A model generated the notes under the pieces. The model saw only the letters and a program-made list of their open reading frames with translations, did not search any database and was not told where the DNA came from. This document shows positions 1 through 64,000 of a DNA stretch of 64,000 bases, in pieces. This DNA comes from Acidimicrobiales bacterium (lineage in GTDB: Bacteria > Actinomycetota > Acidimicrobiia > Acidimicrobiales > UBA8190). A program made the position numbers and the translations under genes. The DNA lies in the NCBI GenBank assembly GCA_046704365.1, contig JBJKRZ010000034.1, forward strand, positions 2,522-66,521, in the 5' to 3' direction. Position 1 is the stretch's first letter. Each line of letters begins with the position of its first letter.

Positions 1-474
1 GAGCAGGAGCTCGGCATGGTCGACGTCGACGTGGCCGCCGTCGTGGCGCTGAGCCAGGCGGCACTGGCTGTCATGGTCCCTCGGCGTTCGGGGAGCCTCC
101 TCAACGTGGCCTCGGTGGCCGGCTTCGCCTCCACCCCGGGCAGCGCCACCTACTCGGCGGCCAAGTCGTTCGTGGTCATGTTCACCGAGGCCGTGCACGA
201 CGAGGTCGAGAGTCTCGGCGTGAAGGTGAGCGTCTTGTGCCCGGGATTCACCCGTACCGGCTTCCAGGCCAGCGCCGGCATCGAGGCCAGGGGCATCCCC
301 GGCTTCGCCTGGGCCGATGCCGACGAGGTGGCGAGAGCCGGGCTGGCGGCCCTCGAGGCCAACCAGGCGCTGTGCGTGCCGGGTCTCCTCAACAAGGCCC
401 TGGCGGCCTCGCCGCGTCTCGGCCCTCGCCGGTTCGTGCGGCGGGTGGCGCGGACAGTCGTGGAGCGCCTGTAG
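1..474 (+). CDS. short-chain dehydrogenase/reductase, C-terminal part (5' end outside window)
   Basis: Frame of ORF 16..474 is open to the window edge. It carries NVASVAGF and the catalytic YSAAK (Y-x3-K) followed by LCPGFTRT, typical of classical SDRs. Confidence 0.8.
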   Translation, partial: EQELGMVDVDVAAVVALSQAALAVMVPRRSGSLLNVASVAGFASTPGSATYSAAKSFVVMFTEAVHDEVESLGVKVSVLCPGFTRTGFQASAGIEARGIPGFAWADADEVARAGLAALEANQALCVPGLLNKALAASPRLGPRRFVRRVARTVVERL

Positions 475-590
475 CGGCCCGGCCCGCTCCCGTCCGGAGC
501 TACGTGCCGAGGAGCGACATCGGCTGGCAACCGCCACTGCACGAGCTTGGTCCTTCACAGGCGGTGGCGCTGATCGTAGGATTCCCGCCC

Positions 591-1985
591 GTGCGCGTGG
601 GGCGGGGCAGAAGGAGAACGGCTCGGGTCGTCGCCGCGGCAGTGCTCGGCGTGGTGCTGGGCGGCGTCGTCCAACTGGGCAGCCAAGCACCTGTCCGGGC
701 CGACTCGCCGTACTTCGCCGGCAGCGGGATCGTGAGCAACGGCGACGCCGTCTCGGCCGGGGGCTTCTCCGGGACGACCCTCGACTCGCCCCTCGAGGCC
801 ATGGCGTCGACCCACGACGGCGGCGGTTACTGGGCGGCGGCCGCCAACGGTGGGGTATTCGCCTTCGGCGACGCCGGGTTCTTCGGCTCGATGGGGGGCC
901 GGCCGCTCTACGCACCGGTGGTGGGCATGGCCGCCACCCACGACAGCAAGGGCTACTGGCTCGTGGCCATGGACGGCGGCATCTTCGCCTTCGGCGATGC
1001 CATCTTCCACGGATCAATGGGCGGCATCCCGTTGTCCCAGCCCGTGGTGGGCATGGCCGTCACCCCCGACGGCGGCGGCTACTGGCTGGTGGCGGCCGAC
1101 GGTGGCATCTTCGCCTTCGGCGACGCCGGGTTCTACGGCTCGATGGGCGGTACCACGTTGCAGGCGCCCATCTCGGGCATGGCCGCCACCCCTGACGGCA
1201 AGGGGTACTGGCTGGTGGGATCGGACGGCGGGGTCTTCGCCTTCGGCGACGCCGGGTTCTACGGCTCCGCTGTGGGCCAGAAGATCAACACCTGGGTGAC
1301 GGGCATCGCCCCCACCCACGACGGCAAGGGGTACTGGCTGGCGGCCGCCACAGCCGGCGTCCTCCCCTATGGCGACGCCACCTTCTACGGGCCGAGCCCC
1401 AACGAGCCACCCTTCTCGCCTACCGTTGCCATCGCCGCCACGCCCGACTCCGAGGGCTACTGGCTGTTGCAACCCGACGACATGGCCATATCTTTCGGCC
1501 CTGGCCCCGCCCCGGGCCCGGACTTCCCCGGCGGGCGCCAGATCGTGGCGTCGGCAGCCAGCCAGATCGGCCCTGATCCCGACACCGGCCAGGGCCCCTA
1601 CTGCAACCCCTACGGACCGTGCGAGGAGTGGTGCGCGCTGTTCGCCACCTGGGCCTGGCAGACGGCGGGTTACGGCATCCCGCGCTACGGCTTCGTGGGC
1701 GATATCTACAACTGGGCCGCTGCCCACGGACAGGACCTCCCGCCGAGCGCCCCGCCTGAGCCCGGTGACGCCGTGCTCTTCGGGACCGGACCGCAGAGCA
1801 CCGCCACCTCCGTCCACACCGGCATCGTGGCCGACGTCTGGCCCGACGGTGCCGTCGTCACCGTGGAGGGCGACTCGGGCCCCGAGCCCGACGGCCAGAT
1901 GGCGGTCACCACCGACGGGCCGTTCTTGCCCACCGACGCCGGCTACGAGCTCGGCATGCCTGTGTACGCCATCGCCCGTCCCTGA
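591..1985 (+). CDS. secreted/anchored ~40-aa-repeat (beta-propeller-like) protein with C-terminal CHAP/NlpC-P60-type amidase domain
   Basis: Frame of ORF 237..1985. The upstream part overlaps the SDR and is Arg/Gly/Pro junk, so the start was moved to in-frame GTG 591 (VRVGRGRRRTARVVAAAVLGVVLGG, a basic stretch plus hydrophobic segment). About six units follow with core GYWLVxxDGGIFAFGDAGFYGSMGG..PVVGMAATPDG, then EEWCALFATWAW ... SVHTGIV ... VEGDSG (Cys/His CHAP-like). Confidence 0.7.
   Translation: MRVGRGRRRTARVVAAAVLGVVLGGVVQLGSQAPVRADSPYFAGSGIVSNGDAVSAGGFSGTTLDSPLEAMASTHDGGGYWAAAANGGVFAFGDAGFFGSMGGRPLYAPVVGMAATHDSKGYWLVAMDGGIFAFGDAIFHGSMGGIPLSQPVVGMAVTPDGGGYWLVAADGGIFAFGDAGFYGSMGGTTLQAPISGMAATPDGKGYWLVGSDGGVFAFGDAGFYGSAVGQKINTWVTGIAPTHDGKGYWLAAATAGVLPYGDATFYGPSPNEPPFSPTVAIAATPDSEGYWLLQPDDMAISFGPGPAPGPDFPGGRQIVASAASQIGPDPDTGQGPYCNPYGPCEEWCALFATWAWQTAGYGIPRYGFVGDIYNWAAAHGQDLPPSAPPEPGDAVLFGTGPQSTATSVHTGIVADVWPDGAVVTVEGDSGPEPDGQMAVTTDGPFLPTDAGYELGMPVYAIARP
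790..1480 (+). repeat. in-frame tandem coding repeats, period ~120 nt (about six units)
   Basis: The string ttcgccttcggcgacgccgggttct recurs at ~858, ~1108 and ~1237, with a diverged copy at ~978. The protein-level period is ~40 aa. Confidence 0.7.
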
Positions 1986-2092
1986 CGTTTCAGGCACTCA
2001 ACGAGGGCTCGTTGGAGTGAAAATCCACACTGTATGGTGTCGTCAATGGTGCCATCGTTGCCAGGCCCGACGAGTTTTCGCTGTGAACGAGA

Positions 2093-3028
2093 ATGACCTA
2101 TTCCATCGTGGCGTGGGACCCGATCACGAAGTGCATGGGTGTCGGAGTCCAGACGCATCAATTCAACGTTGGATCGGCTGTCCCCTGGGCTAAGGCAGGG
2201 GTGGGTGCCGTCGCCACACAGTCGAGAGCGCCGGGACTCGGCGGTAAAGGGCGCGGAAAGGTCGAGCTGCGGTATGGCTCGATGGGGCTCGTACTGATGG
2301 AATCGGGCTACAGAGCTTCAGAAGCCTTGAACGCCATTAGGCAAGTCGACCAATTCGCGGCCTGGCGCCAGGTGGCCATGGTGGACGCCCAAGGAGAAAT
2401 AGCGGTTCACACAGGAGATCGCTGCATACCAGCAGCGGGCCACGTGACCGGTGACGGTTACAGCGTGCAGGCGAACATGATGAGATCCGCCTTGGTCTGG
2501 CAAGCGATGGCAAAGGCTTTTGAAGAAGCCCACGGTGACCTGGCCGAGCGGATCTGTGGAGCCATGACGGCCGCCGAGGAGGCAGGGGGGGACCTCCGTG
2601 GGAGCCAGTCAGCGGCATTGCTCGTCGTGTCAAGCACCCGGGCGTCCGGTCCAGATCAAGAGTCGGTGGACCTGAGGGTCGAGGATCACCAGGATCCCGT
2701 CAATGAGCTGTGCAGGCTTGTCGATCTCAAAAAGGCCTATTCGGCCTTGGGGAGATCCGAGTCGGCTAGCCAGGCAGGGGAGTTCGATCTGGCCGCTCGG
2801 TTGAGGCACGAGGTGCGTCTGTGCCGGTCGGCATCCTGGGAGTTGAGACTCTGGACAGGTATCGAGGCGATCAACGAAGGACGCTGGGATGAAGGCATGG
2901 AAGACCTGAAGGCAGCGCTGGGCGATGATCCAGATCGCCGGGAGTATCTGCGACGTCTCGTCGGTTCCGCTTGGTTGGACGGCGAGAGCGCCATGGAGAT
3001 CGAAGACCGGTTGGCGGGCCCAGGGTGA
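2093..3028 (+). CDS. DUF1028-family (Ntn-hydrolase-like) protein with helical C-terminal extension
   Basis: The N-terminus MTYSIVAWDP...GVGVQTHQFNVGS resembles the MTFSIVARD-type start of DUF1028 proteins. The clean ATG ORF is the first lower-GC gene after the left flank. Confidence 0.55.
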   Translation: MTYSIVAWDPITKCMGVGVQTHQFNVGSAVPWAKAGVGAVATQSRAPGLGGKGRGKVELRYGSMGLVLMESGYRASEALNAIRQVDQFAAWRQVAMVDAQGEIAVHTGDRCIPAAGHVTGDGYSVQANMMRSALVWQAMAKAFEEAHGDLAERICGAMTAAEEAGGDLRGSQSAALLVVSSTRASGPDQESVDLRVEDHQDPVNELCRLVDLKKAYSALGRSESASQAGEFDLAARLRHEVRLCRSASWELRLWTGIEAINEGRWDEGMEDLKAALGDDPDRREYLRRLVGSAWLDGESAMEIEDRLAGPG

Positions 3029-3072
3029 TCGAAGGGTCGGCGGACGATCGGGGCGACAGAGTCTCCAGTTAG

Positions 3073-4899
<1,827 letters not shown>

Positions 4900-5187
4900 G
4901 TGATGAATGTCCTCTCAGGGGTATCTGGTTGATGATGGCGAAATGTCGAAATGAAAGTCTCTGAGCTGACGCGAAAAACGTTCCTGCTTCGCGCTTTTCG
5001 GCACACTTCCACTGCAGAGGCTCGCATCAGCCGGCGAGCCTGCTTTTGAAAGGTGTCGCGGGTGAACATCCAATTCGAACAAACGCATTGTACGGTGCTC
5101 TCAGCAAGAAGAAGGCAGAGCTGGGACGCATCAGGGCGATGATAACACCGGGCTGGGCGTCGTCTTGTCGCGCCGCGTTGCGCGTCG

Positions 5188-6687
5188 TTACTCTGGAGTA
5201 GCAAAGTCGCTCGCGTGTCTCGCCGCCTGCGTGCCGGCTATCCTGCCGAACACAGAACCATTGGTGAGACCTGAACCGCCCGGGTAGTTGAAGTAGAAGA
5301 TGCCGCCGACGATCTCGCCGGCGGCGTAGAGCCCGGGAATTGGACGTTCCTCGGTGTCCAGCACCTGGGACGTCGCATTGATCCGCAATCCACCGAAGGT
5401 GAATGTGAGTCCGCAGGTGACCGCATACGCTTCGAAGGGTGGAGTGTCGATGGTATTTGCCCAGTTCGTCTTGTTCACAGGCAGGCCGTACGTACAGCGG
5501 CCGTCCTTGATGTTGGGGTCGAACGGGACGTCTTGGCGTACCGCGGCGTTGTACTCCTCGATCGTGGCGAGGCATGCCGCGGCGTCCACCCCGTCCAACT
5601 TCGCGGTCAATTCAGGCAGGGTATCGGCTGAAACCTTCGTGACCTGGCGGATCCGGTACTCGTCCCGAAGCAGGTGGAGGACTTTCTGGTCGAAGATCTG
5701 CCAGGCGAACTGGTTGGGCTGCTCGAGGACGGCTCTCCCGTACTTCGCATACGTGTAGTTGCGAAAGTCCGCCCCTTCGTCGACGAAACGCCGACCTCTG
5801 GCGTTGACCACGATCCCAAAGGGGTAGCTGTGCTTCTGAAATCCATCGCCGACCGAGAGGTCACCAAAGGGAGGGGCGTTCAGGTCCCAAGCAACGGCAT
5901 GGCCACCCGACCAGTTGCCCCACGCCATAGCCCCGACGTCAAGAGCCATGCGGATCCCATCTCCTGTGTTGAGACGGGTCCCACGCACTTTGGCCAGGTC
6001 CCACCCGGGACCGAGATAGCGCGTGCGCCACTCGACATTGGCCTCGAATCCGCCACTGGCCAGGACGACAGAACCTGCTCTCAACTCATGCTCGTGGCCT
6101 CCGTGGACGTAGCAGACCCCGCCCACGACGCCATCCTTGGTGATGAGCGACGTTGCCCGCGCTCCGTACTCGATGTGGCAGCCCGATCTTTGCGCAGCAT
6201 TGGTCAGCGTTTCGATGAGCCCGACGCCGCCACCGGAGGTCTCGAGTGTCAAACCGCCCCAAAAGGTGAACTTGCCATCCACACGGAACGCCTGGCGGCC
6301 GTACATGGGGAGGAAACGCACACCTTTGGTGGTCATCCAGCGCAGCGTGTCGAAGCTCCGACGAACGAGTATCTCTGCGAGGTCGGCATCGGTGCGGTAT
6401 TCAGTCACCCGTGCCATGTCAGCCAGGAATTGTTCCTCGGGATAGGAGCCGAAGTCCGTGGTAGCGATTTGCTCCGGCGTCAGATCCGGTACCAGGTCGA
6501 GGATGTCGTCGACGCCCCGATATGCCACGCGCATCGCACCGGCTGTGAAGGCGGAGTTGCCACCCCGTTCCTCGAAGGCCGCTCGCTCCAGAACGACCAC
6601 GCTGGCGCCGGCGTCCGATGCCGCCAGCGCTGCGCAGAGGGCGGCGTTGCCACCGCCCACCACGACGACGTCGGGCCCAGTCGGCAT
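5188..6687 (-). CDS. FAD-binding dehydrogenase (fumarate reductase / TcuA / KstD-like flavoprotein)
   Basis: DVVVVGGGNAALCAALAA dinucleotide-binding start, GGNSAFTAG, and a C-terminal GLYAAGEIVGG. Confidence 0.75.
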   Translation of the reverse strand: MPTGPDVVVVGGGNAALCAALAASDAGASVVVLERAAFEERGGNSAFTAGAMRVAYRGVDDILDLVPDLTPEQIATTDFGSYPEEQFLADMARVTEYRTDADLAEILVRRSFDTLRWMTTKGVRFLPMYGRQAFRVDGKFTFWGGLTLETSGGGVGLIETLTNAAQRSGCHIEYGARATSLITKDGVVGGVCYVHGGHEHELRAGSVVLASGGFEANVEWRTRYLGPGWDLAKVRGTRLNTGDGIRMALDVGAMAWGNWSGGHAVAWDLNAPPFGDLSVGDGFQKHSYPFGIVVNARGRRFVDEGADFRNYTYAKYGRAVLEQPNQFAWQIFDQKVLHLLRDEYRIRQVTKVSADTLPELTAKLDGVDAAACLATIEEYNAAVRQDVPFDPNIKDGRCTYGLPVNKTNWANTIDTPPFEAYAVTCGLTFTFGGLRINATSQVLDTEERPIPGLYAAGEIVGGIFYFNYPGGSGLTNGSVFGRIAGTQAARHASDFATPE

Positions 6688-6768
6688 CGACCGTTTACCT
6701 CTCTGACCTGCGATGATGTGCCCAGTTCACCGGTTTCTCTGGCCCTCTCACAGTCTCGGTCGCCCGCC

Positions 6769-6781
6769 AATGTATACCAAG
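6769..6781 (-). promoter_or_regulatory. GTATAC-core operator-like box upstream of the FAD dehydrogenase gene
   Basis: AATGTATACCAAG, which reads TTGGTATACATT on the gene strand, lies ~85 nt upstream of start 6687. Confidence 0.3.
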
Positions 6782-6939
6782 ATATGCTGCCGGACACAAT
6801 GCTGCTTCTTGTCCTCGGGACGACGGCGGGCGGGACCAGAAAGGGCGTGACAACGCCTCCTGCATCCGACACCAGCTTCAAGCTTTCGACAACCGCCGCC
6901 GCCGCCGGGGCGCGCTCGCCGTACCGGGACTTCTCGGTG

Positions 6940-7590
6940 TCAGATGCCGGCCGATGCGTACATCCGCAGTCGGATGTCGCGTGCCGCACTCATGTGCGAT
7001 TCGGCGAGCTTGCCAGCACGTTCCGCATCGCGCGCTCCGATCGCCTCGATCATCTCCCAGTGGTCTTCCAAGGCTCGTTCCCATCGCCCCGCGCTCGAAA
7101 GAGTCGTGTCGGGGTAGCGGGTCAGGTGGCTGTTCAGCCTGGTGAGGAGGTCGACAAGCGTGTGGTTGTGGCTGCTCGCCCACAGGGCCTCGTGGAACTG
7201 CCGATTTGTCGTGGCCATCGCCATTACGTCGGTCACGTCCGTCTCCTCCATGCGGAGATGACGCTCCTCGAGGTTCGCCAGGTCGAGCTCGCTTCGACTC
7301 TCAGCCGCACAGCGAGCCGCCAGTCCCTCGAGTACGATCCGTACGGTGTAGATCTCGAGGATCTCCTCCGGTCCACACGTGCGGACCACCAGGCTGCGAT
7401 CCCGGCGCTCGACCAACCCGTCATGTTCGAGACGGCGAAGCGCCTCCCGAACTGGCGTGCGACTCACACCGTAACGCGCGGCGATAGCCGTCTCACCGAG
7501 CAGGGATCCAGGCGGGAGTGTCAGGTCCACTATCTCCGAACGAAGCCGCTCGTACGTGTCTTTCGACATCCCTCTACCTCGACGTTCCAA
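6940..7590 (-). CDS. GntR-family transcriptional regulator (FadR/FCD subfamily)
   Basis: Winged-HTH ARYGVSRTPVREALRRLEHDGLV followed by an all-helical FCD-like C-terminal domain. Confidence 0.85.
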   Translation of the reverse strand: MERRGRGMSKDTYERLRSEIVDLTLPPGSLLGETAIAARYGVSRTPVREALRRLEHDGLVERRDRSLVVRTCGPEEILEIYTVRIVLEGLAARCAAESRSELDLANLEERHLRMEETDVTDVMAMATTNRQFHEALWASSHNHTLVDLLTRLNSHLTRYPDTTLSSAGRWERALEDHWEMIEAIGARDAERAGKLAESHMSAARDIRLRMYASAGI

Positions 7591-7947
7591 GCCAGACCGT
7601 TGAGGGCCAATGGGCCCGCTGAAGCACTACAAGCCACCAAGGCAGCAACAGGCGTCGTGACTTGGGACCCTCCGTCGAGTAATCATGATAGCCGTTTCTG
7701 ACCCCATGAAGACTTGGCTTATCGACTTGAGCGGGCTCCTGGCCGGACCTGGCGGCGGCACCGGAAGCATGAGGCCCGCTCCACGCCGCCAGCGACGAGA
7801 ATGTGGCGCAACAACTCGGTTTCACACTGAGCCTACGAGCATGCAAGTGTCGAGAGCTCATCGGGCACCATGCCGAATCGTGCAAGGGTACCTCCGTGTC
7901 TGTCTTCGCCAACGCTCTTCTTACCCCCGGGTAGGCCCTGACGCCGA

Positions 7948-7978
7948 TAGACAGTTCAGATCCTCCTAAGGTATACAT
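7948..7978 (+). promoter_or_regulatory. candidate promoter (TAGACA-N18-TATACA) overlapped by a GGTATACAT box
   Basis: Hexamers at 7948-7953 and 7972-7977. GTATACAT at 7971-7978 lies ~60 nt upstream of GTG 8036. Confidence 0.3.
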
Positions 7979-8035
7979 CGTTGGGGGCGCCGAGGAGGCT
8001 CCGCCATCTGCAGGCATACGTCAGGGAGTCGCCGG

Positions 8036-8932
8036 GTGGTAGAAGGCAGGACCGTCGGGTTTGTCGGCCTCGGGGTCATGGGCAGCGCAATGGCTGCCAC
8101 TCTTGCTAGAGCGGGCGTCACCGTCATCGGATTCGACGTCTCAGAGTCCGCCAAGGAGCTGGCAACTGACCAAGTCCGCGTGGTGGACTCGCTCGCTGAA
8201 GTGGTGCAGCAGTGCTCCACCATCTTTCTATCGTTACCCGGTCCCCCCGTTTCGCGAGCGGTGTTCTCCGAGATTCTGGCCGCGGCGAGCGGACCTGTCA
8301 CGGTCATCGACACTTCGACGATCGATCCGGAAACGGCAGCGGAACATGAACGTCTAGCTGGCCAGAAGGGTCACGCATATGTTGCTGCACCCGTCGCCGG
8401 AGGCGAAAGTGCGGCGAAGGCAGGGTCATTGACCGTCATTGCCGGCGGCACAGGTCCGTCTGTTGATGCGATTGAACCGATGTTGCATCTGATCGGGGCC
8501 GACATCCATGTGGTGGAGTCCGCTAGAACAGCGTCCCTGCTCAAGCTCTTGAACAACCTCATGACGCTCGGCAATACGATTGTGTTTACTGAGGCTCTCG
8601 CCCTGGCCGCCAGCGCCGACGTACCCGCTTCGACGGTTTATGACGTGTTGAAGAATTCCAGTGGCGGGAGTGCGATTTTCACCCGCCGGTGGAAGGCAAA
8701 CATAGAGCCCGGGAACTATTCGCCCGGATTTTCCGTCAACCTTGCAGTCAAGGACCTCGGTCTGGCCCTGGACTTTGCCCGGTCGCAGGGCGTGACCCTC
8801 GCAGCGGCGGACCACGCCAGGACCTCCTACACCGAGCTCCAGGAGTTGGGTTGGGGAGACCGTGACGTCGCCTCCATAGTCGAGTCATGGGAGACGCGGC
8901 TGAAGAAGAAGATTGGAGGTCAGAAACAGTGA
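8036..8932 (+). CDS. NAD(P)-dependent 3-hydroxyisobutyrate/6-phosphogluconate dehydrogenase-like oxidoreductase
   Basis: VGFVGLGVMGSAMAATLARAG Rossmann start. The remaining layout is HIBADH-like (LLKLLNN..., KDLGLALD). Confidence 0.85.
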   Translation: MVEGRTVGFVGLGVMGSAMAATLARAGVTVIGFDVSESAKELATDQVRVVDSLAEVVQQCSTIFLSLPGPPVSRAVFSEILAAASGPVTVIDTSTIDPETAAEHERLAGQKGHAYVAAPVAGGESAAKAGSLTVIAGGTGPSVDAIEPMLHLIGADIHVVESARTASLLKLLNNLMTLGNTIVFTEALALAASADVPASTVYDVLKNSSGGSAIFTRRWKANIEPGNYSPGFSVNLAVKDLGLALDFARSQGVTLAAADHARTSYTELQELGWGDRDVASIVESWETRLKKKIGGQKQ

Positions 8933-9753
8933 CCTCCGCCGTGAAGCCGCTGGTTTGCGGATGGCTCGAAAGCGACAGATGCAGTATGAATCCACGGCGT
9001 GAGCCGAGCACGAGGTCTCAGCTTCCTATCCTCACATGGTTGGTCAGCTCGGATGATCGTCATCTCCTCTTCGACACTGCGGCTCCCGATCCTTCGACAG
9101 CCTGGCAGTCCGGTCATTGGCACTACCGGCGCTCACAATCGGAGGGCCTTCTCCAAAGGCTGTGGGAGGTCGCAGGGCTCACACCAGATCAGATAGACGC
9201 TGTAGTGATGAGCCATCTGCACTGGGACCATGCTGGCAACTGGCTCCTATTTCCCAGCGCCAAGATCTACGTGCAGGAGCGGGAAGTCGAATTCGCATCG
9301 AACCCGCAGCCCGATCAACGTCATTATTACGACACGATCGGGCGATCGTCTTCGTTCCCTTATCGACAGCTCATTCTGGGTGACGGGAGTGCGACGCCGA
9401 TCTGGGGATCGAGCCTCTCGCTGGTTCCACTCCCCGGCCATACGCCCGGATCTCAAGGGCTTCTTGTCGACGATGGAGATCGCCGTTTTCTCCTGGCCGG
9501 TGATGCGGTGCCGCTGTGGGAGAACTTCTACGACGGCGAACCGACGCCTAATGCCATTGCTACCGACATGGCTCAGGCGATGCGCACCATGGACTACATC
9601 GTAGAGCTCGACGCCTTCGTCCTTCCGTCACACGAGCCTCTTCTCGTCGCGTTGGAGGGGAAGGACGTCGTCAGGCCGGAATTCGTCACGATGATGGAAG
9701 AACTCGTGGCGAGAGAACGGAAGCAGGTTGAGCGTTGCATATCCGGGAAATAG
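8929..9753 (+). CDS. MBL-fold metallo-hydrolase (lactonase-like)
   Basis: HLHWDHAGN (HxHxDH) and LPGHTPGS. The start is set to GTG 8929, which overlaps the upstream stop as GTGA. Confidence 0.75.
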   Translation: MTSAVKPLVCGWLESDRCSMNPRREPSTRSQLPILTWLVSSDDRHLLFDTAAPDPSTAWQSGHWHYRRSQSEGLLQRLWEVAGLTPDQIDAVVMSHLHWDHAGNWLLFPSAKIYVQEREVEFASNPQPDQRHYYDTIGRSSSFPYRQLILGDGSATPIWGSSLSLVPLPGHTPGSQGLLVDDGDRRFLLAGDAVPLWENFYDGEPTPNAIATDMAQAMRTMDYIVELDAFVLPSHEPLLVALEGKDVVRPEFVTMMEELVARERKQVERCISGK

Positions 9754-9771
9754 CAGAAGGGAAGAGATGGG

Positions 9772-11472
9772 ATGAGTGAGCGTACTGGCGGCCAGTTTGC
9801 CGTTGACGCTTTGCGGTCTGAAGGAGTTTCTGTTCTTTTCGGGCTCATAGGGTCAGCAACGATGGAACTTTTGGATGCGCTTTACGATCAAGATGATCTG
9901 CGCTACGTAGGGGTCCGTGACGAAAGAACCGGGACGCATATGGCTGACGGCTATGCGCGCGTTTCGGGAAGGCCGGGGGTGATGGTAGCCGGGCAAAATG
10001 GCCCGGGTGTGACCAACCTGATCACAGGTGTTGCCCAAGCATTCCGCGCCTATTCGCCAGTCGTGACTCTGGGCGGCGCGTTGACGCGTGGTCATCAGTA
10101 CCGTGAAGGATTTCAGGACCTGGACCAGCAGGCCCTGTTGTCAGCAGTTACCAAGCGCACCTACACCATCCCAACAACAGAGATGGTGTATCGGGTCATC
10201 CGCGATGCCTTTCGCGTGTCTCTGACCCCCCGTAGCGGCCCGGTTCACGTGAACCTTCCTCGTGACGTTTTGTCGGGAACCGCACCCAGCCTTCCCCCGC
10301 TTCTGACGTCTCAGGAAAGGAGCCTTCCAGCAGTCGCGTGCGCCGCCACGAGCCAGGTCCAGGAGGCTGCCGAGTTGCTCCGCTCTGCGAAGCGTCCGCT
10401 CATCGTGGTCGGCGCCGGAATCAAGTGGCGGGGCCGGAACCAGGAGGCGATGAAGCTGGCCGAATTGTTGGGGTCGCCGATTGCTGCGTCTGCGGGGCAC
10501 GGTGACGCGATACCGACAGACCACTCCCTGGTGCTCGGGCAGGTCGGACCACGCGGGAATCCGGTTGCCACCAAAGCATTGGCCGAGGCGGATGCCCTGT
10601 TGTTGCTTGGCACCCGGCTTGGATTCAACAGCACGATGTTCGCCCCCGACGCGATCGGCACCGATGTTGCGGTCATCCATGTCGATCAGGATGCAAGTGT
10701 CTTCGGAAGGGAATTCCCGTGTCGAATCGGCATGGCGGCCGATGCACCCACAGTGGCAGGCCAGCTTGTCGAGGCGCTCAGTGGTCACGAGCCTTCCGAG
10801 CCCGTAAGGTCTCGTGCCCGAGGTCTGAGGTCGGCGTTGCAGGATCTGTGGCACGAGCGCGACGAGCAAGGGCTGGCGGGAACCATGCCCGCCCAGCCGG
10901 CGAGGGTGTTTGCCGCCTTGCGGCGGGTGTTGCCCGACAATGCGATTGTGACTCTCGATGCAGGATCGATGTGCCTTCAGGCCACCGACGCCCTCAAGCA
11001 CGCGACGGCGCCCTCCTTGCTCACGCCGTTGGACTTCGGCCTGGTGGGCTTTTCGTTCGCCGCCGGCCTTGGGGCGAAACTTGCAGCGCCGGACCGCGAG
11101 GTTGTCAGTCTGATCGGCGACGGCGGCTTTGGAATGACCTTGTCAGAGCTGTCGACCGCCGTGGCTGAGGAGATCAACACGACGGTCGTCGTCCTCGACA
11201 ATGGAATTTGGGGTGCAGAAAAGTCGTATCAACGCGACTTCTTCGGGGGCCGATTCATCGGCTCCGATCTCAGGAATCCGCCCTTCGAGTCGGTAGCGGA
11301 GCTCTATGGCGCCGCCGGGTACCGCGTGACAGCGGCGGACCAGATCGAGGATATCGTGAAGCAGGCTCTCGCAGATGAGCGACCGTCGGTAGTCGTGATA
11401 CCGATGGACCCGGATGCCATAGTCAGCTTCCGCCGTGACTCGTTCACGCATAGGGCTGCTTCTGAGGGTTGA
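9772..11472 (+). CDS. thiamine-diphosphate-dependent enzyme (acetolactate synthase / benzoylformate decarboxylase superfamily)
   Basis: Pyr domain DERTGTHMADGYARVSGRPGV..GPGVTNL and a C-terminal GDGGFGM...LDNGIWG ThDP motif. Confidence 0.85.
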   Translation: MSERTGGQFAVDALRSEGVSVLFGLIGSATMELLDALYDQDDLRYVGVRDERTGTHMADGYARVSGRPGVMVAGQNGPGVTNLITGVAQAFRAYSPVVTLGGALTRGHQYREGFQDLDQQALLSAVTKRTYTIPTTEMVYRVIRDAFRVSLTPRSGPVHVNLPRDVLSGTAPSLPPLLTSQERSLPAVACAATSQVQEAAELLRSAKRPLIVVGAGIKWRGRNQEAMKLAELLGSPIAASAGHGDAIPTDHSLVLGQVGPRGNPVATKALAEADALLLLGTRLGFNSTMFAPDAIGTDVAVIHVDQDASVFGREFPCRIGMAADAPTVAGQLVEALSGHEPSEPVRSRARGLRSALQDLWHERDEQGLAGTMPAQPARVFAALRRVLPDNAIVTLDAGSMCLQATDALKHATAPSLLTPLDFGLVGFSFAAGLGAKLAAPDREVVSLIGDGGFGMTLSELSTAVAEEINTTVVVLDNGIWGAEKSYQRDFFGGRFIGSDLRNPPFESVAELYGAAGYRVTAADQIEDIVKQALADERPSVVVIPMDPDAIVSFRRDSFTHRAASEG

Positions 11473-11710
11473 GACCGGGCCGTGCTGACGGCGGCTGCGG
11501 AGCGGCCAGCTCGTGCCATAGGACGCACCTACGACGGGTCGCCGACGTCGATAGGGCCCAGCCGATTGCTCGTCACGTCGGGCCGGGCAGACGTGGGAGC
11601 AGGTGCTTCGTTGTCGAGGACTGCTGGCAATGCCGGAGTTGCCCTTTTACACACCGAAAGGTTGACTTGCAACAGGTTCAGGAGCATGACGAGCGAGAAG
11701 GGAGGTACAG

Positions 11711-13159
11711 GTGACAAGCGGGAATGAAGTGCTCACAGCGCGTCCCTATATCGCTGGTCAATGGGTCGATGGAGAGATGCGGACAAGTTTCGTCGACAAA
11801 TTCACCGGCGAGCACATAGCCGATGTGCATCAACCATCGCGAGCGCAGCTGGACGCCGGCCTCGCTGCGCTGGCAGAGGCGCAATCGGCCTCTCGCTGGC
11901 AACCCTACGACCGCTTCCTTGCTTTGGCAGGTGCTTCCGAGAGCCTTGTCGCGCGCCGTGAGGAGGCGGCCAGACTGGTCGTTCAGGACAGTGGCTTCAC
12001 GATCACCGATGCTCGACGTGAAGTCGATCGAGCCGTTCAGACGCTGCTCTTGTCCGCCGAGGAGGCGAAACGAATAGTCGGGGAAATGGTCCCCCTGCAG
12101 GCCGCCCCCGGGGGTACGCAGCGATTGGCGTTCACCATCATGCGCCCCGTAGGAGTGGTGTGCGCGATCACCCCGTTCAACTCGCCGCTCAACACTCTTT
12201 TGCACAAGGTCGCGCCTGCACTCGCAGCGGGCAACGCGGTGGTCATCAAGCCCGCATCGCTGACGCCGCTCACTGCGGCTTGGATGGTGAGCCTTCTGCT
12301 GGAGACCGGTGTACCTCCCGGGATGATTTCCGTAGTCTTCGGTGGTGGTGCCGACGTCGGCCAGTGGCTGCTCGAGAGTTCCGTCCCCGACTTCTATGCG
12401 TTTACGGGTAGTACGGCAGTCGGCGAGCATGTTCGCCGGACAGTGGGTCTCCGGCGGACGCAGCTGGAGATGGGAAGCCTGTCGAGCACGATCGTCTGTG
12501 AGGACGCGGATCTAGCGAGCTGCCTTCCTCTGTGCGTCAATGCCGCATTCCGCAAGGCTGGTCAGGTGTGCACCTCCGTTCAGCGGCTCTACGTCCACGA
12601 AGGCATCAGGAGAGATGTGTTGGACGGTCTCGCCGAGGTCCTTCGCAACAAGGAGGTAGGTGATCCAACGAAGGAGGAAGTGTTTGTCGGTCCGCTCGTG
12701 AGCCGGGCAGAGGCGGAACGGGTGACCTCGTGGATAGAGCGCGCTGTGGAAGGGGGCGCTGAGGTGGTCTGCGGTGGTGGCACGCGGGGCAGCGTCGTCG
12801 AGCCGACCGTGCTGACCGGGGTCCGCGCCGATATGGACGTCATGTGTCATGAAGTGTTTGGGCCGGTCGTTGTTATCCGAGAATTCACCGACCTCGATGA
12901 AGCGATTGCCGAGGTGAACGACACAGCATTCGGGTTGGCAGCGGGGATCTTCACGAACAAGCTGAGCAATGCCCTCGTGGCTGCGAGGGATCTGCGCATG
13001 GGCTCGGTGCACATCAACGAAACTTCGAGTAGCAGGGTCGACGTCATGCCCTATACGGGCGTGAAAGCAAGCGGCCTTGGACGCGAAGGCCCGCATTGGG
13101 CAGTCCGGGAAATGAGCGAGGAACGCCTGATCACGATCGGCCCCTGCGGAGGTGGGTGA
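11711..13159 (+). CDS. NAD(P)+-dependent aldehyde dehydrogenase
   Basis: ITPFNSPL, FTGSTAVG, and the catalytic Cys in KAGQVCTSVQR. GTG start. Confidence 0.9.
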   Translation: MTSGNEVLTARPYIAGQWVDGEMRTSFVDKFTGEHIADVHQPSRAQLDAGLAALAEAQSASRWQPYDRFLALAGASESLVARREEAARLVVQDSGFTITDARREVDRAVQTLLLSAEEAKRIVGEMVPLQAAPGGTQRLAFTIMRPVGVVCAITPFNSPLNTLLHKVAPALAAGNAVVIKPASLTPLTAAWMVSLLLETGVPPGMISVVFGGGADVGQWLLESSVPDFYAFTGSTAVGEHVRRTVGLRRTQLEMGSLSSTIVCEDADLASCLPLCVNAAFRKAGQVCTSVQRLYVHEGIRRDVLDGLAEVLRNKEVGDPTKEEVFVGPLVSRAEAERVTSWIERAVEGGAEVVCGGGTRGSVVEPTVLTGVRADMDVMCHEVFGPVVVIREFTDLDEAIAEVNDTAFGLAAGIFTNKLSNALVAARDLRMGSVHINETSSSRVDVMPYTGVKASGLGREGPHWAVREMSEERLITIGPCGGG

Positions 13160-13355
13160 AAGCCCGAGCCCGCTGGGCGGCGGATGAGGTCGCCAGCCTG
13201 CGACGGTATGACTGGGCTAAACGTATGGCATACTGCCGCGCTAATGCAAGCTGAAGTTGCCAAGTGCCGACCACAGAGCCCCGCCTGCCAGGGCTGTGCC
13301 GGTCGGGTGGTCGGAGTAATGAAGCCCCGGTCACGAGTCCATTCACGCAGCCAAA

Positions 13356-14522
13356 TTGAAGCGTGACCTCGTATCAGCAGTTGCAGTCTCCGTAGGGAGT
13401 TCGCTCGCGGTCTTTCTCGTCGGGTCGCTTGCCGTGCAGATTCGTTCTTCGCTCGACTTTGGACCGAAGACGCTCGGTATAGTCATTTCCATCTATTACG
13501 CTGGAGCAGCGGCAGGGTCACTGCCGTGCGGGATGCTGGCGGAGACCGTTGGCGGGCTCCGTGTCATGCGGATTGCGATCGTGTTCGCGGCGATCGTCCT
13601 GGCCTCGATCGCCGCTTTCGCGCATTCATCACTGGAGTTGGGGTGCTTGCTCTTCTTTGCGGGAGTAATCAGCTCGGCGGTTATGCCAGCTACGAACCTG
13701 TTTCTCGCTCGCCGTGTGCCAAGCGCGAAGCAAGGCACGGCATTCGGGATAAAGCAAGCCGCGCAGCCGTCCGCGGCCCTTATCGGGGGACTCGCGGTCC
13801 CTGCCCTAGCTGTCACTGTGGGCTGGCGGTGGGCATTTGTCGCTGCTTCAGCCCTGAGCATCGTGACAGCGATGATCATCTCCAAACCGCGCACCAGCTT
13901 GGCTGCCTACCGAGCCAGCAGGGTCGCCAGGGATCGCGCCGGCGTCCCGCGATACCTTATCGTCCTGGCGGTAGGTTTCGGATTGGGAATTTTTTCAGCC
14001 ATCAGTCTTAACGCGTTCATGGTCTCGTCAGCCGTAGCGTCGGGATTTTCAAAGGTGGATGCCGGGCTGCTCGCTGCGGCAGCGGGTGCGACCGCCATCG
14101 TCGTACGTATTACTTCGGGCTTTCGAGCCGATCGCCGGGGGCGGGCGCACCTACCAGCGGTAGCTTCGCTGTTGGGAATCGGGGTCATAGGTTATGGCGG
14201 CATCGCCGCTGGCTCCGCTACCGGTCTCCATTGGCTCTTCGTCGCAGGAGCGCTTATAGCGTTCGGCGCTGGTTGGGGCTGGAACGGTCTATTCAACTTG
14301 GCCATCGTGAGGTCCCACCTCGAGGCTCCGGCGAGAGCCACGGCGACCACTCAAGTCGGGGGGCGGCTCGCTGCCGCACTGGGTCCCCTGGTATTCGGTG
14401 CCGTCGCCTCGCACGGCTCTTACACCGCAGCGTGGTTGATCACGGCTGCCAGCGCCATGGCTGGAGCCGGCATCATCGTCTACGGGCGACACCTGCTCAG
14501 GCGGACCCTTTCCGTGCATTGA
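13356..14522 (+). CDS. MFS transporter
   Basis: 388 aa with about 12 hydrophobic segments and the two-halves architecture. The start (TTG) is uncertain. Confidence 0.75.
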   Translation: MKRDLVSAVAVSVGSSLAVFLVGSLAVQIRSSLDFGPKTLGIVISIYYAGAAAGSLPCGMLAETVGGLRVMRIAIVFAAIVLASIAAFAHSSLELGCLLFFAGVISSAVMPATNLFLARRVPSAKQGTAFGIKQAAQPSAALIGGLAVPALAVTVGWRWAFVAASALSIVTAMIISKPRTSLAAYRASRVARDRAGVPRYLIVLAVGFGLGIFSAISLNAFMVSSAVASGFSKVDAGLLAAAAGATAIVVRITSGFRADRRGRAHLPAVASLLGIGVIGYGGIAAGSATGLHWLFVAGALIAFGAGWGWNGLFNLAIVRSHLEAPARATATTQVGGRLAAALGPLVFGAVASHGSYTAAWLITAASAMAGAGIIVYGRHLLRRTLSVH

Positions 14523-14585
14523 GGTGGGCTTCAGTCGTCGAGAGGGCTCGGCTCTTCATGCAATCGGGGCCGCCCAGAGGCCAAT

Positions 14586-14614
14586 TTGACATGTGGTATA
14601 CATATGTATGTATC
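14586..14614 (+). promoter_or_regulatory. candidate promoter/operator: TTGACA followed by a GGTATACAT box and the 12-bp palindrome ATACATATGTAT
   Basis: TTGACA at 14586-14591, GTATACAT at 14596-14603, and a perfect palindrome at 14598-14609. This is an AT-rich island ~40 nt upstream of GTG 14650. Confidence 0.35.
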
Positions 14615-14649
14615 TGTACGTAGAGCGACTCCCTGACTAGAGGACGTAG

Positions 14650-16422
14650 GTGAAAGGCGCCGAGCTCATCGTTGATTTCCTGGTCCGCAAGCGCATGCGC
14701 TATGCGTTCGGACTCTGTGGGCACGGCATCCTAGGTTTTCTCGACGCAGCTCTTGACAGGACGGAACTGCAGGTCGTCTCCGTTCACCACGAGGCAAGCG
14801 CGGGCTTCATGGCTGACGCATATTTCCGCGTGTCTCACCAGCCGGCCGCCACTTTCACCTCGTGTGGCCCGGGGTCTGCGAATCTGCCGGTGGCAGCGGC
14901 CTCGGCCTTTATGGATTCATCGGCTTTCATGGCGATTACCGGCGACGTTCCGACGTCGCAATGGAATCGAGGTCCATTTCAGGAAACTGGCAAGTACTTT
15001 CAGGGTGACTTCGTCAACGTTATGCGGCCATACGTCAAGCGGAGCTTTCAGCCCACGCGCCCTGACATGCTCCCGCTTGCTCTTCGCCTTGCCTATGGGT
15101 CCATGGTGTCGGGGCGTCCCGGTCCAGTTCATGTCGACGTGCCGCTCAACGTCTTCGTAGAGGAGGTCGACGACGCAACGGCCGACACAGCCTGGGATGA
15201 GGACGTTGCGTTGCCTCGCTCAGGTGCAGAGCCGCAGGCAGTGACCCGAGCACTGCAACTGCTCCGCGGGGCCGAACGGCCCGTGATCGTCGCCGGCCAC
15301 GGAGTCGAAATTAGCGGAGCAGAGGCCGAACTGGCAGAGCTTGCAGAGCACCTCGATCTCCCGATCGCCACGACACCTCTGGCCAAGCCCGTTGTCGACA
15401 TGCGGTGGTCTCGCTGCTTGGGCCCAACCGGCCGGAACGGCACCTATCCCGCAAACGCGGCGACTCGCAATGCTGACGTCGTCCTCGCAATCGGCTCTCG
15501 GTTCGACGATCGAGCCACGAGCAGCTGGCTTCCCGGGTTCACCTACAGCATTCCGCCGACAAAGTTGATTCAGGTCGACATCGACCCCGCCGAACTCGGA
15601 CGCAACTATCCAATCAGCGTCGCACTTCTCGGCGATGCCAGAACGGTCCTCCGGCAAATGCTAGCTGCTCTCAAAGAGAGAAGCAGTGACCCACCTTCCC
15701 GCGACGACTGGTGGAGACGCATCGCCCTTTGGCGTGAGCGCTGGGAGCGCCATATGGTCTCGGGCAGGTCGGCGGGCTCAGTTCCGATCAAACCGCAGCG
15801 GCTCATCCGCGAGATCAGGAGCGTCCTCGACGACGACGCGATCATCGTGTCCGACGTAGGAGTTCACCATAACTGGCTCGTCAGCGAGCTCGAGACGCGC
15901 TCGCCGCGCTCCTTCCTGCACAGTTGGGGATTTGCCGCAATGGGTTTTGGCGTAGCAGGTGTCCTAGGCGCAAAGTTGGCGGCGCCAGATCGCACTGTCC
16001 TGGGGATATGCGGCGATGGTGGATTCCTGATGATGCCAAGTGTCGTGGCAACTGCTGTCGAGTTCGGAATTCCTGCAGTCTGGCTCGTCTGGAACAACTA
16101 TGGCTACTGCTCAATTCGCGACCAGCAAATGGGGTACTTCGGCAAGGAACGGGAACTGGCCACCTCTTTCGAGCTGAAGAAGACGGGCGAGCTGATCTCA
16201 CCGGATTACGCAGCAATGGCCCGCTCGATGGGTGCAAAGGCCGCCACCGTCGAGAGCCCGGGGGACATAGGCGATCACCTGCAATGCGCCCTGGACTCCG
16301 GCGAACCCTACTTGCTCGATGTCCGTGTTGATCGCGATGACCGGCCTCCGGCTACCGCGAGTTGGGATTTGCCGCCACTGCCGAATCCCCTTCCGGACTT
16401 CGGCTGGGGCGAGGATGGGTAG
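14650..16422 (+). CDS. thiamine-diphosphate-dependent enzyme (acetolactate synthase-like; IolD/Xsc/cyclohexanedione-hydrolase-type relatives possible)
   Basis: HHEASAGFMADAYFR, CGPGSANL, and GDGGFLM....WNNYGY (ThDP motif). Confidence 0.85.
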   Translation: MKGAELIVDFLVRKRMRYAFGLCGHGILGFLDAALDRTELQVVSVHHEASAGFMADAYFRVSHQPAATFTSCGPGSANLPVAAASAFMDSSAFMAITGDVPTSQWNRGPFQETGKYFQGDFVNVMRPYVKRSFQPTRPDMLPLALRLAYGSMVSGRPGPVHVDVPLNVFVEEVDDATADTAWDEDVALPRSGAEPQAVTRALQLLRGAERPVIVAGHGVEISGAEAELAELAEHLDLPIATTPLAKPVVDMRWSRCLGPTGRNGTYPANAATRNADVVLAIGSRFDDRATSSWLPGFTYSIPPTKLIQVDIDPAELGRNYPISVALLGDARTVLRQMLAALKERSSDPPSRDDWWRRIALWRERWERHMVSGRSAGSVPIKPQRLIREIRSVLDDDAIIVSDVGVHHNWLVSELETRSPRSFLHSWGFAAMGFGVAGVLGAKLAAPDRTVLGICGDGGFLMMPSVVATAVEFGIPAVWLVWNNYGYCSIRDQQMGYFGKERELATSFELKKTGELISPDYAAMARSMGAKAATVESPGDIGDHLQCALDSGEPYLLDVRVDRDDRPPATASWDLPPLPNPLPDFGWGEDG

Positions 16423-16610
16423 TCATCATGGGGGCGACGGGCGTTCGTATCCCGTCGAGGACAGGCACGAAAGCCGTCGTATTTGCCTCGAGGCCCCTCA
16501 TGCCCTCCAGGGTGGCGATCTCGAGGCGGCCCACGGCGCGCCCGAGTGGAGCGGCGCCACAGTACCTGGCTCCTTGATTCGGGCTTCCGAGTGGCGAAAG
16601 GCACTTACCT

Positions 16611-17060
16611 GTGAGTGACTCTGAACGAGGAGACCATCCAGACGTGAGCCCGGCGACGGCCAGCCAGGGCGATGACGCGAGCCGGGAGCGCTTCGAAAAG
16701 GGAGCCGCAATTCGCCGTCATGTGCTAGGAGATGAATATGTCGACGAGGCGATGTCGCCGGACAAGCTTGCGGGGCGAGATTTCCAGAAGCTGGTGACCG
16801 AGTACGTATGGGGTGGAATCTGGGCTCGTCCCGAGTTGTCCATGGCGACTCGAAGCCTGATCACTCTGGCCGTGTTGACGACGTTGAATCAGGCTGAGGA
16901 GCTGGCCCTGCATGTTGATGGCGCTATCAAGAACGGGTGCACGCACGCCGAGATCGAAGAGGCAGTGATCCATGCGGGTGCATATTGCGGTGCCTCGGCC
17001 ACGGCCACAGCCCTGCGAATAGTGAATCGCGTGTTCAGCCGGCGTGTCGGTGAAAGCTAG
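16611..17060 (+). CDS. carboxymuconolactone decarboxylase-family protein (PcaC-like)
   Basis: EYVWGGIWARPELSMATRSLITLAVL and GCTHAEIEEAVIHAGAYCG are typical of the CMD family. The start is uncertain. Confidence 0.75.
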   Translation: MSDSERGDHPDVSPATASQGDDASRERFEKGAAIRRHVLGDEYVDEAMSPDKLAGRDFQKLVTEYVWGGIWARPELSMATRSLITLAVLTTLNQAEELALHVDGAIKNGCTHAEIEEAVIHAGAYCGASATATALRIVNRVFSRRVGES

Positions 17061-17151
17061 CGCTCCCAGCCAACGAAAGTCACCGGCTGCTGCCAATGAG
17101 CCCGACGAAATACCTGAAGTGACAGAACGATCTGAAAGTAGGGAACGACAG

Positions 17152-17889
17152 ATGGAAATCTCTCTCGAGGGGAAAGTGGCCTGGGTGACCGGCGCCAGCG
17201 GAGGAATCGGCAGTAACGTCGTAGCCTCACTGGCAGCCGCAGGAGCAAGTGTCCTGAGCTCGGACCTGAGTGAGCCACCTGAGCCGCTTGCAGAAGGTGC
17301 CGTTCACCGACGCTGCGATGTCACTCGGCAAGACGACATTGATGCTTCAGTCCAATTCTGTGTCGAGGAGCTCGGCGGGCTCGATATCCTGGTGAACAAC
17401 GCCGGAATCCAGAGACGAGCGGACATTTTTGACGTCACCCGCGATGTATGGCAGCAAGTATTCGACATAAACGTGTCCGCCTATTTCTTCTGCGCTCAGA
17501 AAGCGGCGCAGGCGATAAAGGAGCAGGGTCGTGGCGGGTCGATCGTCAATATGGTCTCCGTCAACAGCGATTACGTGTATGCGAACACGATCCCGTATTG
17601 TACGAGCAAGGGCGCGGTACGCACTCTCACTTTCGCCCTGGCGGTGGCTCTCGGACCCTATGGGATCCGGGTGAACGGTATTGCCCCAGGTACGATTTCG
17701 ACGAACATAAACGCTGACCGCTGGACTGCTCCAGGAGTTCGGGAAGGTGTGGTGGCGAGGACGCCGCTCGGCAGGTTAGGTGCTCCCCCCGACATCGGAC
17801 CCTCTGTCGCTTACTTGGCCTCCGATCACTGTTCTTTCATTACCGGATCGATCCTACCGATCCACGGCGGCCGAGTTCTCTGGGCTTAG
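17152..17889 (+). CDS. SDR-family oxidoreductase
   Basis: The internal ATG 17152 gives MEISLEGKVAWVTGASGGIG. Also NNAG and YCTSK (Y-x3-K). The longer ORF would overlap the CMD gene. Confidence 0.85.
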   Translation: MEISLEGKVAWVTGASGGIGSNVVASLAAAGASVLSSDLSEPPEPLAEGAVHRRCDVTRQDDIDASVQFCVEELGGLDILVNNAGIQRRADIFDVTRDVWQQVFDINVSAYFFCAQKAAQAIKEQGRGGSIVNMVSVNSDYVYANTIPYCTSKGAVRTLTFALAVALGPYGIRVNGIAPGTISTNINADRWTAPGVREGVVARTPLGRLGAPPDIGPSVAYLASDHCSFITGSILPIHGGRVLWA

Positions 17890-17902
17890 AAGGAGCAACG
17901 CG

Positions 17903-18757
17903 GTGGTCATAGACATGCGCGTCCGGCCCCCCTTCAAGACCCTGGCCAGCACCCATATGTATCAGCAGCGCGCACGGACTGCAGCCAAGGTCCGCAGTCA
18001 CGGGTATGAGCCTCCTGCAATTCTGGAAGACCCTAGTTGGGGCACGTTTATCGCAGAATTCGACGATTCCGGAATCGACCTCGGTGTGGTCCCAGGGAGA
18101 TGCTCACGAACTCCGTATGGATCTGTCTCGAATGACGACCTCGTCGAGATGGTGCGAAAAGCGGAGGGCCGCCTGGTGGCCTTCTGTTCCTTGGACGTTG
18201 ACGACCCCGAAGCCGTCACGGAGCTCGAGCGGGTGGCGGTTCTCCCCGGAATCGTCGGCTTGGCACTGGATCCCGGATTTGCCGTTCGCCCTCACTATCC
18301 AGACGACCCTGCGATGAAACTTATCCTCGAGCGGTGCTGCGATCTCGACTTGCCCGTCATGATCACACAAAGCGGCAGTGCCGGGCCGAGTATCTCATAC
18401 GTGGATTTCGCCGCCATCGACGCAATGGCCGAGCTGTTCCCCAAGCTGCAGTTCATTGTCGCGCACGCTGGGTGGCCATTCGTGCTCGAGATGATCGGAG
18501 TAGCCTACCGGCACTCGAATGTCTGGCTGTCGCCGGATGAGTACATGGTGAACATGCCAGGTTCCCAGCACTGGGTCGAAGCAGCGGAAGGTTTCCTCAG
18601 ATCCCGGATGCTCTTTGGTTCGTCCTACCCATTTATGCCACTTGCAGGAGCCCTTGAACACTACACGACGCGGTTGCGTATTCCAGAGGTCCGGCAAGCG
18701 GTGCTTGGCGAAAATGCAGAAGAGCTGGTCGGGCCACGCCTGAGTGGGCTTACGTGA
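17903..18757 (+). CDS. amidohydrolase_2 (ACMSD/LigW/LigI-type TIM barrel) family protein, non-canonical active-site motifs
   Basis: AGGAG at 17891 lies 7 nt before GTG 17903. The N-terminus is VVIDMRVRPP where D-x-H-x-H is expected. Also IVAHAGWPF, and LFGSSYPF where GSDxP is expected. Confidence 0.65.
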   Translation: MVIDMRVRPPFKTLASTHMYQQRARTAAKVRSHGYEPPAILEDPSWGTFIAEFDDSGIDLGVVPGRCSRTPYGSVSNDDLVEMVRKAEGRLVAFCSLDVDDPEAVTELERVAVLPGIVGLALDPGFAVRPHYPDDPAMKLILERCCDLDLPVMITQSGSAGPSISYVDFAAIDAMAELFPKLQFIVAHAGWPFVLEMIGVAYRHSNVWLSPDEYMVNMPGSQHWVEAAEGFLRSRMLFGSSYPFMPLAGALEHYTTRLRIPEVRQAVLGENAEELVGPRLSGLT

Positions 18758-19714
18758 AGACAGTCGTGTTGTTCAGCTATGAGAAAGTTGCCCAACGAAT
18801 GCTCGGCAGGCTGACGGGAGCAATTCGCGTTCATGACCGGCCGCAGCTCTTGCGGGAAATCGTCGACGCGAAGTGCATGATCCTGTCGAATGGAGGATTG
18901 CCATTTCAGTTTGTCGACGAAGAGGTGCTCGCCTCCGCAAAGTCGTTGCGGTTCATCCAGATGTATGGCGTGAGCACGGACGTACTGGACGTTGCGCAAG
19001 CGTCGAAGCGGGGCGTACTTGTGGCGAACGTGCCGGGTGCGAACAGTACGAGCGTCGCTGAGATCGGGTTTCTGCTGCTTCTTGCGCTTGCCAAGGGTCA
19101 AGCGAGCTGGGACCGGCACATCGGCACCCGGGAACTGGGATCACCATTCGGGATCGAATTTGACGGGAAAGTCACTGTGCATAGTGGGGTTTGGCCGCAT
19201 CGGGCAAGTGCTGGCTCGTCAGGCCCGGGGCTTCGGCGTGAACGTCTTGGCTGTGAATCGCCGCCCACACCAACATCAGGCGTCGGTTGTGGGAGCCACT
19301 GCCCTGGGGGTTGTCGACCTGGCGCAGGCCTTGAAGAAGAGTGACTTCGTCGTGATCACGCTACCTCTCAATAGCGCGACGAGAGAGATGTTCGCCCCAG
19401 AGCTGATGTCACATCTCAAGCCCGGAGCACTGATCGTGAACCTGGCAAGAGGCGCCGTGGTGTCCCGGGATGCGATCGCTCGTGGACTGGAGCAGGGCAA
19501 AGTTGGCGGATACGCCACTGACGTATGGTGGGACGAGCCGGCAGATCCCGACGATCCACTGTTGAAACGGGACGACGTCGTGTTGAGCCCCCACATCGGT
19601 GGCTCGACGGAGGAGGCGATCAGCAGAGCGATCGACACGATCGTATCGAACCAGGCACTCTTCGCCGCCGGAAAGCGGCCCCTCCACATCCTAAACGAAG
19701 CAACGTGCCAGTGA
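18754..19714 (+). pseudogene. D-isomer-specific 2-hydroxyacid dehydrogenase split by a +1 frameshift (or assembly error)
   Basis: ORF 18754..19344 carries the substrate-binding half (VANVPGANSTSVAEIGFLLLLALAKG). ORF 18992..19714, one frame over, carries GKSLCIVGFGRIG, LVNLARG and SPHIGGST. The frame switch must lie between ~19095 and 19171, for example at the gggaaag run at 19165-19171. Confidence 0.7.
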
Positions 19715-20613
19715 CCGCGTGGCGCCTCGGATGGATCGGACTCGGCCACATGGGAATGCCCATGGCCCTGCGCGTTCTGGAACAGGGTTACGTGGTAGTC
19801 GTAACACCTCATCGGAGTCAGGAGCGAGTCGACTTTATGGTGGGGAGCGGAGCCACTGAGGTACCGGATTTACCGTCTCTAGGGCGGGCAAGCGATGTGG
19901 TGGTCACCGTGCTTCCCGGACCGAGCGAGGCCGACGAAGTGGTGAGCGCAGGACTGCTCCAGGCGATGCGGCCTGGCTCGTTGCTCTTGGAGATGTCGAC
20001 CATCGACGCTGATTTGAGCCGCGACCTGTCTGCGAGGTGCGAGGCGCTGGGCATCCATTATGTTGACGCCCCAGTTGACAGGGGGCCTGAGGCGGCACGA
20101 AGTGGATCGCTGGCACTGTTCGTCGGGGGGAGTCAAGCCGACGTCGAGAAGCTCCGACCCGTTCTAAGCTGCCTCGCAACAGACATATATCACCTCGGCC
20201 CGGCCGGATCCGGACACACGCTCAAATTGATCAAGAATGCGATCTCGCAGTCCATGACTGCTCTCTATGCCGAGGGATTCGTGCTTGCAGAACGAGCCGG
20301 AATCGACCGTCATGTGCTCCTGGACATCCTGAGCGCGAGCCCGGCGGGCAGCAATCAACTCGTTCGATACGGCCCAAACTTCGTGTCTCGTGAGAGAGCT
20401 CTGCGCGTCGCTCCAATACGGACCGCAGTCAAGGACCTCACTCTTGCTGCGACCTTGGCAACGAGTCTCGGGATCCGAGTCTCGCTTCCCGAATCCGCTC
20501 TGTCGCTCTATCGCAAGGCTGCCGCCCTCGGGCTCAACGACAGTGATGCTTCCTCTGTCGCGCTCGCCGTTGTGAACACCCATCAATCCGCCTTAGACCA
20601 AAAAGGCGGTTGA
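19711..20613 (+). CDS. NAD(P)-dependent HIBADH-like oxidoreductase (second paralogue)
   Basis: GTG 19711 overlaps the upstream stop (GTGA) and gives VTAWRLGWIGLGHMGMPMALRVLEQG. Confidence 0.8.
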   Translation: MTAWRLGWIGLGHMGMPMALRVLEQGYVVVVTPHRSQERVDFMVGSGATEVPDLPSLGRASDVVVTVLPGPSEADEVVSAGLLQAMRPGSLLLEMSTIDADLSRDLSARCEALGIHYVDAPVDRGPEAARSGSLALFVGGSQADVEKLRPVLSCLATDIYHLGPAGSGHTLKLIKNAISQSMTALYAEGFVLAERAGIDRHVLLDILSASPAGSNQLVRYGPNFVSRERALRVAPIRTAVKDLTLAATLATSLGIRVSLPESALSLYRKAAALGLNDSDASSVALAVVNTHQSALDQKGG

Positions 20614-20673
20614 TACGTGCTCGTCGATACCCCGGGCGGTGCAAGAAGTGGACCACTGAAAAGGAGGATGTTG

Positions 20674-21246
20674 ATGGAGACAGTGCACTTTCTGTTTCGA
20701 GAACAGTGCCCGGCGCCCTGGCCGGCCGTCCCTGATCATAAATACATGTCCGACGACGGCCGAACGGAAATGGCACTGTATGCCGCCGCGCCGCCCGTGT
20801 CGGGCTCACGGGACCCGAAGCTGCCATTGGAGGGTCGGTGGCACGGTCGATTGCTCGGGGGACACGGGTCATGGAGCGGGAAGCAACTCGTGATGCTCGT
20901 CTGGTTCTTGGTCCCCTCGAACCAGCAAGAAGACCTAGACCGATGGTATGTCGAGGAGCACGTTCCGATGCTGATGCAGGATCCCGGTTGGCTGTCGTGC
21001 CATAGGTATGCGTCGGCAAACAGCGATGACCCGATTGCTCGAGTGGCGATACACGAATTGAGAGACATGGAGGTGTTGGAGAGCCCGTTCCGTCGAGCAG
21101 CGCGGCAGACGCCGTGGCGTGAAAAGTGGCTGGAATTCGACTGGTTCAAGAACGGGCCTCATCACATGTTTATTCCGGACGATCAGGTAGGCGAGTCAGC
21201 GTCAGCGCTGCCAGGGAGCTCAGCATCACGGAGGACACCAAGTTGA
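20674..21246 (+). CDS. hypothetical protein (possibly EthD/DUF4286-like alpha+beta barrel)
   Basis: AAGGAGG at 20661 lies 6 nt before ATG 20674. The segment LDRWYVEEHVPMLMQDPGWLSCHRY resembles dimeric alpha/beta-barrel proteins. No firm family call. Confidence 0.5.
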   Translation: METVHFLFREQCPAPWPAVPDHKYMSDDGRTEMALYAAAPPVSGSRDPKLPLEGRWHGRLLGGHGSWSGKQLVMLVWFLVPSNQQEDLDRWYVEEHVPMLMQDPGWLSCHRYASANSDDPIARVAIHELRDMEVLESPFRRAARQTPWREKWLEFDWFKNGPHHMFIPDDQVGESASALPGSSASRRTPS

Positions 21247-22103
21247 TCGATTGCCGTGTCAGACCGCCGACACCTGGTTTTGTGAAAGCTTCGATGTATG
21301 CCGACTCGGCGCGAACGGCTTCTTTCGCCAAGGCGCTGGGATTCGATCCAGCGCCGAGCGACGAGCTGGCCTCAGTAGAGGGACTTACCCGGTCCTTGCT
21401 GGCATCGGGGATGGACACGGCCGTCATTCCCGTTCGCTATGGATGTGGCGGGAAGGGGAACGTGACCAATGAGGAAATTCTGGACTTTTGCCGCACCAAC
21501 AGACCACAGTATTCGGCGCTCGTAGCGCCCGATCCCGCCCTATCCCCGGACTCCCTTGTTGCCGACGTGGTCAACTGGATGGAACACCCGGAGTTCGTGG
21601 GCGTCAATCTGGAGCCGGGCTATTTCGTGCCCCCCCGGTACATCGGCGACGATCAGTTCTATCCTCTCTATTCCGAGTGTTCGTCACGGGGTTGGCCCAT
21701 TGTGATGCTCGTAGGAGGCAATGCGGGTCCAGACCTCAGCTTCAGCAATCCTGAGCACCTGGATCGGGTACTAGCGGCCTTCCCGAGCCTTCAGATCATT
21801 GCCGGCCATGGCGGCTGGCCCTGGATCCACCAGATGATCCATTTGGCGTTTCGACGCGACAACCTGTTCTTGTGCCCGGATATGTATTGGTTCAACGTTC
21901 CTGGATCGCAAGATCTTGTAGCTGCGGCAAATTCGTTCTTGAAGTCCCGCCTGCTCTTTGGGTCCAATTATCCCTTCCTGACCCCAACGCAGGCTCTGGC
22001 ACAGTTGAAGACCATGGGCCTCGACCAAGATGCATGGCACCATGTGACTGAGCTCAACCCCAGACGAGTGTTCAAAATGGATGCGCAAGGGCTCCGCTCA
22101 TGA
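21243..22103 (+). CDS. amidohydrolase_2 family protein, paralogue of 17903-18757 with the same non-canonical motifs
   Basis: Inferred TTG 21243 has GGAGGA 7 nt upstream and overlaps the upstream stop as TTGA. The product starts (M)IDCRVRPP. Also IIAGHGGWPW and LFGSNYPF. Confidence 0.6.
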   Translation: MIDCRVRPPTPGFVKASMYADSARTASFAKALGFDPAPSDELASVEGLTRSLLASGMDTAVIPVRYGCGGKGNVTNEEILDFCRTNRPQYSALVAPDPALSPDSLVADVVNWMEHPEFVGVNLEPGYFVPPRYIGDDQFYPLYSECSSRGWPIVMLVGGNAGPDLSFSNPEHLDRVLAAFPSLQIIAGHGGWPWIHQMIHLAFRRDNLFLCPDMYWFNVPGSQDLVAAANSFLKSRLLFGSNYPFLTPTQALAQLKTMGLDQDAWHHVTELNPRRVFKMDAQGLRS

Positions 22104-23116
22104 AGCTCGGCCTCAACATCAATGCACAGACTGAAGCGCAGGGCGCCAGCGAGCACCTCACCGGCATCCTCCGCCAGGCAGCAATGGCCGAGGATGCCGG
22201 TTTCGACCTGTTGTCAGTGGGCCAACACTTCCTTCCCGAACCGCTCGGGATGTTTCAGCCCGTTCCCCTTTTGTCAGCTCTGGCATCAAGGACGACGTCG
22301 GTGCGGTTGCTGTCGGGGATCATTCTGGGGGCTCTCGTCAACCCCGTGAGATTGGCGGAGGAGATCGCCACCCTCGACCAGGTGTCAAACGGAAGAATCG
22401 TCGTAGGGCTCGGATTGGGATACCGCGAAGTCGAATACAGGGCGTTCGGGTTGACCGACAAGCAGGTACGACTCAGACGGTTTCTCGCCAACCTCGAAGT
22501 CACGACGCGGCTGCTAGCAGGAGAAGTCGTGGACGACGTGACGGATTTCTGGGAGCTGAACGAGGCGAGGCTCACTCTGCCCCCGGTGCAAGTGCCGCGT
22601 CCCGAGGTCTGGATGGCGGCCAACAACGACAAGATGGTCAAGACCGCTGCAGAGCGCGCCGACAAGTGGTTGATGAATCCTCATGCGCTCGTGTCGACAC
22701 TGGCGAGGCAGCAAGCGCTGTTCAGAACGGCACGGGCAGATGCCGGGCTTCCACAAGTGCCCTTGCCCGTCCTGCGGGAGGTGTGCGTTGCCCAAACCTC
22801 GGCACGTGCGACGGAAATTGCGGAGCGAAGCCTAGGAAAGAAATACGACCTCTATGTCCAGTGGGGCCAGGACAAGGCGCAACCGAAGGACGATCCGCTC
22901 GATATCCCGATCCGAGAGCTTGTCCGTGACAGGTTTATCGTCGGCGACCCAGACGAGTGCGCGCAACAGCTTCAGGAGCTGCAGGAAGCCATAGATACCG
23001 ACTGTGTCATCGTGAGGTTCGACTGGGTCCCTGGCGAGCAGCAACAAGCGGTCGACGCCATCAGGCTGTTTGAACGGTATGTCATCCCGCAAATCACGGG
23101 GACGAGCAGCAAGTGA
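22100..23116 (+). CDS. luciferase-like (LLM-class) flavin/F420-dependent oxidoreductase
   Basis: ATG overlaps the upstream stop (ATGA). MKLGLNI..., AEDAGFDLLSVGQHF and LDQVSNGRIVVGLGLGY are typical of LLM enzymes. Confidence 0.85.
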   Translation: MKLGLNINAQTEAQGASEHLTGILRQAAMAEDAGFDLLSVGQHFLPEPLGMFQPVPLLSALASRTTSVRLLSGIILGALVNPVRLAEEIATLDQVSNGRIVVGLGLGYREVEYRAFGLTDKQVRLRRFLANLEVTTRLLAGEVVDDVTDFWELNEARLTLPPVQVPRPEVWMAANNDKMVKTAAERADKWLMNPHALVSTLARQQALFRTARADAGLPQVPLPVLREVCVAQTSARATEIAERSLGKKYDLYVQWGQDKAQPKDDPLDIPIRELVRDRFIVGDPDECAQQLQELQEAIDTDCVIVRFDWVPGEQQQAVDAIRLFERYVIPQITGTSSK

Positions 23117-23123
23117 ACGAGAA

Positions 23124-24293
23124 TCACCGTTCCCAGAACGCCCTGCCGATGGTTTGACGCTGGATCTCGTTCGTGCCTTCCCAGATCTGAGTCAGCTTCG
23201 CGTCACGAAACAGCCGCTCAGATCGGTTGCCCGAGCAGTATCCGTAGCCACCGTGAAGTTGTAGGGAATTCGTCGCTATGGTCATGGCAAGATCCGACGC
23301 GGCAAGCTTGAGCATCGATGCCTCAGTGGCCACCTGGTGGCCGCGCTCCACAAGGTCAGCCACATGGAAGAGCCACGCCTGGGTCATGGCCAACTGCGTT
23401 GCCATGTCCGCAATCATGAACTGGATGCCCTGAAAGCCAAGGAGGTCCGTGTTGAACTGCTGACGCTGGTTTGCATACGTTACGGCTTCGTCAAAGGAAG
23501 CTCTTGCGATCCCGAGCGCGTGTGCTGCAATGCTGGGCCGCGACCGGTTCAATGCGGAAAGAAGTATTCGCCGGCCGTCGCCCGGACCAAGCAGGAGGTT
23601 GTCGGCGGGAACGACGCAGCCATCGAAATGAAGAGGGACCGTGGAAGAGGCTCTGTGGCCGAGCTTTGCCAATCTCGGTCCGACCTCCAACCCTGGTGCA
23701 TCGCGTTCGACGAGAAGTGCGCTCATGCTCGCCGGTGAGCTGTCAGGCTGGCTCCACTTGCCGAAAACCAGGTAGACGTCGGCGACGTCTCCGTTCGTGA
23801 TGAAGATCTTCTCGCCATCGATTCGGATCTGATTCCCGTCGGTGGTGAACTTCGTGGACATGGCCGTGGCGTCCGATCCGCCACTTGCTTCTGTGATCGC
23901 CAGTGCGGCGAGTCCGCCTCGGGCTATGGTGGGCAACAGGCGGGCCTTCTGGTCGGAAGTGCCGAACTCGAGCAGGGGCGCGAGGGCATGATAGGTGGTG
24001 GCCCACGTCACGGCAGTAGCCGGGCAGCCGATCGCCAGCTCTTCTACGAGGAGCAGGAAGCAGGTATAGGAGACGTCGAGCCCCCCGGCGTCAACGGGAA
24101 GGAAGGCGAGATTGAGATCGAGCTCCATCAGGTCGTGAATGTTGTCCCAGGGGAAGTCGGCATTCTGATCGTGAAGCTCGGCACGACCGGCGATTCGATT
24201 GGCCACGAGGTCGCGCAGGACTGTCAGCATCGAGCGCTCGTCGTCCGAAAGTGCCGCTCCGTCTATGATTCGCTGAAAGACCTGATGAGTCAT
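23124..24293 (-). CDS. acyl-CoA dehydrogenase
   Basis: ITEASGGSDA, and the C-terminal QIWEGTNEIQRQTIGRAF signature. Confidence 0.9.
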   Translation of the reverse strand: MTHQVFQRIIDGAALSDDERSMLTVLRDLVANRIAGRAELHDQNADFPWDNIHDLMELDLNLAFLPVDAGGLDVSYTCFLLLVEELAIGCPATAVTWATTYHALAPLLEFGTSDQKARLLPTIARGGLAALAITEASGGSDATAMSTKFTTDGNQIRIDGEKIFITNGDVADVYLVFGKWSQPDSSPASMSALLVERDAPGLEVGPRLAKLGHRASSTVPLHFDGCVVPADNLLLGPGDGRRILLSALNRSRPSIAAHALGIARASFDEAVTYANQRQQFNTDLLGFQGIQFMIADMATQLAMTQAWLFHVADLVERGHQVATEASMLKLAASDLAMTIATNSLQLHGGYGYCSGNRSERLFRDAKLTQIWEGTNEIQRQTIGRAFWER

Positions 24294-25057
24294 AAGCGGA
24301 TACCGTGACCGCCGTCGACGTAGAGGGTTTCACCGGTAAGGAACGCCACTCTGTTCTCGAACAAAGCGGCGACAAGTCGGCCTATCTCTGTCGCTTCCCC
24401 CAAACGCCCGATCGGGATGCGCCGTTCGAGGCGCGAGCGAGCAGTCGGATCAGCGAAAGCAGCGCGGTTCAGATCAGTGAGGACGAAGCCGGGGGCGACC
24501 GTCGCCACAGAGATGTCGTCGGCTGCCCATTCAATCGAAAGCGTTCTGTGAAGGCTTGCGAGGGCAGCCTTGGAGGCGGAGTAGGCAAGGCTTCCTGGAA
24601 CACCGAGCTTATCGAAGAAGGATCCAATCGCTATGATGATCCCACCTTTGCCCTTCATGTATGGGTAGACAGACTGCGCGACGGTGAGGGCAGAAAGGAC
24701 GTTTGTCTCGAAAAGCGCCCTAACCTGCTCGAGCTCGACCGTTTCAGCCGGCATCTCCTCGTGAATACCAGCACCATTGACGAGACCGTGGATCCCGCCG
24801 GCCAGGTTGGCAAAAGCGTCGACGGTGTCGCGCACAACCCGAGCATCGGTGACGTCACAGGAGTAACCGATGAGATTGCGCCCAGCGCCGGCGCCCTCGG
24901 GAATTTCACCACTGCGGCTCAAACAAGCGACCAGATAACCCCGGTGCGCGAGCTCTATCGCTGTCGCTGCCCCGATTCCACGGCTGCCACCGGTCACTAC
25001 GACGCCGTTCTGCCGGATGACCGCCGAAGAAGCCGAATCCGACGCATTGTCAGACAT
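24290..25057 (-). CDS. SDR-family oxidoreductase
   Basis: VVTGGSRGIGAATA and YSASKAAL. There is a 4-nt overlap with the downstream ACAD start. Confidence 0.85.
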   Translation of the reverse strand: MSDNASDSASSAVIRQNGVVVTGGSRGIGAATAIELAHRGYLVACLSRSGEIPEGAGAGRNLIGYSCDVTDARVVRDTVDAFANLAGGIHGLVNGAGIHEEMPAETVELEQVRALFETNVLSALTVAQSVYPYMKGKGGIIIAIGSFFDKLGVPGSLAYSASKAALASLHRTLSIEWAADDISVATVAPGFVLTDLNRAAFADPTARSRLERRIPIGRLGEATEIGRLVAALFENRVAFLTGETLYVDGGHGIRL

Positions 25058-25072
25058 GCGTCAAGTATACAT
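25048..25072. promoter_or_regulatory. TGTCAGACAT + AGTATACAT composite operator-like element in a divergent 81-bp promoter region
   Basis: tgtcagacat at 25048-25057 includes the SDR start codon on the minus strand. gtatacat lies at 25065-25072. Confidence 0.3.
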
Positions 25073-25138
25073 AGGTGGTACCCTCCTCGGTGTGGCGTTC
25101 AGTAGCTACAGGGGCGTGAGAGCTAGGGAGCCGGGGAC

Positions 25139-26050
25139 ATGAAAATCGTCAAGCCGCGTGAGGCCGTGACGGGAGACGGGCGGCCGAGCCTGAGGCTGCA
25201 CATACTTGGCAGCGGCACGCCCACTCCGAGTCCGGATCGGTTCGGTAGCTCGTTCGTCGTGGGCTACGGAGAGGACCTGATCATGGTCGATTGCGGTCCG
25301 GCCGCTACGCACAAGCTCGTCAAGGTCGGCCTATGGCCCCTCGACGTCGGGCACCTGTTCTTCACCCACCATCACTTTGACCACGATGTCGATTATCCGT
25401 GCCTGCTGCTGTGTCGTTGGGACCAAAGCATCGGCCGGGAGCCAGAGCTGCAAGTCTACGGGCCAGCTCCTACGGCAGAGCTCACCGAACGCCTGATTGG
25501 CGAGGATGGTGTTTTTGCTCACGACTGGCGAGCCAGGGTGGGCCATCCAGCGAGCCAGGCCGTCTTCGTGAACAGAGGTGGGGTGCTGCCCCGCAAGCCA
25601 CCAAAGGTGGGTGTGAGGGACATCGGTGTGGGCGATACGGTGGGGACCGGCCGGTGGACCATGCGCACGGGAGTCGCTCAACACGCTCAGCCTTTCCTGG
25701 ACTCCCTTGCGTACCGTCTAGAGACCGATTTGGGGTCGATCGTCTTTACCGGCGACACGCAGCCCTGTGCCGAGATCGTCGAGTTGGCCAGGGGGGCCGA
25801 CGTCCTGATCTGCATGTGCTGGGATATTCAAGAGGCGATGGAAGCGGGCGGAGAGACGATCGGTACTTGTGGAACGCGGGGTGCTGCGGAGATGGCAGCT
25901 GCGGCAGGCGTGGGGACGTTGATAGTGACTCACACCGGTCCGAACATATCGCGGCCTGGCGGACGAGAGCACGCCGTCGTCGACGTAGCGCGGGCCTTCG
26001 AGGGAGATGTGTTCTTTGCCGACGAATTGATGTCCCTTACGTTCCGTTGA
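25139..26050 (+). CDS. MBL-fold metallo-hydrolase (RNase Z/ElaC-like fold)
   Basis: ILGSGTPTP...DCGPA and FFTHHHFDHDVD. Confidence 0.8.
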   Translation: MKIVKPREAVTGDGRPSLRLHILGSGTPTPSPDRFGSSFVVGYGEDLIMVDCGPAATHKLVKVGLWPLDVGHLFFTHHHFDHDVDYPCLLLCRWDQSIGREPELQVYGPAPTAELTERLIGEDGVFAHDWRARVGHPASQAVFVNRGGVLPRKPPKVGVRDIGVGDTVGTGRWTMRTGVAQHAQPFLDSLAYRLETDLGSIVFTGDTQPCAEIVELARGADVLICMCWDIQEAMEAGGETIGTCGTRGAAEMAAAAGVGTLIVTHTGPNISRPGGREHAVVDVARAFEGDVFFADELMSLTFR

Positions 26051-26057
26051 ACGACGC

Positions 26058-26816
26058 CTATTTCTTGCGTTGTCCTTCGGCGACCTTATGAAGATAAGCA
26101 AGATGCTGGCGCGTAGCGTGCTGAGCCTCTTCAGGTTGACGATTGCGGATGGCTCGAGCGATCTCTAGGTGTTGGCGGACGGTCGCCCTTCCGACCTCAG
26201 GGGTAAGCTTGATCCGGGTGACGGGATCCGTGACAGTGTGGATGGCCTCGACCAACACAGTGAGCAGCCGATTCTGACCCGCCGCCGCCACATGGACGTG
26301 AAACCCCACGTCGAGATGGGGTACTGACGCATCGTGAACATCCGTTGCCTTTTCACGCTCGATGAATCCTTCGAGGAGAGCAATATCGGAGTCCGATGCG
26401 TGCACGGCCGCCAGCCCAGCAGCCGGTACCTCCAAATACTCTCGTACTGTTGTTATCTCGCTGAAGCTGATCGTGCCCAGAGTGAGTGAGAGATTCAGCG
26501 ACTGTTGAAGTGAGCTCACAAGGTGTCCGAAATCATGATCGGCAACGTAGGTCCCTCGTCGCCCCGGCATGCGACGAACAATGCCCCGGGAGACGAGCGA
26601 TTGAAGTGCCTCCCGGATTGTCGAACGGCCTACGCCGAATTCCTTGGCCAAAGCCAGCTCGCCAGGCAGCTGAGTCCCTGGAGGCATGTGACCCGACAGA
26701 ACGGCATCGAAGAGCTGCTGTTCGATCTGCTCACGCGGACGCTGAATCGGCTTGAGGCTGAGATTGGGCCCGTCAAACGTCGGTTCACGCTCTTCCGATC
26801 GAGGATTAGGCCCCAT
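26058..26816 (-). CDS. GntR-family transcriptional regulator (FadR/FCD subfamily)
   Basis: LAKEFGVGRSTIREALQSLVSRGIV HTH plus a helical C-terminal domain. Confidence 0.85.
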   Translation of the reverse strand: MGPNPRSEEREPTFDGPNLSLKPIQRPREQIEQQLFDAVLSGHMPPGTQLPGELALAKEFGVGRSTIREALQSLVSRGIVRRMPGRRGTYVADHDFGHLVSSLQQSLNLSLTLGTISFSEITTVREYLEVPAAGLAAVHASDSDIALLEGFIEREKATDVHDASVPHLDVGFHVHVAAAGQNRLLTVLVEAIHTVTDPVTRIKLTPEVGRATVRQHLEIARAIRNRQPEEAQHATRQHLAYLHKVAEGQRKK

Positions 26817-27344
26817 GTCGCGTTCCTATCTACCCGCTCTGCCGACTGACGATCATACTCTTTTCACTCGAAGCGGCGCGAAAGCTAGCAGCAGTGAGCC
26901 TACCGCAGGATCGCTCCGAAGCCTTGGAAAGATCACTGCGCCCTCGAACTGCTACCTACGAAGGCTCGGCGCCTTGAGAGCGCTACATGGCATGGGAACG
27001 ACTGCGTTACGGTGACCCTGAAGAGGCCGACCTTGTCGCCAAAACCGAGCGGCAGTTCGTCGGAGCCACGGCGAAACGCCTGGATCCCCAGCAGCTGGGA
27101 TACGGCCACAGCCAAGGCATGTTTGGCGAAACCCACGCGTTCGCTTGCGCCTCAGCCCACATGGTCGTGCCAGATGGCCGTGGCCTTGCGGTGTGGTCAG
27201 GGCTGTGAGGCGGCGGAACGAAGGGCAGCTGCCGCCACCTACGGCTCCCCCACTGTCCCAGCGGCGACCGACCCCCCTTCCCCGTTGGACACGACGGCGG
27301 TCAAGTGTGGTCCGGCAGGAACCCCGGGCCCCATTGTCCAGAAG

Positions 27345-27367
27345 TGTCAGACATGATAACGTCTGAC
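27345..27367. promoter_or_regulatory. inverted repeat GTCAGAC-N8-GTCTGAC (TGTCAGACAT element)
   Basis: tgtcagacatgataacgtctgac has perfect 7-nt arms. It lies in the 736-bp divergent region ~185 nt upstream of GTG 27553. Confidence 0.25.
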
Positions 27368-27552
27368 GATGATATTGGTGCACACCAGGTCAAGGAGTCA
27401 AGTCGAGATCCATAAGAGCAGGTAGATAAGGAAAGACCCTAGCGACACGGGAAGGTCCATCCGTGGAGAGTCAGCCCTACTCGGGCAACTTTGAAATGAA
27501 ATGAGCGTTCTCCTGGCCGAATGGTCTGACGAATGACGACCGGGCGGGTCCG

Positions 27553-28758
27553 GTGAACGGCGAGGGACCCCTGAGAGGCGTACGCGTCATCGACGTTTCG
27601 ACATCCTACGCAGGACCCGTCGCGTCGATGTATCTGGCCGACTTGGGCGCTGACGTGATCAAGGTCGAAAGACCCGGTCGTGGCGACGACGCCCGACATT
27701 GGGGACCTCCGTTCGTCAACGGAGAGTCGGCGTGGTTTCTGGCCGCCAATCGCAACAAGCAAAGCATCGCACTCGATTTCCGCCGGCCGGAGGGTCATCG
27801 CGTACTGATGCGTATGCTGGAGCATGCTGATGTTTTCGTCGAGAGCTTCAACCCCTCGAAGTTGGCCCAGCTCGGAATCGAACCGTCTCAAATCCTGAAA
27901 ACGTTTCCTCGCATCGTCTATTGCGCAATCTCGGCGTTTGGGCTGGACGGCCCAGAAGCCGATCAGCCCGGATACGACCTCATAGCCCAAGCGCGCTCCG
28001 GCTTGATGAGCCTGACCGGTCCACAAGGAGGCCACCCCGAGCGAGTGAGCACTGCTCTCTCTGACATCGTCACCGGGATCATAGGTGCTCTTGCCATCAC
28101 GGCGGCACTGAGAAGGCAAGAACGAGACGGGGTGGGCGACTTGATCGACATATCCCTGCTCGATGCTGCACTGGCACTGGTATCTCCACGCCTGTCGAGC
28201 TTCCTTGCCGGAGAGGAAGAACCCCAACCCAGTGGGGCCACGGACTCGGTCATCGCCATATATCAGAGATTCGAAACGGGTGACGATCCGATCGTCGTGG
28301 CGGTCGGCAACGACTCCACCTGGAAACGATTCTGTTCGGCGATTGACCGACCAGATCTCGCTGAACGTGCCGACTTGTCGACCAATGCCGGCCGGCGTGA
28401 GAACCGCCCCGTGCTCATTCAAGAGCTGCAGAGCCGATTGAGCGAACGAACCGCAGCAGAATGGATCGAGCGCCTTCGGAGCGCTCGGGTTCCCTGCTCG
28501 CGGGTCCAATTTCTAGCTTCGGTGGTCAGCGATCCTCAAATCGCCGCCCGAAGGTCGCTATGGGAGTTGCATCACCCGACAGCCGGAATCCACACAGTGG
28601 TGGCGCCGCCGTGGCGCCTGTCGTCTGCCAAGCCAGACTCAGTTGCAAGGGCTGCCCCATCGCTGGGTGACTCCACAAGAGAGATCCTGGCAAGCCTTGG
28701 CTTCGGGTGCCACGACGTACAGGAGTTGCGGCGATTGGGGATTCTCGGCGATGAGTGA
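27553..28758 (+). CDS. family III CoA-transferase (CaiB/BaiF/Frc type), canonical
   Basis: LRGVRVIDVSTSYAGPVASMYLADLGADVIKVERP. The catalytic-Asp context QPGYDLIAQARSGLMSLTG is present. Confidence 0.9.
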   Translation: MNGEGPLRGVRVIDVSTSYAGPVASMYLADLGADVIKVERPGRGDDARHWGPPFVNGESAWFLAANRNKQSIALDFRRPEGHRVLMRMLEHADVFVESFNPSKLAQLGIEPSQILKTFPRIVYCAISAFGLDGPEADQPGYDLIAQARSGLMSLTGPQGGHPERVSTALSDIVTGIIGALAITAALRRQERDGVGDLIDISLLDAALALVSPRLSSFLAGEEEPQPSGATDSVIAIYQRFETGDDPIVVAVGNDSTWKRFCSAIDRPDLAERADLSTNAGRRENRPVLIQELQSRLSERTAAEWIERLRSARVPCSRVQFLASVVSDPQIAARRSLWELHHPTAGIHTVVAPPWRLSSAKPDSVARAAPSLGDSTREILASLGFGCHDVQELRRLGILGDE

Positions 28759-28811
28759 GACGACCATATAACGCCATCCATCCCGAGTAGCCGAATCAAG
28801 AGGGTCGAACT

Positions 28812-30019
28812 ATGCATGAGGCAGTCATCTGTGAACCAGTCAGGACGCCTGTCGGCAGAATGGGCGGGGTCCTTCGCGAGGTAACGGCCGCCGCACTCGT
28901 CGCCCGATTGGTTGGCGCTGTGCTCCAGCGCGCCAATCTCGATCCCGATCAGATCGACGACGTCATTTTGGGGCAGGCCTACCCCAACGGCGAGGCACCT
29001 GCCATAGGACGGGTCGCTGCTCTGGACGCGGGGCTACCGATCCATGTCCCAGGGTTCCAATTGGATCGAAGGTGTGGATCGGGTTTGCAGGCGGTTCTCG
29101 ACGCCGCCATGCAGATCCAGACCGGAGTGGCAGATGTGATCCTTGCCGGTGGTGTCGAAAGCATGAGCCAGGTGGAACACTACGGGGTAGGTCTGAGGAA
29201 CCTGAAGGGTGAGGCCGTCGTGTTGCATGATCGTCTCGCACGCGCTCGAGTTACGGCGGGAGGTGTCAACTTTCCTATTGCCGGCGGAATGCTCGAAACG
29301 GCCGAGAATCTCCGTCGTGAATACTCGATCACTCGCTACGACCAGGACGCCTTGGCGTTGGAATCGCACCAAAGGGCCGTAGCGGCGCAGAACCAGGGCC
29401 GCTTCGAGGAGGAGATCGTCTCCGTCGCGGCTCCATCACGTAATGGTGAAGTAATCGTGGAACGCGACGAGCACCCTCGCTCGGACACCTCAATAGAGCA
29501 GCTGGGAAAACTGCGCCCAATTTTGGCCGGCATCGACCCCGAGGCGACCGTCACGGCTGGAAACGCAAGTGGGCAAAACGATGCCGCCGCACTGTGTATC
29601 GTCACTTCGGCGGAGCGAGCGCAACAGCTGGGACTGCGTTCCTTTGGTCGTCTCCGCTCTTGGGCCTGCGCCGGCGTATCGCCGCAGATGATGGGACTGG
29701 GACCGGTGCCTGCAACCAGGCGGGCTCTCGAGCGAGCAGACCTCCGCCTCGAGGAAGTGGACCTGATCGAATTGAATGAAGCCTTTGCAGCACAGGTGCT
29801 AGCAGTTACCAAAGAATGGAAGTTCGGGAAGAGCGACTTCACACGCATGAACGTGAATGGCTCGGGCATCTCAATCGGCCATCCTGTTGGTGCCACGGGG
29901 ATGCGGCTCCTCACGACGTTGCTGCACGAGATGGACCGAAGGGAAGCCAGATATGGCCTCGCCACCATGTGCATAGGCGGAGGCCAAGGGCTCGCTGCTC
30001 TCTTCGAGGCACCGTCACC

Positions 30020-30023
<4 letters not shown>
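28812..30023 (+). CDS. acetyl-CoA C-acyltransferase (thiolase)
   Basis: VRTPVGR, the active-site Cys region LDRRCGSGLQAV, NGSGISIGHPVGATG, and CIGGGQG. Confidence 0.9.
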
Positions 30024-30892
<869 letters not shown>

Positions 30893-30942
30893 ATACTGAT
30901 GGGCGCTCCGATCGTCGGTGGAAGGACAGAGGGTGAATCACA

Positions 30943-31587
30943 ATGCAGCTGATCTTCGTCCGCCACGCCGAGCCTCACAATCACTCGAGCCCTCGCGGAA
31001 TTGCAGATCCGGACCTGACGTCACTGGGAGAGGTCGAGGCGGAGAGAGTGGCCGCCTTCTTGAGGGCCGAATCTATTGCCGCTATCTTCTCCAGCCCAGC
31101 TCGCAGAGCCGTTGCTACGGCGCAACCACTGGCTAAGCTCGTACATGCGCAGATCCTGACACGGATTGAGTTCGCAGAGTTCAATTACGGGTCGAGTGAG
31201 TACCTGTCGGTCGGGGAATTGCGCCTTCGGAACGACCCGCGCTGGCAAGCGTTGGTCCGCGGCGAGATCTACGACTGTCCGGTTAGTGCAGAAGAGCTAA
31301 GAGCCCGGATCACCAGGGCAATCGACACGGTCGTTGCGGAGCACGCGGGAGAGACTGTCGCAGTCTTCACGCATTCGGGAGTCATCAACTTGTATGTAGG
31401 CGGCATCATCGGCATGGACCGGCCGATTTGGACTGCACCGGCACATGCGAGTATTAGCCGGGTGCTCGCCGACGGTTCAGGCCGGCGAACCTTGCTGTCG
31501 CTCAATGAGACGATCGCAACGAGGTTGGCATCCGATGCGCTTCATGGACGTGCTTCCTCGTACGAAGATGATGGAGAGCGAGAATGA
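30943..31587 (+). CDS. histidine phosphatase (phosphoglycerate-mutase-like) family protein
   Basis: MQLIFVRHAEP (RH[AG] catalytic start), FSSPARRAVATA, and VFTHSGVI. Confidence 0.7.
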   Translation: MQLIFVRHAEPHNHSSPRGIADPDLTSLGEVEAERVAAFLRAESIAAIFSSPARRAVATAQPLAKLVHAQILTRIEFAEFNYGSSEYLSVGELRLRNDPRWQALVRGEIYDCPVSAEELRARITRAIDTVVAEHAGETVAVFTHSGVINLYVGGIIGMDRPIWTAPAHASISRVLADGSGRRTLLSLNETIATRLASDALHGRASSYEDDGERE

Positions 31588-32369
31588 GTCCAGATTCGAC
31601 TGGTCTCCGGGTCCTGGTAGTGGGGGGAACCGCCGGCATTGGAGCTGAAGTCGCCTACCTTGCCGCGACAAAGGGCGCCACAGTGGCTGTGAACGGCCGG
31701 AGCAGATCGGCCAATGTCGAAACGCTCCTCGAAAGACTGAGGAGCTCAGGCCAGAGCGCAGCGTTCGTGCCGGGCGATATGACATCCGAGGAGTCGATTG
31801 GCCTCGTCATGGAAGGTGCCGTCGGCCTGCTCGGGGGACTCGATGCCGTGATCGTAAGTGGGCGCCCCAGATCGACGCATCCTGCCCCCTTCCTCGAAGC
31901 GCCGCCTGGCACCTTCATAGAGCACTTTCGCGAGGCCAGCGTGTCACGGCTATTCGTGGTATGGCACGCAGCGCAACATATGCGGCGAGCGGGAGGCGGC
32001 TCAATAGTGTTTATCACCTCTGATGCGGGGCGTACGCCGACCCCATCGCAGGTGTTGACAGGTGCAAGCTCTGCGGCGACTCTTTTCGCCACCCGGGTGC
32101 TGGCCTTGGAGTTGGCGCGGTTCCAGATACGTGTGAATGCGATCGCTGTCACACTTACTCGAGGTACCGAGCAATATGAGCGGTTCGAACGAAGCGCGCA
32201 CGAAGACCCCACATTCCAGCGGGTCCTGGCGAGGATAGAGCAAAAGGCCGCCCTCGGCTTAGCGTCGAGCCAGGACGTGGCTGAATGTGCCTGGTTCTTG
32301 GCGGCGCCCTCTTCGAGCAAGGTGACTGGGGCGATTATGAGTGTGAACGGTGGTGTGTCGTTTCCGTAG
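31584..32369 (+). CDS. SDR-family oxidoreductase
   Basis: ATGA overlap with the upstream gene. VVGGTAGIGAEVA glycine motif. Confidence 0.75.
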   Translation: MSPDSTGLRVLVVGGTAGIGAEVAYLAATKGATVAVNGRSRSANVETLLERLRSSGQSAAFVPGDMTSEESIGLVMEGAVGLLGGLDAVIVSGRPRSTHPAPFLEAPPGTFIEHFREASVSRLFVVWHAAQHMRRAGGGSIVFITSDAGRTPTPSQVLTGASSAATLFATRVLALELARFQIRVNAIAVTLTRGTEQYERFERSAHEDPTFQRVLARIEQKAALGLASSQDVAECAWFLAAPSSSKVTGAIMSVNGGVSFP

Positions 32370-32402
32370 AGCAGTCGTGCGGAACGAAGGACGGGTGAAC
32401 CG

Positions 32403-33194
32403 TCACAAATAGCGGGAGAAGTCGGGCTGGCGCTTCTCGGCAAAGGCCTTGGCACCTTCTTCACCCTCGGGAGTCTTGACGAACAATTCCAGGCCCGCCG
32501 TGGCCATGTTTGCGACGGCGGCCTGCTGCTCGGTGTCAGTGTTGAAGGAATGCTTGAGAAACCTGATCGCCGTTGGGCTCATGGCTGCAATTTCGCTGGC
32601 CCAGCGCTTGGCTTCGTCGAGCAGCTCCGCGGCGGGTACGACGGCGTTGACGAGGCCCCACTTTTCCGCCGTGTGAGCATCGTATTGCCGGCAGAGGTAC
32701 CAGATCTCACGAGCTCGCTTTTCACCTACTATGCGCGCCAGATAGCAGGTACCGAAACCCGCATCGAACGATCCCACCCGGGGGCCGGCCTGACCGAAGC
32801 GAGCGGTGTCAGCAGCGATGCTGAGATCGCAGACGACATGAAGAACATGCCCACCACCGATCGCCAGCCCGTTTACCGCCGCAATGACTGGCTTGGGCAT
32901 GTCGCGAATCAGGCGGTGGAGGTAGTCGATCTCGAAGAGGCCGCTTTCTGTCGGCCCGTAATCGCCCGTCTCCGCACGCTGTTTGACGTCACCACCGGAA
33001 CAGAAGGCCTTGGACCCCTCGCCCGTGAGGATGACAGCTCGAACCCGCGAATCTGCCCATGAGCGGCGAAAGGCTGAGACAAGCTCCTCGACCGTGCGCC
33101 CGCGAAACGCGTTGTATCGGTCTGGGCGATTGATCGTGACGATGGCTGTCGATCCGTCCACCTCGTAGCGAATATCGTCGTATTCGTTCTTCAT
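32403..33194 (-). CDS. MenB/BadI-subfamily crotonase (1,4-dihydroxy-2-naphthoyl-CoA synthase-like / 2-ketocyclohexanecarboxyl-CoA hydrolase-like)
   Basis: Near-colinear with MenB as I remember it: INRPDRYNAFR, KAFCSGGD, GGGHVLHVVCDLSIAAD.ARFGQAGPRVGSFDAGFG, CRQYDA, and a C-terminal EKRQPDFSRYL. Confidence 0.8.
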   Translation of the reverse strand: MKNEYDDIRYEVDGSTAIVTINRPDRYNAFRGRTVEELVSAFRRSWADSRVRAVILTGEGSKAFCSGGDVKQRAETGDYGPTESGLFEIDYLHRLIRDMPKPVIAAVNGLAIGGGHVLHVVCDLSIAADTARFGQAGPRVGSFDAGFGTCYLARIVGEKRAREIWYLCRQYDAHTAEKWGLVNAVVPAAELLDEAKRWASEIAAMSPTAIRFLKHSFNTDTEQQAAVANMATAGLELFVKTPEGEEGAKAFAEKRQPDFSRYL

Positions 33195-33390
33195 CTGTTG
33201 AGGCTCTCCTCTAATTGTGGTTGACAGTCAGCGAATCTCGGGGGTTGGCGCTGGAGAGGGTCGATTTTTCGTCGATCGGGACCGGGCCCGCCCTTCCCCC
33301 GCGGCCACGTTGCGTCGCCCCTCTGGGACGATGCGTAGAGGCAGGGCTCCGAATCCCGGTCCGGCTGTGCGCACCGGGCCTCGGCCGCTC

Positions 33391-33430
33391 TTGACTCCCC
33401 TTGTTCTGTCAGACATAATCAGTGTCTTAC
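33391..33430 (+). promoter_or_regulatory. sigma-70-type promoter TTGACT-N17-CATAAT overlapped by a TGTCAGACAT..GTCTTAC element
   Basis: TTGACT at 33391-33396, CATAAT at 33414-33419, tgtcagacat at 33407-33416 and gtcttac at 33424-33430. The element lies ~200 nt upstream of ATG 33631. Confidence 0.35.
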
Positions 33431-33630
33431 ACCGTACATGTCATCTCGGAGGCCTGCAAACGTCATGGGTGGGGGTCAAGCTCAGGGGCACGTGTCGGCC
33501 GGGGGGCTCCCCGGTCGACGCCTGTCGCGGCGCCGATCGGACTGTGGCCGGAAGGGGCCGGTGGGTGCAGCGTCCTCCTGCCCGCCATGGCGACGGGTGA
33601 CCGAGTGCGGTCGGTGAAGGAGCTGCGCTG

Positions 33631-34581
33631 ATGGCAAGCGCGAGAGTGGGGTGCTTCCTACCGACATTTGGAGAGGGCCTAGGTGACGGGCGCACATCGA
33701 TACTCCGAGCGGCCCAGGAGGCGGAATCGCTCGGCTTTTCGCACATCTGGGCTGCTGATCACATCAGCTGGAATACCGGAATCCTTTCTCCGATCGAGGT
33801 CCTCAGCTTTGCAGCAGCTGTCACGTCGAAGGTGCGACTCGGCACCGGTGTGTACCTTCTTCCCCTGCGCCACCCCGTGGTTGCTGCCAAGGCATTCAGC
33901 TCCTTGGACGTTCTTTCGGGAGGCAGGCTCATCGTCGGGGTCGGGCTCGGAGGCGAGCCACCGGACGATTACGAAGCCGTCGGACTTTCGCCCAAGAACC
34001 GGGGCAAGCGAGCGGATGAATACCTATCCCTTCTGCAAAAACTGATGGCAGGGTCCTCCCTGGCTGCCGCCGGTGAATATGCAACGTTCCAGAACGCGAG
34101 GATCGCTCCCCCGGCAAAGCAACCGACGGTACCCATCTGGATCGGCGGACGATCCGAGGCGTCACTGGAGCGCGCCGTCAGAGTTGGCCAAGGATGGTTC
34201 CCAATCTGGGTCAGTCCTCGACGCATCGCTCAGGCCCGAGAATGGCTCAGTGCCAGAGGCATCTCGGAGTTTGCCGTAGGCCTGAACCTCTTTGCAGTGC
34301 TGGCGGATTCTCGCGAGGCCGCCCGTGAGGTCGTTGCGCGCCATATGGAGAATGCGTATCGGATTCCGTTTGAGAAGTTCGAGCCCTACGTCGGATACGG
34401 GCCTCCCGACTCTGTGCTGGAATTCGTCTCCTCGTACGTCGAGGCCGGTGTCTCCGATGTCGTCTTCAACCTCATCGGACCTGCACCTCTCGAGCAGCTT
34501 CACTGGATCAGCGAGGCGCTGGCACCCAAGTTAACGCTCTCCTCGGAGGCCGGGCCCGGCGGGCAAAAGGAGCGTGTCTAG
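33631..34581 (+). CDS. LLM-class (probably F420-dependent) oxidoreductase
   Basis: AESLGFSHIWAADH, LRHPVVAAKAFSSLDVLSGGRLIVGVGLGGE, and WIGGRS. Confidence 0.8.
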   Translation: MASARVGCFLPTFGEGLGDGRTSILRAAQEAESLGFSHIWAADHISWNTGILSPIEVLSFAAAVTSKVRLGTGVYLLPLRHPVVAAKAFSSLDVLSGGRLIVGVGLGGEPPDDYEAVGLSPKNRGKRADEYLSLLQKLMAGSSLAAAGEYATFQNARIAPPAKQPTVPIWIGGRSEASLERAVRVGQGWFPIWVSPRRIAQAREWLSARGISEFAVGLNLFAVLADSREAAREVVARHMENAYRIPFEKFEPYVGYGPPDSVLEFVSSYVEAGVSDVVFNLIGPAPLEQLHWISEALAPKLTLSSEAGPGGQKERV

Positions 34582-34654
34582 TGCTCTTGCCCGTGACCTA
34601 CTACGGACCGAGAAGAGCCCCTGGCTTCAGTGCTTGCGAGTCAAGGAGAAAGCG

Positions 34655-35110
34655 ATGGATGTGAAACAAAGTTCAATGACCGTTTCGGTCGGCGACGAAT
34701 ATGAGCCTCTCGAGTTCCTCGTGACCCCGGAGTTGAACGAGCAGTACCTCTATGCCGAGCAGGATTATTCGCCCATCTATCTCGCTGATGGCTCAGAAGA
34801 AGTAGCCGGTATCGTCCACCCCGGACTCCTGTTGAACATGAGCAACTACACAAGAAGCCCGAGCTATCAGCTTCCCCCCGGTGTCCTCGAGCTTCACGCC
34901 GAAGACGAGGTGGAATTTTGCCGACCGGCACATGTCGGGGACCGACTCACGGTGACGTGGAAGGTCGTTGGAAGGGATGAGAAGCGGGGTCGCATCTGGC
35001 ACGTCACGCAGATTTCCGTTACGAATCAGGCCGGAGACGAAATTCTCAAAAGGCGCATGACCGCCATGGCCGATCCGACCCCCAGCGTTGACAAGAGGAG
35101 CGCCTCCTGA
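34655..35110 (+). CDS. MaoC-like hotdog-fold protein, probable non-catalytic partner subunit
   Basis: AAGGAG lies 6 nt before ATG 34655. The hydratase-motif position reads QDYSPIY (no D-x-N-P-x-H) within a hotdog-like C-terminal half. Confidence 0.6.
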   Translation: MDVKQSSMTVSVGDEYEPLEFLVTPELNEQYLYAEQDYSPIYLADGSEEVAGIVHPGLLLNMSNYTRSPSYQLPPGVLELHAEDEVEFCRPAHVGDRLTVTWKVVGRDEKRGRIWHVTQISVTNQAGDEILKRRMTAMADPTPSVDKRSAS

Positions 35111-35553
35111 TGATCACTGATTCAGCGGCGATCGGCCAAACCTACAGCGGAGCTCCAAAGGCAATATCGATGCCACGCGTGTGGGCCTTCTCAGGTGGGC
35201 CATTCGCCATCGACGGATGGCCGAGACGCAATATTCATACCGATCCTGCTGCCGCCAACAGGGATGGGCTCGATGGCATCGCCATATCGGGGACCCAGTT
35301 CGAGGGTTACGTCGCTCAGCTGATGGTTGAGATATTCGGTGAGTCATGGCTCAGCCACGGCAAGATGCACGTCCGTCTGAGGAAGCCCGTACCGGACGGT
35401 GATGTTCTCCAAGCGTTTGCGACCGTACGTACCAAGGAGTCTGGCGGCGCACAATCTGTGTTTTACCTCGACGTAGAGTGCCGAGACAGCGCAGGAGAGC
35501 AGGTATTGACAGGGACTGCGGAAGGTCAACTCGCAAGAGAAACGGCAAGGTAG
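35110..35553 (+). CDS. MaoC-domain (R)-specific enoyl-CoA hydratase-like subunit
   Basis: The start overlaps the upstream stop (TGATG). RRNIHTDPAAANRDGL resembles the hydratase-2 N-x-H-x-D motif. Confidence 0.65.
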   Translation: MITDSAAIGQTYSGAPKAISMPRVWAFSGGPFAIDGWPRRNIHTDPAAANRDGLDGIAISGTQFEGYVAQLMVEIFGESWLSHGKMHVRLRKPVPDGDVLQAFATVRTKESGGAQSVFYLDVECRDSAGEQVLTGTAEGQLARETAR

Positions 35554-35593
35554 AAGTGGCCTCCGAATACGTAAAGGTTGGAGACGCGACGCG

Positions 35594-36367
35594 ATGATTC
35601 GTTCGGAACAGCCCTACGACGGTGTGGTGGTCGTCACACTCGACCGCCCACCCGTAAACGCGATCGACGACCAGCACGTCGAGGATCTTGCTCAGGCGCT
35701 GAGCGACGCAAAAGAGGCCAAACCGCGCGTGCTGGTGATCACCGGCGCGGGGCGGCTCTTCAGTGCAGGTGCCGACATCGACATGATCTCGGAGCGGTTT
35801 GCCTCCGCCAGCGGCCGGGAGGACATGGTCGCATTCACGGCCACCCTGCAGCATGTGTGTCAACAAATCGAGGACTTTCCCGCCCCGACCTTGGCCGCAA
35901 TTCGTGGTGCGGCGACTGGTGGGGGCCTCGAGGTGGCGTTGGCATGTGACTTGCGGCTAGCAACGAGCACGGCGCGTCTCGGGCTGCCCGAAGTTCGGCT
36001 TGGCCTGATACCAGGTGGCGGAGGCACCCAGCGCCTCACCAAAGTGGCGGGCCGTGCCACTGCGCTCAGACTCATCTTGGGGGCCGAGCTCGTCGACGCA
36101 AAGGAAGCTGAGAGACTTGGACTTGTCCAATGGTCTGTGGACGAGTCGGAGTTCGAAGACCGTTGGCATCAACTGGCCAAGGAGCTGGCGGAGGTTTCCC
36201 CCTTCGCGCTGGCTGAGGCCAAGCAATGCATCGAGGCGGCCGCCACCCCAAACGGCTACGAGAGGGAGCGCCAGGCCACCCGGACGCTGATGGCAACAGA
36301 GGAAGCAATAGAGGGTGTCCGCGCCTTCTTGGGCACTCGAAAAGTCAAGACGGAGAAGAAATCATGA
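35594..36367 (+). CDS. enoyl-CoA hydratase/isomerase (crotonase fold)
   Basis: VITGAGRLFSAGADI, AIRGAATGGGLEVALACDLR, and a C-terminal EGVRAFL. Confidence 0.85.
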   Translation: MIRSEQPYDGVVVVTLDRPPVNAIDDQHVEDLAQALSDAKEAKPRVLVITGAGRLFSAGADIDMISERFASASGREDMVAFTATLQHVCQQIEDFPAPTLAAIRGAATGGGLEVALACDLRLATSTARLGLPEVRLGLIPGGGGTQRLTKVAGRATALRLILGAELVDAKEAERLGLVQWSVDESEFEDRWHQLAKELAEVSPFALAEAKQCIEAAATPNGYERERQATRTLMATEEAIEGVRAFLGTRKVKTEKKS

Positions 36368-37113
36368 CAGGCAATGGACAGAAGCTCGCTGTGGTCACCG
36401 GTGCTGGATCAGGTATCGGTCGTGCCATTGCTGCGGAACTTGCTCGGGCCGGTATGACGGTCGTGATCGGCGACATGGATCTCGATGGCGCCAAGGAAAC
36501 AGAGCGGCAACTCAGCGAGTTCGGTGGCGTGGCGAACTCGTATCAGGTCGACATCAGCAGCGCCGAGCAAGTGGCGAGTTTTCGCGACTGGACCGTTGGT
36601 TCCTTCGGCGATCCGGACGTGCTGGTCAACAATGCAGGCTGGGACATCATTCAGCCATTCCTCGAGACCGACGCCGCCTTTCGTCGCAAGGTGCTGGAGA
36701 TCAACTTGCACGGCCCCGTCGAGATTACGCATGCTTTCGTCACGGGGATGGCGCAGCGGGGACAAGGAAGTATCGTCAACATCGCAAGCGATGCCGGGCG
36801 CGTCGGGAGCACTGGTGAGACGGTGTACGCCGGCGCAAAAGGCGGCATTATCGCCTTCACCAAGTCTCTCGCCCGCGAGGTGGCCCGCTACAAGATCAAC
36901 GTGAATTGTGTGTGTCCCGGCCCTGCCGACACCCCCCTGTTCCGGCGCCAGCCTGAGAAGATGCAGCAGGCGCTGGAGCGGGCAATTCCTTTCCGCCGGG
37001 TGGCCATGCCCGAAGACATCGCCCAAGCGGTGGGCTTTTTGGCCTCAGAAAAGGCCTCCTACATCACGGGCCAGGTCCTGTCGGTAAGCGGCGGTCTGAC
37101 GATGAGCGGCTGA
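36364..37113 (+). CDS. SDR-family oxidoreductase (FabG-like)
   Basis: ATG 36364 overlaps the upstream stop (ATGA). VVTGAGSGIGRAIA, NNAG, and YAGAKGG. Confidence 0.9.
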   Translation: MTGNGQKLAVVTGAGSGIGRAIAAELARAGMTVVIGDMDLDGAKETERQLSEFGGVANSYQVDISSAEQVASFRDWTVGSFGDPDVLVNNAGWDIIQPFLETDAAFRRKVLEINLHGPVEITHAFVTGMAQRGQGSIVNIASDAGRVGSTGETVYAGAKGGIIAFTKSLAREVARYKINVNCVCPGPADTPLFRRQPEKMQQALERAIPFRRVAMPEDIAQAVGFLASEKASYITGQVLSVSGGLTMSG

Positions 37114-37152
37114 CCGGATCGGAAAGTCGGCTTGCGTAGAAACGCCTGATCG

Positions 37153-38109
37153 GTGAAAAGCATGGGGTTGACGAAAGACAAAAGTGGGGTGGGATTGAAC
37201 ATCGGCGGCAGCTGGCCGTTCGGTTGCCCGCGCCCAGACGACATCCTGAGGACGGCTGTCAAGGCGGAGAAGCTGGGATTCACCGGACTTTGGAGCGGCG
37301 ACCATGTCGCGGCGCACTGCCCCAACCTCGACTCGCTCACCCTGCTCAGCGCCATGGCAGCAGTGACGGAGCGAGTAACCATCGGCACGGCAGTTTTCCT
37401 GTTGGGATTGCGAAATCCCGTGGTTGTGGCAAAGGCGGTGGCGTCGCTCGACTACCTGAGCAGGGGACGGGTCGTGTTCGGCGTAGGCGTCGGGGGTGAG
37501 CGCGAAGGGGAATGGGCCGCTTGCGGGGTGCAGAGGTCAGAGAGAGGGGCAAGGGTCGACGAAGGCTTGGTGATGCTTCGTAAGCTTTGGGCCTCGCCAA
37601 ATGCATCTCACAAGGGAAAGTTCTGGTCGTTCGAGGACACTACGATCGCCCCAGCCCCCGAACAGCCTGGCGGCCCGCCGGTCATCATCGGTGGTCGCTC
37701 GGACGCTGCGGTGAGAAGAGCGTCCCGCTATGACGGTTGGGTGGGATATCTGCTCTCACCCGAACGGCTTTCCGAAGTGAGAAAGGCATTGGTCTCGACC
37801 CACCCGGCGCCCGACGAGCTGTTTCTCGGCCATCTGCTGTTCGTGTCCATGGGCGCGTACAGAGAGGCAAAGGAGAAGGCGCTGCAATTTCTGGAGGCCA
37901 GGTATCTTCAGCCGTTCGACAAACTGGTTGATCGGTATTGCTTGGTCGGAGACGCCAAGTCGTGCGCGAACCGAATGACGGAGTTCTTCGAAGCCGGTGC
38001 AGAACACATCATTCTTGCTCCACTTTGCGAGGCTGAAAATCTTGACAGGGTCGTTGAGGAAATGTCAGATTGTCTGCTTCCCATCGCACCATTGAATCAG
38101 GGGGTATGA
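37153..38109 (+). CDS. LLM-class (probably F420-dependent) oxidoreductase
   Basis: AEKLGFTGLWSGDH, LRNPVVVAKAVASLDYLSRGRVVFGVGVGGE, and IIGGRS. Confidence 0.8.
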   Translation: MKSMGLTKDKSGVGLNIGGSWPFGCPRPDDILRTAVKAEKLGFTGLWSGDHVAAHCPNLDSLTLLSAMAAVTERVTIGTAVFLLGLRNPVVVAKAVASLDYLSRGRVVFGVGVGGEREGEWAACGVQRSERGARVDEGLVMLRKLWASPNASHKGKFWSFEDTTIAPAPEQPGGPPVIIGGRSDAAVRRASRYDGWVGYLLSPERLSEVRKALVSTHPAPDELFLGHLLFVSMGAYREAKEKALQFLEARYLQPFDKLVDRYCLVGDAKSCANRMTEFFEAGAEHIILAPLCEAENLDRVVEEMSDCLLPIAPLNQGV

Positions 38110-38242
38110 GTGCGTTTGGCTGAGGGGGGACGCAACAAATGGAGGGGACCTTCGTCGAGTTCGGCACGCGGTCTTTTCCGGCATCCGACTGAGCGGGCAA
38201 AGCTGAGGCAAGGGCAGAGGTTCGATGCTGGCTGCCTCGAGG

Positions 38243-38252
38243 AAGTATACGA
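38243..38252. promoter_or_regulatory. GTATAC-core box upstream of the ABC transporter genes
   Basis: aagtatacga lies ~135 nt upstream of ATG 38386. It is the weakest match to the GTATACAT boxes. Confidence 0.2.
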
Positions 38253-38385
38253 AAGCGTAGCAACCTGATCAGCAATCTAGTGAATGGTCCGAAGGTGGTC
38301 TTGCCAGGATCGTCGGGACTCGACCTGTAGGGGAAACGTGAACAGCAAGAAGCGTGTCCGAATCGTGGAGGAAGAGGACGGAACA

Positions 38386-39471
38386 ATGCGTCAATTCAAA
38401 TTCAGCGTTGGTTACCTCAGGGCAGGTGTCCTTGTCGGCGCTCTGGCCTTGACTACAGCAGCCTGCAGCAGCGGGCCGAGTAGTGGGAGCAGCAGTGGTT
38501 CAGGTAGTTCGTCCACGGCCGCACCCGTATCCGTCGACATGGGCTACTACGGAGCGGGCAACGCCACGTCGGTCCTACCGTACGTGACGCAGCAAGAGGG
38601 CTTCTTCTCGAAGAACGGGATCAACATGCAGCTGACCCAGATCCCCTCGTCAGCGGGTCAGTTGGCTGCCCTTGCCGGGGGGAGCATCGACATAGTCGCG
38701 GCGTCCCCTGAAGCGGTCCTGCCACTCATCGAGAAGGGCCAACCCCTCGAGCTCATCGGTGGACAGTCGACGATCATCTGGGAGCTTCTCGTGAGCAATT
38801 CGGTCAAGACTCCAGGGAGCTACCCTACGAACCTCCAGGCCCTCAAGGGCAAGACCTTCGGCGTCACGGCAATCGGCTCCAGTGGCGAGTACTTCGCGCA
38901 GGGCATCATGGCCCAGGCGGGTGTCCCGGCGACGTCCATCAACTGGGTCGGAACCGGAGCGCCGGCTCCGACGGTTGCAGCGCTCGAGAGTGGCGAGATC
39001 CAAGCCACGATGTCGTTCCAATCGACGGTGTACACGGCCACGAGCAGCGGCAAAGCGCGCGTGCTCTTGGACTTGCGCGACGGCGTAGGACTGCCCAGCT
39101 ACATCCACTGCTGCGACTACGTCGGCCTGTGGGCGACCAAGAGCTGGGCGAGCTCGCACCAGGCGGCGATCAAGGCGATCAACAAGGCGCAGAGCCAAGC
39201 CTACGTGTGGATGACAGACAAGGCGAACTTCAAGAAGATGGAGACCCTCGCCAATGACAACGCTGGAGGCCAGGTGACTTCCGCAGACCTCTCGTCGTAC
39301 ACCACTAGCATCATCAAGCTTGCCGACCCGGCGTATAGTCTCGCCACGTTGAAGAGTTGGGACCTGTTCGACGTCAAGGCGAAACTGATCAGCTCGGAAG
39401 TGTCGACGGCGTCGTTGATCAACCCAGCCGTGCCCAGCTCATTCAGCGCCGCCAGGAGCCTTGCAGGGTGA
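38386..39471 (+). CDS. ABC transporter substrate-binding lipoprotein (NMT1/SsuA/TauA-like, NitT/TauT family)
   Basis: The internal ATG gives MRQFKFSVGYLRAGVLVGALALTTAAC (lipobox) followed by a Ser/Gly linker. The body resembles sulfonate/nitrate-type binding proteins. Confidence 0.7.
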   Translation: MRQFKFSVGYLRAGVLVGALALTTAACSSGPSSGSSSGSGSSSTAAPVSVDMGYYGAGNATSVLPYVTQQEGFFSKNGINMQLTQIPSSAGQLAALAGGSIDIVAASPEAVLPLIEKGQPLELIGGQSTIIWELLVSNSVKTPGSYPTNLQALKGKTFGVTAIGSSGEYFAQGIMAQAGVPATSINWVGTGAPAPTVAALESGEIQATMSFQSTVYTATSSGKARVLLDLRDGVGLPSYIHCCDYVGLWATKSWASSHQAAIKAINKAQSQAYVWMTDKANFKKMETLANDNAGGQVTSADLSSYTTSIIKLADPAYSLATLKSWDLFDVKAKLISSEVSTASLINPAVPSSFSAARSLAG

Positions 39472-39530
39472 GAAGGGGTTCTCCGACGCTCCTGAAGACG
39501 AAGCCACCCCCCGGTGGAGGTGTCAGGACG

Positions 39531-40388
39531 ATGTCACAAGCGACAAATACCCAGACGGGCGCGCCGCTCAGGTCCGCGGAGTCGGTCATCGCCTTCGAGA
39601 ACGTCAGACACAGCTTCGGAACGTCGCTCATCGTCGATGATGTGTCGTTCAGCGTCAGGCGGGGGGAGTTCGTCGCTCTCGTCGGACCGAGCGGGTGCGG
39701 CAAGACGACACTGCTGAACATCGCGGCCGGCCTGGAGTCTCTACAGAGGGGCCGCGTCACGGTCGACGGGGTTCCCATCGTGCCAGGGCGTCTGATCCAG
39801 GAGCGCCGCGACAATGTCGGCTACGCCTTCGCTCGGGATGCGCTCCTGCCTTGGCGCACGGCGCTGGGAAACGTCGCGCTGGCGCTCGAGCTCGAGGGAG
39901 TCGGGAAGAAGGAGGCAGAGAGGAGGGCGGAAGAAGAATTGCGCCGGGTGGGGTTGGGGGACAATCTCCATGCCTACCGTGCCCAGCTCTCCCAAGGGAT
40001 GCGCCAGCGGGTTGCACTCGCCAGGACCCTTGTGCGACATCCGACGATCCTGCTGATGGACGAACCGTTCGCCGCGCTGGACGCACAAACTCGACTCCGG
40101 TTACAGGAGGAACTTTCACGACTTGTGGTCGACCTGGGTGCAAGCGTGCTCTTCGTCACCCACGACATCGGTGAAGCCGTCGCCTTGTCGGACCGGATCC
40201 TGTTGATGTCCACACGGCCGGGTCGGCTCCATGGCGACGTCCTCAAGGTGGACCTCCCCCGACCGCGGGTCGTGACCCACCTCATGGCCGATGAGCGATA
40301 TTTGGCGATGTGCTCTCAGGTGTGGAGGCACCTCGAGGAGGCGGTCGGGGCCGGCGCGGGCTCTCTGGCCGGGACCGCCGAGAGGTAA
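39531..40388 (+). CDS. ABC transporter ATP-binding protein (NitT/TauT family)
   Basis: Walker A GPSGCGKTT, signature LSQGMRQR, and Walker B LLMDEPF. Confidence 0.9.
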   Translation: MSQATNTQTGAPLRSAESVIAFENVRHSFGTSLIVDDVSFSVRRGEFVALVGPSGCGKTTLLNIAAGLESLQRGRVTVDGVPIVPGRLIQERRDNVGYAFARDALLPWRTALGNVALALELEGVGKKEAERRAEEELRRVGLGDNLHAYRAQLSQGMRQRVALARTLVRHPTILLMDEPFAALDAQTRLRLQEELSRLVVDLGASVLFVTHDIGEAVALSDRILLMSTRPGRLHGDVLKVDLPRPRVVTHLMADERYLAMCSQVWRHLEEAVGAGAGSLAGTAER

Positions 40389-40392
40389 GCCG

Positions 40393-41247
40393 ATGACCGT
40401 TGCCGAAGTGGAGATGGAAGACCTGGGAAGTCTTGCCGAGCCGGAAGGAAAGAAAAGGGCGGGCTGGAGGTCCGTCGTCCAAGTCTGGGCTGTGAGGATT
40501 CTGTTTCTCGCAGTGGTAGTCGGGGCATGGCAGTTGGCCTCGGTCGAGCGATGGGTGAACCCGACCTTTGCCGGCACTCCCACGCTCATAGGGCGCGCAT
40601 TCGGCGATGCAGTCCGGTCGTCATCCATCCGGAACGACCTGGTCATCACCCTGGAGGAGACGCTCATCGGCTGGATCGTGGGAGCCGCGGCCGGCTTTGT
40701 CGTCGGGTTTCTCTTCGCACGGTACCAAGTGATCAGCAAAGCCTTGAACCCGATCATGACCGCCATCAACAGCGTGCCCCGCATCGCTTTGGCGCCATTG
40801 TTCATCGTCTGGTTCGGGCTTGGGCAGCTTTCGAAGATCGCCCTGTCTGTCAGCCTGGTGTTCTTCATCGTCCTGAGCAACACCCTGGTGGGGCTGACGA
40901 GCACCGATCGAGATCTTCTGCTGCTCGCATCGAGCTTGGGCGCAACGGAGCGTCAGCGCATCAGACATTTCGTCCTGCCAGCCGCTATTCCGGTGATCGG
41001 TGCCGCCATCGAGCTGGGGCTCATATTCAGCTTCTTGGGCGTCGTGTCCGGTGAGATTATCGGCGCCAAAGCGGGGCTCGGGGTTCTGCTCAATTACGAC
41101 GCGTCGGTGTTCCAGATGAACCAGTTCTTCGCTGCGCTGATCATCTTGGCGATCGTCACGACCATTCTCACGTCCCTGGTGCATGCCCTGCAACGGCGCT
41201 TGTTGCGGTGGCACTACATCGAGCTCAGGGGATTTCGGAGCGCATGA
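40393..41247 (+). CDS. ABC transporter permease (SsuC/TauC-like)
   Basis: About six hydrophobic helices, plus a binding-protein-dependent transport loop region (ASSLGATERQRIRHFVLPAAIP). Confidence 0.85.
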   Translation: MTVAEVEMEDLGSLAEPEGKKRAGWRSVVQVWAVRILFLAVVVGAWQLASVERWVNPTFAGTPTLIGRAFGDAVRSSSIRNDLVITLEETLIGWIVGAAAGFVVGFLFARYQVISKALNPIMTAINSVPRIALAPLFIVWFGLGQLSKIALSVSLVFFIVLSNTLVGLTSTDRDLLLLASSLGATERQRIRHFVLPAAIPVIGAAIELGLIFSFLGVVSGEIIGAKAGLGVLLNYDASVFQMNQFFAALIILAIVTTILTSLVHALQRRLLRWHYIELRGFRSA

Positions 41248-41343
41248 GTGAGGCGCGAACTTGATCAACGGGGAGCTCGAACCCGGGGTAGTCAGCTGTA
41301 ATGGAAACGGTGCACGAAGTAATCGAAAGGGAAGCCAGAAACA

Positions 41344-42087
41344 ATGATTGATTTCTCTGTGAAGGACCGGGTAGCGCGCATCAAGATGAATCGACCCGAG
41401 AAGAAGAACGCCATCTCGCTCGAGATGCGGGACCAGATGATGGAGTCGTTGAAGGAGGTGGAGAAGAACGACGAGATATGGGCCTGTGTGATCACCGGCG
41501 TCGACGACGTGTTCTCGTCGGGATTCGACCTCTCCGACGACGTGGCTGCGTCACCTCCGGCTGTTGAAGAGCTCTATGTGCAACTCCAGTCGATCTACAA
41601 GCCGACGATTGCCGCCATTAACGGCTTGTGCCTCGCACAGGGGTGCGGGATCGCCTTGAACTGCGACATTCGCATCGCCAGCGAGGGCACGCAGTTCGGG
41701 TGGCCACAAGTGAGGCGCGGCATCTTCTCGATCAGCGGGTCGACGCTGTTGGCGGGTGCTGTTCCACTGAACCGCGCTTTCGAGATCCTCTTCACGGGAG
41801 AGTTGTTCTCCGCGACGACGGCCTACGAGCTCGGTCTGATCAACCGCGTCGTCCCGGGGACGGCGCTCGAGCAGGAAGTGACGGGCGTGCTGGACCGGAT
41901 CTTGTTGAGCGCTCCGTTGGCTGTCCGGGCGACGAAGGAAGCGATCCTGAGGACGCGACCGGGGGCGAAGCACGAGGCATATCCAGTCGTGAACGAGCTC
42001 TTTGCCGGTGTTATGAAGAGTGACGACGCAGCGGAAGGCTTGAAGGCCTTTCTGGAGAAGCGACCGCCTGTGTGGACGGCGCAGTAG
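41344..42087 (+). CDS. enoyl-CoA hydratase/isomerase (crotonase fold)
   Basis: MNRPEKKNA, AINGLCLAQGCGIALNCDIR, and a C-terminal EGLKAFLEKRPP. Confidence 0.85.
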   Translation: MIDFSVKDRVARIKMNRPEKKNAISLEMRDQMMESLKEVEKNDEIWACVITGVDDVFSSGFDLSDDVAASPPAVEELYVQLQSIYKPTIAAINGLCLAQGCGIALNCDIRIASEGTQFGWPQVRRGIFSISGSTLLAGAVPLNRAFEILFTGELFSATTAYELGLINRVVPGTALEQEVTGVLDRILLSAPLAVRATKEAILRTRPGAKHEAYPVVNELFAGVMKSDDAAEGLKAFLEKRPPVWTAQ

Positions 42088-42116
42088 CGGGTCGGCGGGA
42101 GGCGATCGTTGCGGAG

Positions 42117-43343
42117 ATGACTGACGTGCCGGACGCGCGCCGGAGCGTGTTGAGCGGAATCCGGGTCCTCGACATAGGTCATGTCCTCGCGGGTCCGCTC
42201 GTGGCGACCTTCCTCGGCGACTTCGGCGCGGATGTGATCAAGGTAGAACCCCCAGGTGGCGACCCGCTGAGGGTCCTGTCGAGCAGTGTGGATTCAGTTC
42301 CTCTGTGGTGGGCGGCTGAAGCGCGCAACAAACGGTCGATCGTCATCGACCTGCGCACCGATGCCGGCCGAGATCTGCTCCTGGACCTTGTTGGCGTCTC
42401 CGATGTGGTGATCGAGAACTTTCGGCCTGGGGTGCTCGAGCGCATGGGCATCGGCCCGGAGAGGATGTTCGCTGCCAATGGCCGCCTCATCCTGGCGAGA
42501 GTGTCGGGCTACGGCCAGACCGGCCCGTACTCGGGCCGGCCTGGATTCGGGAAAGCTGTCGAGGCGCTGGCAGGCGTGGTCGACCTGAGCGGGTTCGCCG
42601 ACGGGCCTCCTGTGCACGCAGGCTTTCCGATGGCCGATGTCTCTACAGCAGTCATGGGTGCCTTTGCGGTCATGCTGGCTCTGTACGGGAGGGACGCCAA
42701 GGGCAGCGGAAGCGACACGGGAGAGATCATCGATTTGGGAATTTATGAGACACCTTTGCGAATGATCAGCAGCTTGATTCCTGAATACGACAAGCTGAAA
42801 CTTGTGCCGCGACGCGCTGGGAATCGCCAGCCTGCCTTAAAGGCGTTCTGCAATACGTATCGTGCGCAGGACGGACGCTGGGTCAGCATCAACGGCGCAA
42901 CATTTACCGCTGCCAAGAAGATCCTGGATGCAGTAGGGGGAGATGCATCCTTCGAAATGCTCGAGCTGAAGTCGATGGACGACATCCTCGAGCATTTCGA
43001 GGAGGTGGACAAAGCCATTGCAGTATGGATCGCTGGGCACGATGCTGATCAGGTCGTGGAAGAGTTCGCCCGAGCAGGGGCGGTCGCAGCGCTCGTCTAC
43101 AACATCGAGGATGTCTTCGGGGATCCTCACATTGCCGCCCGAGAGAACATCGTGCGTGTCGAGGACGAGCTCATCGGAGAGGTGGCTGTTCCATCCGTTA
43201 TTCCACGCCTCGAGAAGAGTCCGGGCAGCATACGCCGGCGCGCGCCACGCTTGGGGGAGGACACGGATGCGGTCCTTGGCGAGTTCCTGGGATTGAGCTC
43301 GACCGACATAGCCAACCTGAGGGCGCAACGTGTCGTGGCGTGA
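42117..43343 (+). CDS. family III CoA-transferase paralogue lacking the canonical catalytic Asp
   Basis: LSGIRVLDIGHVLAGPLVATFLGDFGADVIKVEPP. The position aligned to G-Y-D of the canonical copy reads RPGFGKAVEALAG. Confidence 0.85.
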   Translation: MTDVPDARRSVLSGIRVLDIGHVLAGPLVATFLGDFGADVIKVEPPGGDPLRVLSSSVDSVPLWWAAEARNKRSIVIDLRTDAGRDLLLDLVGVSDVVIENFRPGVLERMGIGPERMFAANGRLILARVSGYGQTGPYSGRPGFGKAVEALAGVVDLSGFADGPPVHAGFPMADVSTAVMGAFAVMLALYGRDAKGSGSDTGEIIDLGIYETPLRMISSLIPEYDKLKLVPRRAGNRQPALKAFCNTYRAQDGRWVSINGATFTAAKKILDAVGGDASFEMLELKSMDDILEHFEEVDKAIAVWIAGHDADQVVEEFARAGAVAALVYNIEDVFGDPHIAARENIVRVEDELIGEVAVPSVIPRLEKSPGSIRRRAPRLGEDTDAVLGEFLGLSSTDIANLRAQRVVA

Positions 43344-43390
43344 GCCCGGCACTCTAACCGTGTCGACGCCCCGACAGTAGTGGTTGGGTC

Positions 43391-44350
43391 ATGACGAATG
43401 GGGCGACGACGTGCGGGCCAGCTCCTGCGCATGTGGGTCTTGGGCTGTCCCTGGCAACTCTGGGGCCCGTAACGGACTTCGACGCCATTCAGGAGCTGGC
43501 CCGATCGCTCGAGGCGGCGGGGCTGGAATACCTGGTCCTTCCCGACCGCCCGGCCGGGCCGCTGCAGGCTCACGACCCCATCGTCGTGTCGGCGCTGATG
43601 CTCGCCGCCACCACCACGGTGCGAGTAGTAGCGACAATCGTGCTCCCCCTGCGGCAGCCGCTCATCCTGGCAAAGCAGCTGGCGTCCCTGGCTCAGCTCT
43701 CGGCGGGAAGGCTGATTCTCTGCAGCGCCTTGGGTGGTGACTATCCAGCAGAGTTCGGGGTGGCAAATCAGAGGGTGGAAGACCGGGTGAAGACCTTCGA
43801 GGACAATCTCGCCACCCTTCGGAGGCTGCTGACGAATGGGGATCCGTCGGTGTGTCTCACCCAGGATCCCGACAGAGCAAAGTTCGACGCCTCGATCCCG
43901 ATCTGGATCGCGCATCGTGCGCGGAGCACCAGGTCAGTCGAACGCTCGGCGCGACTGGGTGACGGCTGGTATGCATCATGGGTCTCGGCAAAGAGGTTCG
44001 GGGAGACTTTGGATGGAATCCGTAAGCTCCTTGTGCCAGGACGTTCATTCGACGCCGCCGTGGTAGTTCGGGTCAACGTGGCAAAGAGCGTGGCCGAGGC
44101 CGCCCAGGAGGCAGCCAACGTCAGAGCGGGGATGTACGGGCTGTATGGGTACGAAGAGGGGCCAGGGCGTTACTACCATGCCCTCGGTCCCGCCGAAGCC
44201 TGCGTCGAGAAGCTCTCGAGTTATCTCGAGCACGCACCTGATGTGTTGGTCCTGCAGCCAGAGTGTGCGAGTGATCACGTGGCGACACAGATCTCCCGGA
44301 TCGTCGAAGAGGTGGTTCCTGCAGTGCGCTGGAACAACGGGGTGCGCTGA
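43391..44350 (+). CDS. LLM-class oxidoreductase
   Basis: LEAAGLEYLVLPDR, LRQPLILAKQLASLAQLSAGRLIL, and IWIAHR. The start is uncertain. Confidence 0.75.
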   Translation: MTNGATTCGPAPAHVGLGLSLATLGPVTDFDAIQELARSLEAAGLEYLVLPDRPAGPLQAHDPIVVSALMLAATTTVRVVATIVLPLRQPLILAKQLASLAQLSAGRLILCSALGGDYPAEFGVANQRVEDRVKTFEDNLATLRRLLTNGDPSVCLTQDPDRAKFDASIPIWIAHRARSTRSVERSARLGDGWYASWVSAKRFGETLDGIRKLLVPGRSFDAAVVVRVNVAKSVAEAAQEAANVRAGMYGLYGYEEGPGRYYHALGPAEACVEKLSSYLEHAPDVLVLQPECASDHVATQISRIVEEVVPAVRWNNGVR

Positions 44351-44352
44351 TC

Positions 44353-45135
44353 GTGGCCCAAGGCATTGCGGTAGTTACGGGAGCCAGCAGTGGCATTGGC
44401 AGTGAGACGGTCGTCGCGCTCTCCCAGAGGGGCTTCGAAGTTCACGCTGTCGCCAGGAGATCGGAACGGCTTCAAAAACTTTCGGACGAGACGGGCTGCG
44501 TGCCCGTGGTCTTGGACGTGCGAGACTCGGACGCGGTCTACCGCTTGCTCGCCGACAAGCGCATCGACATATTGGTCAATAACGCGGGCGTTGGCCTTGG
44601 CACAGATCGCGGTGGCTTGGTCGATCTGCAGGCAGATGCGATCTCCACGGCCATTTCGACAAATGTCGAATCAGCGCTTCACTTCACGCGAGCCGTGCTC
44701 CCTCGGATGATCGAGCGGGATGTCGGTCACATAATCAACGTAGGCTCGGTGAACGGCCTATATCCAACGCATTCCGCACTGTACGGAGCGACCAAGGCCG
44801 CTATTCACATGTTCAGTTCCAATCTCCGGGCCGAACTCCGGGGAACCCGGATAAGGGTCACGGAAATCTGTCCTGGCAGGGTTGCGACGGAATTCATACG
44901 AGCATCCCTCGGCGAGGATGCTGAGCAACGCGCGCTGGAGGCAGCGGACCATCTTTTGAGGGCATCCGATGTAGTAGGAGCGATCCTGTATTCCATTGAT
45001 GCGCCATGGTGGGTCAACGTCAGCCGCGTTGAACTATTGCCGATCGAGCAGATCAACGGAGGTAGCCGATTCGTCAAGTTGCGCCAGAGAGAGCTGGTGG
45101 ATCGCGTAGACAGAGACAGGACCACGGATCCGTGA
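44353..45135 (+). CDS. SDR-family oxidoreductase
   Basis: VVTGASSGIGSETV, NNAG, and YGATKAAI. GTG start 2 nt after the upstream stop. Confidence 0.85.
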   Translation: MAQGIAVVTGASSGIGSETVVALSQRGFEVHAVARRSERLQKLSDETGCVPVVLDVRDSDAVYRLLADKRIDILVNNAGVGLGTDRGGLVDLQADAISTAISTNVESALHFTRAVLPRMIERDVGHIINVGSVNGLYPTHSALYGATKAAIHMFSSNLRAELRGTRIRVTEICPGRVATEFIRASLGEDAEQRALEAADHLLRASDVVGAILYSIDAPWWVNVSRVELLPIEQINGGSRFVKLRQRELVDRVDRDRTTDP

Positions 45136-45148
45136 AAGCCAATGGCAC

Positions 45149-45898
45149 TTGAACGACACCACCGTCCTCTTTTTAGCTGGGATAGTCGTCGTCTCGGTCA
45201 TTATTCAGCGGATTTCTGGGTTCGGCTTTGGGGTATTTGCGTTGCCGATATTCACGATCGCCCTCGGCGCCCGGACAGCGATCCCCTCGATGCAGATCTT
45301 GTCCATCTCCGTTGCCTTTTCCGGGGCTTGGCGCTTCCGCCGCACGATCGGATGGGGCCGGTTGAGGGGCATGGTCGTGCCGTCGTCTGTCGGGATAGGG
45401 GCGGGCTTGCTCGTGCTGCATGTGGCGAGCGAGCGGGGATTGGAATTCGTCATCGGGTCCCTCGCCATCGTCGCTTCCGTGGCGCTGTCCCTCCGCCCGC
45501 GGGCCGTGAAGCATGAGGAGGCGGGCCTTCTCGTTGTCGGCGCACTTTGCGGTGCCTTGTCCATGACGACCAGCCTGGCCGGCCCGCCTTTCGCCCTGTT
45601 TGCGTACAACCAGGGTTGGAATTCAGACGAAATACGGGGAACGCTCTTCTTCTATTTCGGTACGATCAGCGTGGTGACCTTCGCGATTCGTTTCGCGATG
45701 GCATCGGTGAACGGCACTGACGGACTGATCGCCGCGCTGTTGATCCCGGCTGTGCTGGTGGGCGATCTCGTGTCGAGGCCCGTGGTCAGGAAGGTCCATG
45801 GTTCAGCGGCACGGGTCATCGCCGCTGCCATCGTGTTTCTCAGCGGTGCCGCCGGCGTATTGGGCGCAGCAGACCTGGTGGCCATTTTGGCCCGATGA
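45149..45898 (+). CDS. TauE/SafE-family (DUF81) anion/sulfite exporter-like membrane protein
   Basis: 249 aa with ~8 hydrophobic helices. The first-helix motif ISGFGFGVFALPIF is like the G-x-G-G repeat of TauE/SafE proteins. TTG start. Confidence 0.65.
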   Translation: MNDTTVLFLAGIVVVSVIIQRISGFGFGVFALPIFTIALGARTAIPSMQILSISVAFSGAWRFRRTIGWGRLRGMVVPSSVGIGAGLLVLHVASERGLEFVIGSLAIVASVALSLRPRAVKHEEAGLLVVGALCGALSMTTSLAGPPFALFAYNQGWNSDEIRGTLFFYFGTISVVTFAIRFAMASVNGTDGLIAALLIPAVLVGDLVSRPVVRKVHGSAARVIAAAIVFLSGAAGVLGAADLVAILAR

Positions 45899-46035
45899 TG
45901 CACACGAAGGGACGCAAGGACAGAGGTAGGGAGAATTGTGTTTGCTAGGGTGCTGTCGTGTAACACAAGAACGTCGGAGGAAACGGTTGGTCCCGTTGCA
46001 CCGATGCAGATGAGGATGATGAAAGCAGAGAAGCT

Positions 46036-47295
46036 GTGATGACTGGCGATAACGGTGTTGGCGACGGCCCCCTCAGCGGCATGTTGGTGATCGACCTCGC
46101 CCATGGACTAGCAGGGCCGTTCACGAGCACTCTTCTTGCCGACTTCGGCGCCGACGTGATCAAAGTCGAGCGTCCTGGGAACGGCGATTTCATGCGCCAG
46201 GTGGACCCCGCTGGCGGGGTTTGGTGGCGGTCGATGGCGAGGGGAAAGCGCTCTATTGCCGTCGATCTTGCCAATCCAGAGAGCCGTGCCCTGATGAAGG
46301 ACCTGGTGACGAAAGCGGATGCGCTGGTTGAAAGCTATCGCCCTGGCGTCCTGGAGCGTCTGGGATACGGGCCCGACGTGCTTCGTGAGTGGAATCCAGA
46401 GCTGGTGCTCTTGAGAACGTCCGGCTATGGCCAGACGGGGCCCTATCGGGAGCGCCCGGGATTCGGCAAAGCGGCGGAAGCGTTTGCCGGTCTTCTGCAC
46501 ATGACGGGATTCCCGGACGGGCCACCCGTGTACGTGGGTTTTGCGATCGCCGACATGTGCAGTGGCTTGATGGGAGCATTCGGCGTCGCCCTGGCGTGGA
46601 TGGGGCGGACGCGGGGCCTTTCGCGCGGACAGACGGTCGACGTGGCGTTGTACGAGACGATCCTGCGACTGATGGATTACGTCGTACCGGTGGCTTCGGG
46701 AAGTTCAATCGAGCTGGAGCGCAACGGGAACCGCCAGCCGATGAGCTTTGCCCCATCTGGCATCGTGCGGTCGAAGGACGACCGGTGGATCGTGTACTCC
46801 GCTGCTTCGGCGGAGGTTGCAAGGCGCGTTGTCGAGTTGGTCGCCGGGCCGGAAGTGGCGGCGGAAGCCCGGTTTTCGACGCTCGAGACGATGCGTGATC
46901 ATCTGGACGAGATCGATGCACTCGTTGGTGCGTGGTGCCATGAGCGAGGCGCGGCGGAGATCGTCGAGGAATTCACGGGGGCGAACGCTGTGGCTGCTCT
47001 GGTGTATTCCCCTGACGAGATTTTGACTGATCCGCATGTCAAGGAGCGGAACAGTGTCGTTCCCGTGGAAGGTGAGAACGCGCAATTCGTGGCCGTCACA
47101 CCGAAGCTCAGCGATACGCCGGGAAGAATCCGGTGGTCCGGGCCGAATGAGGTAGGTCAGGACAGCCTGTTCGTCTTGAGCGAGGTCATGGGATACGACA
47201 ACGACCGGATCGATCGGCTTAGGAAGTCAGGTGCGGTTGTCTTTGCTGAGGATGGCGCCGGTCCAGCGCCTGGTCCGGATGTGCAGAATGGCTGA
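46036..47295 (+). CDS. family III CoA-transferase paralogue lacking the canonical catalytic Asp
   Basis: LSGMLVIDLAHGLAGPFTSTLLADFGADVIKVERP. The aligned position reads RPGFGKAAEAFAG. Confidence 0.85.
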   Translation: MMTGDNGVGDGPLSGMLVIDLAHGLAGPFTSTLLADFGADVIKVERPGNGDFMRQVDPAGGVWWRSMARGKRSIAVDLANPESRALMKDLVTKADALVESYRPGVLERLGYGPDVLREWNPELVLLRTSGYGQTGPYRERPGFGKAAEAFAGLLHMTGFPDGPPVYVGFAIADMCSGLMGAFGVALAWMGRTRGLSRGQTVDVALYETILRLMDYVVPVASGSSIELERNGNRQPMSFAPSGIVRSKDDRWIVYSAASAEVARRVVELVAGPEVAAEARFSTLETMRDHLDEIDALVGAWCHERGAAEIVEEFTGANAVAALVYSPDEILTDPHVKERNSVVPVEGENAQFVAVTPKLSDTPGRIRWSGPNEVGQDSLFVLSEVMGYDNDRIDRLRKSGAVVFAEDGAGPAPGPDVQNG

Positions 47296-47409
47296 GACAG
47301 GTGGGGTTGATCGTCCTTTCCCGCTGGGCGCTCTCGGGTACCGAGGGATCTCGCATCCGAGCCGCCAGTCTTTCGGCGACAGGGTCTCGACAGAGGTTGA
47401 AGGCCTGAG

Positions 47410-48597
47410 ATGGCTGCGCTAGACGGACTTCGGGTCATCGAGCTGGCGCGCGTGAGTCCGGTCGCCTATTGCACCCGACTCCTGGCGGACATGGGTGCGG
47501 AGGTCATCAAGGTCGAGGAGCCGAGGCACTACGGGAGGGGCGTTGCTCCCGGCACGAGACGTGCCGCCACGCTCGACGAGAGAATGGCCGACTCGTTGAA
47601 CCGCAACAAGCGGAGCGTGGAACTTGATTTGAAATCGCCAGAGGGTCTGGACACGTTTCTTGCACTCGCGGAACGCGCCTCTGTCGTGGTTGAAGGGTAC
47701 CGCCCGGGAGTGGTTGCCCGACTCGGATGTGATTACGAGGCCGTCAGTAGGGTGAACCCGGCAATTGTCTACTGCTCCCTCTCGGGATATGGGCAATCGG
47801 GACCGTATCGGGATTACGCCGGCCATGATGCGAATTACTTGTCGTTCGGGGGCGCCCTGGACCTGATGGGAACCGAGGAGCAAGCAACGTTCCCGCTGAA
47901 CCTCGTGGCCGATCTGGGGGGTGGAGCCATGCATGCCCTTGCGGGAATCCTGATCGCCCTCTACTCGCGTGAGAAGACCGGTAAAGGTCAGTACGTAGAT
48001 GTGTCGTACACCGACGCCACGTTCTCACTGTTGAGCGCCAGCCTCGTCATGAGGGAGCATTTTCGGTCAGGTGTGCGTCCTCGCCGCGGCGACGGGCTCT
48101 TCGGCGGACGGTTCCCCTATTACCGCGTCTATGCAACTCGGGATGAGGCATCGATCTCACTCGGCTGTTCGGAGCCCTGGCTCTGGGAGCGCTTCTGCGA
48201 AGTGGTGGAACGGCCGGACCTGATCGAGGCGGGCCCCCAGGTCGAGGACATTGCGGGGTCCCCGACGGCGATACAAGTTCGGGCAGGCGAGGAGCTGGAC
48301 GTGATGTTCCGAACACGAGGGCGCGACGACTGGTTCGAATTGCTGGCAAAGGGAGGCGTGCCAGCGGGAAAAGTCCTGTCCCTGGAGGAGACGCTCCATG
48401 ACCCACAGCTTCTGTTCCGGGAGATGGTCGTCAAACTGGGGACCACAGAAGATGGCCGCGATGCGTTGCAACCAGGTATGCCGATCAAGCTGTCGAAAGA
48501 GCCCGGCGAGATCCGGGACTTGGCGCCTGAGATAGGCGCCGACAACGAGGCCATCGACTGCGAAGTCGGTTCTAGGGAGAATCGGCGTCGAAAGTGA
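47410..48597 (+). CDS. alpha-methylacyl-CoA racemase-like family III CoA-transferase-fold enzyme
   Basis: LDGLRVIELARVSPVAYCTRLLADMGAEVIKVE. AGHDANYLSFGG matches the GHDINYxxxSG racemase motif. Confidence 0.8.
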   Translation: MAALDGLRVIELARVSPVAYCTRLLADMGAEVIKVEEPRHYGRGVAPGTRRAATLDERMADSLNRNKRSVELDLKSPEGLDTFLALAERASVVVEGYRPGVVARLGCDYEAVSRVNPAIVYCSLSGYGQSGPYRDYAGHDANYLSFGGALDLMGTEEQATFPLNLVADLGGGAMHALAGILIALYSREKTGKGQYVDVSYTDATFSLLSASLVMREHFRSGVRPRRGDGLFGGRFPYYRVYATRDEASISLGCSEPWLWERFCEVVERPDLIEAGPQVEDIAGSPTAIQVRAGEELDVMFRTRGRDDWFELLAKGGVPAGKVLSLEETLHDPQLLFREMVVKLGTTEDGRDALQPGMPIKLSKEPGEIRDLAPEIGADNEAIDCEVGSRENRRRK

Positions 48598-48735
48598 CAT
48601 CAGGCGAGCGCGACCGGGAACGGGAGTTCGAGTCATGAAGTGCGCGTTGCAGGTATCGGCGATTGTTGGACGACGTCGTGAGCGAGATGAACGGACGCAC
48701 AGGTCAGATGGATGGCCTGAGGAACTGGGTGGAGG

Positions 48736-50307
48736 GTGTGCCAGGTGACAGCTGTAATCGATACGATCGGTAGCGAATCCCGTGGAGCTGCTCAACCTGC
48801 GCGGTGGGTGAAGGTCCTCGACCAGACCCGCTGCATCGGCTGTCATGCGTGCACCACAGCGTGCAAGTCCGAGAACAGCGTTCCTCTCGGCGTGAGCCGA
48901 ACCTATGTCAAGTCGGTCGACGTGGGAAGGTTTCCACAGGTCCGTCGGGCGTTCCAGGTCACACGCTGCAACCAGTGCGAGGATGCCCCTTGCGTCACCG
49001 CTTGTCCGACGCGGGCCATGTACCGGCGGCCTGACGGGATCGTGGATTTTGACAAGAGCATCTGCATCGGCTGCAAAGCGTGCATGGCTGCATGTCCCTA
49101 CGACGCCATCTTCATCAACCCGGAGGATCACTCGGCGGAGAAGTGCAACTTCTGTGCGCACCGGCTCGATGTCGGCCTCGAGCCCGCCTGTGTGGTCGTC
49201 TGTCCCACGGAGGCGATTCTCGTCGGGAACCTGGACGACCCGCGCTCGGCGGTCGCTCGTGTCGTCCAACGCGAGCCTGTGACGGTGCGCCGTCCGGAGA
49301 AGCACACCCGGCCGGGCCTTTACTACAAAGGGGCGCACCAGGCTACGCTCGACCCGCTGGCTGCTGAGCGCCCCGAGGGCGGCACCTTTGCCTGGGCACA
49401 GATGCCCTCGGGCATCGGTGTCGTGAATTCGGGTCACCCGAAGGCGCACGGACCCCACACGTCGTCGGCTGCCGCTCTCCTCTCCTACGACGTGGCCCAC
49501 CAAGTTCCCTGGGGTTGGCGGGTGAGCCTCTACACCTGGACCAAGGGCATAGCGGCAGGTGCGTACCTCGTGCCCGTGCTGCTTGCGGTCTTCGGGTACC
49601 TGGCGTGGTCCTCGTCCCTTGTCCAATACGTCGGGCCTCTCGTCGGGCTCGGATTCTTGGCCCTCACTGGTGCCTTGCTCATCTGGGACCTGAAACACCC
49701 ACGTCGCTTCTACCTGATTTTCACGCGACATCAGTGGCGAAGCTGGCTGGTGCGCGGGGCTCTCATCCTGGGCCTCTACGGGGCCGTGCTCGTCGTCCAG
49801 GTCCTCGTCTCCCTGGCCGGATCTACCCTTTCCGAGGAGGTTCTGGCCGGTTTCGGCATACCGATCGGGCTGATGGCGTCGCTGTACACCGCCTATCTCT
49901 TCTCCCAGGCTCGCGGTCGAGACCTCTGGCAGAGTCCGGTACTCGGCCCACATCTCGCCGTCGAGGCGTTGATCGTGGGCGCCGGAGCGCTGCTGCCCGC
50001 CGCAGTAGTCATGCAAGCCTCGGTGCTGCACCCTCTGGAAGTCCTCGTGGCCGGATCGGCCGCTGCGCACCTGTTGCTGCGCGCCGCGGAGCTGACGCCG
50101 CACCACCCTTCTGCACAATCCCGCCTAGCCGCGCATGAAATGACTCACGGGCGCTTCGCCGTTTGGTTCTGGGTGGGCGCTCTGTGCATCGCCCTCGGGG
50201 TCCTGGCCCCGTTTGCCGGCTGGTGGGCGGGGATCGTCGCCCTCGTCGGCCTCTTCCCGCAGGAGCATTCCTATGTCCAGGCCGCGCAGGCGGTCCCCTT
50301 GGCATGA
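48736..50307 (+). CDS. fusion of four-cluster [4Fe-4S] ferredoxin subunit (DmsB/PsrB/NrfC-like) with NrfD/PsrC-like membrane anchor
   Basis: Four Cys clusters: CIGCHACTTAC, CNQCEDAPCVTACP, CIGCKACMAACP and CNFC..CVVVCP. About eight hydrophobic helices follow, with IWDLKHPRRF. No twin-arginine motif. Confidence 0.85.
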   Translation: MCQVTAVIDTIGSESRGAAQPARWVKVLDQTRCIGCHACTTACKSENSVPLGVSRTYVKSVDVGRFPQVRRAFQVTRCNQCEDAPCVTACPTRAMYRRPDGIVDFDKSICIGCKACMAACPYDAIFINPEDHSAEKCNFCAHRLDVGLEPACVVVCPTEAILVGNLDDPRSAVARVVQREPVTVRRPEKHTRPGLYYKGAHQATLDPLAAERPEGGTFAWAQMPSGIGVVNSGHPKAHGPHTSSAAALLSYDVAHQVPWGWRVSLYTWTKGIAAGAYLVPVLLAVFGYLAWSSSLVQYVGPLVGLGFLALTGALLIWDLKHPRRFYLIFTRHQWRSWLVRGALILGLYGAVLVVQVLVSLAGSTLSEEVLAGFGIPIGLMASLYTAYLFSQARGRDLWQSPVLGPHLAVEALIVGAGALLPAAVVMQASVLHPLEVLVAGSAAAHLLLRAAELTPHHPSAQSRLAAHEMTHGRFAVWFWVGALCIALGVLAPFAGWWAGIVALVGLFPQEHSYVQAAQAVPLA

Positions 50308-50337
50308 CACCGTCACGGAGTCCAGGTCGAAAGCAGC

Positions 50338-53289
50338 TTGACGAGAGGGAGAAGTACCTTGAACAACAGTGAGCGCTCTAGCAGGCTGCAGGCGGCGGCG
50401 AGTCGAGTCAGCGCCGCGCGCACAGAAACCGAAGCGAGAGGCGAGACTTTCTATCCGGGCCCCTCGCGCGTGCATTTGGCATCGTTCCCGCCCAAGGAGC
50501 GCTGGGACGACTGGGTCGAACTCGATAGCCGAGCGTGGCCAGAGCGCAAAGAGCGCCACAGCATGCTCGTGCCCACGACCTGCTTCAACTGCGAGTCGGC
50601 CTGCGGCCTGCTCGCCTATGTCGACAGAGAGACCCTCCAGATAACGAAGCTGGAGGGCAATCCGGAGCACCCCGGCTCGCGCGGGCGCAATTGCGCCAAG
50701 GGCCCAGCGACCCTGAACCAGCTGACCGATCCCGATCGCATCCTCTATCCGCTGCGCCGGGTGGGTGAGCGCGGCGCGGGACGCTGGGAGCAGGTGAGCT
50801 GGGATGAGGCGCTCGATGACATCGCCAAACGGCTGCGCTCGGCCATCACCGAGGGGCGTCAGAACGAGATAATGGTGCACATCGGCCGTCCAGGCGAAGA
50901 CGGCTTCACAGAGCGGGTACTGGCGAGTTGGGGGGTGGACGGCCACAATTCGCACACGAACATCTGCTCGGCGGGCGGGCGCACGGGCTACCAGTTTTGG
51001 ATGGGCGTCGACAGGCCCAGCCCCGACCACGCCAACGCCGAGGTGATCTACCTCATCAGCTCGCATCTCGAGGCCGGTCACTATTTCAACCCCCATGCCC
51101 AGCGAATCACGGAGGCCCGTCAAAATGGCGCCAAGGTGATTGTGTTGGACACCCGCCTCTCGAACACGGCCACCCACGCCGACTATTGGTTGGCGACATT
51201 CCCGGGATCAGAAGCGGCCGTGAACCTGGCGATCGCCAACCACATCATAAAGACCAAGCGTTACGACCGCGAGTTCGTTCGAAGGTGGTGGAACTGGGAG
51301 CAGTACATGGAGACCTGCCACCCGAAGGCGCCGCAGACATTCGAAGAATTCGAGAAGGTACTCGAAGGGGTGTGGGGACAGTTCACCTTCGAGTTCGCCG
51401 CAGCAGAATCTCGGGTGCCCGCCGAGACCATCGCCGAGGTGGCCGAAGTCGTCGCAGGGGCCGGGCATCGCCTTTCCGCGCACACATGGCGATCGGCCGC
51501 GGCGGGCAATTTGGGTGGTTGGCAGGTGAGCCGCACCTTGTTCCTCCTGAGTGCCCTGCTCGGAGCCGTCGCCACAGAGGGAGGGACATTCCCCAATGCG
51601 TGGAACAAGTTCGTCCCGAAGCCCATACACGTTCCCCCGCACCCAGGGGTGTGGAACGACCTCTCCTGGCCCGAGGAATACCCCCTCGCTCAGAACGAGC
51701 TCTCCTTTCTCCTGCCTCACTTCCTGAAGGAAGGCCGCGGGAACCTGTCGGTGTACTTCACCCGTGTCTACAATCCGGTGTGGACGAACCCCGACGGCAT
51801 GACTTGGGTGGAGGTCCTGAGCGACGAGTCCAAGGTGGGATGCCACGTTGCGCTCACCCCTACCTGGTCGGAGACCGCCTACTTCGCCGACTACGTGCTC
51901 CCTGTCGGGCTCTCCCCTGAGCGTCACGACACCACGTCGTACGAGCAGTACGACGCGCAGTGGATAGCCCTCCGCCAGCCGGTCCTGAGAGCGGCGAGGG
52001 AGCGGCTCGGTGAAGAGGTTTCCGACACCCGGCAGGTGAACCCGGGGGAAGTGTGGGAGGAGAACGAGCTCTGGATCGAGCTGTCTTGGCGAATCGACCC
52101 CGACGGCAGCCTCGGCATCCGCCAGTACCACGAGTCCCGTGCCGATCCAGGTACCAAGCTGAGCGTGGACGAGTACTACTCCTGGATGTTCGAGCACTCG
52201 GTTCCCGGCCTGCCCGAACGTGCCGGAGAGGAGAACCTGACCCCGATCGAGTACATGCGCCGCTATGGGGCTTTCGAGATCACCCGGAAGGTCGGACCCC
52301 GCCATGAGCAGGAAGTCCACCCCGAGGAGCTCGAGGACATGGCCGTCGGACCTCACGGTCGCGTCTATGCAAGAGGGGCTCCGCCCGCCACGACCAACAT
52401 TGCACCAATGGGCAGCCCAGACCCCGATGCTGAGGGGCGTCGCGCCGTGGGTGTGTTGATCGACGGTGTCGTGCGTCGGGGGTTCCCCACCCCCTCCGGC
52501 AAGCTCGAATTGTGGTCCTCTACCTTGGCCGGCTGGGGCTGGGACGAGCATGCGCTACCTGGGTACATCGAGAGCCACATCCACCCCTCCGAACTCGAAG
52601 GGGGCCAGATGGTGCTCATATCCACTTTCCGGCTGCCCACTCAGATTCACACGCGCTCGGTCAACGCCAAGTGGCTCGACGAGCTCGCCCACACCAACCC
52701 GCTGTGGGTGCACCCCTCCGACGCCGATCGCCTCAACATAAAGCGCAGTGGCGACCTGGTTCGCGTCGAGACCGAGATCGGGTACTTTGTGCTGAAGGCC
52801 TGGGTGACGGAGGGAATCCTCCCCGGTGTCGTGGCGTGCAGCCACCACATGGGCCGCTGGCGCACCGAAGGTCAGCCCAGCCAGCGACAGATGATGGCGA
52901 CTGTGGCCCTGGAGCGAGACCAGGAGGCTTGGAGGATGCGCCGTACAGCGGGAGTCTCACCGTACGAGTCGGAAGACCCTGACACCTCCCGAATCTGGTG
53001 GAGCGATGTGGGCGTGCACCAGAATCTCACCTTTCCAGTGCATCCTGACCCCATTTCGGGGATGCACTGCTGGCACCAGGCCGTGCACGTCCGCCCCGCT
53101 GGTGAGGCGGACCGCGACGGGGACATCGTGGTGGACGGCGCCAAGGCGCACGACGTCTACAAGCGTTGGCTCGCCACGTCCAGACCGGCGGGCTCGGTCA
53201 GTCCAGACGGGACGCGCCGGCCCTATTGGCTCATGCGGCCCCTCCGCCCTGCTCGTTCCGCATACTCGCTGGCGGGCGACAAGGGGTGA
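50338..53289 (+). CDS. molybdopterin (Mo/W-bisPGD) oxidoreductase catalytic subunit, Psr/Phs/Ttr/Soe-like, no Tat signal
   Basis: CFNCESACGLLAYVD...EGNPEHPGSRGRNCAKG FeS motif, and HTNICSAGG (candidate Cys ligand). About 980 aa. The start may be TTG 50338 or TTG 50359, the latter with GGGAG 7 nt upstream. Confidence 0.9.
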   Translation: MTRGRSTLNNSERSSRLQAAASRVSAARTETEARGETFYPGPSRVHLASFPPKERWDDWVELDSRAWPERKERHSMLVPTTCFNCESACGLLAYVDRETLQITKLEGNPEHPGSRGRNCAKGPATLNQLTDPDRILYPLRRVGERGAGRWEQVSWDEALDDIAKRLRSAITEGRQNEIMVHIGRPGEDGFTERVLASWGVDGHNSHTNICSAGGRTGYQFWMGVDRPSPDHANAEVIYLISSHLEAGHYFNPHAQRITEARQNGAKVIVLDTRLSNTATHADYWLATFPGSEAAVNLAIANHIIKTKRYDREFVRRWWNWEQYMETCHPKAPQTFEEFEKVLEGVWGQFTFEFAAAESRVPAETIAEVAEVVAGAGHRLSAHTWRSAAAGNLGGWQVSRTLFLLSALLGAVATEGGTFPNAWNKFVPKPIHVPPHPGVWNDLSWPEEYPLAQNELSFLLPHFLKEGRGNLSVYFTRVYNPVWTNPDGMTWVEVLSDESKVGCHVALTPTWSETAYFADYVLPVGLSPERHDTTSYEQYDAQWIALRQPVLRAARERLGEEVSDTRQVNPGEVWEENELWIELSWRIDPDGSLGIRQYHESRADPGTKLSVDEYYSWMFEHSVPGLPERAGEENLTPIEYMRRYGAFEITRKVGPRHEQEVHPEELEDMAVGPHGRVYARGAPPATTNIAPMGSPDPDAEGRRAVGVLIDGVVRRGFPTPSGKLELWSSTLAGWGWDEHALPGYIESHIHPSELEGGQMVLISTFRLPTQIHTRSVNAKWLDELAHTNPLWVHPSDADRLNIKRSGDLVRVETEIGYFVLKAWVTEGILPGVVACSHHMGRWRTEGQPSQRQMMATVALERDQEAWRMRRTAGVSPYESEDPDTSRIWWSDVGVHQNLTFPVHPDPISGMHCWHQAVHVRPAGEADRDGDIVVDGAKAHDVYKRWLATSRPAGSVSPDGTRRPYWLMRPLRPARSAYSLAGDKG

Positions 53290-53330
53290 GCCGGGGATAT
53301 GTGCGAGCGACGGCCTGGGACAGACGGCCG

Positions 53331-54116
53331 ATGAACATCGACATCAGTGACATTTCGGTCAGCTATGACGACGTGGGCAAGGGTGATCCAGTCGTCCTTG
53401 TCCACGGACTGGCCGAAGACAGGCGTTCGTGGGACCAGGTCGTCCGCCTTCTGTCTGAGTCGCGACGGATTGTTTGCTATGACGTGAGAGGCCATGGGTC
53501 GACGAGCACTGGCACCGCCATGGGAACGCTCGAGCAGTTGGCCGACGACTTGGCGAAGTTCCTCGAACGTGTCACTGGCCCAGCCACCTGCGTCGGCTTC
53601 TCACTGGGCGGCACGATTGTCCTGGGTGCTGCTGTCCGCCACCCAGAGCTCGTTCCTCGTTGCATCGTCCTGGGCACGTCCTCTGTGGTCGGAAGATCCG
53701 CCGCCGCCTACTATTCGGAGCGCATAGCTCAGATCGAGTCCGGATCTCCTGCTGAGATCGCCCAGGGGTTGCTGGAAGACACCTCAAGGTCGATCGCAGG
53801 AAGCGGCATCGATGTGGCGGCCGTCGCCACCTACCGTGCCTCCGCCGTCGGCGACGGGGGTGGGTACTTGAACGCCGCCAGGGCGATGCGGTCCCTACAT
53901 GATCAGCCGCTCACGCCGGAATTGGCACGGGTGACTTGCCATGTGGACGTCGTCGGTGCCGATCGGGACACTTTCTGCCCGCAAAAGGCCGCAGACATAT
54001 TGGTGGCTCATCTGCCCGATGCCACCTTTCATGCAATCACCGGTGCCGGCCACTTCATGAACATCGACCAGCCGACAGCGGTGGCAAACCTGCTGGACTC
54101 ACTCCTACCGAGTTAG
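53331..54116 (+). CDS. alpha/beta-fold hydrolase (3-oxoadipate enol-lactonase/PcaD-like)
   Basis: The internal ATG 53331 gives MNIDISDISVSYDDVGKGDPVVLVHG. Also YDVRGHGST, the nucleophile elbow GFSLGG, and a C-terminal GAGHFMN. Confidence 0.8.
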   Translation: MNIDISDISVSYDDVGKGDPVVLVHGLAEDRRSWDQVVRLLSESRRIVCYDVRGHGSTSTGTAMGTLEQLADDLAKFLERVTGPATCVGFSLGGTIVLGAAVRHPELVPRCIVLGTSSVVGRSAAAYYSERIAQIESGSPAEIAQGLLEDTSRSIAGSGIDVAAVATYRASAVGDGGGYLNAARAMRSLHDQPLTPELARVTCHVDVVGADRDTFCPQKAADILVAHLPDATFHAITGAGHFMNIDQPTAVANLLDSLLPS

Positions 54117-54173
54117 TGCAGAACGTGCCCGCTCGCAACGCTCGTCTCAGATCTCGAGAGCTACGGCGGAGCT

Positions 54174-55058
54174 TCAGACGTGGTCGATCAGCCCGGGCAA
54201 GCTGAGAGCCAGTTCGTCGACGGTCCAGCGTCGGTCACCCTGCAGGAGATCGACCGGCCTCCAGGGCTGGAACAACCCAACTCTGCCACCCTGTGCAAAC
54301 AGGATCTTGCCGCTCATGGGGCAACTCTCAGTTGCCAGGTACGCCACGAGCGGGGAGATGTTCGCCGGGTGCCACTCGTCGAATGTGCGCCCATCTACAG
54401 GAGCCTTGCGCAGCTCGCGGACCTCGGGGGTGTCATCAGTCATCCGAGTTCGGGCGGCTGGTGCAACGGCGTTCACTTTGACACCATAGGGCGAAAGCTC
54501 CGCCGCAGCGATGAGCGTAAAGGTGGCAATGCCGGCCTTGGCCGCTCCATAGTTGCCTTGTCCCACGCGCCCGAGTAGCCCGGAGAGGGAGGTTGTGTTC
54601 ACAACAGACGCCCGAACCTGGTGGCCGTCCTCGAAGCGTGCACGCCAATACCTCGCACAATGATACGTCGGCGCAAAGTGGCCTTTCAGGTGGACGCGAA
54701 TTACGGAGTCCCACTCTTCCTCACTCATCGATACGAGCATCCGGTCACGGAGGATGCCGGCATTGTTCACGAGAACGTGGAGATCTCCAAATTCCTGCAC
54801 TGCTGAGTCGAGCAGTCGCCCTGCCCCGGCAAAGTCGGTTACATCCTCAGTGTTGGCGAGTGCCTCTCCCCCCTGATCCCGGATCTCGTCTACGACGCGC
54901 TGTGCGGCCCCGCGGTCGTCGCCGAAACCATCGACGGTGCCTCCCGGGTCGTTGACGACCACTCGTGCACCTTGAGCAGCGAAGAATCGAGCATGCTCTC
55001 TGCCAATGCCGCGCCCGGCGCCAGTGATGATTGCGACCCTTCCGTCGAGCGAGCCCAT
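54174..55058 (-). CDS. SDR-family oxidoreductase (MFE-2/Hsd4A-type 3-hydroxyacyl-CoA dehydrogenase-like)
   Basis: The internal ATG 55058 gives MGSLDGRVAIITGAGRGIGREHA. VVVNDPGGTVDGFG...AAQRVVDEI is typical of the MFE-2 N-domain type. Also YGAAKAG. Confidence 0.8.
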   Translation of the reverse strand: MGSLDGRVAIITGAGRGIGREHARFFAAQGARVVVNDPGGTVDGFGDDRGAAQRVVDEIRDQGGEALANTEDVTDFAGAGRLLDSAVQEFGDLHVLVNNAGILRDRMLVSMSEEEWDSVIRVHLKGHFAPTYHCARYWRARFEDGHQVRASVVNTTSLSGLLGRVGQGNYGAAKAGIATFTLIAAAELSPYGVKVNAVAPAARTRMTDDTPEVRELRKAPVDGRTFDEWHPANISPLVAYLATESCPMSGKILFAQGGRVGLFQPWRPVDLLQGDRRWTVDELALSLPGLIDHV

Positions 55059-55147
55059 TGGACCCGAAGGTAATGGACGTCGGTCAGAGAGGCAAAGTCG
55101 TCGACTCGGCTCAACGTTCTGGATCGAAATTGGTATAAAGTAACTGC

Positions 55148-55828
55148 GTGGCTCAGCCTCCGGCACTCATGCCGATAGGAGAACGGCGGAGTGTTCGCGA
55201 AGAGATTGCATCTGCGGTTCGTGCAGCGTTGATTGCCGGCGAAATGCGTCCTGGTGAGATTTACTCTGCACCATTGCTTGCCACGCGGTTTGGCGTGTCG
55301 TCGACCCCGGTTCGAGAAGCGATGCTGGATCTGGTCAAGGAGGGGCTCGTATCCGTAGTGAGGAACAAGGGCTTTCGGGTTCGCCAACTCTCGGATCGCG
55401 AGCTTGACGAAATTTCCGAACTTCGCCGGCTTGTAGAGATCCCGACGGTGCTGCGAGCAGTTGGACTTGCCACGGACACTGACGTGTTGGAGCTCCGGCG
55501 CCTGGCCCAGAACATCGTGACAAGGGCCAATGACGGGGACTTGATCGGATACGTCGACGACGACAGTCGGTTTCATCTCACCCTCCTCGGCATCGTGGGG
55601 AACGAGCAGCTTGTTTCGCTCGTTAGCGGGCTTCGCGCTCGCTCGAGGCTGTTCGGTTTGCGGCAGCTGGCGAGCGGTGGTGAGCTGGTTCACTCGGCCC
55701 GGGAACATGTCGAGATGGTGGACCTCATCGAGGCCGGCGATGGGCCGGCGTTGGAGCTCCTTGTCGAACGTCATATCGACCATGTCCGAGGAGCATGGGC
55801 AGGCCGCCTCGAGGCAGGGCCTCGCTAG
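55148..55828 (+). CDS. GntR-family transcriptional regulator (FadR/FCD subfamily)
   Basis: LATRFGVSSTPVREAMLDLVKEGLV HTH plus an FCD-like helical domain. It diverges from the SDR gene. Confidence 0.85.
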   Translation: MAQPPALMPIGERRSVREEIASAVRAALIAGEMRPGEIYSAPLLATRFGVSSTPVREAMLDLVKEGLVSVVRNKGFRVRQLSDRELDEISELRRLVEIPTVLRAVGLATDTDVLELRRLAQNIVTRANDGDLIGYVDDDSRFHLTLLGIVGNEQLVSLVSGLRARSRLFGLRQLASGGELVHSAREHVEMVDLIEAGDGPALELLVERHIDHVRGAWAGRLEAGPR

Positions 55829-55852
55829 ATCCGAGCCACAAAGAGTCAGCGC

Positions 55853-57232
55853 TCATTTGGACGGCAGCATCGTCACCGTATGAAGCGATGTGTAGAACTC
55901 GAGCGCTGCCTTTCCCTGCTCACGCTGCCCGTAGCTCGATTTCCCCTCGCCGCCGAACGGCAAGAAGAAATCTACGCCAGTTGTCGGCGCGTTCAGCTTG
56001 ATCTGCCCGGCATTGAGGAGCTCACTGACGAGTAGGGCAGAGTCGAGGTCGTTGCTGTGGACCGATGCAGCGAGGCCGTAGCCAGTCTCGTTGGCGACTT
56101 CGAGCGCCTGGTCGACGGTGTCGACGGATACGATAGCGCATATAGGCCCGAAGACCTCCTCCTGCAGGAGCTCGTGACTGGGGGGCAAGCCGTCAACTGC
56201 CGTGGGCCTCACATACCACCCGTCGATAGGTATTTCGGCGTCGCCACCCGTCAGTATGCGTCCTCCGCTGTTCTTGGCCCCGGCGATGGCATCTCTCACG
56301 CGATCCCGGGCGCGTTCGTCGATCACTGGTCCAACGGTGGTGCCTGGCTCCGAAGGGTCGGCAACCTTGAGGCCCTCGGTCTCGGCGATGAAGGCGTGGA
56401 CGAACTCCGAAGCCTGTCCGACAACCACGATCCGCTTGGTGGCTGTACACTTCTGGCCAGCGAAGCCGTATGCAGCCAGCGCAATCTGTTTCGCTGCCGC
56501 GCCAACGTTGGCGTCCGGAAGGACGATTGCGGGGTTTTGCCCACCCATTTCACACTGTACCGGGATGCCACGGCCGGCAGCAGCAGCAGCAATCTGAGAG
56601 CCAACAGCGGCTGATCCAGTGAAGGACAACACATCTGCCACCTCGATCAACGCGCTCCCGACTGCTGCACCCCCGGCGAGTACCTGAAGCAGTCCTGGGG
56701 GAAAGTGGACAGCAAGCAGTTCCTGCAGCCGTAGCGCGCATGCCGACGATTGAGGGGCAGGTTTGAGAAGGACGGCGTTGCCGAATGCCAATGCGGGTGC
56801 CGCTTTCCAAAGGGGGATCGCCAAGGGGAAGTTCCAGGGTGTGATCAGACCTGCGACACCACGCGGCCGGCGACGAGTAAAGGCCAGGCCGCTCGCGGCA
56901 CTCGGCATGTGAACAGCGCCGATGGGATCGTAAACTTGCTGAGCGAAGTAGCGCAGAATACTGACGGCCCGGGAAACCTCACCTTCAGCCTCGCTGCGAG
57001 GTTTGCCGACCTCACGAATGACCAAGGCGACTAGATCTTCGGAGGCCGAAGCCACCGTGTCAGCGGCTCCTCCCAGAGCGGCGGAGCGCTCACTCGGGAG
57101 GGCGGCAGCCCAGGCGCGCTGAGCAGCCCGAGCCGCACGAGCGGCCTTGTGAACGTCTGACAGGGTCGATTCCGCAACGGAGCAGACGATGTCGAGGGGC
57201 TGCTGAGGAGAGATCGACTCGACAAGGTTCAC
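55853..57232 (-). CDS. aldehyde dehydrogenase (alpha-ketoglutarate semialdehyde dehydrogenase-like, LhpG-type by context)
   Basis: ITPWNFPL, FTGSAAVG, EMGGQN, and the catalytic Cys in AGQKCTATKR. It is co-oriented with the epimerase and deaminase genes. Confidence 0.8.
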   Translation of the reverse strand: MNLVESISPQQPLDIVCSVAESTLSDVHKAARAARAAQRAWAAALPSERSAALGGAADTVASASEDLVALVIREVGKPRSEAEGEVSRAVSILRYFAQQVYDPIGAVHMPSAASGLAFTRRRPRGVAGLITPWNFPLAIPLWKAAPALAFGNAVLLKPAPQSSACALRLQELLAVHFPPGLLQVLAGGAAVGSALIEVADVLSFTGSAAVGSQIAAAAAGRGIPVQCEMGGQNPAIVLPDANVGAAAKQIALAAYGFAGQKCTATKRIVVVGQASEFVHAFIAETEGLKVADPSEPGTTVGPVIDERARDRVRDAIAGAKNSGGRILTGGDAEIPIDGWYVRPTAVDGLPPSHELLQEEVFGPICAIVSVDTVDQALEVANETGYGLAASVHSNDLDSALLVSELLNAGQIKLNAPTTGVDFFLPFGGEGKSSYGQREQGKAALEFYTSLHTVTMLPSK

Positions 57233-57277
57233 GTACTTTCGTTCCTTTCTGGTCGCGAAGCGGTCGTCGGCATGGCC

Positions 57278-58288
57278 TTAGAGCAAGAAACCGGTGGGAA
57301 AGGGATCAGTCGGGTCGAGCACGTACTGGCCCATGCCCGTAATCCACGCTCGTCCCGTGATAGTCGGGATCACTGCCGGCAAATCGCCAACTGTTGTGGT
57401 ACCGACGATGCGCCCTACAAATTGGCTTCCGATGAGGGACTCGTTGACGAACTCCGCCTCGAGTGGCAGTGTCCCCCGTGCGTAGAGTTGCGCCATCCGC
57501 GCTGACGTGCCGGTGCCACAGGGCGACCTGTCGAACCAGCCTGGGTGGATGACCATGGCGTGCCGAGAACGAGTCGAGTTCGATCCGGGGGCAGCCATGT
57601 AGACATGACGACAGCCCGATATCTCACTGTGCTCGGGGTGTGTTGGGGCGACTTGATCCGTCACGGCGCTCATTATCGACAAGCCGGCCTGGAGCATCTG
57701 CTGCCTGGCAGTCACGTCGCTGGGCGCGAACGGCAGGCTGAGTTGTTCGGTATCGACAATGGCGCAAAAGTTGCCGCCGAACGCCACGTCGACGTTGATG
57801 GCCCCGATTCCAACCGCGTCGATCGCCAGGTCCAGCCCATAGGCGAAAGAAGGGACGTTGCGAAGCGTTACGCCGACGGCACTGCCGTCAACAACATGAA
57901 CCTCGGCGAGGACGAGCCCAGCCGGGGTATCAAGCGAGATCTGGGTGACGGGCTCGTTCACCGTTACCATTCCCGTCTCAACGAGAACGGTTGCCACACC
58001 AATGGTTCCGTGCCCGCACATCGGCAGGCAGCCGCTGACTTCGATGAATAGGACGCCCCAGTCGGCGTCAGGCCTGGTAGGCGGCTGCAAAATCGCCCCG
58101 CTCATTGCTCCGTGGCCTCGGGGTTCGTACATCAGTAGTGTGCGAATGTCGTCGAGGTGATCCTGGAAATACTCACGCCGTTGTGCCATCGTCTGGCCCG
58201 GAATCACTCCTATCCCGCCAGTGATGACGCGTGTGGGCATACCCTCCGTGTGTGAATCAACAGCGAAGACAACTCGGTCCGTGCGCAT
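57278..58288 (-). CDS. proline racemase-family enzyme, Cys/Cys type: probable 4-hydroxyproline 2-epimerase
   Basis: FAVDSHTEGMPTRVITGG. Both catalytic Cys motifs are present: LPMCGHGTIG and DRSPCGTGTSA. Confidence 0.8.
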   Translation of the reverse strand: MRTDRVVFAVDSHTEGMPTRVITGGIGVIPGQTMAQRREYFQDHLDDIRTLLMYEPRGHGAMSGAILQPPTRPDADWGVLFIEVSGCLPMCGHGTIGVATVLVETGMVTVNEPVTQISLDTPAGLVLAEVHVVDGSAVGVTLRNVPSFAYGLDLAIDAVGIGAINVDVAFGGNFCAIVDTEQLSLPFAPSDVTARQQMLQAGLSIMSAVTDQVAPTHPEHSEISGCRHVYMAAPGSNSTRSRHAMVIHPGWFDRSPCGTGTSARMAQLYARGTLPLEAEFVNESLIGSQFVGRIVGTTTVGDLPAVIPTITGRAWITGMGQYVLDPTDPFPTGFLL

Positions 58289-58303
58289 GCAGAGATCTCG
58301 GCC

Positions 58304-59197
58304 TCAGCAGCAGCCGGCAGCGACGACCGTCTTCGTTGCTGCTCGTACTGCCTCCGCGAATTCGCTGGCAAGAGGGAGCCGAGGAGGACGACATGGGCCG
58401 CCATGACGACCCACGATGTCCATCGAGAGCTTTATCGCTTGCACGAACTCGGTTCGTGAGTCCCAACGCAACAGGGGGTGAAGCGTCCGGTAAAGGGGAA
58501 GCGCAGTTCCCAGATCCCCGGCTGAAGCAGAAGCATAGAGTTCCTTGCAGGTGCGGGGAAAGGCGTTGGGGTAGCCCGCCACCCAACCGGTTGCTCCGGC
58601 GAGAATGAGCTCCAGCAAGACATCGTCTGCGCCGGCCAGGATGTTGAGGCCGGGTGCCATCTCGGTGATCTGGTAGGCGCGCCTGACGTCGCCAGAGAAC
58701 TCTTTGACCGCGACGATGAGCCCCTCTCCGTACAGGCGAGCCAGCAGCTCTGGAGTGAGGTCTACCTTGGTGTCGATAGGGTTGTTGTACGCTATGACCG
58801 GGAGTCCGACCGAGGACACGGCACGGTAGTGTTCAAGCACGGTGAGTGCGTCGGCTCGATAGGCGTTGGGTGGCAGGAGCATGACGGCTGCGCATCCGGC
58901 GGTGGCAGCGTCTTCGGCCCAACGGGTTGCTTCATCTGATCCATAAGCACCGACACCGGGCATCACGGTGAAGCCATTCGGTGCCGCTTCGATGGCGGTG
59001 CGAACGACACGGGAGCGCTCCTCGCTGGTGAGTGTCTGGTACTCGCCCAATGAGCCATTGGGCGTGACGCCGTCCACACCCTCTGCCGCCAGCCATGCCA
59101 CGTGGTCGGCGTAGAGGTCGAAGTCGATGGTGTGGTCGACGCGCATCGGCAGGGCGGTCGCCACGAGCACGCCATTCCACGGTTCACGTTCAGGCAT
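58304..59197 (-). CDS. DapA/NAL-family Schiff-base enzyme (probable 1-pyrroline-4-hydroxy-2-carboxylate deaminase, LhpC-type by context)
   Basis: GVDGVTPNGSLGEYQTLT and AVKEFSGD (Lys region) match the dihydrodipicolinate synthase fold. Confidence 0.75.
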   Translation of the reverse strand: MPEREPWNGVLVATALPMRVDHTIDFDLYADHVAWLAAEGVDGVTPNGSLGEYQTLTSEERSRVVRTAIEAAPNGFTVMPGVGAYGSDEATRWAEDAATAGCAAVMLLPPNAYRADALTVLEHYRAVSSVGLPVIAYNNPIDTKVDLTPELLARLYGEGLIVAVKEFSGDVRRAYQITEMAPGLNILAGADDVLLELILAGATGWVAGYPNAFPRTCKELYASASAGDLGTALPLYRTLHPLLRWDSRTEFVQAIKLSMDIVGRHGGPCRPPRLPLASEFAEAVRAATKTVVAAGCC

Positions 59198-59245
59198 CGT
59201 GGAATCTGCTCCTTATTAATTGTGTGTGAGGCGAATGATACGATC

Positions 59246-59266
59246 AGTACAATGTCATATGGTACT
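59246..59266. promoter_or_regulatory. imperfect palindrome AGTAC-N11-GTACT in the divergent hydroxyproline promoter region
   Basis: agtacaatgtcatatggtact lies between minus-strand start 59197 and plus-strand GTG 59381. It has GT..AC-type half sites, as used by GntR regulators. Confidence 0.25.
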
Positions 59267-59380
59267 ACCCTCGTCAACCGACCGGGGAGGAGCCGGAAGG
59301 CTTTCGAGCGACGCTGGAGGCGGCTACGCGCCGGCACTGCTGGGTGAGAGCCTGTTGCACGAGTACGTGGGAGAGAGTCG

Positions 59381-60544
59381 GTGAGTGTCGACGTCGTCGT
59401 GATCGGCGCAGGCATCGTGGGTGCCGCCTGCGCCTATTTTGCGGCCGCTGAGGGACTGTCGGTCTGTGTCGTTGACAGTGGGGCGATTGCTGGTGGCACG
59501 ACGAGCGCCGGCGAAGGCAATTTGCTCGTGTCCGACAAGCAGCCCGGCCCCGAGCTCGAGCTCGCCACCATGTCGAACGAACTTTGGCAAGGACTGGCTG
59601 ACATGCCCTTCGAGGAGACTTCAGTGGCTGCTCTGATAGAGATGGAGGCAAAGGGTAGCCTGGTCGTAGCTTCAACCGACGACGCCATGCGCGCTCTGGA
59701 GGAGTTGAGTCAGGAGCAACGCGTGGCGAATGTCGAGTCTATTTCGGTGGATGCCCGCCAACTGAGATCCTACGAACCGAACATTGCGTCGGACCTCGCC
59801 GGTGGCTTCTTCTACCCACAAGACATGCAAATCCAGCCGATGCGCGCCACCGCAATGCTACTGCGAATGGCTCGTCGTCACGGCGCCCAGGTGCACAGCG
59901 GAGAGCGCGTAACAGGCTTGCTGCAACGTGGTGGCCGTATCGTCGGAGTTCAGACAGCGGCGCATAGGCGCTTTTCAGGTGCCGTTGTCAATGCCGCAGG
60001 GGCCTGGGCGGGTGAGGTCGCACAGCTTGCCAGCGTGAACTTGCCGATCTCCCCTCGACGTGGCTTCGTCCTCGTCACTGAACCTCTGCCCCAGGTCGTG
60101 CATCATAAAGTGTACTTTTCCGACTACGTATCTGACGTTGCCAGCGACAGTCCCGTCCTGCAGGCGTCTGCCGTGGTGGAGGGTACGGCCTCCGGGCCGA
60201 TTCTCATCGGCGCTACCCGCGAACGCGTGAGCTTCGATCGGACGTTGTCTCCGTACGCACTACGGAGCCTCGCCGCCGGCGCGACCCGCCTCTTCCCTTT
60301 TTTGGCAGACGTGGCAGCTATCCGTGCCTACCGCGGGTTCCGCCCGTATTGTCCGGATCATCTTCCGGTCATCGGGCCCGATAGCCGAGCCCCGGGGTTG
60401 TGGCACGCGTGCGGCCATGAGGGTGCGGGGATCGGTCTGTCGGCTGCAACCGGTCGGCTGATTGCAGAGAGCCTTCAGGGGTTGCCGGCATCGCTGCCGC
60501 TGAGGCCGTTTCGTCCGGAGCGGTTCGAGGGGCCCCATGAGTGA
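59381..60544 (+). CDS. FAD-dependent oxidoreductase (DAO family; D-hydroxyproline dehydrogenase beta-subunit/LhpB-like)
   Basis: GTG start gives VSVDVVVIGAGIVGAACAYFAA, followed by a DAO-type layout. Confidence 0.8.
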   Translation: MSVDVVVIGAGIVGAACAYFAAAEGLSVCVVDSGAIAGGTTSAGEGNLLVSDKQPGPELELATMSNELWQGLADMPFEETSVAALIEMEAKGSLVVASTDDAMRALEELSQEQRVANVESISVDARQLRSYEPNIASDLAGGFFYPQDMQIQPMRATAMLLRMARRHGAQVHSGERVTGLLQRGGRIVGVQTAAHRRFSGAVVNAAGAWAGEVAQLASVNLPISPRRGFVLVTEPLPQVVHHKVYFSDYVSDVASDSPVLQASAVVEGTASGPILIGATRERVSFDRTLSPYALRSLAAGATRLFPFLADVAAIRAYRGFRPYCPDHLPVIGPDSRAPGLWHACGHEGAGIGLSAATGRLIAESLQGLPASLPLRPFRPERFEGPHE

Positions 60545-60788
60545 CTTCACCATCACCTTCGACGGGCGTACGGTCGATTGTCGCGAGGGCTGGACAGTAG
60601 GCGCGGCCCTGATGGCGTCAGGAATCCGCTCTTGGCGGACGACCCGGCATTTGGGCCGCCCCAGGGGATTGTTCTGTGGGATCGGCCTGTGTTTCGATTG
60701 CCTGGTAACAGTGAACGGTCGAGCATCACAGCGCGCCTGCCTGCTGCTTGCCCGACCGGGAGATGTCGTCAACACGCAGCGTGGATGA
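60537..60788 (+). CDS. small (2Fe-2S)-binding subunit (LhpE/HcnA/OoxA-N-like)
   Basis: 83 aa with the GLFCGIGLCFDCLVTVNG Cys pattern. There is an 8-nt overlap with the upstream gene. Confidence 0.7.
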   Translation: MSDFTITFDGRTVDCREGWTVGAALMASGIRSWRTTRHLGRPRGLFCGIGLCFDCLVTVNGRASQRACLLLARPGDVVNTQRG

Positions 60789-60791
60789 TCT

Positions 60792-62207
60792 TTGATGACT
60801 GCGCCAAAGGACAGCCTGCGGTCGACCTTTGATGTTCTCGTGCTGGGCGCTGGCCCAGCTGGTCTGGCTGCCTCTGCTGCTGCCGGTGAAGCCGGCGCCT
60901 CTGTGGCACTGCTGGACGGTGCTATGCATTGCGGCGGCCAGTACTGGCGCGGCAGTTCCGCCGAACGACGCAAGGGTCTTTCTCGGAGCTGGGCGACATT
61001 CGTCAGGCTTCAAGAGCGCTTGCGGCGGGCTGGAGTCGTCCAGCTACAGGGCCACCAGGTACACGCCGTGTCGCCTTCAGACAGGGAATGGGTGGCGCGT
61101 TGCCTTGTGGGTTGCGGATCGAGCGTGGACATGAGTGTGTCAATGGTCCGCGGTCGGCGCCTGGTGATCGCTACGGGTGCTTACGATCGCCAGGTGCCGT
61201 TTCCCGGTTGGGATTTGCCCGGGGTGATGACGGCAGGAGGTGTTCAGGCCCTGCTCAAGGGCAGCGGGGTCATGGCAGGAACACGCATAGTCGTTGCGGG
61301 TACCGGGCCCTTCCTGCTTCCCGTTGCCACCGGCCTGATCACTGGTGGGGCGCACGTGGAGGCCGTGGTGGAAGCCTCGCCGCCGGCGACGGCCGCTAGA
61401 CATCTGTGGCGGTTGGCGGCTGTTCCGTCCAAGGCTGCCGAGGCGATCCAGTACGGCATGCGGTTGGCCGTGTCTCGGACCAGGTACCTAACAGGCTGGG
61501 CGGTGGCTGACGTCCTGGGTGAGGATCGAGTTGAGGCTGTGGAGATCGTCCGCCACGATCGCCTTGGTCGCCCGGTGGAGGGATCGAGGACTCAGCTCGA
61601 GTGCGACACTCTCGCTGTCGGGTGGGGCTTCACCCCGCAGTTGGAGCTACCTTTGCAGCTCGGCTGCGCGACCACCATAGGTGCAGATGGAAGCCTCGTG
61701 GTTTTGGTAGACGAGGATCAGCGCACGAGCGTCGGGACGGTCTGGGCCGCTGGCGAGTCCACCGGTATCGGTGGGGCCGATTTGGCGCTGGTCGAAGGCG
61801 ACATCGCTGGCCGCGCTGCGGCTGGTGGTGTGGTCCCGCTGCGGCTGAGGCATCGTCGAAAGAAGTTGCAGCGATTCGCTGCTGCAATTCACGCCGTTTA
61901 CGGCCTCCCACAGTTCATGGTCGACGAGCTACGGGATGAAGTGCTTGTGTGCCGCTGCGAGGAGATCGATGCCGGGGCAGTCCGCCGAGCAGTGCGGGAC
62001 TGGGGTGCAACTGATGCTCGGACCGTCAAGATGATGGCTCGCCCGGGCATGGGATGGTGTCAAGGGCGCATGTGCGGATTCAGCATTGCTTTACTCGTGT
62101 CGCGGGAATGTGCAAGGGAGCCGACATTGGCCGACTTGTTGGCTCTTGCCGAAAGACCGTTCTCCTCACCCATCCCGATAGGGCGCATCGCGGAAGTGTG
62201 GAGCTGA
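60792..62207 (+). CDS. FAD/NAD(P)-binding oxidoreductase with BFD-like [2Fe-2S] segment (LhpF/HcnB-like alpha subunit)
   Basis: VLVLGAGPAGLAASAAAGEAG, VAGTGPFLLPVA, and VCRCEEIDAGAVRRAV....GWCQGRMCG. Confidence 0.8.
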   Translation: MMTAPKDSLRSTFDVLVLGAGPAGLAASAAAGEAGASVALLDGAMHCGGQYWRGSSAERRKGLSRSWATFVRLQERLRRAGVVQLQGHQVHAVSPSDREWVARCLVGCGSSVDMSVSMVRGRRLVIATGAYDRQVPFPGWDLPGVMTAGGVQALLKGSGVMAGTRIVVAGTGPFLLPVATGLITGGAHVEAVVEASPPATAARHLWRLAAVPSKAAEAIQYGMRLAVSRTRYLTGWAVADVLGEDRVEAVEIVRHDRLGRPVEGSRTQLECDTLAVGWGFTPQLELPLQLGCATTIGADGSLVVLVDEDQRTSVGTVWAAGESTGIGGADLALVEGDIAGRAAAGGVVPLRLRHRRKKLQRFAAAIHAVYGLPQFMVDELRDEVLVCRCEEIDAGAVRRAVRDWGATDARTVKMMARPGMGWCQGRMCGFSIALLVSRECAREPTLADLLALAERPFSSPIPIGRIAEVWS

Positions 62208-62233
62208 CATAGTCGAGAGGTCGTGGCTCGAAG

Positions 62234-63064
62234 TCACGGAGTGGCGTGCTCGGCCAACCCGTTGGTCATGGCCACCTGGCGAGGTGACGGGCGGATGCGC
62301 CGGTGTGGGATGAAGGCGTAGGCGATTACGGCGACGGTTATGGCCACGGCGGTCGACGACAGCGCACCAGGCAGCGCCCCGGACTCGGCTCCCACCACGG
62401 CTCCCAACAGCGCTGACGACATCGCCAGCTCGCACAACAGGGCGGCCCGGCGTACCGGGCGTTCCAGAGCGTCGAAGCGGCGATGAAAGCGCACCAGCGC
62501 CCCCGGCTCGCTGATGCGCCGGCCGGCCAGCACGGCGAGACCGCGCACGGCGCTGAAGGCGAGTCCCGACCCGAACGCCACGATGCCGTTGCCGCTCAGT
62601 ACGGCCAGTGCCACGGTGAGGTACAAGGTGGCACCCACGATGTAGGTGGCGAAGCCGCTGCCGATCTGCCAGCCGAACCCGGCGCCGTACACCCAGGGGC
62701 GGAAGCGGTCGAGCCACAGTTCGTTCACCTGGCGGCGATGGAAGGGAAGCGTAAAGAGCAGTGGGCTGTCCGAGGCGCTCGCCACCAGCGAAGCCGCCAG
62801 CGCCAGCACTCCGACGACCGTCGCCGACGGGTACGCCGCCGCCACGGCGACGGCGCCCGCCCACACAAGGGCACCCAGGCAGGCCCCACCCACCAGGGCC
62901 CCCGCCATGAACCAGGCGGCCGTGGCACCGAAGGAACCTCGCCGGCCCCGCTCGCCCAGGGGTGTGATGGTGGAGAGCATCGACCGGCCGCAAGGCGACC
63001 AGCTGGCGCGGACGCCGGCGACGAGGGCGCCGGCGAGGGCTAGGACGCTCAGCAGCGTGTGCAC
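62234..63064 (-). CDS. polytopic membrane protein of unknown function (N-terminal SWSPCG motif; DsbD/CcdA-like?)
   Basis: 276 aa with at least 6 hydrophobic segments and very high GC. Alternative frames over the same DNA are Arg/Gly junk. Confidence 0.5.
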   Translation of the reverse strand: MHTLLSVLALAGALVAGVRASWSPCGRSMLSTITPLGERGRRGSFGATAAWFMAGALVGGACLGALVWAGAVAVAAAYPSATVVGVLALAASLVASASDSPLLFTLPFHRRQVNELWLDRFRPWVYGAGFGWQIGSGFATYIVGATLYLTVALAVLSGNGIVAFGSGLAFSAVRGLAVLAGRRISEPGALVRFHRRFDALERPVRRAALLCELAMSSALLGAVVGAESGALPGALSSTAVAITVAVIAYAFIPHRRIRPSPRQVAMTNGLAEHATP

Positions 63065-63095
63065 TGATTCCTCCTCGGGAACGGCGGGCGGGCGG

Positions 63096-64000
63096 TCACG
63101 ACGCCGATCCGTAGTAGGCGGCGTCGAAGGAGAAGACGCCGCCGTCCTGGGCCACCGTCCAGTACCCGGTGCTGGTGGGCACGGCGGCCATCCCCACCAT
63201 GGGCCGCGACAGCGCCTGGCCCCCCATGGAGCCGAAGAACCCGGCGTCGCCGAAGGCGAAGATCCCCCCGTCGGATCCCACCAGCCAGTAGCCCTTGCCG
63301 GTGGGGGTGGCGGCCATGCCGACCACAGGCGCCGACAGCGACAGCGACGAGGCGTCGCCCTCGTGGGCGGCGTCGCCGTAGGCGAAGAGGGCGCCGAAGC
63401 TCGTCACGATCCAGTACCCCTGGCCGTCGGGGGTGGCGGCCATCCCCACCACGGCACAGCGGGTGGCGGGGGAGTTGCAGGGGTAGGGGACGCCCGTGTT
63501 GCACGGGACGTTCATGTCAGCGGTGCCGTCGTCCTCGGCGTTGGCCGTCGTGCACGAGGCGTCGAACTCCCAGGGCGGCACGCACGACACGGTCCGGCAC
63601 AAGATGCGTCCCATGCAGGTCACGTCCTGGTTGCACTGGCCGTAACGGAACTGGAAGCAGCCCACCGCCCAGTTGGCGCAGTTGCCCTGGCCGCAGCCGC
63701 AGGACAGCCCGTCGCAGCCCGTGTCGCAGAAGGGGTAGCCGCCGCCGCAGCCGTTGTCGCACTGGCACACGGCGTTGCAGTCCATGTAGTAGCGCGGGCC
63801 GTCGCAGTACACCGACCCGTCCGCCCGCCACCAGCCGCCGATGATGGTCCCCGGCGGGCAGTAGTTCTCGCCGCCGTTGATGGTGCAGCAGAACTCGCTG
63901 AAGCCCTGGCAGCAGGCGGAACCGCACCCGCAGGCGGGATCACCGCAGGCGCAAATGGTGCCGTAGGCAGTGCCCGGCCGCAGGGCGAAGTCCACGCCGC
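63096..64000 (-). CDS. Cys-rich domain fused to three ~40-aa GYW..DGG.FAFGDA repeats (5' end probably outside window)
   Basis: The frame stays open to the window edge. The N-terminal ~170 aa contain >30 Cys (CCTINGGENYCPPGT..., CQCDNGCGGG...). The C-terminal units VVGMAATPTGKGYWLVGSDGGIFAFGDAGFFGSMGG match the left-flank protein. Confidence 0.65.
   Translation of the reverse strand, partial: GVDFALRPGTAYGTICACGDPACGCGSACCQGFSEFCCTINGGENYCPPGTIIGGWWRADGSVYCDGPRYYMDCNAVCQCDNGCGGGYPFCDTGCDGLSCGCGQGNCANWAVGCFQFRYGQCNQDVTCMGRILCRTVSCVPPWEFDASCTTANAEDDGTADMNVPCNTGVPYPCNSPATRCAVVGMAATPDGQGYWIVTSFGALFAYGDAAHEGDASSLSLSAPVVGMAATPTGKGYWLVGSDGGIFAFGDAGFFGSMGGQALSRPMVGMAAVPTSTGYWTVAQDGGVFSFDAAYYGSAS
63099..63470 (-). 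repeat. in-frame ~120-nt coding repeats, same family as 790-1480
   Basis: Three units at the protein level. Segment 63228-63300 is 68/73 identical to the reverse complement of 1196-1268. Confidence 0.65.

Follow-up and report, generated by a model that had tools for sequence, protein, structure and literature searches.

A fused FeS-NrfD subunit and a Tat-less molybdopterin oxidoreductase in an Acidimicrobiales genome: a widespread unnamed family with a probable role in cytoplasmic sulfite oxidation

Two adjacent genes on the forward strand of a 64,000-nucleotide stretch of an Acidimicrobiales contig (the window) specify a putative membrane-bound molybdoenzyme. The first (48736..50307, +) is one continuous ORF of 523 aa (56 kDa) in which an iron-sulfur subunit (B) is joined to an NrfD/PsrC-type membrane anchor (C), as an earlier note on this DNA had proposed; Pfam places Fer4_11 (aa 73-165; 1.4e-23) and NrfD (aa 255-487; 3.7e-17) on the single polypeptide. 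The corresponding database entry (P0283) has 520 aa and starts three codons downstream of the ORF start. The best 120 database homologues are all 497-549 aa long with both domains in each, and in 77 of 81 related GTDB loci the fused gene lies ahead of that for the catalytic subunit (A). Simple GC-frame gene callers chose an antisense ORF (48157-50118) over the fusion, and were replaced by tblastn and all-ORF clustering.

The ferredoxin domain (aa 24-200; 48805..49335, +), predicted from charge bias to be cytoplasmic, contains 16 Cys residues in four groups (aa 33-43, 78-90, 110-120 and 137-156) and should therefore bind four [4Fe-4S] clusters. Residues 23-200 match PsrB of Thermus thermophilus (2vpw_B; 168.7 bits) in sequence comparison, and Foldseek assigns the FeS half to the same chain. 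The top NCBIfam models for this domain are NrfC, TtrB and DsrO, every score being under its cutoff (TtrB, the second best, 175.4 against 416). The membrane domain (aa 261-522; 49516..50301, +) has eight transmembrane helices in an AlphaFold2 model with pLDDT above 90, and Foldseek superimposes it on PsrC (2vpw_C; TMt 0.73, rmsd 3.8 A). The positively charged loop WDLKHPRRF (aa 317-325; 49684..49710, +) lies between TM2 and TM3 on the FeS, presumably cytoplasmic, side; its residues D318, L319, H321, P322, R324 and F325 are near-invariant, and the loop has a mean K+R of 4.5 across 78 fusion proteins. The four clusters, the roughly eight helices and this loop had all been anticipated. The quinone site of the anchor is presumed to be on the cytoplasmic side.

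The second gene (50338..53289, +) specifies the Mo-bisPGD catalytic subunit, with a maximal ORF of 983 aa. Its true start is probably the TTG at 50359, which is preceded by a ribosome-binding site (GGGAGAAG) and gives a product of 976 aa and 109.9 kDa, in agreement with the length of a 100% identical, 976-aa database entry (P0001). The protein contains Molybdop_Fe4S4 (aa 77-126; 2.1e-11), Molybdopterin (2.9e-20) and Molydop_binding (1.1e-15) domains. The FS0 [4Fe-4S] motif, C82-x2-C85-x3-C89 ... C119 (CFNCESAC, aa 82-89; 50581..50694, +), falls within the first of these. Cys210 in HTNICSAGG (codon 50965..50967, +) is the predicted Mo ligand; in a phmmer alignment it pairs with Cys173 of T. thermophilus PsrA, which we take to be the ligand described in the 2vpw structure paper, and the residue at this position is Cys, not Asp, Ser or Sec. 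The FeS motif and the cysteine that the earlier note had read into a protein of about 980 aa are both present. Where a Tat signal would stand, the protein has a hydrophilic N-terminal extension of about 55 aa, conserved in 120 homologues, which carries the motif PPKERWDDW (50488..50514, +).

No twin-arginine motif was found in either protein. Each ORF begins at the first start codon past an in-frame stop; neither protein can therefore extend further at its N-terminus, and the chance of an upstream start with a hidden RR signal falls away. Neither an S/T-R-R-x-F-L motif nor a hydrophobic h-region occurs in any of the 120 homologues of A. In the 78 fusion proteins the FeS-side loops have a mean K+R of 8.6, against 1.2 on the opposite side. 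From the absence of Tat signals and this positive-inside bias, the FeS domain and the catalytic subunit are predicted to lie in the cytoplasm, in agreement with the Tat-less, cytoplasm-facing enzyme proposed before.

The domains and ligand position of A, together with a four-cluster FeS partner and a haem-free eight-TM anchor of NrfD type, place the pair in the complex iron-sulfur molybdoenzyme (CISM) / DMSO reductase (MopB) superfamily, in its Cys-ligand Psr/Phs-like sector. The best solved match to all three modules is T. thermophilus PsrABC (2vpw; 114 bits for A), which has the same cofactor set, an eight-helix anchor and the aligned Mo-ligand Cys. Psr, however, is exported by Tat, faces the periplasm and is made up of three separate subunits, of which A has about 765 aa, whereas A of the pair is some 200 aa longer, carries the conserved N-terminal extension and belongs to a complex that is predicted to be flipped as a whole. 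The pair also differs from PhsABC in having no Tat signal, and the NCBIfam model for PhsA (NF012032) scores 196.1 on A against a cutoff of 694. TtrA scores 104.6 against 1750 and ArrA 98 against 1600. The ttrBCA and srdBCA clusters have the gene order B-C-A, as does the pair, but their products are Tat-exported reductases with separate subunits.

A cytoplasm-facing, Tat-less, NrfD-anchored enzyme is known in the sulfite dehydrogenase SoeABC (PMC8076601; PMC9774590), the A and B modules of which are predicted to be cytoplasmic and the anchor of which has to sit the other way round from that of Psr (PMC8076601). The pair is like SoeABC in its Tat-less Mo-bisPGD subunit, which has a Cys ligand and, near the N-terminus, a [4Fe-4S] site, in having A and B modules predicted on the cytoplasmic side of an inverted NrfD-type anchor, in the size of A (about 109-110 kDa) and, in a part of the related loci but not in the window, in a possible tie to pathways producing cytoplasmic sulfite. 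SoeA is reported at 108.95 kDa by Dahl and co-workers (2013). Hosts of SoeABC include Allochromatium vinosum, Aquifex aeolicus and Ruegeria pomeroyi, and the verified SoeA proteins are Alvin_2491, aq_1234 and SPO3559. The differences are that soeA-soeB-soeC specify three separate subunits whereas the pair consists of a fused BC followed by A, that the typical partners of the pair are TorD-like, Mrp, DsrE, TusA and PDO-rhodanese proteins, that its hosts are mainly Actinomycetota, Acidobacteriota, Chloroflexota and haloarchaea, and that no pipeline names it Soe.

Outside the fused clade, the nearest relatives found are exported by Tat and have unfused B-C-A genes, in sulfur chemolithotrophs such as Sulfurimonas, Persephonella and Thiovulum. 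They are unnamed Tat-dependent enzymes with the arrangement B-C-A(-TorD-FeS) from Campylobacterota, Aquificota and Myxococcota (a clade of 1080-1140 aa represented by P0126, and the related P0144 and P0185 types), which show 30-41% full-length identity to A, and share with it an N-terminal 'PPxExW' motif, the order B, then C, then A, and a TorD-like gene downstream. Unlike the pair they have clear RR signals (RRTFLK, SRRKVL, TRRQFLK) and unfused B and C, and are often accompanied by an additional cytochrome c and another FeS protein. Since the closest relatives are Tat-exported, the inward orientation may have arisen independently of SoeABC. Distant relatives are flanked by aioXSR-like or ars genes.

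The pair is not confined to the window but belongs to a very widespread, tightly conserved and unnamed family. The fusion followed by A was found in at least 590 species genomes from six or more phyla, plus haloarchaea, at 50-83% identity; the hosts are mostly aerobic soil heterotrophs, and the nearest GTDB relative of A is in an Actinomycetes MAG (81% identity). Culturable carriers include Friedmanniella endophytica, Aciditerrimonas ferrireducens and Thermomicrobium roseum. The earlier view that the arrangement had not been described holds only in part: it is very common in databases, yet carries generic names there, and no paper describing the fused family was found in the literature searched. 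The transcriptome paper on Thermomicrobium roseum does not mention the fusion-A locus of that organism. IMG gives the family COG names only, yet gave a KEGG-derived name to another representative (P0172), a weak hint that the family falls outside soeA in KEGG. No Soe names were returned by cluster look-ups of 20 representatives, and neither the NCBIfam nor the PDB matches to A included a SoeA model. Plasmid matches that had been considered as Soe candidates proved to be an arx cluster, Mo/FAD-ferredoxin systems, a split oxidoreductase and fused reductases.

Gene neighbourhoods were counted in the 81 related GTDB loci. A TorD-like chaperone gene accompanies the pair in 66, the other 15 having none adjoining. 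Genes for MBL-rhodanese (persulfide-dioxygenase-like) proteins, DsrE, TusA or ArsR-type regulators adjoin in 31-34 loci (MBL-rhodanese 25, DsrE 15, TusA 12, ArsR 15), with median gaps to the fusion-A core of 190-640 bp; about 60% of the loci consist of fusion, A and TorD alone, with no sulfur neighbour. The ArsR genes keep company with MBL-rhodanese, DsrE and TusA, a persulfide context of the BigR/SqrR type, and not with ars genes. On plasmid pRHL3 of Rhodococcus jostii RHA1 there is a tight DsrE-TusA-fusion-A-Mrp operon (the pair being RHA1_RS43840 and RS43835), with two MBL genes, ArsR and TrxA divergent from it, and a Myxococcota locus comprises a sigma-54 activator, an MBL-rhodanese, two YeeE-like Sulf_transp genes, the fusion and A. 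An association with pathways that produce cytoplasmic sulfite is seen in 31-34 of the 81 loci and at the RHA1 and Myxococcota loci, and is absent from the window; where present, it lends weight to the sulfur or sulfite role suggested earlier. In T. roseum a CsoR/CstR-type regulator lies directly upstream of the pair. As general partners such regulators were rejected, the other matches being mostly 6-9 kb away and probably copper-responsive CsoR.

Within the window the surroundings are of another kind. The pair is on the same strand as the third of the CoA-transferase genes, at a gap of 138 bp and with no predicted terminator after that gene; the GC3 of its two genes is 0.78 and 0.81, against 0.71-0.72 for the adjacent CoA-transferases. 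No flanking repeats, mobile-element traces or boundaries were found around the pair, and no homologue of TorD-like proteins, Mrp, MoeA, PDO, DsrE or TusA anywhere in the 64 kb. The one sulfur-linked gene nearby specifies a TauE-family permease about 2.8 kb upstream, a generic Pfam match that has no NCBIfam match. This gene, read as TauE/SafE, a NitT/TauT importer and several LLM enzymes had led the earlier note to suggest that the pair may serve a local organosulfonate/acyl-CoA pathway, a suggestion that found no support. None of the neighbours (CoA-transferase, LLM, TauE, ABC) recurs beside the pair in the 81 loci, where their homologues gave 0-6 matches each at 28-39% identity, the level of paralogues. 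The LLM enzymes are of the F420 type (TIGR03619), not SsuD; SsuA_fam is the sole NCBIfam match of the substrate-binding protein, at 76.7 against a cutoff of 163.5; and the best models for a TPP enzyme (9772-11472) are of Xsc, at 371 against 620 and 360 against 676. Because the scores are far under the cutoffs, the Xsc, SsuD and SsuA assignments were rejected. Otherwise the window holds generic beta-oxidation genes (ACAD, thiolase, 3HCDH, ECH), and a link between the pair and the local acyl-CoA or sulfonate genes is unsupported.

Our preferred reading, to which we give a probability of about 0.58, is that the pair is a cytoplasm-facing sulfite:quinone oxidoreductase acting like SoeABC, which stands by itself in the window, probably through an accident of gene placement. 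Sulfite is the probable substrate because the family elsewhere adjoins genes for handling persulfide and sulfite. The enzyme would be a two-polypeptide, three-module CISM with the build of Thermus PsrABC, turned round in the membrane. Sulfite would be oxidized to sulfate at the Mo centre, and two electrons would travel by way of FS0 and then the four clusters before reaching (mena)quinone at the cytoplasmic side of the anchor. The sulfite/sulfate couple (about -516 mV) can reduce menaquinone (about -74 mV), which the oxidation of thiosulfate to tetrathionate cannot. In most relatives the enzyme would form part of a persulfide-responsive unit, in which a persulfide dioxygenase-rhodanese yields sulfite or thiosulfate, DsrE and TusA serve as carriers of sulfane sulfur, and expression is governed by ArsR/BigR-type or sigma-54 regulators; its role would be to clear toxic sulfite from the cytoplasm while feeding electrons to respiration. 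The copy in the window would act alone, having neither the usual TorD-like chaperone nor sulfur partners, on the margin of an extensive acyl-CoA catabolic island, where it probably lies by chance. Some observations run against sulfite as the substrate: the fused BC-then-A order differs from that of soeABC, most loci have no sulfur neighbour, the window itself offers neither a TorD-like gene nor any sulfur gene but the generic TauE-family permease, and a shared operon with DsrE and TusA might point to carrier-bound sulfane sulfur as the substrate in place of free sulfite.

An enzyme of the same architecture and orientation could act on another sulfur compound, oxidizing TusA/DsrE-carried or low-molecular-weight persulfide or polysulfide, interconverting thiosulfate and tetrathionate, or reducing persulfide or polysulfide with quinol as a cytoplasmic counterpart of Psr, Phs or Ttr. 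We regard this as unlikely, though it is to be taken seriously: among solved structures and curated models the best matches are PsrA/PhsA, PsrB and PsrC; the order B-C-A is like that of ttrBCA and srdBCA and recurs in the unfused relatives Azoarcus L084, L088 and L095; the pair shares its transcription unit with DsrE and TusA in RHA1 and about a dozen more loci; and PDO-rhodanese fusions yield thiosulfate, as does CstB of Staphylococcus aureus. All NCBIfam scores, those of PhsA and TtrA among them, are, however, far under their cutoffs, the hosts are mostly aerobic soil heterotrophs and tetrathionate is unexpected as a cytoplasmic metabolite; with menaquinone, moreover, neither the reduction of thiosulfate or polysulfide by quinol nor a quinone-linked conversion of thiosulfate to tetrathionate is favourable. 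A further reading, which we hold to be rather improbable, is a quinone-reducing sulfane dehydrogenase. Persulfide sulfur delivered by DsrE/TusA would be oxidized in the manner of SoxCD, by O-atom transfer at Mo in a catalytic step independent of O2, to the sulfonate/sulfite level, as a third cytoplasmic route beside rDsr and sHdr that arose through independent inversion (Tat loss and B-C fusion) of a periplasmic sulfur enzyme. Such a route, if real, would be widespread in aerobic soil Actinomycetota, Acidobacteriota and Chloroflexota and in haloarchaea.

It is quite improbable that the window copy is an inactive or orphan, horizontally acquired remnant. The missing chaperone and partner genes, a GC3 above that of the CoA-transferases and identities of 70-80% across phyla, which point to transfer, would fit such a history, but both ORFs are intact and of full length with all Cys ligands kept, the flanks bear no repeats or mobile-element traces, the same want of an adjacent TorD-like gene is found at 15 of the 81 other loci, and the chaperone could lie elsewhere in the genome. 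We give little credence to a part in the local pathway, be it dehydrogenation or hydroxylation of an organic intermediate of the CoA-transferase / enoyl-CoA hydratase / LLM genes or oxidation of sulfite from a NitT/TauT-imported organosulfonate. The shared strand, the short gap with no terminator, the TauE-family permease and the SsuA_fam and Xsc matches speak for it; the neighbours nevertheless never recur beside the pair in the 81 loci, the LLMs are F420-type, the SsuA_fam and Xsc scores fall below their cutoffs and what is left is generic beta-oxidation. The DMSO reductase-family enzymes with organic substrates, Ebd, C25dh and Pcm, form the type II clade with an Asp ligand, whereas A has Cys at this position. 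Oxidation or reduction of arsenite, antimonite or a selenium oxyanion would account for the ArsR/SmtB regulators adjoining in 15 loci, for an Azoarcus KH32C relative (32% identity) beside arsB and a PhnD / histidine kinase / sigma-54 set, and for ArrA and ArrB among the solved-structure matches, but is highly improbable given that the ArsR genes occur with MBL-rhodanese, DsrE and TusA, that identity to bona fide ArxA is only 24-27% and that the ArrA model scores so far below its cutoff.

In heterotrophic bacteria, SQR and persulfide dioxygenase act on sulfide and persulfide, and their oxidation leaves reactive sulfite behind in the cytoplasm. To our knowledge, the enzyme that removes it in Gram-positive and other non-proteobacterial aerobes has generally not been assigned. 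Should the fusion-A family be this missing sulfite remover, a gap in sulfur-cycle gene inventories would be closed, since KEGG- and COG-based surveys would miss the family. The respiratory chains of soil bacteria would also gain a source of electrons, and the family would be a clean example of a respiratory molybdoenzyme inverted in the membrane through Tat loss and FeS-anchor fusion. In the catabolism of organosulfur compounds by actinobacteria, what becomes of sulfite was left unassigned (PMC5157978), and a paper on SAR202 reports Apr/Sat, not SoeABC. Downstream of the pair in the window, the gene for a hydrolase most likely starts at the ATG at 53331 and not at 53166.

The pair consists of two adjoining plus-strand open reading frames. 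The first (48736–50307, 523 aa) codes for a PsrB/DmsB-type ferredoxin and, in the same polypeptide, an NrfD/PsrC-type membrane anchor, with Fer4_11 (1.4e-23) and NrfD (3.7e-17) domains in Pfam. The cysteines of its ferredoxin fall into four groups (aa 33–43, 78–90, 110–120 and 137–156). In an AlphaFold2 model built from 50 homologues, aa 261–522 form eight transmembrane helices with pLDDT >90. Using Foldseek this membrane half resembles Thermus PsrC (2vpw_C; TMt 0.73, rmsd 3.8 Å) and the FeS half resembles PsrB, to which it also scores 168.7 bits by sequence. No NCBIfam cutoff was reached by the FeS domain, the best models (NrfC, TtrB and DsrO) all scoring far below theirs. The second gene (50338–53289, a 983-aa ORF) specifies the catalytic subunit, A, and contains all three Mo-bisPGD catalytic-subunit domains (Pfam), an FS0 motif (C82-x2-C85-x3-C89...C119) and, within HTNICSAGG, a Cys210 whose counterpart in the alignment with PsrA is Cys173, the Mo ligand there. 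The earlier note's account of the two ORFs was confirmed in every part: coordinates, domains, motifs, fusion and Cys210. A likewise reached the cutoff of no curated NCBIfam family, the top model being PhsA (196 bits vs 694). Translation of A likely begins at TTG 50359, 3' of the ribosome-binding site GGGAGAAG, to give a protein of 976 aa and 109.9 kDa. From there to the FS0 motif runs a conserved hydrophilic N-terminal extension (50359–50580, aa 8–81 of the 983-aa ORF; …ARGETFYPGxSRVHLAxFPPKERWDDWVELDSRxWP…). All 120 A homologues possess such an extension, some 55 aa long with PPKERWDDW at its end, and it may serve for docking to the FeS module or to the anchor.

In both ORFs an in-frame stop precedes the start codon with no other start in between, which excludes a longer N-terminus and hence a hidden signal peptide. 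S/T-R-R-x-F-L motifs and hydrophobic h-regions are absent from all 120 A homologues, and the earlier claim that the enzyme is Tat-less is borne out. Among 78 fusions the mean number of Lys+Arg residues is 4.5, 2.0 and 2.1 in the FeS-side loops L2-3, L4-5 and L6-7, and 0.06, 0.77 and 0.38 in the three scored loops of the opposite side (L1-2, L3-4 and L5-6). Because of this bias the positive-inside rule predicts a cytoplasmic location for the FeS domain, and hence for A, in agreement with the orientation first proposed. In Thermus, the N- and C-termini of PsrC are both on the P-side, the same side as PsrB (PMC8076601), so B can be fused to the N-terminus of C without an extra helix. The predicted orientation would place the whole Psr-like assembly flipped in the membrane.

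At least 8000 relatives of A are present in the database, the best 120 being all 73–83% identical to it, and a scan of GTDB with one genome per species confirmed at least 590. The carriers listed there include Actinomycetota, Acidobacteriota (Pyrinomonadaceae), Chloroflexota, Gemmatimonadota, Dormibacterota and a Mycobacterium; among annotated replicons, A is found in Thermomicrobium roseum (62%), on pRHL3 of Rhodococcus jostii RHA1 (58%) and in several haloarchaea (51–53%). The fusion is as common as A: its best 120 matches are all of 497–549 aa, contain both domains and carry generic names only. It immediately precedes A in 77 of 81 GTDB loci, the other four having A near the upstream end of the locus. 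The BC-fused, Tat-less layout thus characterises a whole family, large and highly conserved, and is no oddity of the window. Across Actinomycetota, Acidobacteriota, Chloroflexota, Gemmatimonadota and Dormibacterota A is 69–81% identical, unusually tight for a 980-aa enzyme, which implies that it spread recently, is very strongly constrained, or both.

The most frequent neighbour is a TorD/NarJ-like protein gene downstream of the pair (66/81 loci). Sulfur genes recur as well: a ~460-aa metallo-beta-lactamase (MBL) + rhodanese protein of the persulfide dioxygenase-rhodanese type (25 loci; median gap to the core 466 bp), a DsrE-family protein (15 loci; 268 bp) and TusA (12 loci; 643 bp), with at least one of the three in 31 of the 81 loci, only 48 of which have full flanks. 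An ArsR-family regulator is present in 15 loci (189 bp). In RHA1 the order is DsrE-TusA-fusion-A-Mrp with gaps of 0–30 bp, facing divergent genes for two MBL proteins, two DUF202 proteins, ArsR and thioredoxin. In a Myxococcota relative (P0122, 47% identity) a sigma-54 activator, an MBL-rhodanese and two YeeE-like Sulf_transp genes precede the fusion and A, while in T. roseum a CsoR/CstR-type regulator lies 12 bp upstream. By analogy with cst, BigR/blh and FisR-sqr-pdo, which are persulfide/sulfide detoxification systems, these neighbours can be read as the gene company of such systems; this family-wide context now backs the cytoplasmic Soe-like reading of the earlier note, which was reasonable.

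We regard the pair as probably (a little under 0.6) a cytoplasm-facing sulfite:menaquinone oxidoreductase acting in a SoeABC-like mode. The module set, cofactor ligands, lack of an export signal, charge bias and sulfur neighbourhood are the observed part of this reading. Persulfide dioxygenase or other desulfonating/desulfinating reactions would supply cytoplasmic sulfite, which would be oxidised to sulfate at the Mo centre of A. The two electrons would travel through FS0 and the four [4Fe-4S] clusters and reduce menaquinone at a site of the anchor that faces the cytoplasm; the aerobic chain would then reoxidise the quinol. Of the candidate sulfur donors, sulfite alone has ample driving force when menaquinone is the acceptor. 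SoeABC is thought to act in this way, sulfite being oxidised at the Mo centre and the electrons passed to quinone (PMC8076601; PMC9774590). The likeness, drawn from architecture and context rather than SoeA sequence, lies in a Tat-less, NrfD-anchored enzyme predicted to face the cytoplasm, with an A subunit of similar size and, in the loci with sulfur neighbours, a sulfite-generating context; unlike SoeABC, the pair does not have three separate subunits in A-B-C organisation.

The main rival, which we consider unlikely, retains the architecture with another substrate, namely persulfide, polysulfide, thiosulfate or tetrathionate. Thermus PsrABC is the closest solved structure for every module; by export signal and model scores, the family falls outside both Psr/Phs and Ttr. 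Counted within this rival is the idea that DsrE and TusA hand sulfane sulfur directly to the Mo site, which would be genuinely new sulfane-oxidising chemistry and appears improbable. In IMG the members of the family have COG names only, whereas a Psr-like representative (P0172) has a KEGG-derived name, a hint that the family is not assigned to soeA by KEGG. Wells et al. described the 'bSreA/SoeA' radiation as large, little-appreciated and of low diversity (PMC10100899). The family is a widespread, apparently uncharacterised and BC-fused complex iron-sulfur molybdoenzyme, predicted to be flipped; rather than a new principle it represents a large blind spot in the annotation of the sulfur cycle, one for which a tractable test organism exists.

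Read from the identity matrix and N-termini, the Tat-less fused clade includes the proteins of the window, Friedmanniella, T. roseum, RHA1, Natrinema, P0121 and P0122, with identity down to 39–47%. Relatives of 30–41% identity keep the 'PPxExW' core of the extension, there after a signal peptide, but have a clear twin-arginine signal (P0126, HRRTFLK; P0144, SRRKVL; P0185, TRRQFLK). In the two Tat-bearing loci inspected (P0144 and P0126) B and C are separate genes, the order being likewise B-C-A, so loss of Tat and fusion of B to C go together. The two changes have the appearance of a derived inversion, the starting point being a periplasmic enzyme of bacteria that metabolise sulfur. The P0126 clade (1080–1140 aa, Tat-exported, unnamed) occurs in Sulfurimonas, Nitrosophilus, Thiovulum, Persephonella, Hydrogenothermus and Myxococcota and is a sister clade, apparently uncharacterised; around P0126 itself (L095, 3687–7034) the genes run in the order cytochrome c, B, C, A, TorD and a 359-aa FeS protein. 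On a Sulfurovum mangrovi plasmid (NZ_CP087125.1; L092, 6001–9163) an A homologue of 37.5% identity was matched in two pieces between an nrfD gene and a TorD gene, where the PLSDB feature table lists no CDS for it; the homologue may contain a selenocysteine codon or be a pseudogene. Azoarcus sp. KH32C pAZKH (L084, 5245–13136) carries B-C-A-TorD, three hypothetical genes and a 368-aa FeS protein next to a PhnD-like/histidine kinase/sigma-54 regulator set and arsB. Its A is 32% identical to that of the window and 51% to P0172, and the cluster may specify a metalloid or sulfur oxidoreductase.

The window itself is mostly an acyl-CoA catabolic island, with two TPP enzymes, aldehyde dehydrogenases, acyl-CoA dehydrogenase, thiolase, 3-hydroxyacyl-CoA dehydrogenase, several enoyl-CoA hydratases, F420-type LLMs and, within 21 kb, four paralogous family-III (CaiB/BaiF-type) CoA-transferases (27553–28758, 42072–43343, 46036–47295 and 47410–48597), each far below every NCBIfam equivalog cutoff. 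None of the neighbours checked in the 81 loci (three of these transferases, enoyl-CoA hydratase, two LLMs, SDRs, TauE, an NMT1-type ABC importer and the hydrolase) is a recurrent companion of the pair there; they gave 0–6 matches each at 28–39% identity, the level of paralogue noise. As to sulfonate functions, the LLMs match F420 family TIGR03619 and not SsuD, the binding protein scores 76.7 with SsuA_fam (cutoff 163.5), and TauE has a generic Pfam match only. The TPP enzyme at 9772–11472 has sulfoacetaldehyde acetyltransferase (Xsc) as its best model, with 371 and 360 bits vs cutoffs of 620 and 676. The tie to sulfonates and acyl-CoA in the earlier note is left unsupported by these results. 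The TPP enzyme lies 37 kb upstream of the Mo genes and adjoins an MFS transporter and an aldehyde dehydrogenase for which SafD ranks second among the models (331 vs 700) (region 9772–14522); this is a weak hint of organosulfonate use.

No homologues of TorD-like protein, Mrp, PDO-rhodanese, DsrE or TusA were found within the 64-kb window, no repeats or mobile-element traces were seen around the pair, and no terminator was predicted ahead of it. Most simply, the pair would have come to lie next to catabolic genes with which it has no functional relation; local disposal by the pair of sulfite from an organosulfur substrate is conceivable, with nothing measurable in its support. The ends of the window (1–2000 and 62000–64000) have a G+C of 0.70–0.72 vs ~0.61 elsewhere; they include a CHAP-domain ORF (237–1985; GC3 0.86) and two minus-strand ORFs without a Pfam match (62234–63064 and 63096–63995; GC3 0.87–0.96). 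Located 3' of the island is a hydroxyproline/opine-type catabolic cluster (54174–62207) which specifies, on the minus strand, an SDR (54174–55166), an aldehyde dehydrogenase (55853–57232), a proline-racemase-family protein (57278–58288) and a DHDPS-family protein (58304–59197) and, on the plus strand, an FAD DAO-type oxidase (59381–60544) and a Pyr_redox_2 + BFD [2Fe-2S] protein (60792–62207).
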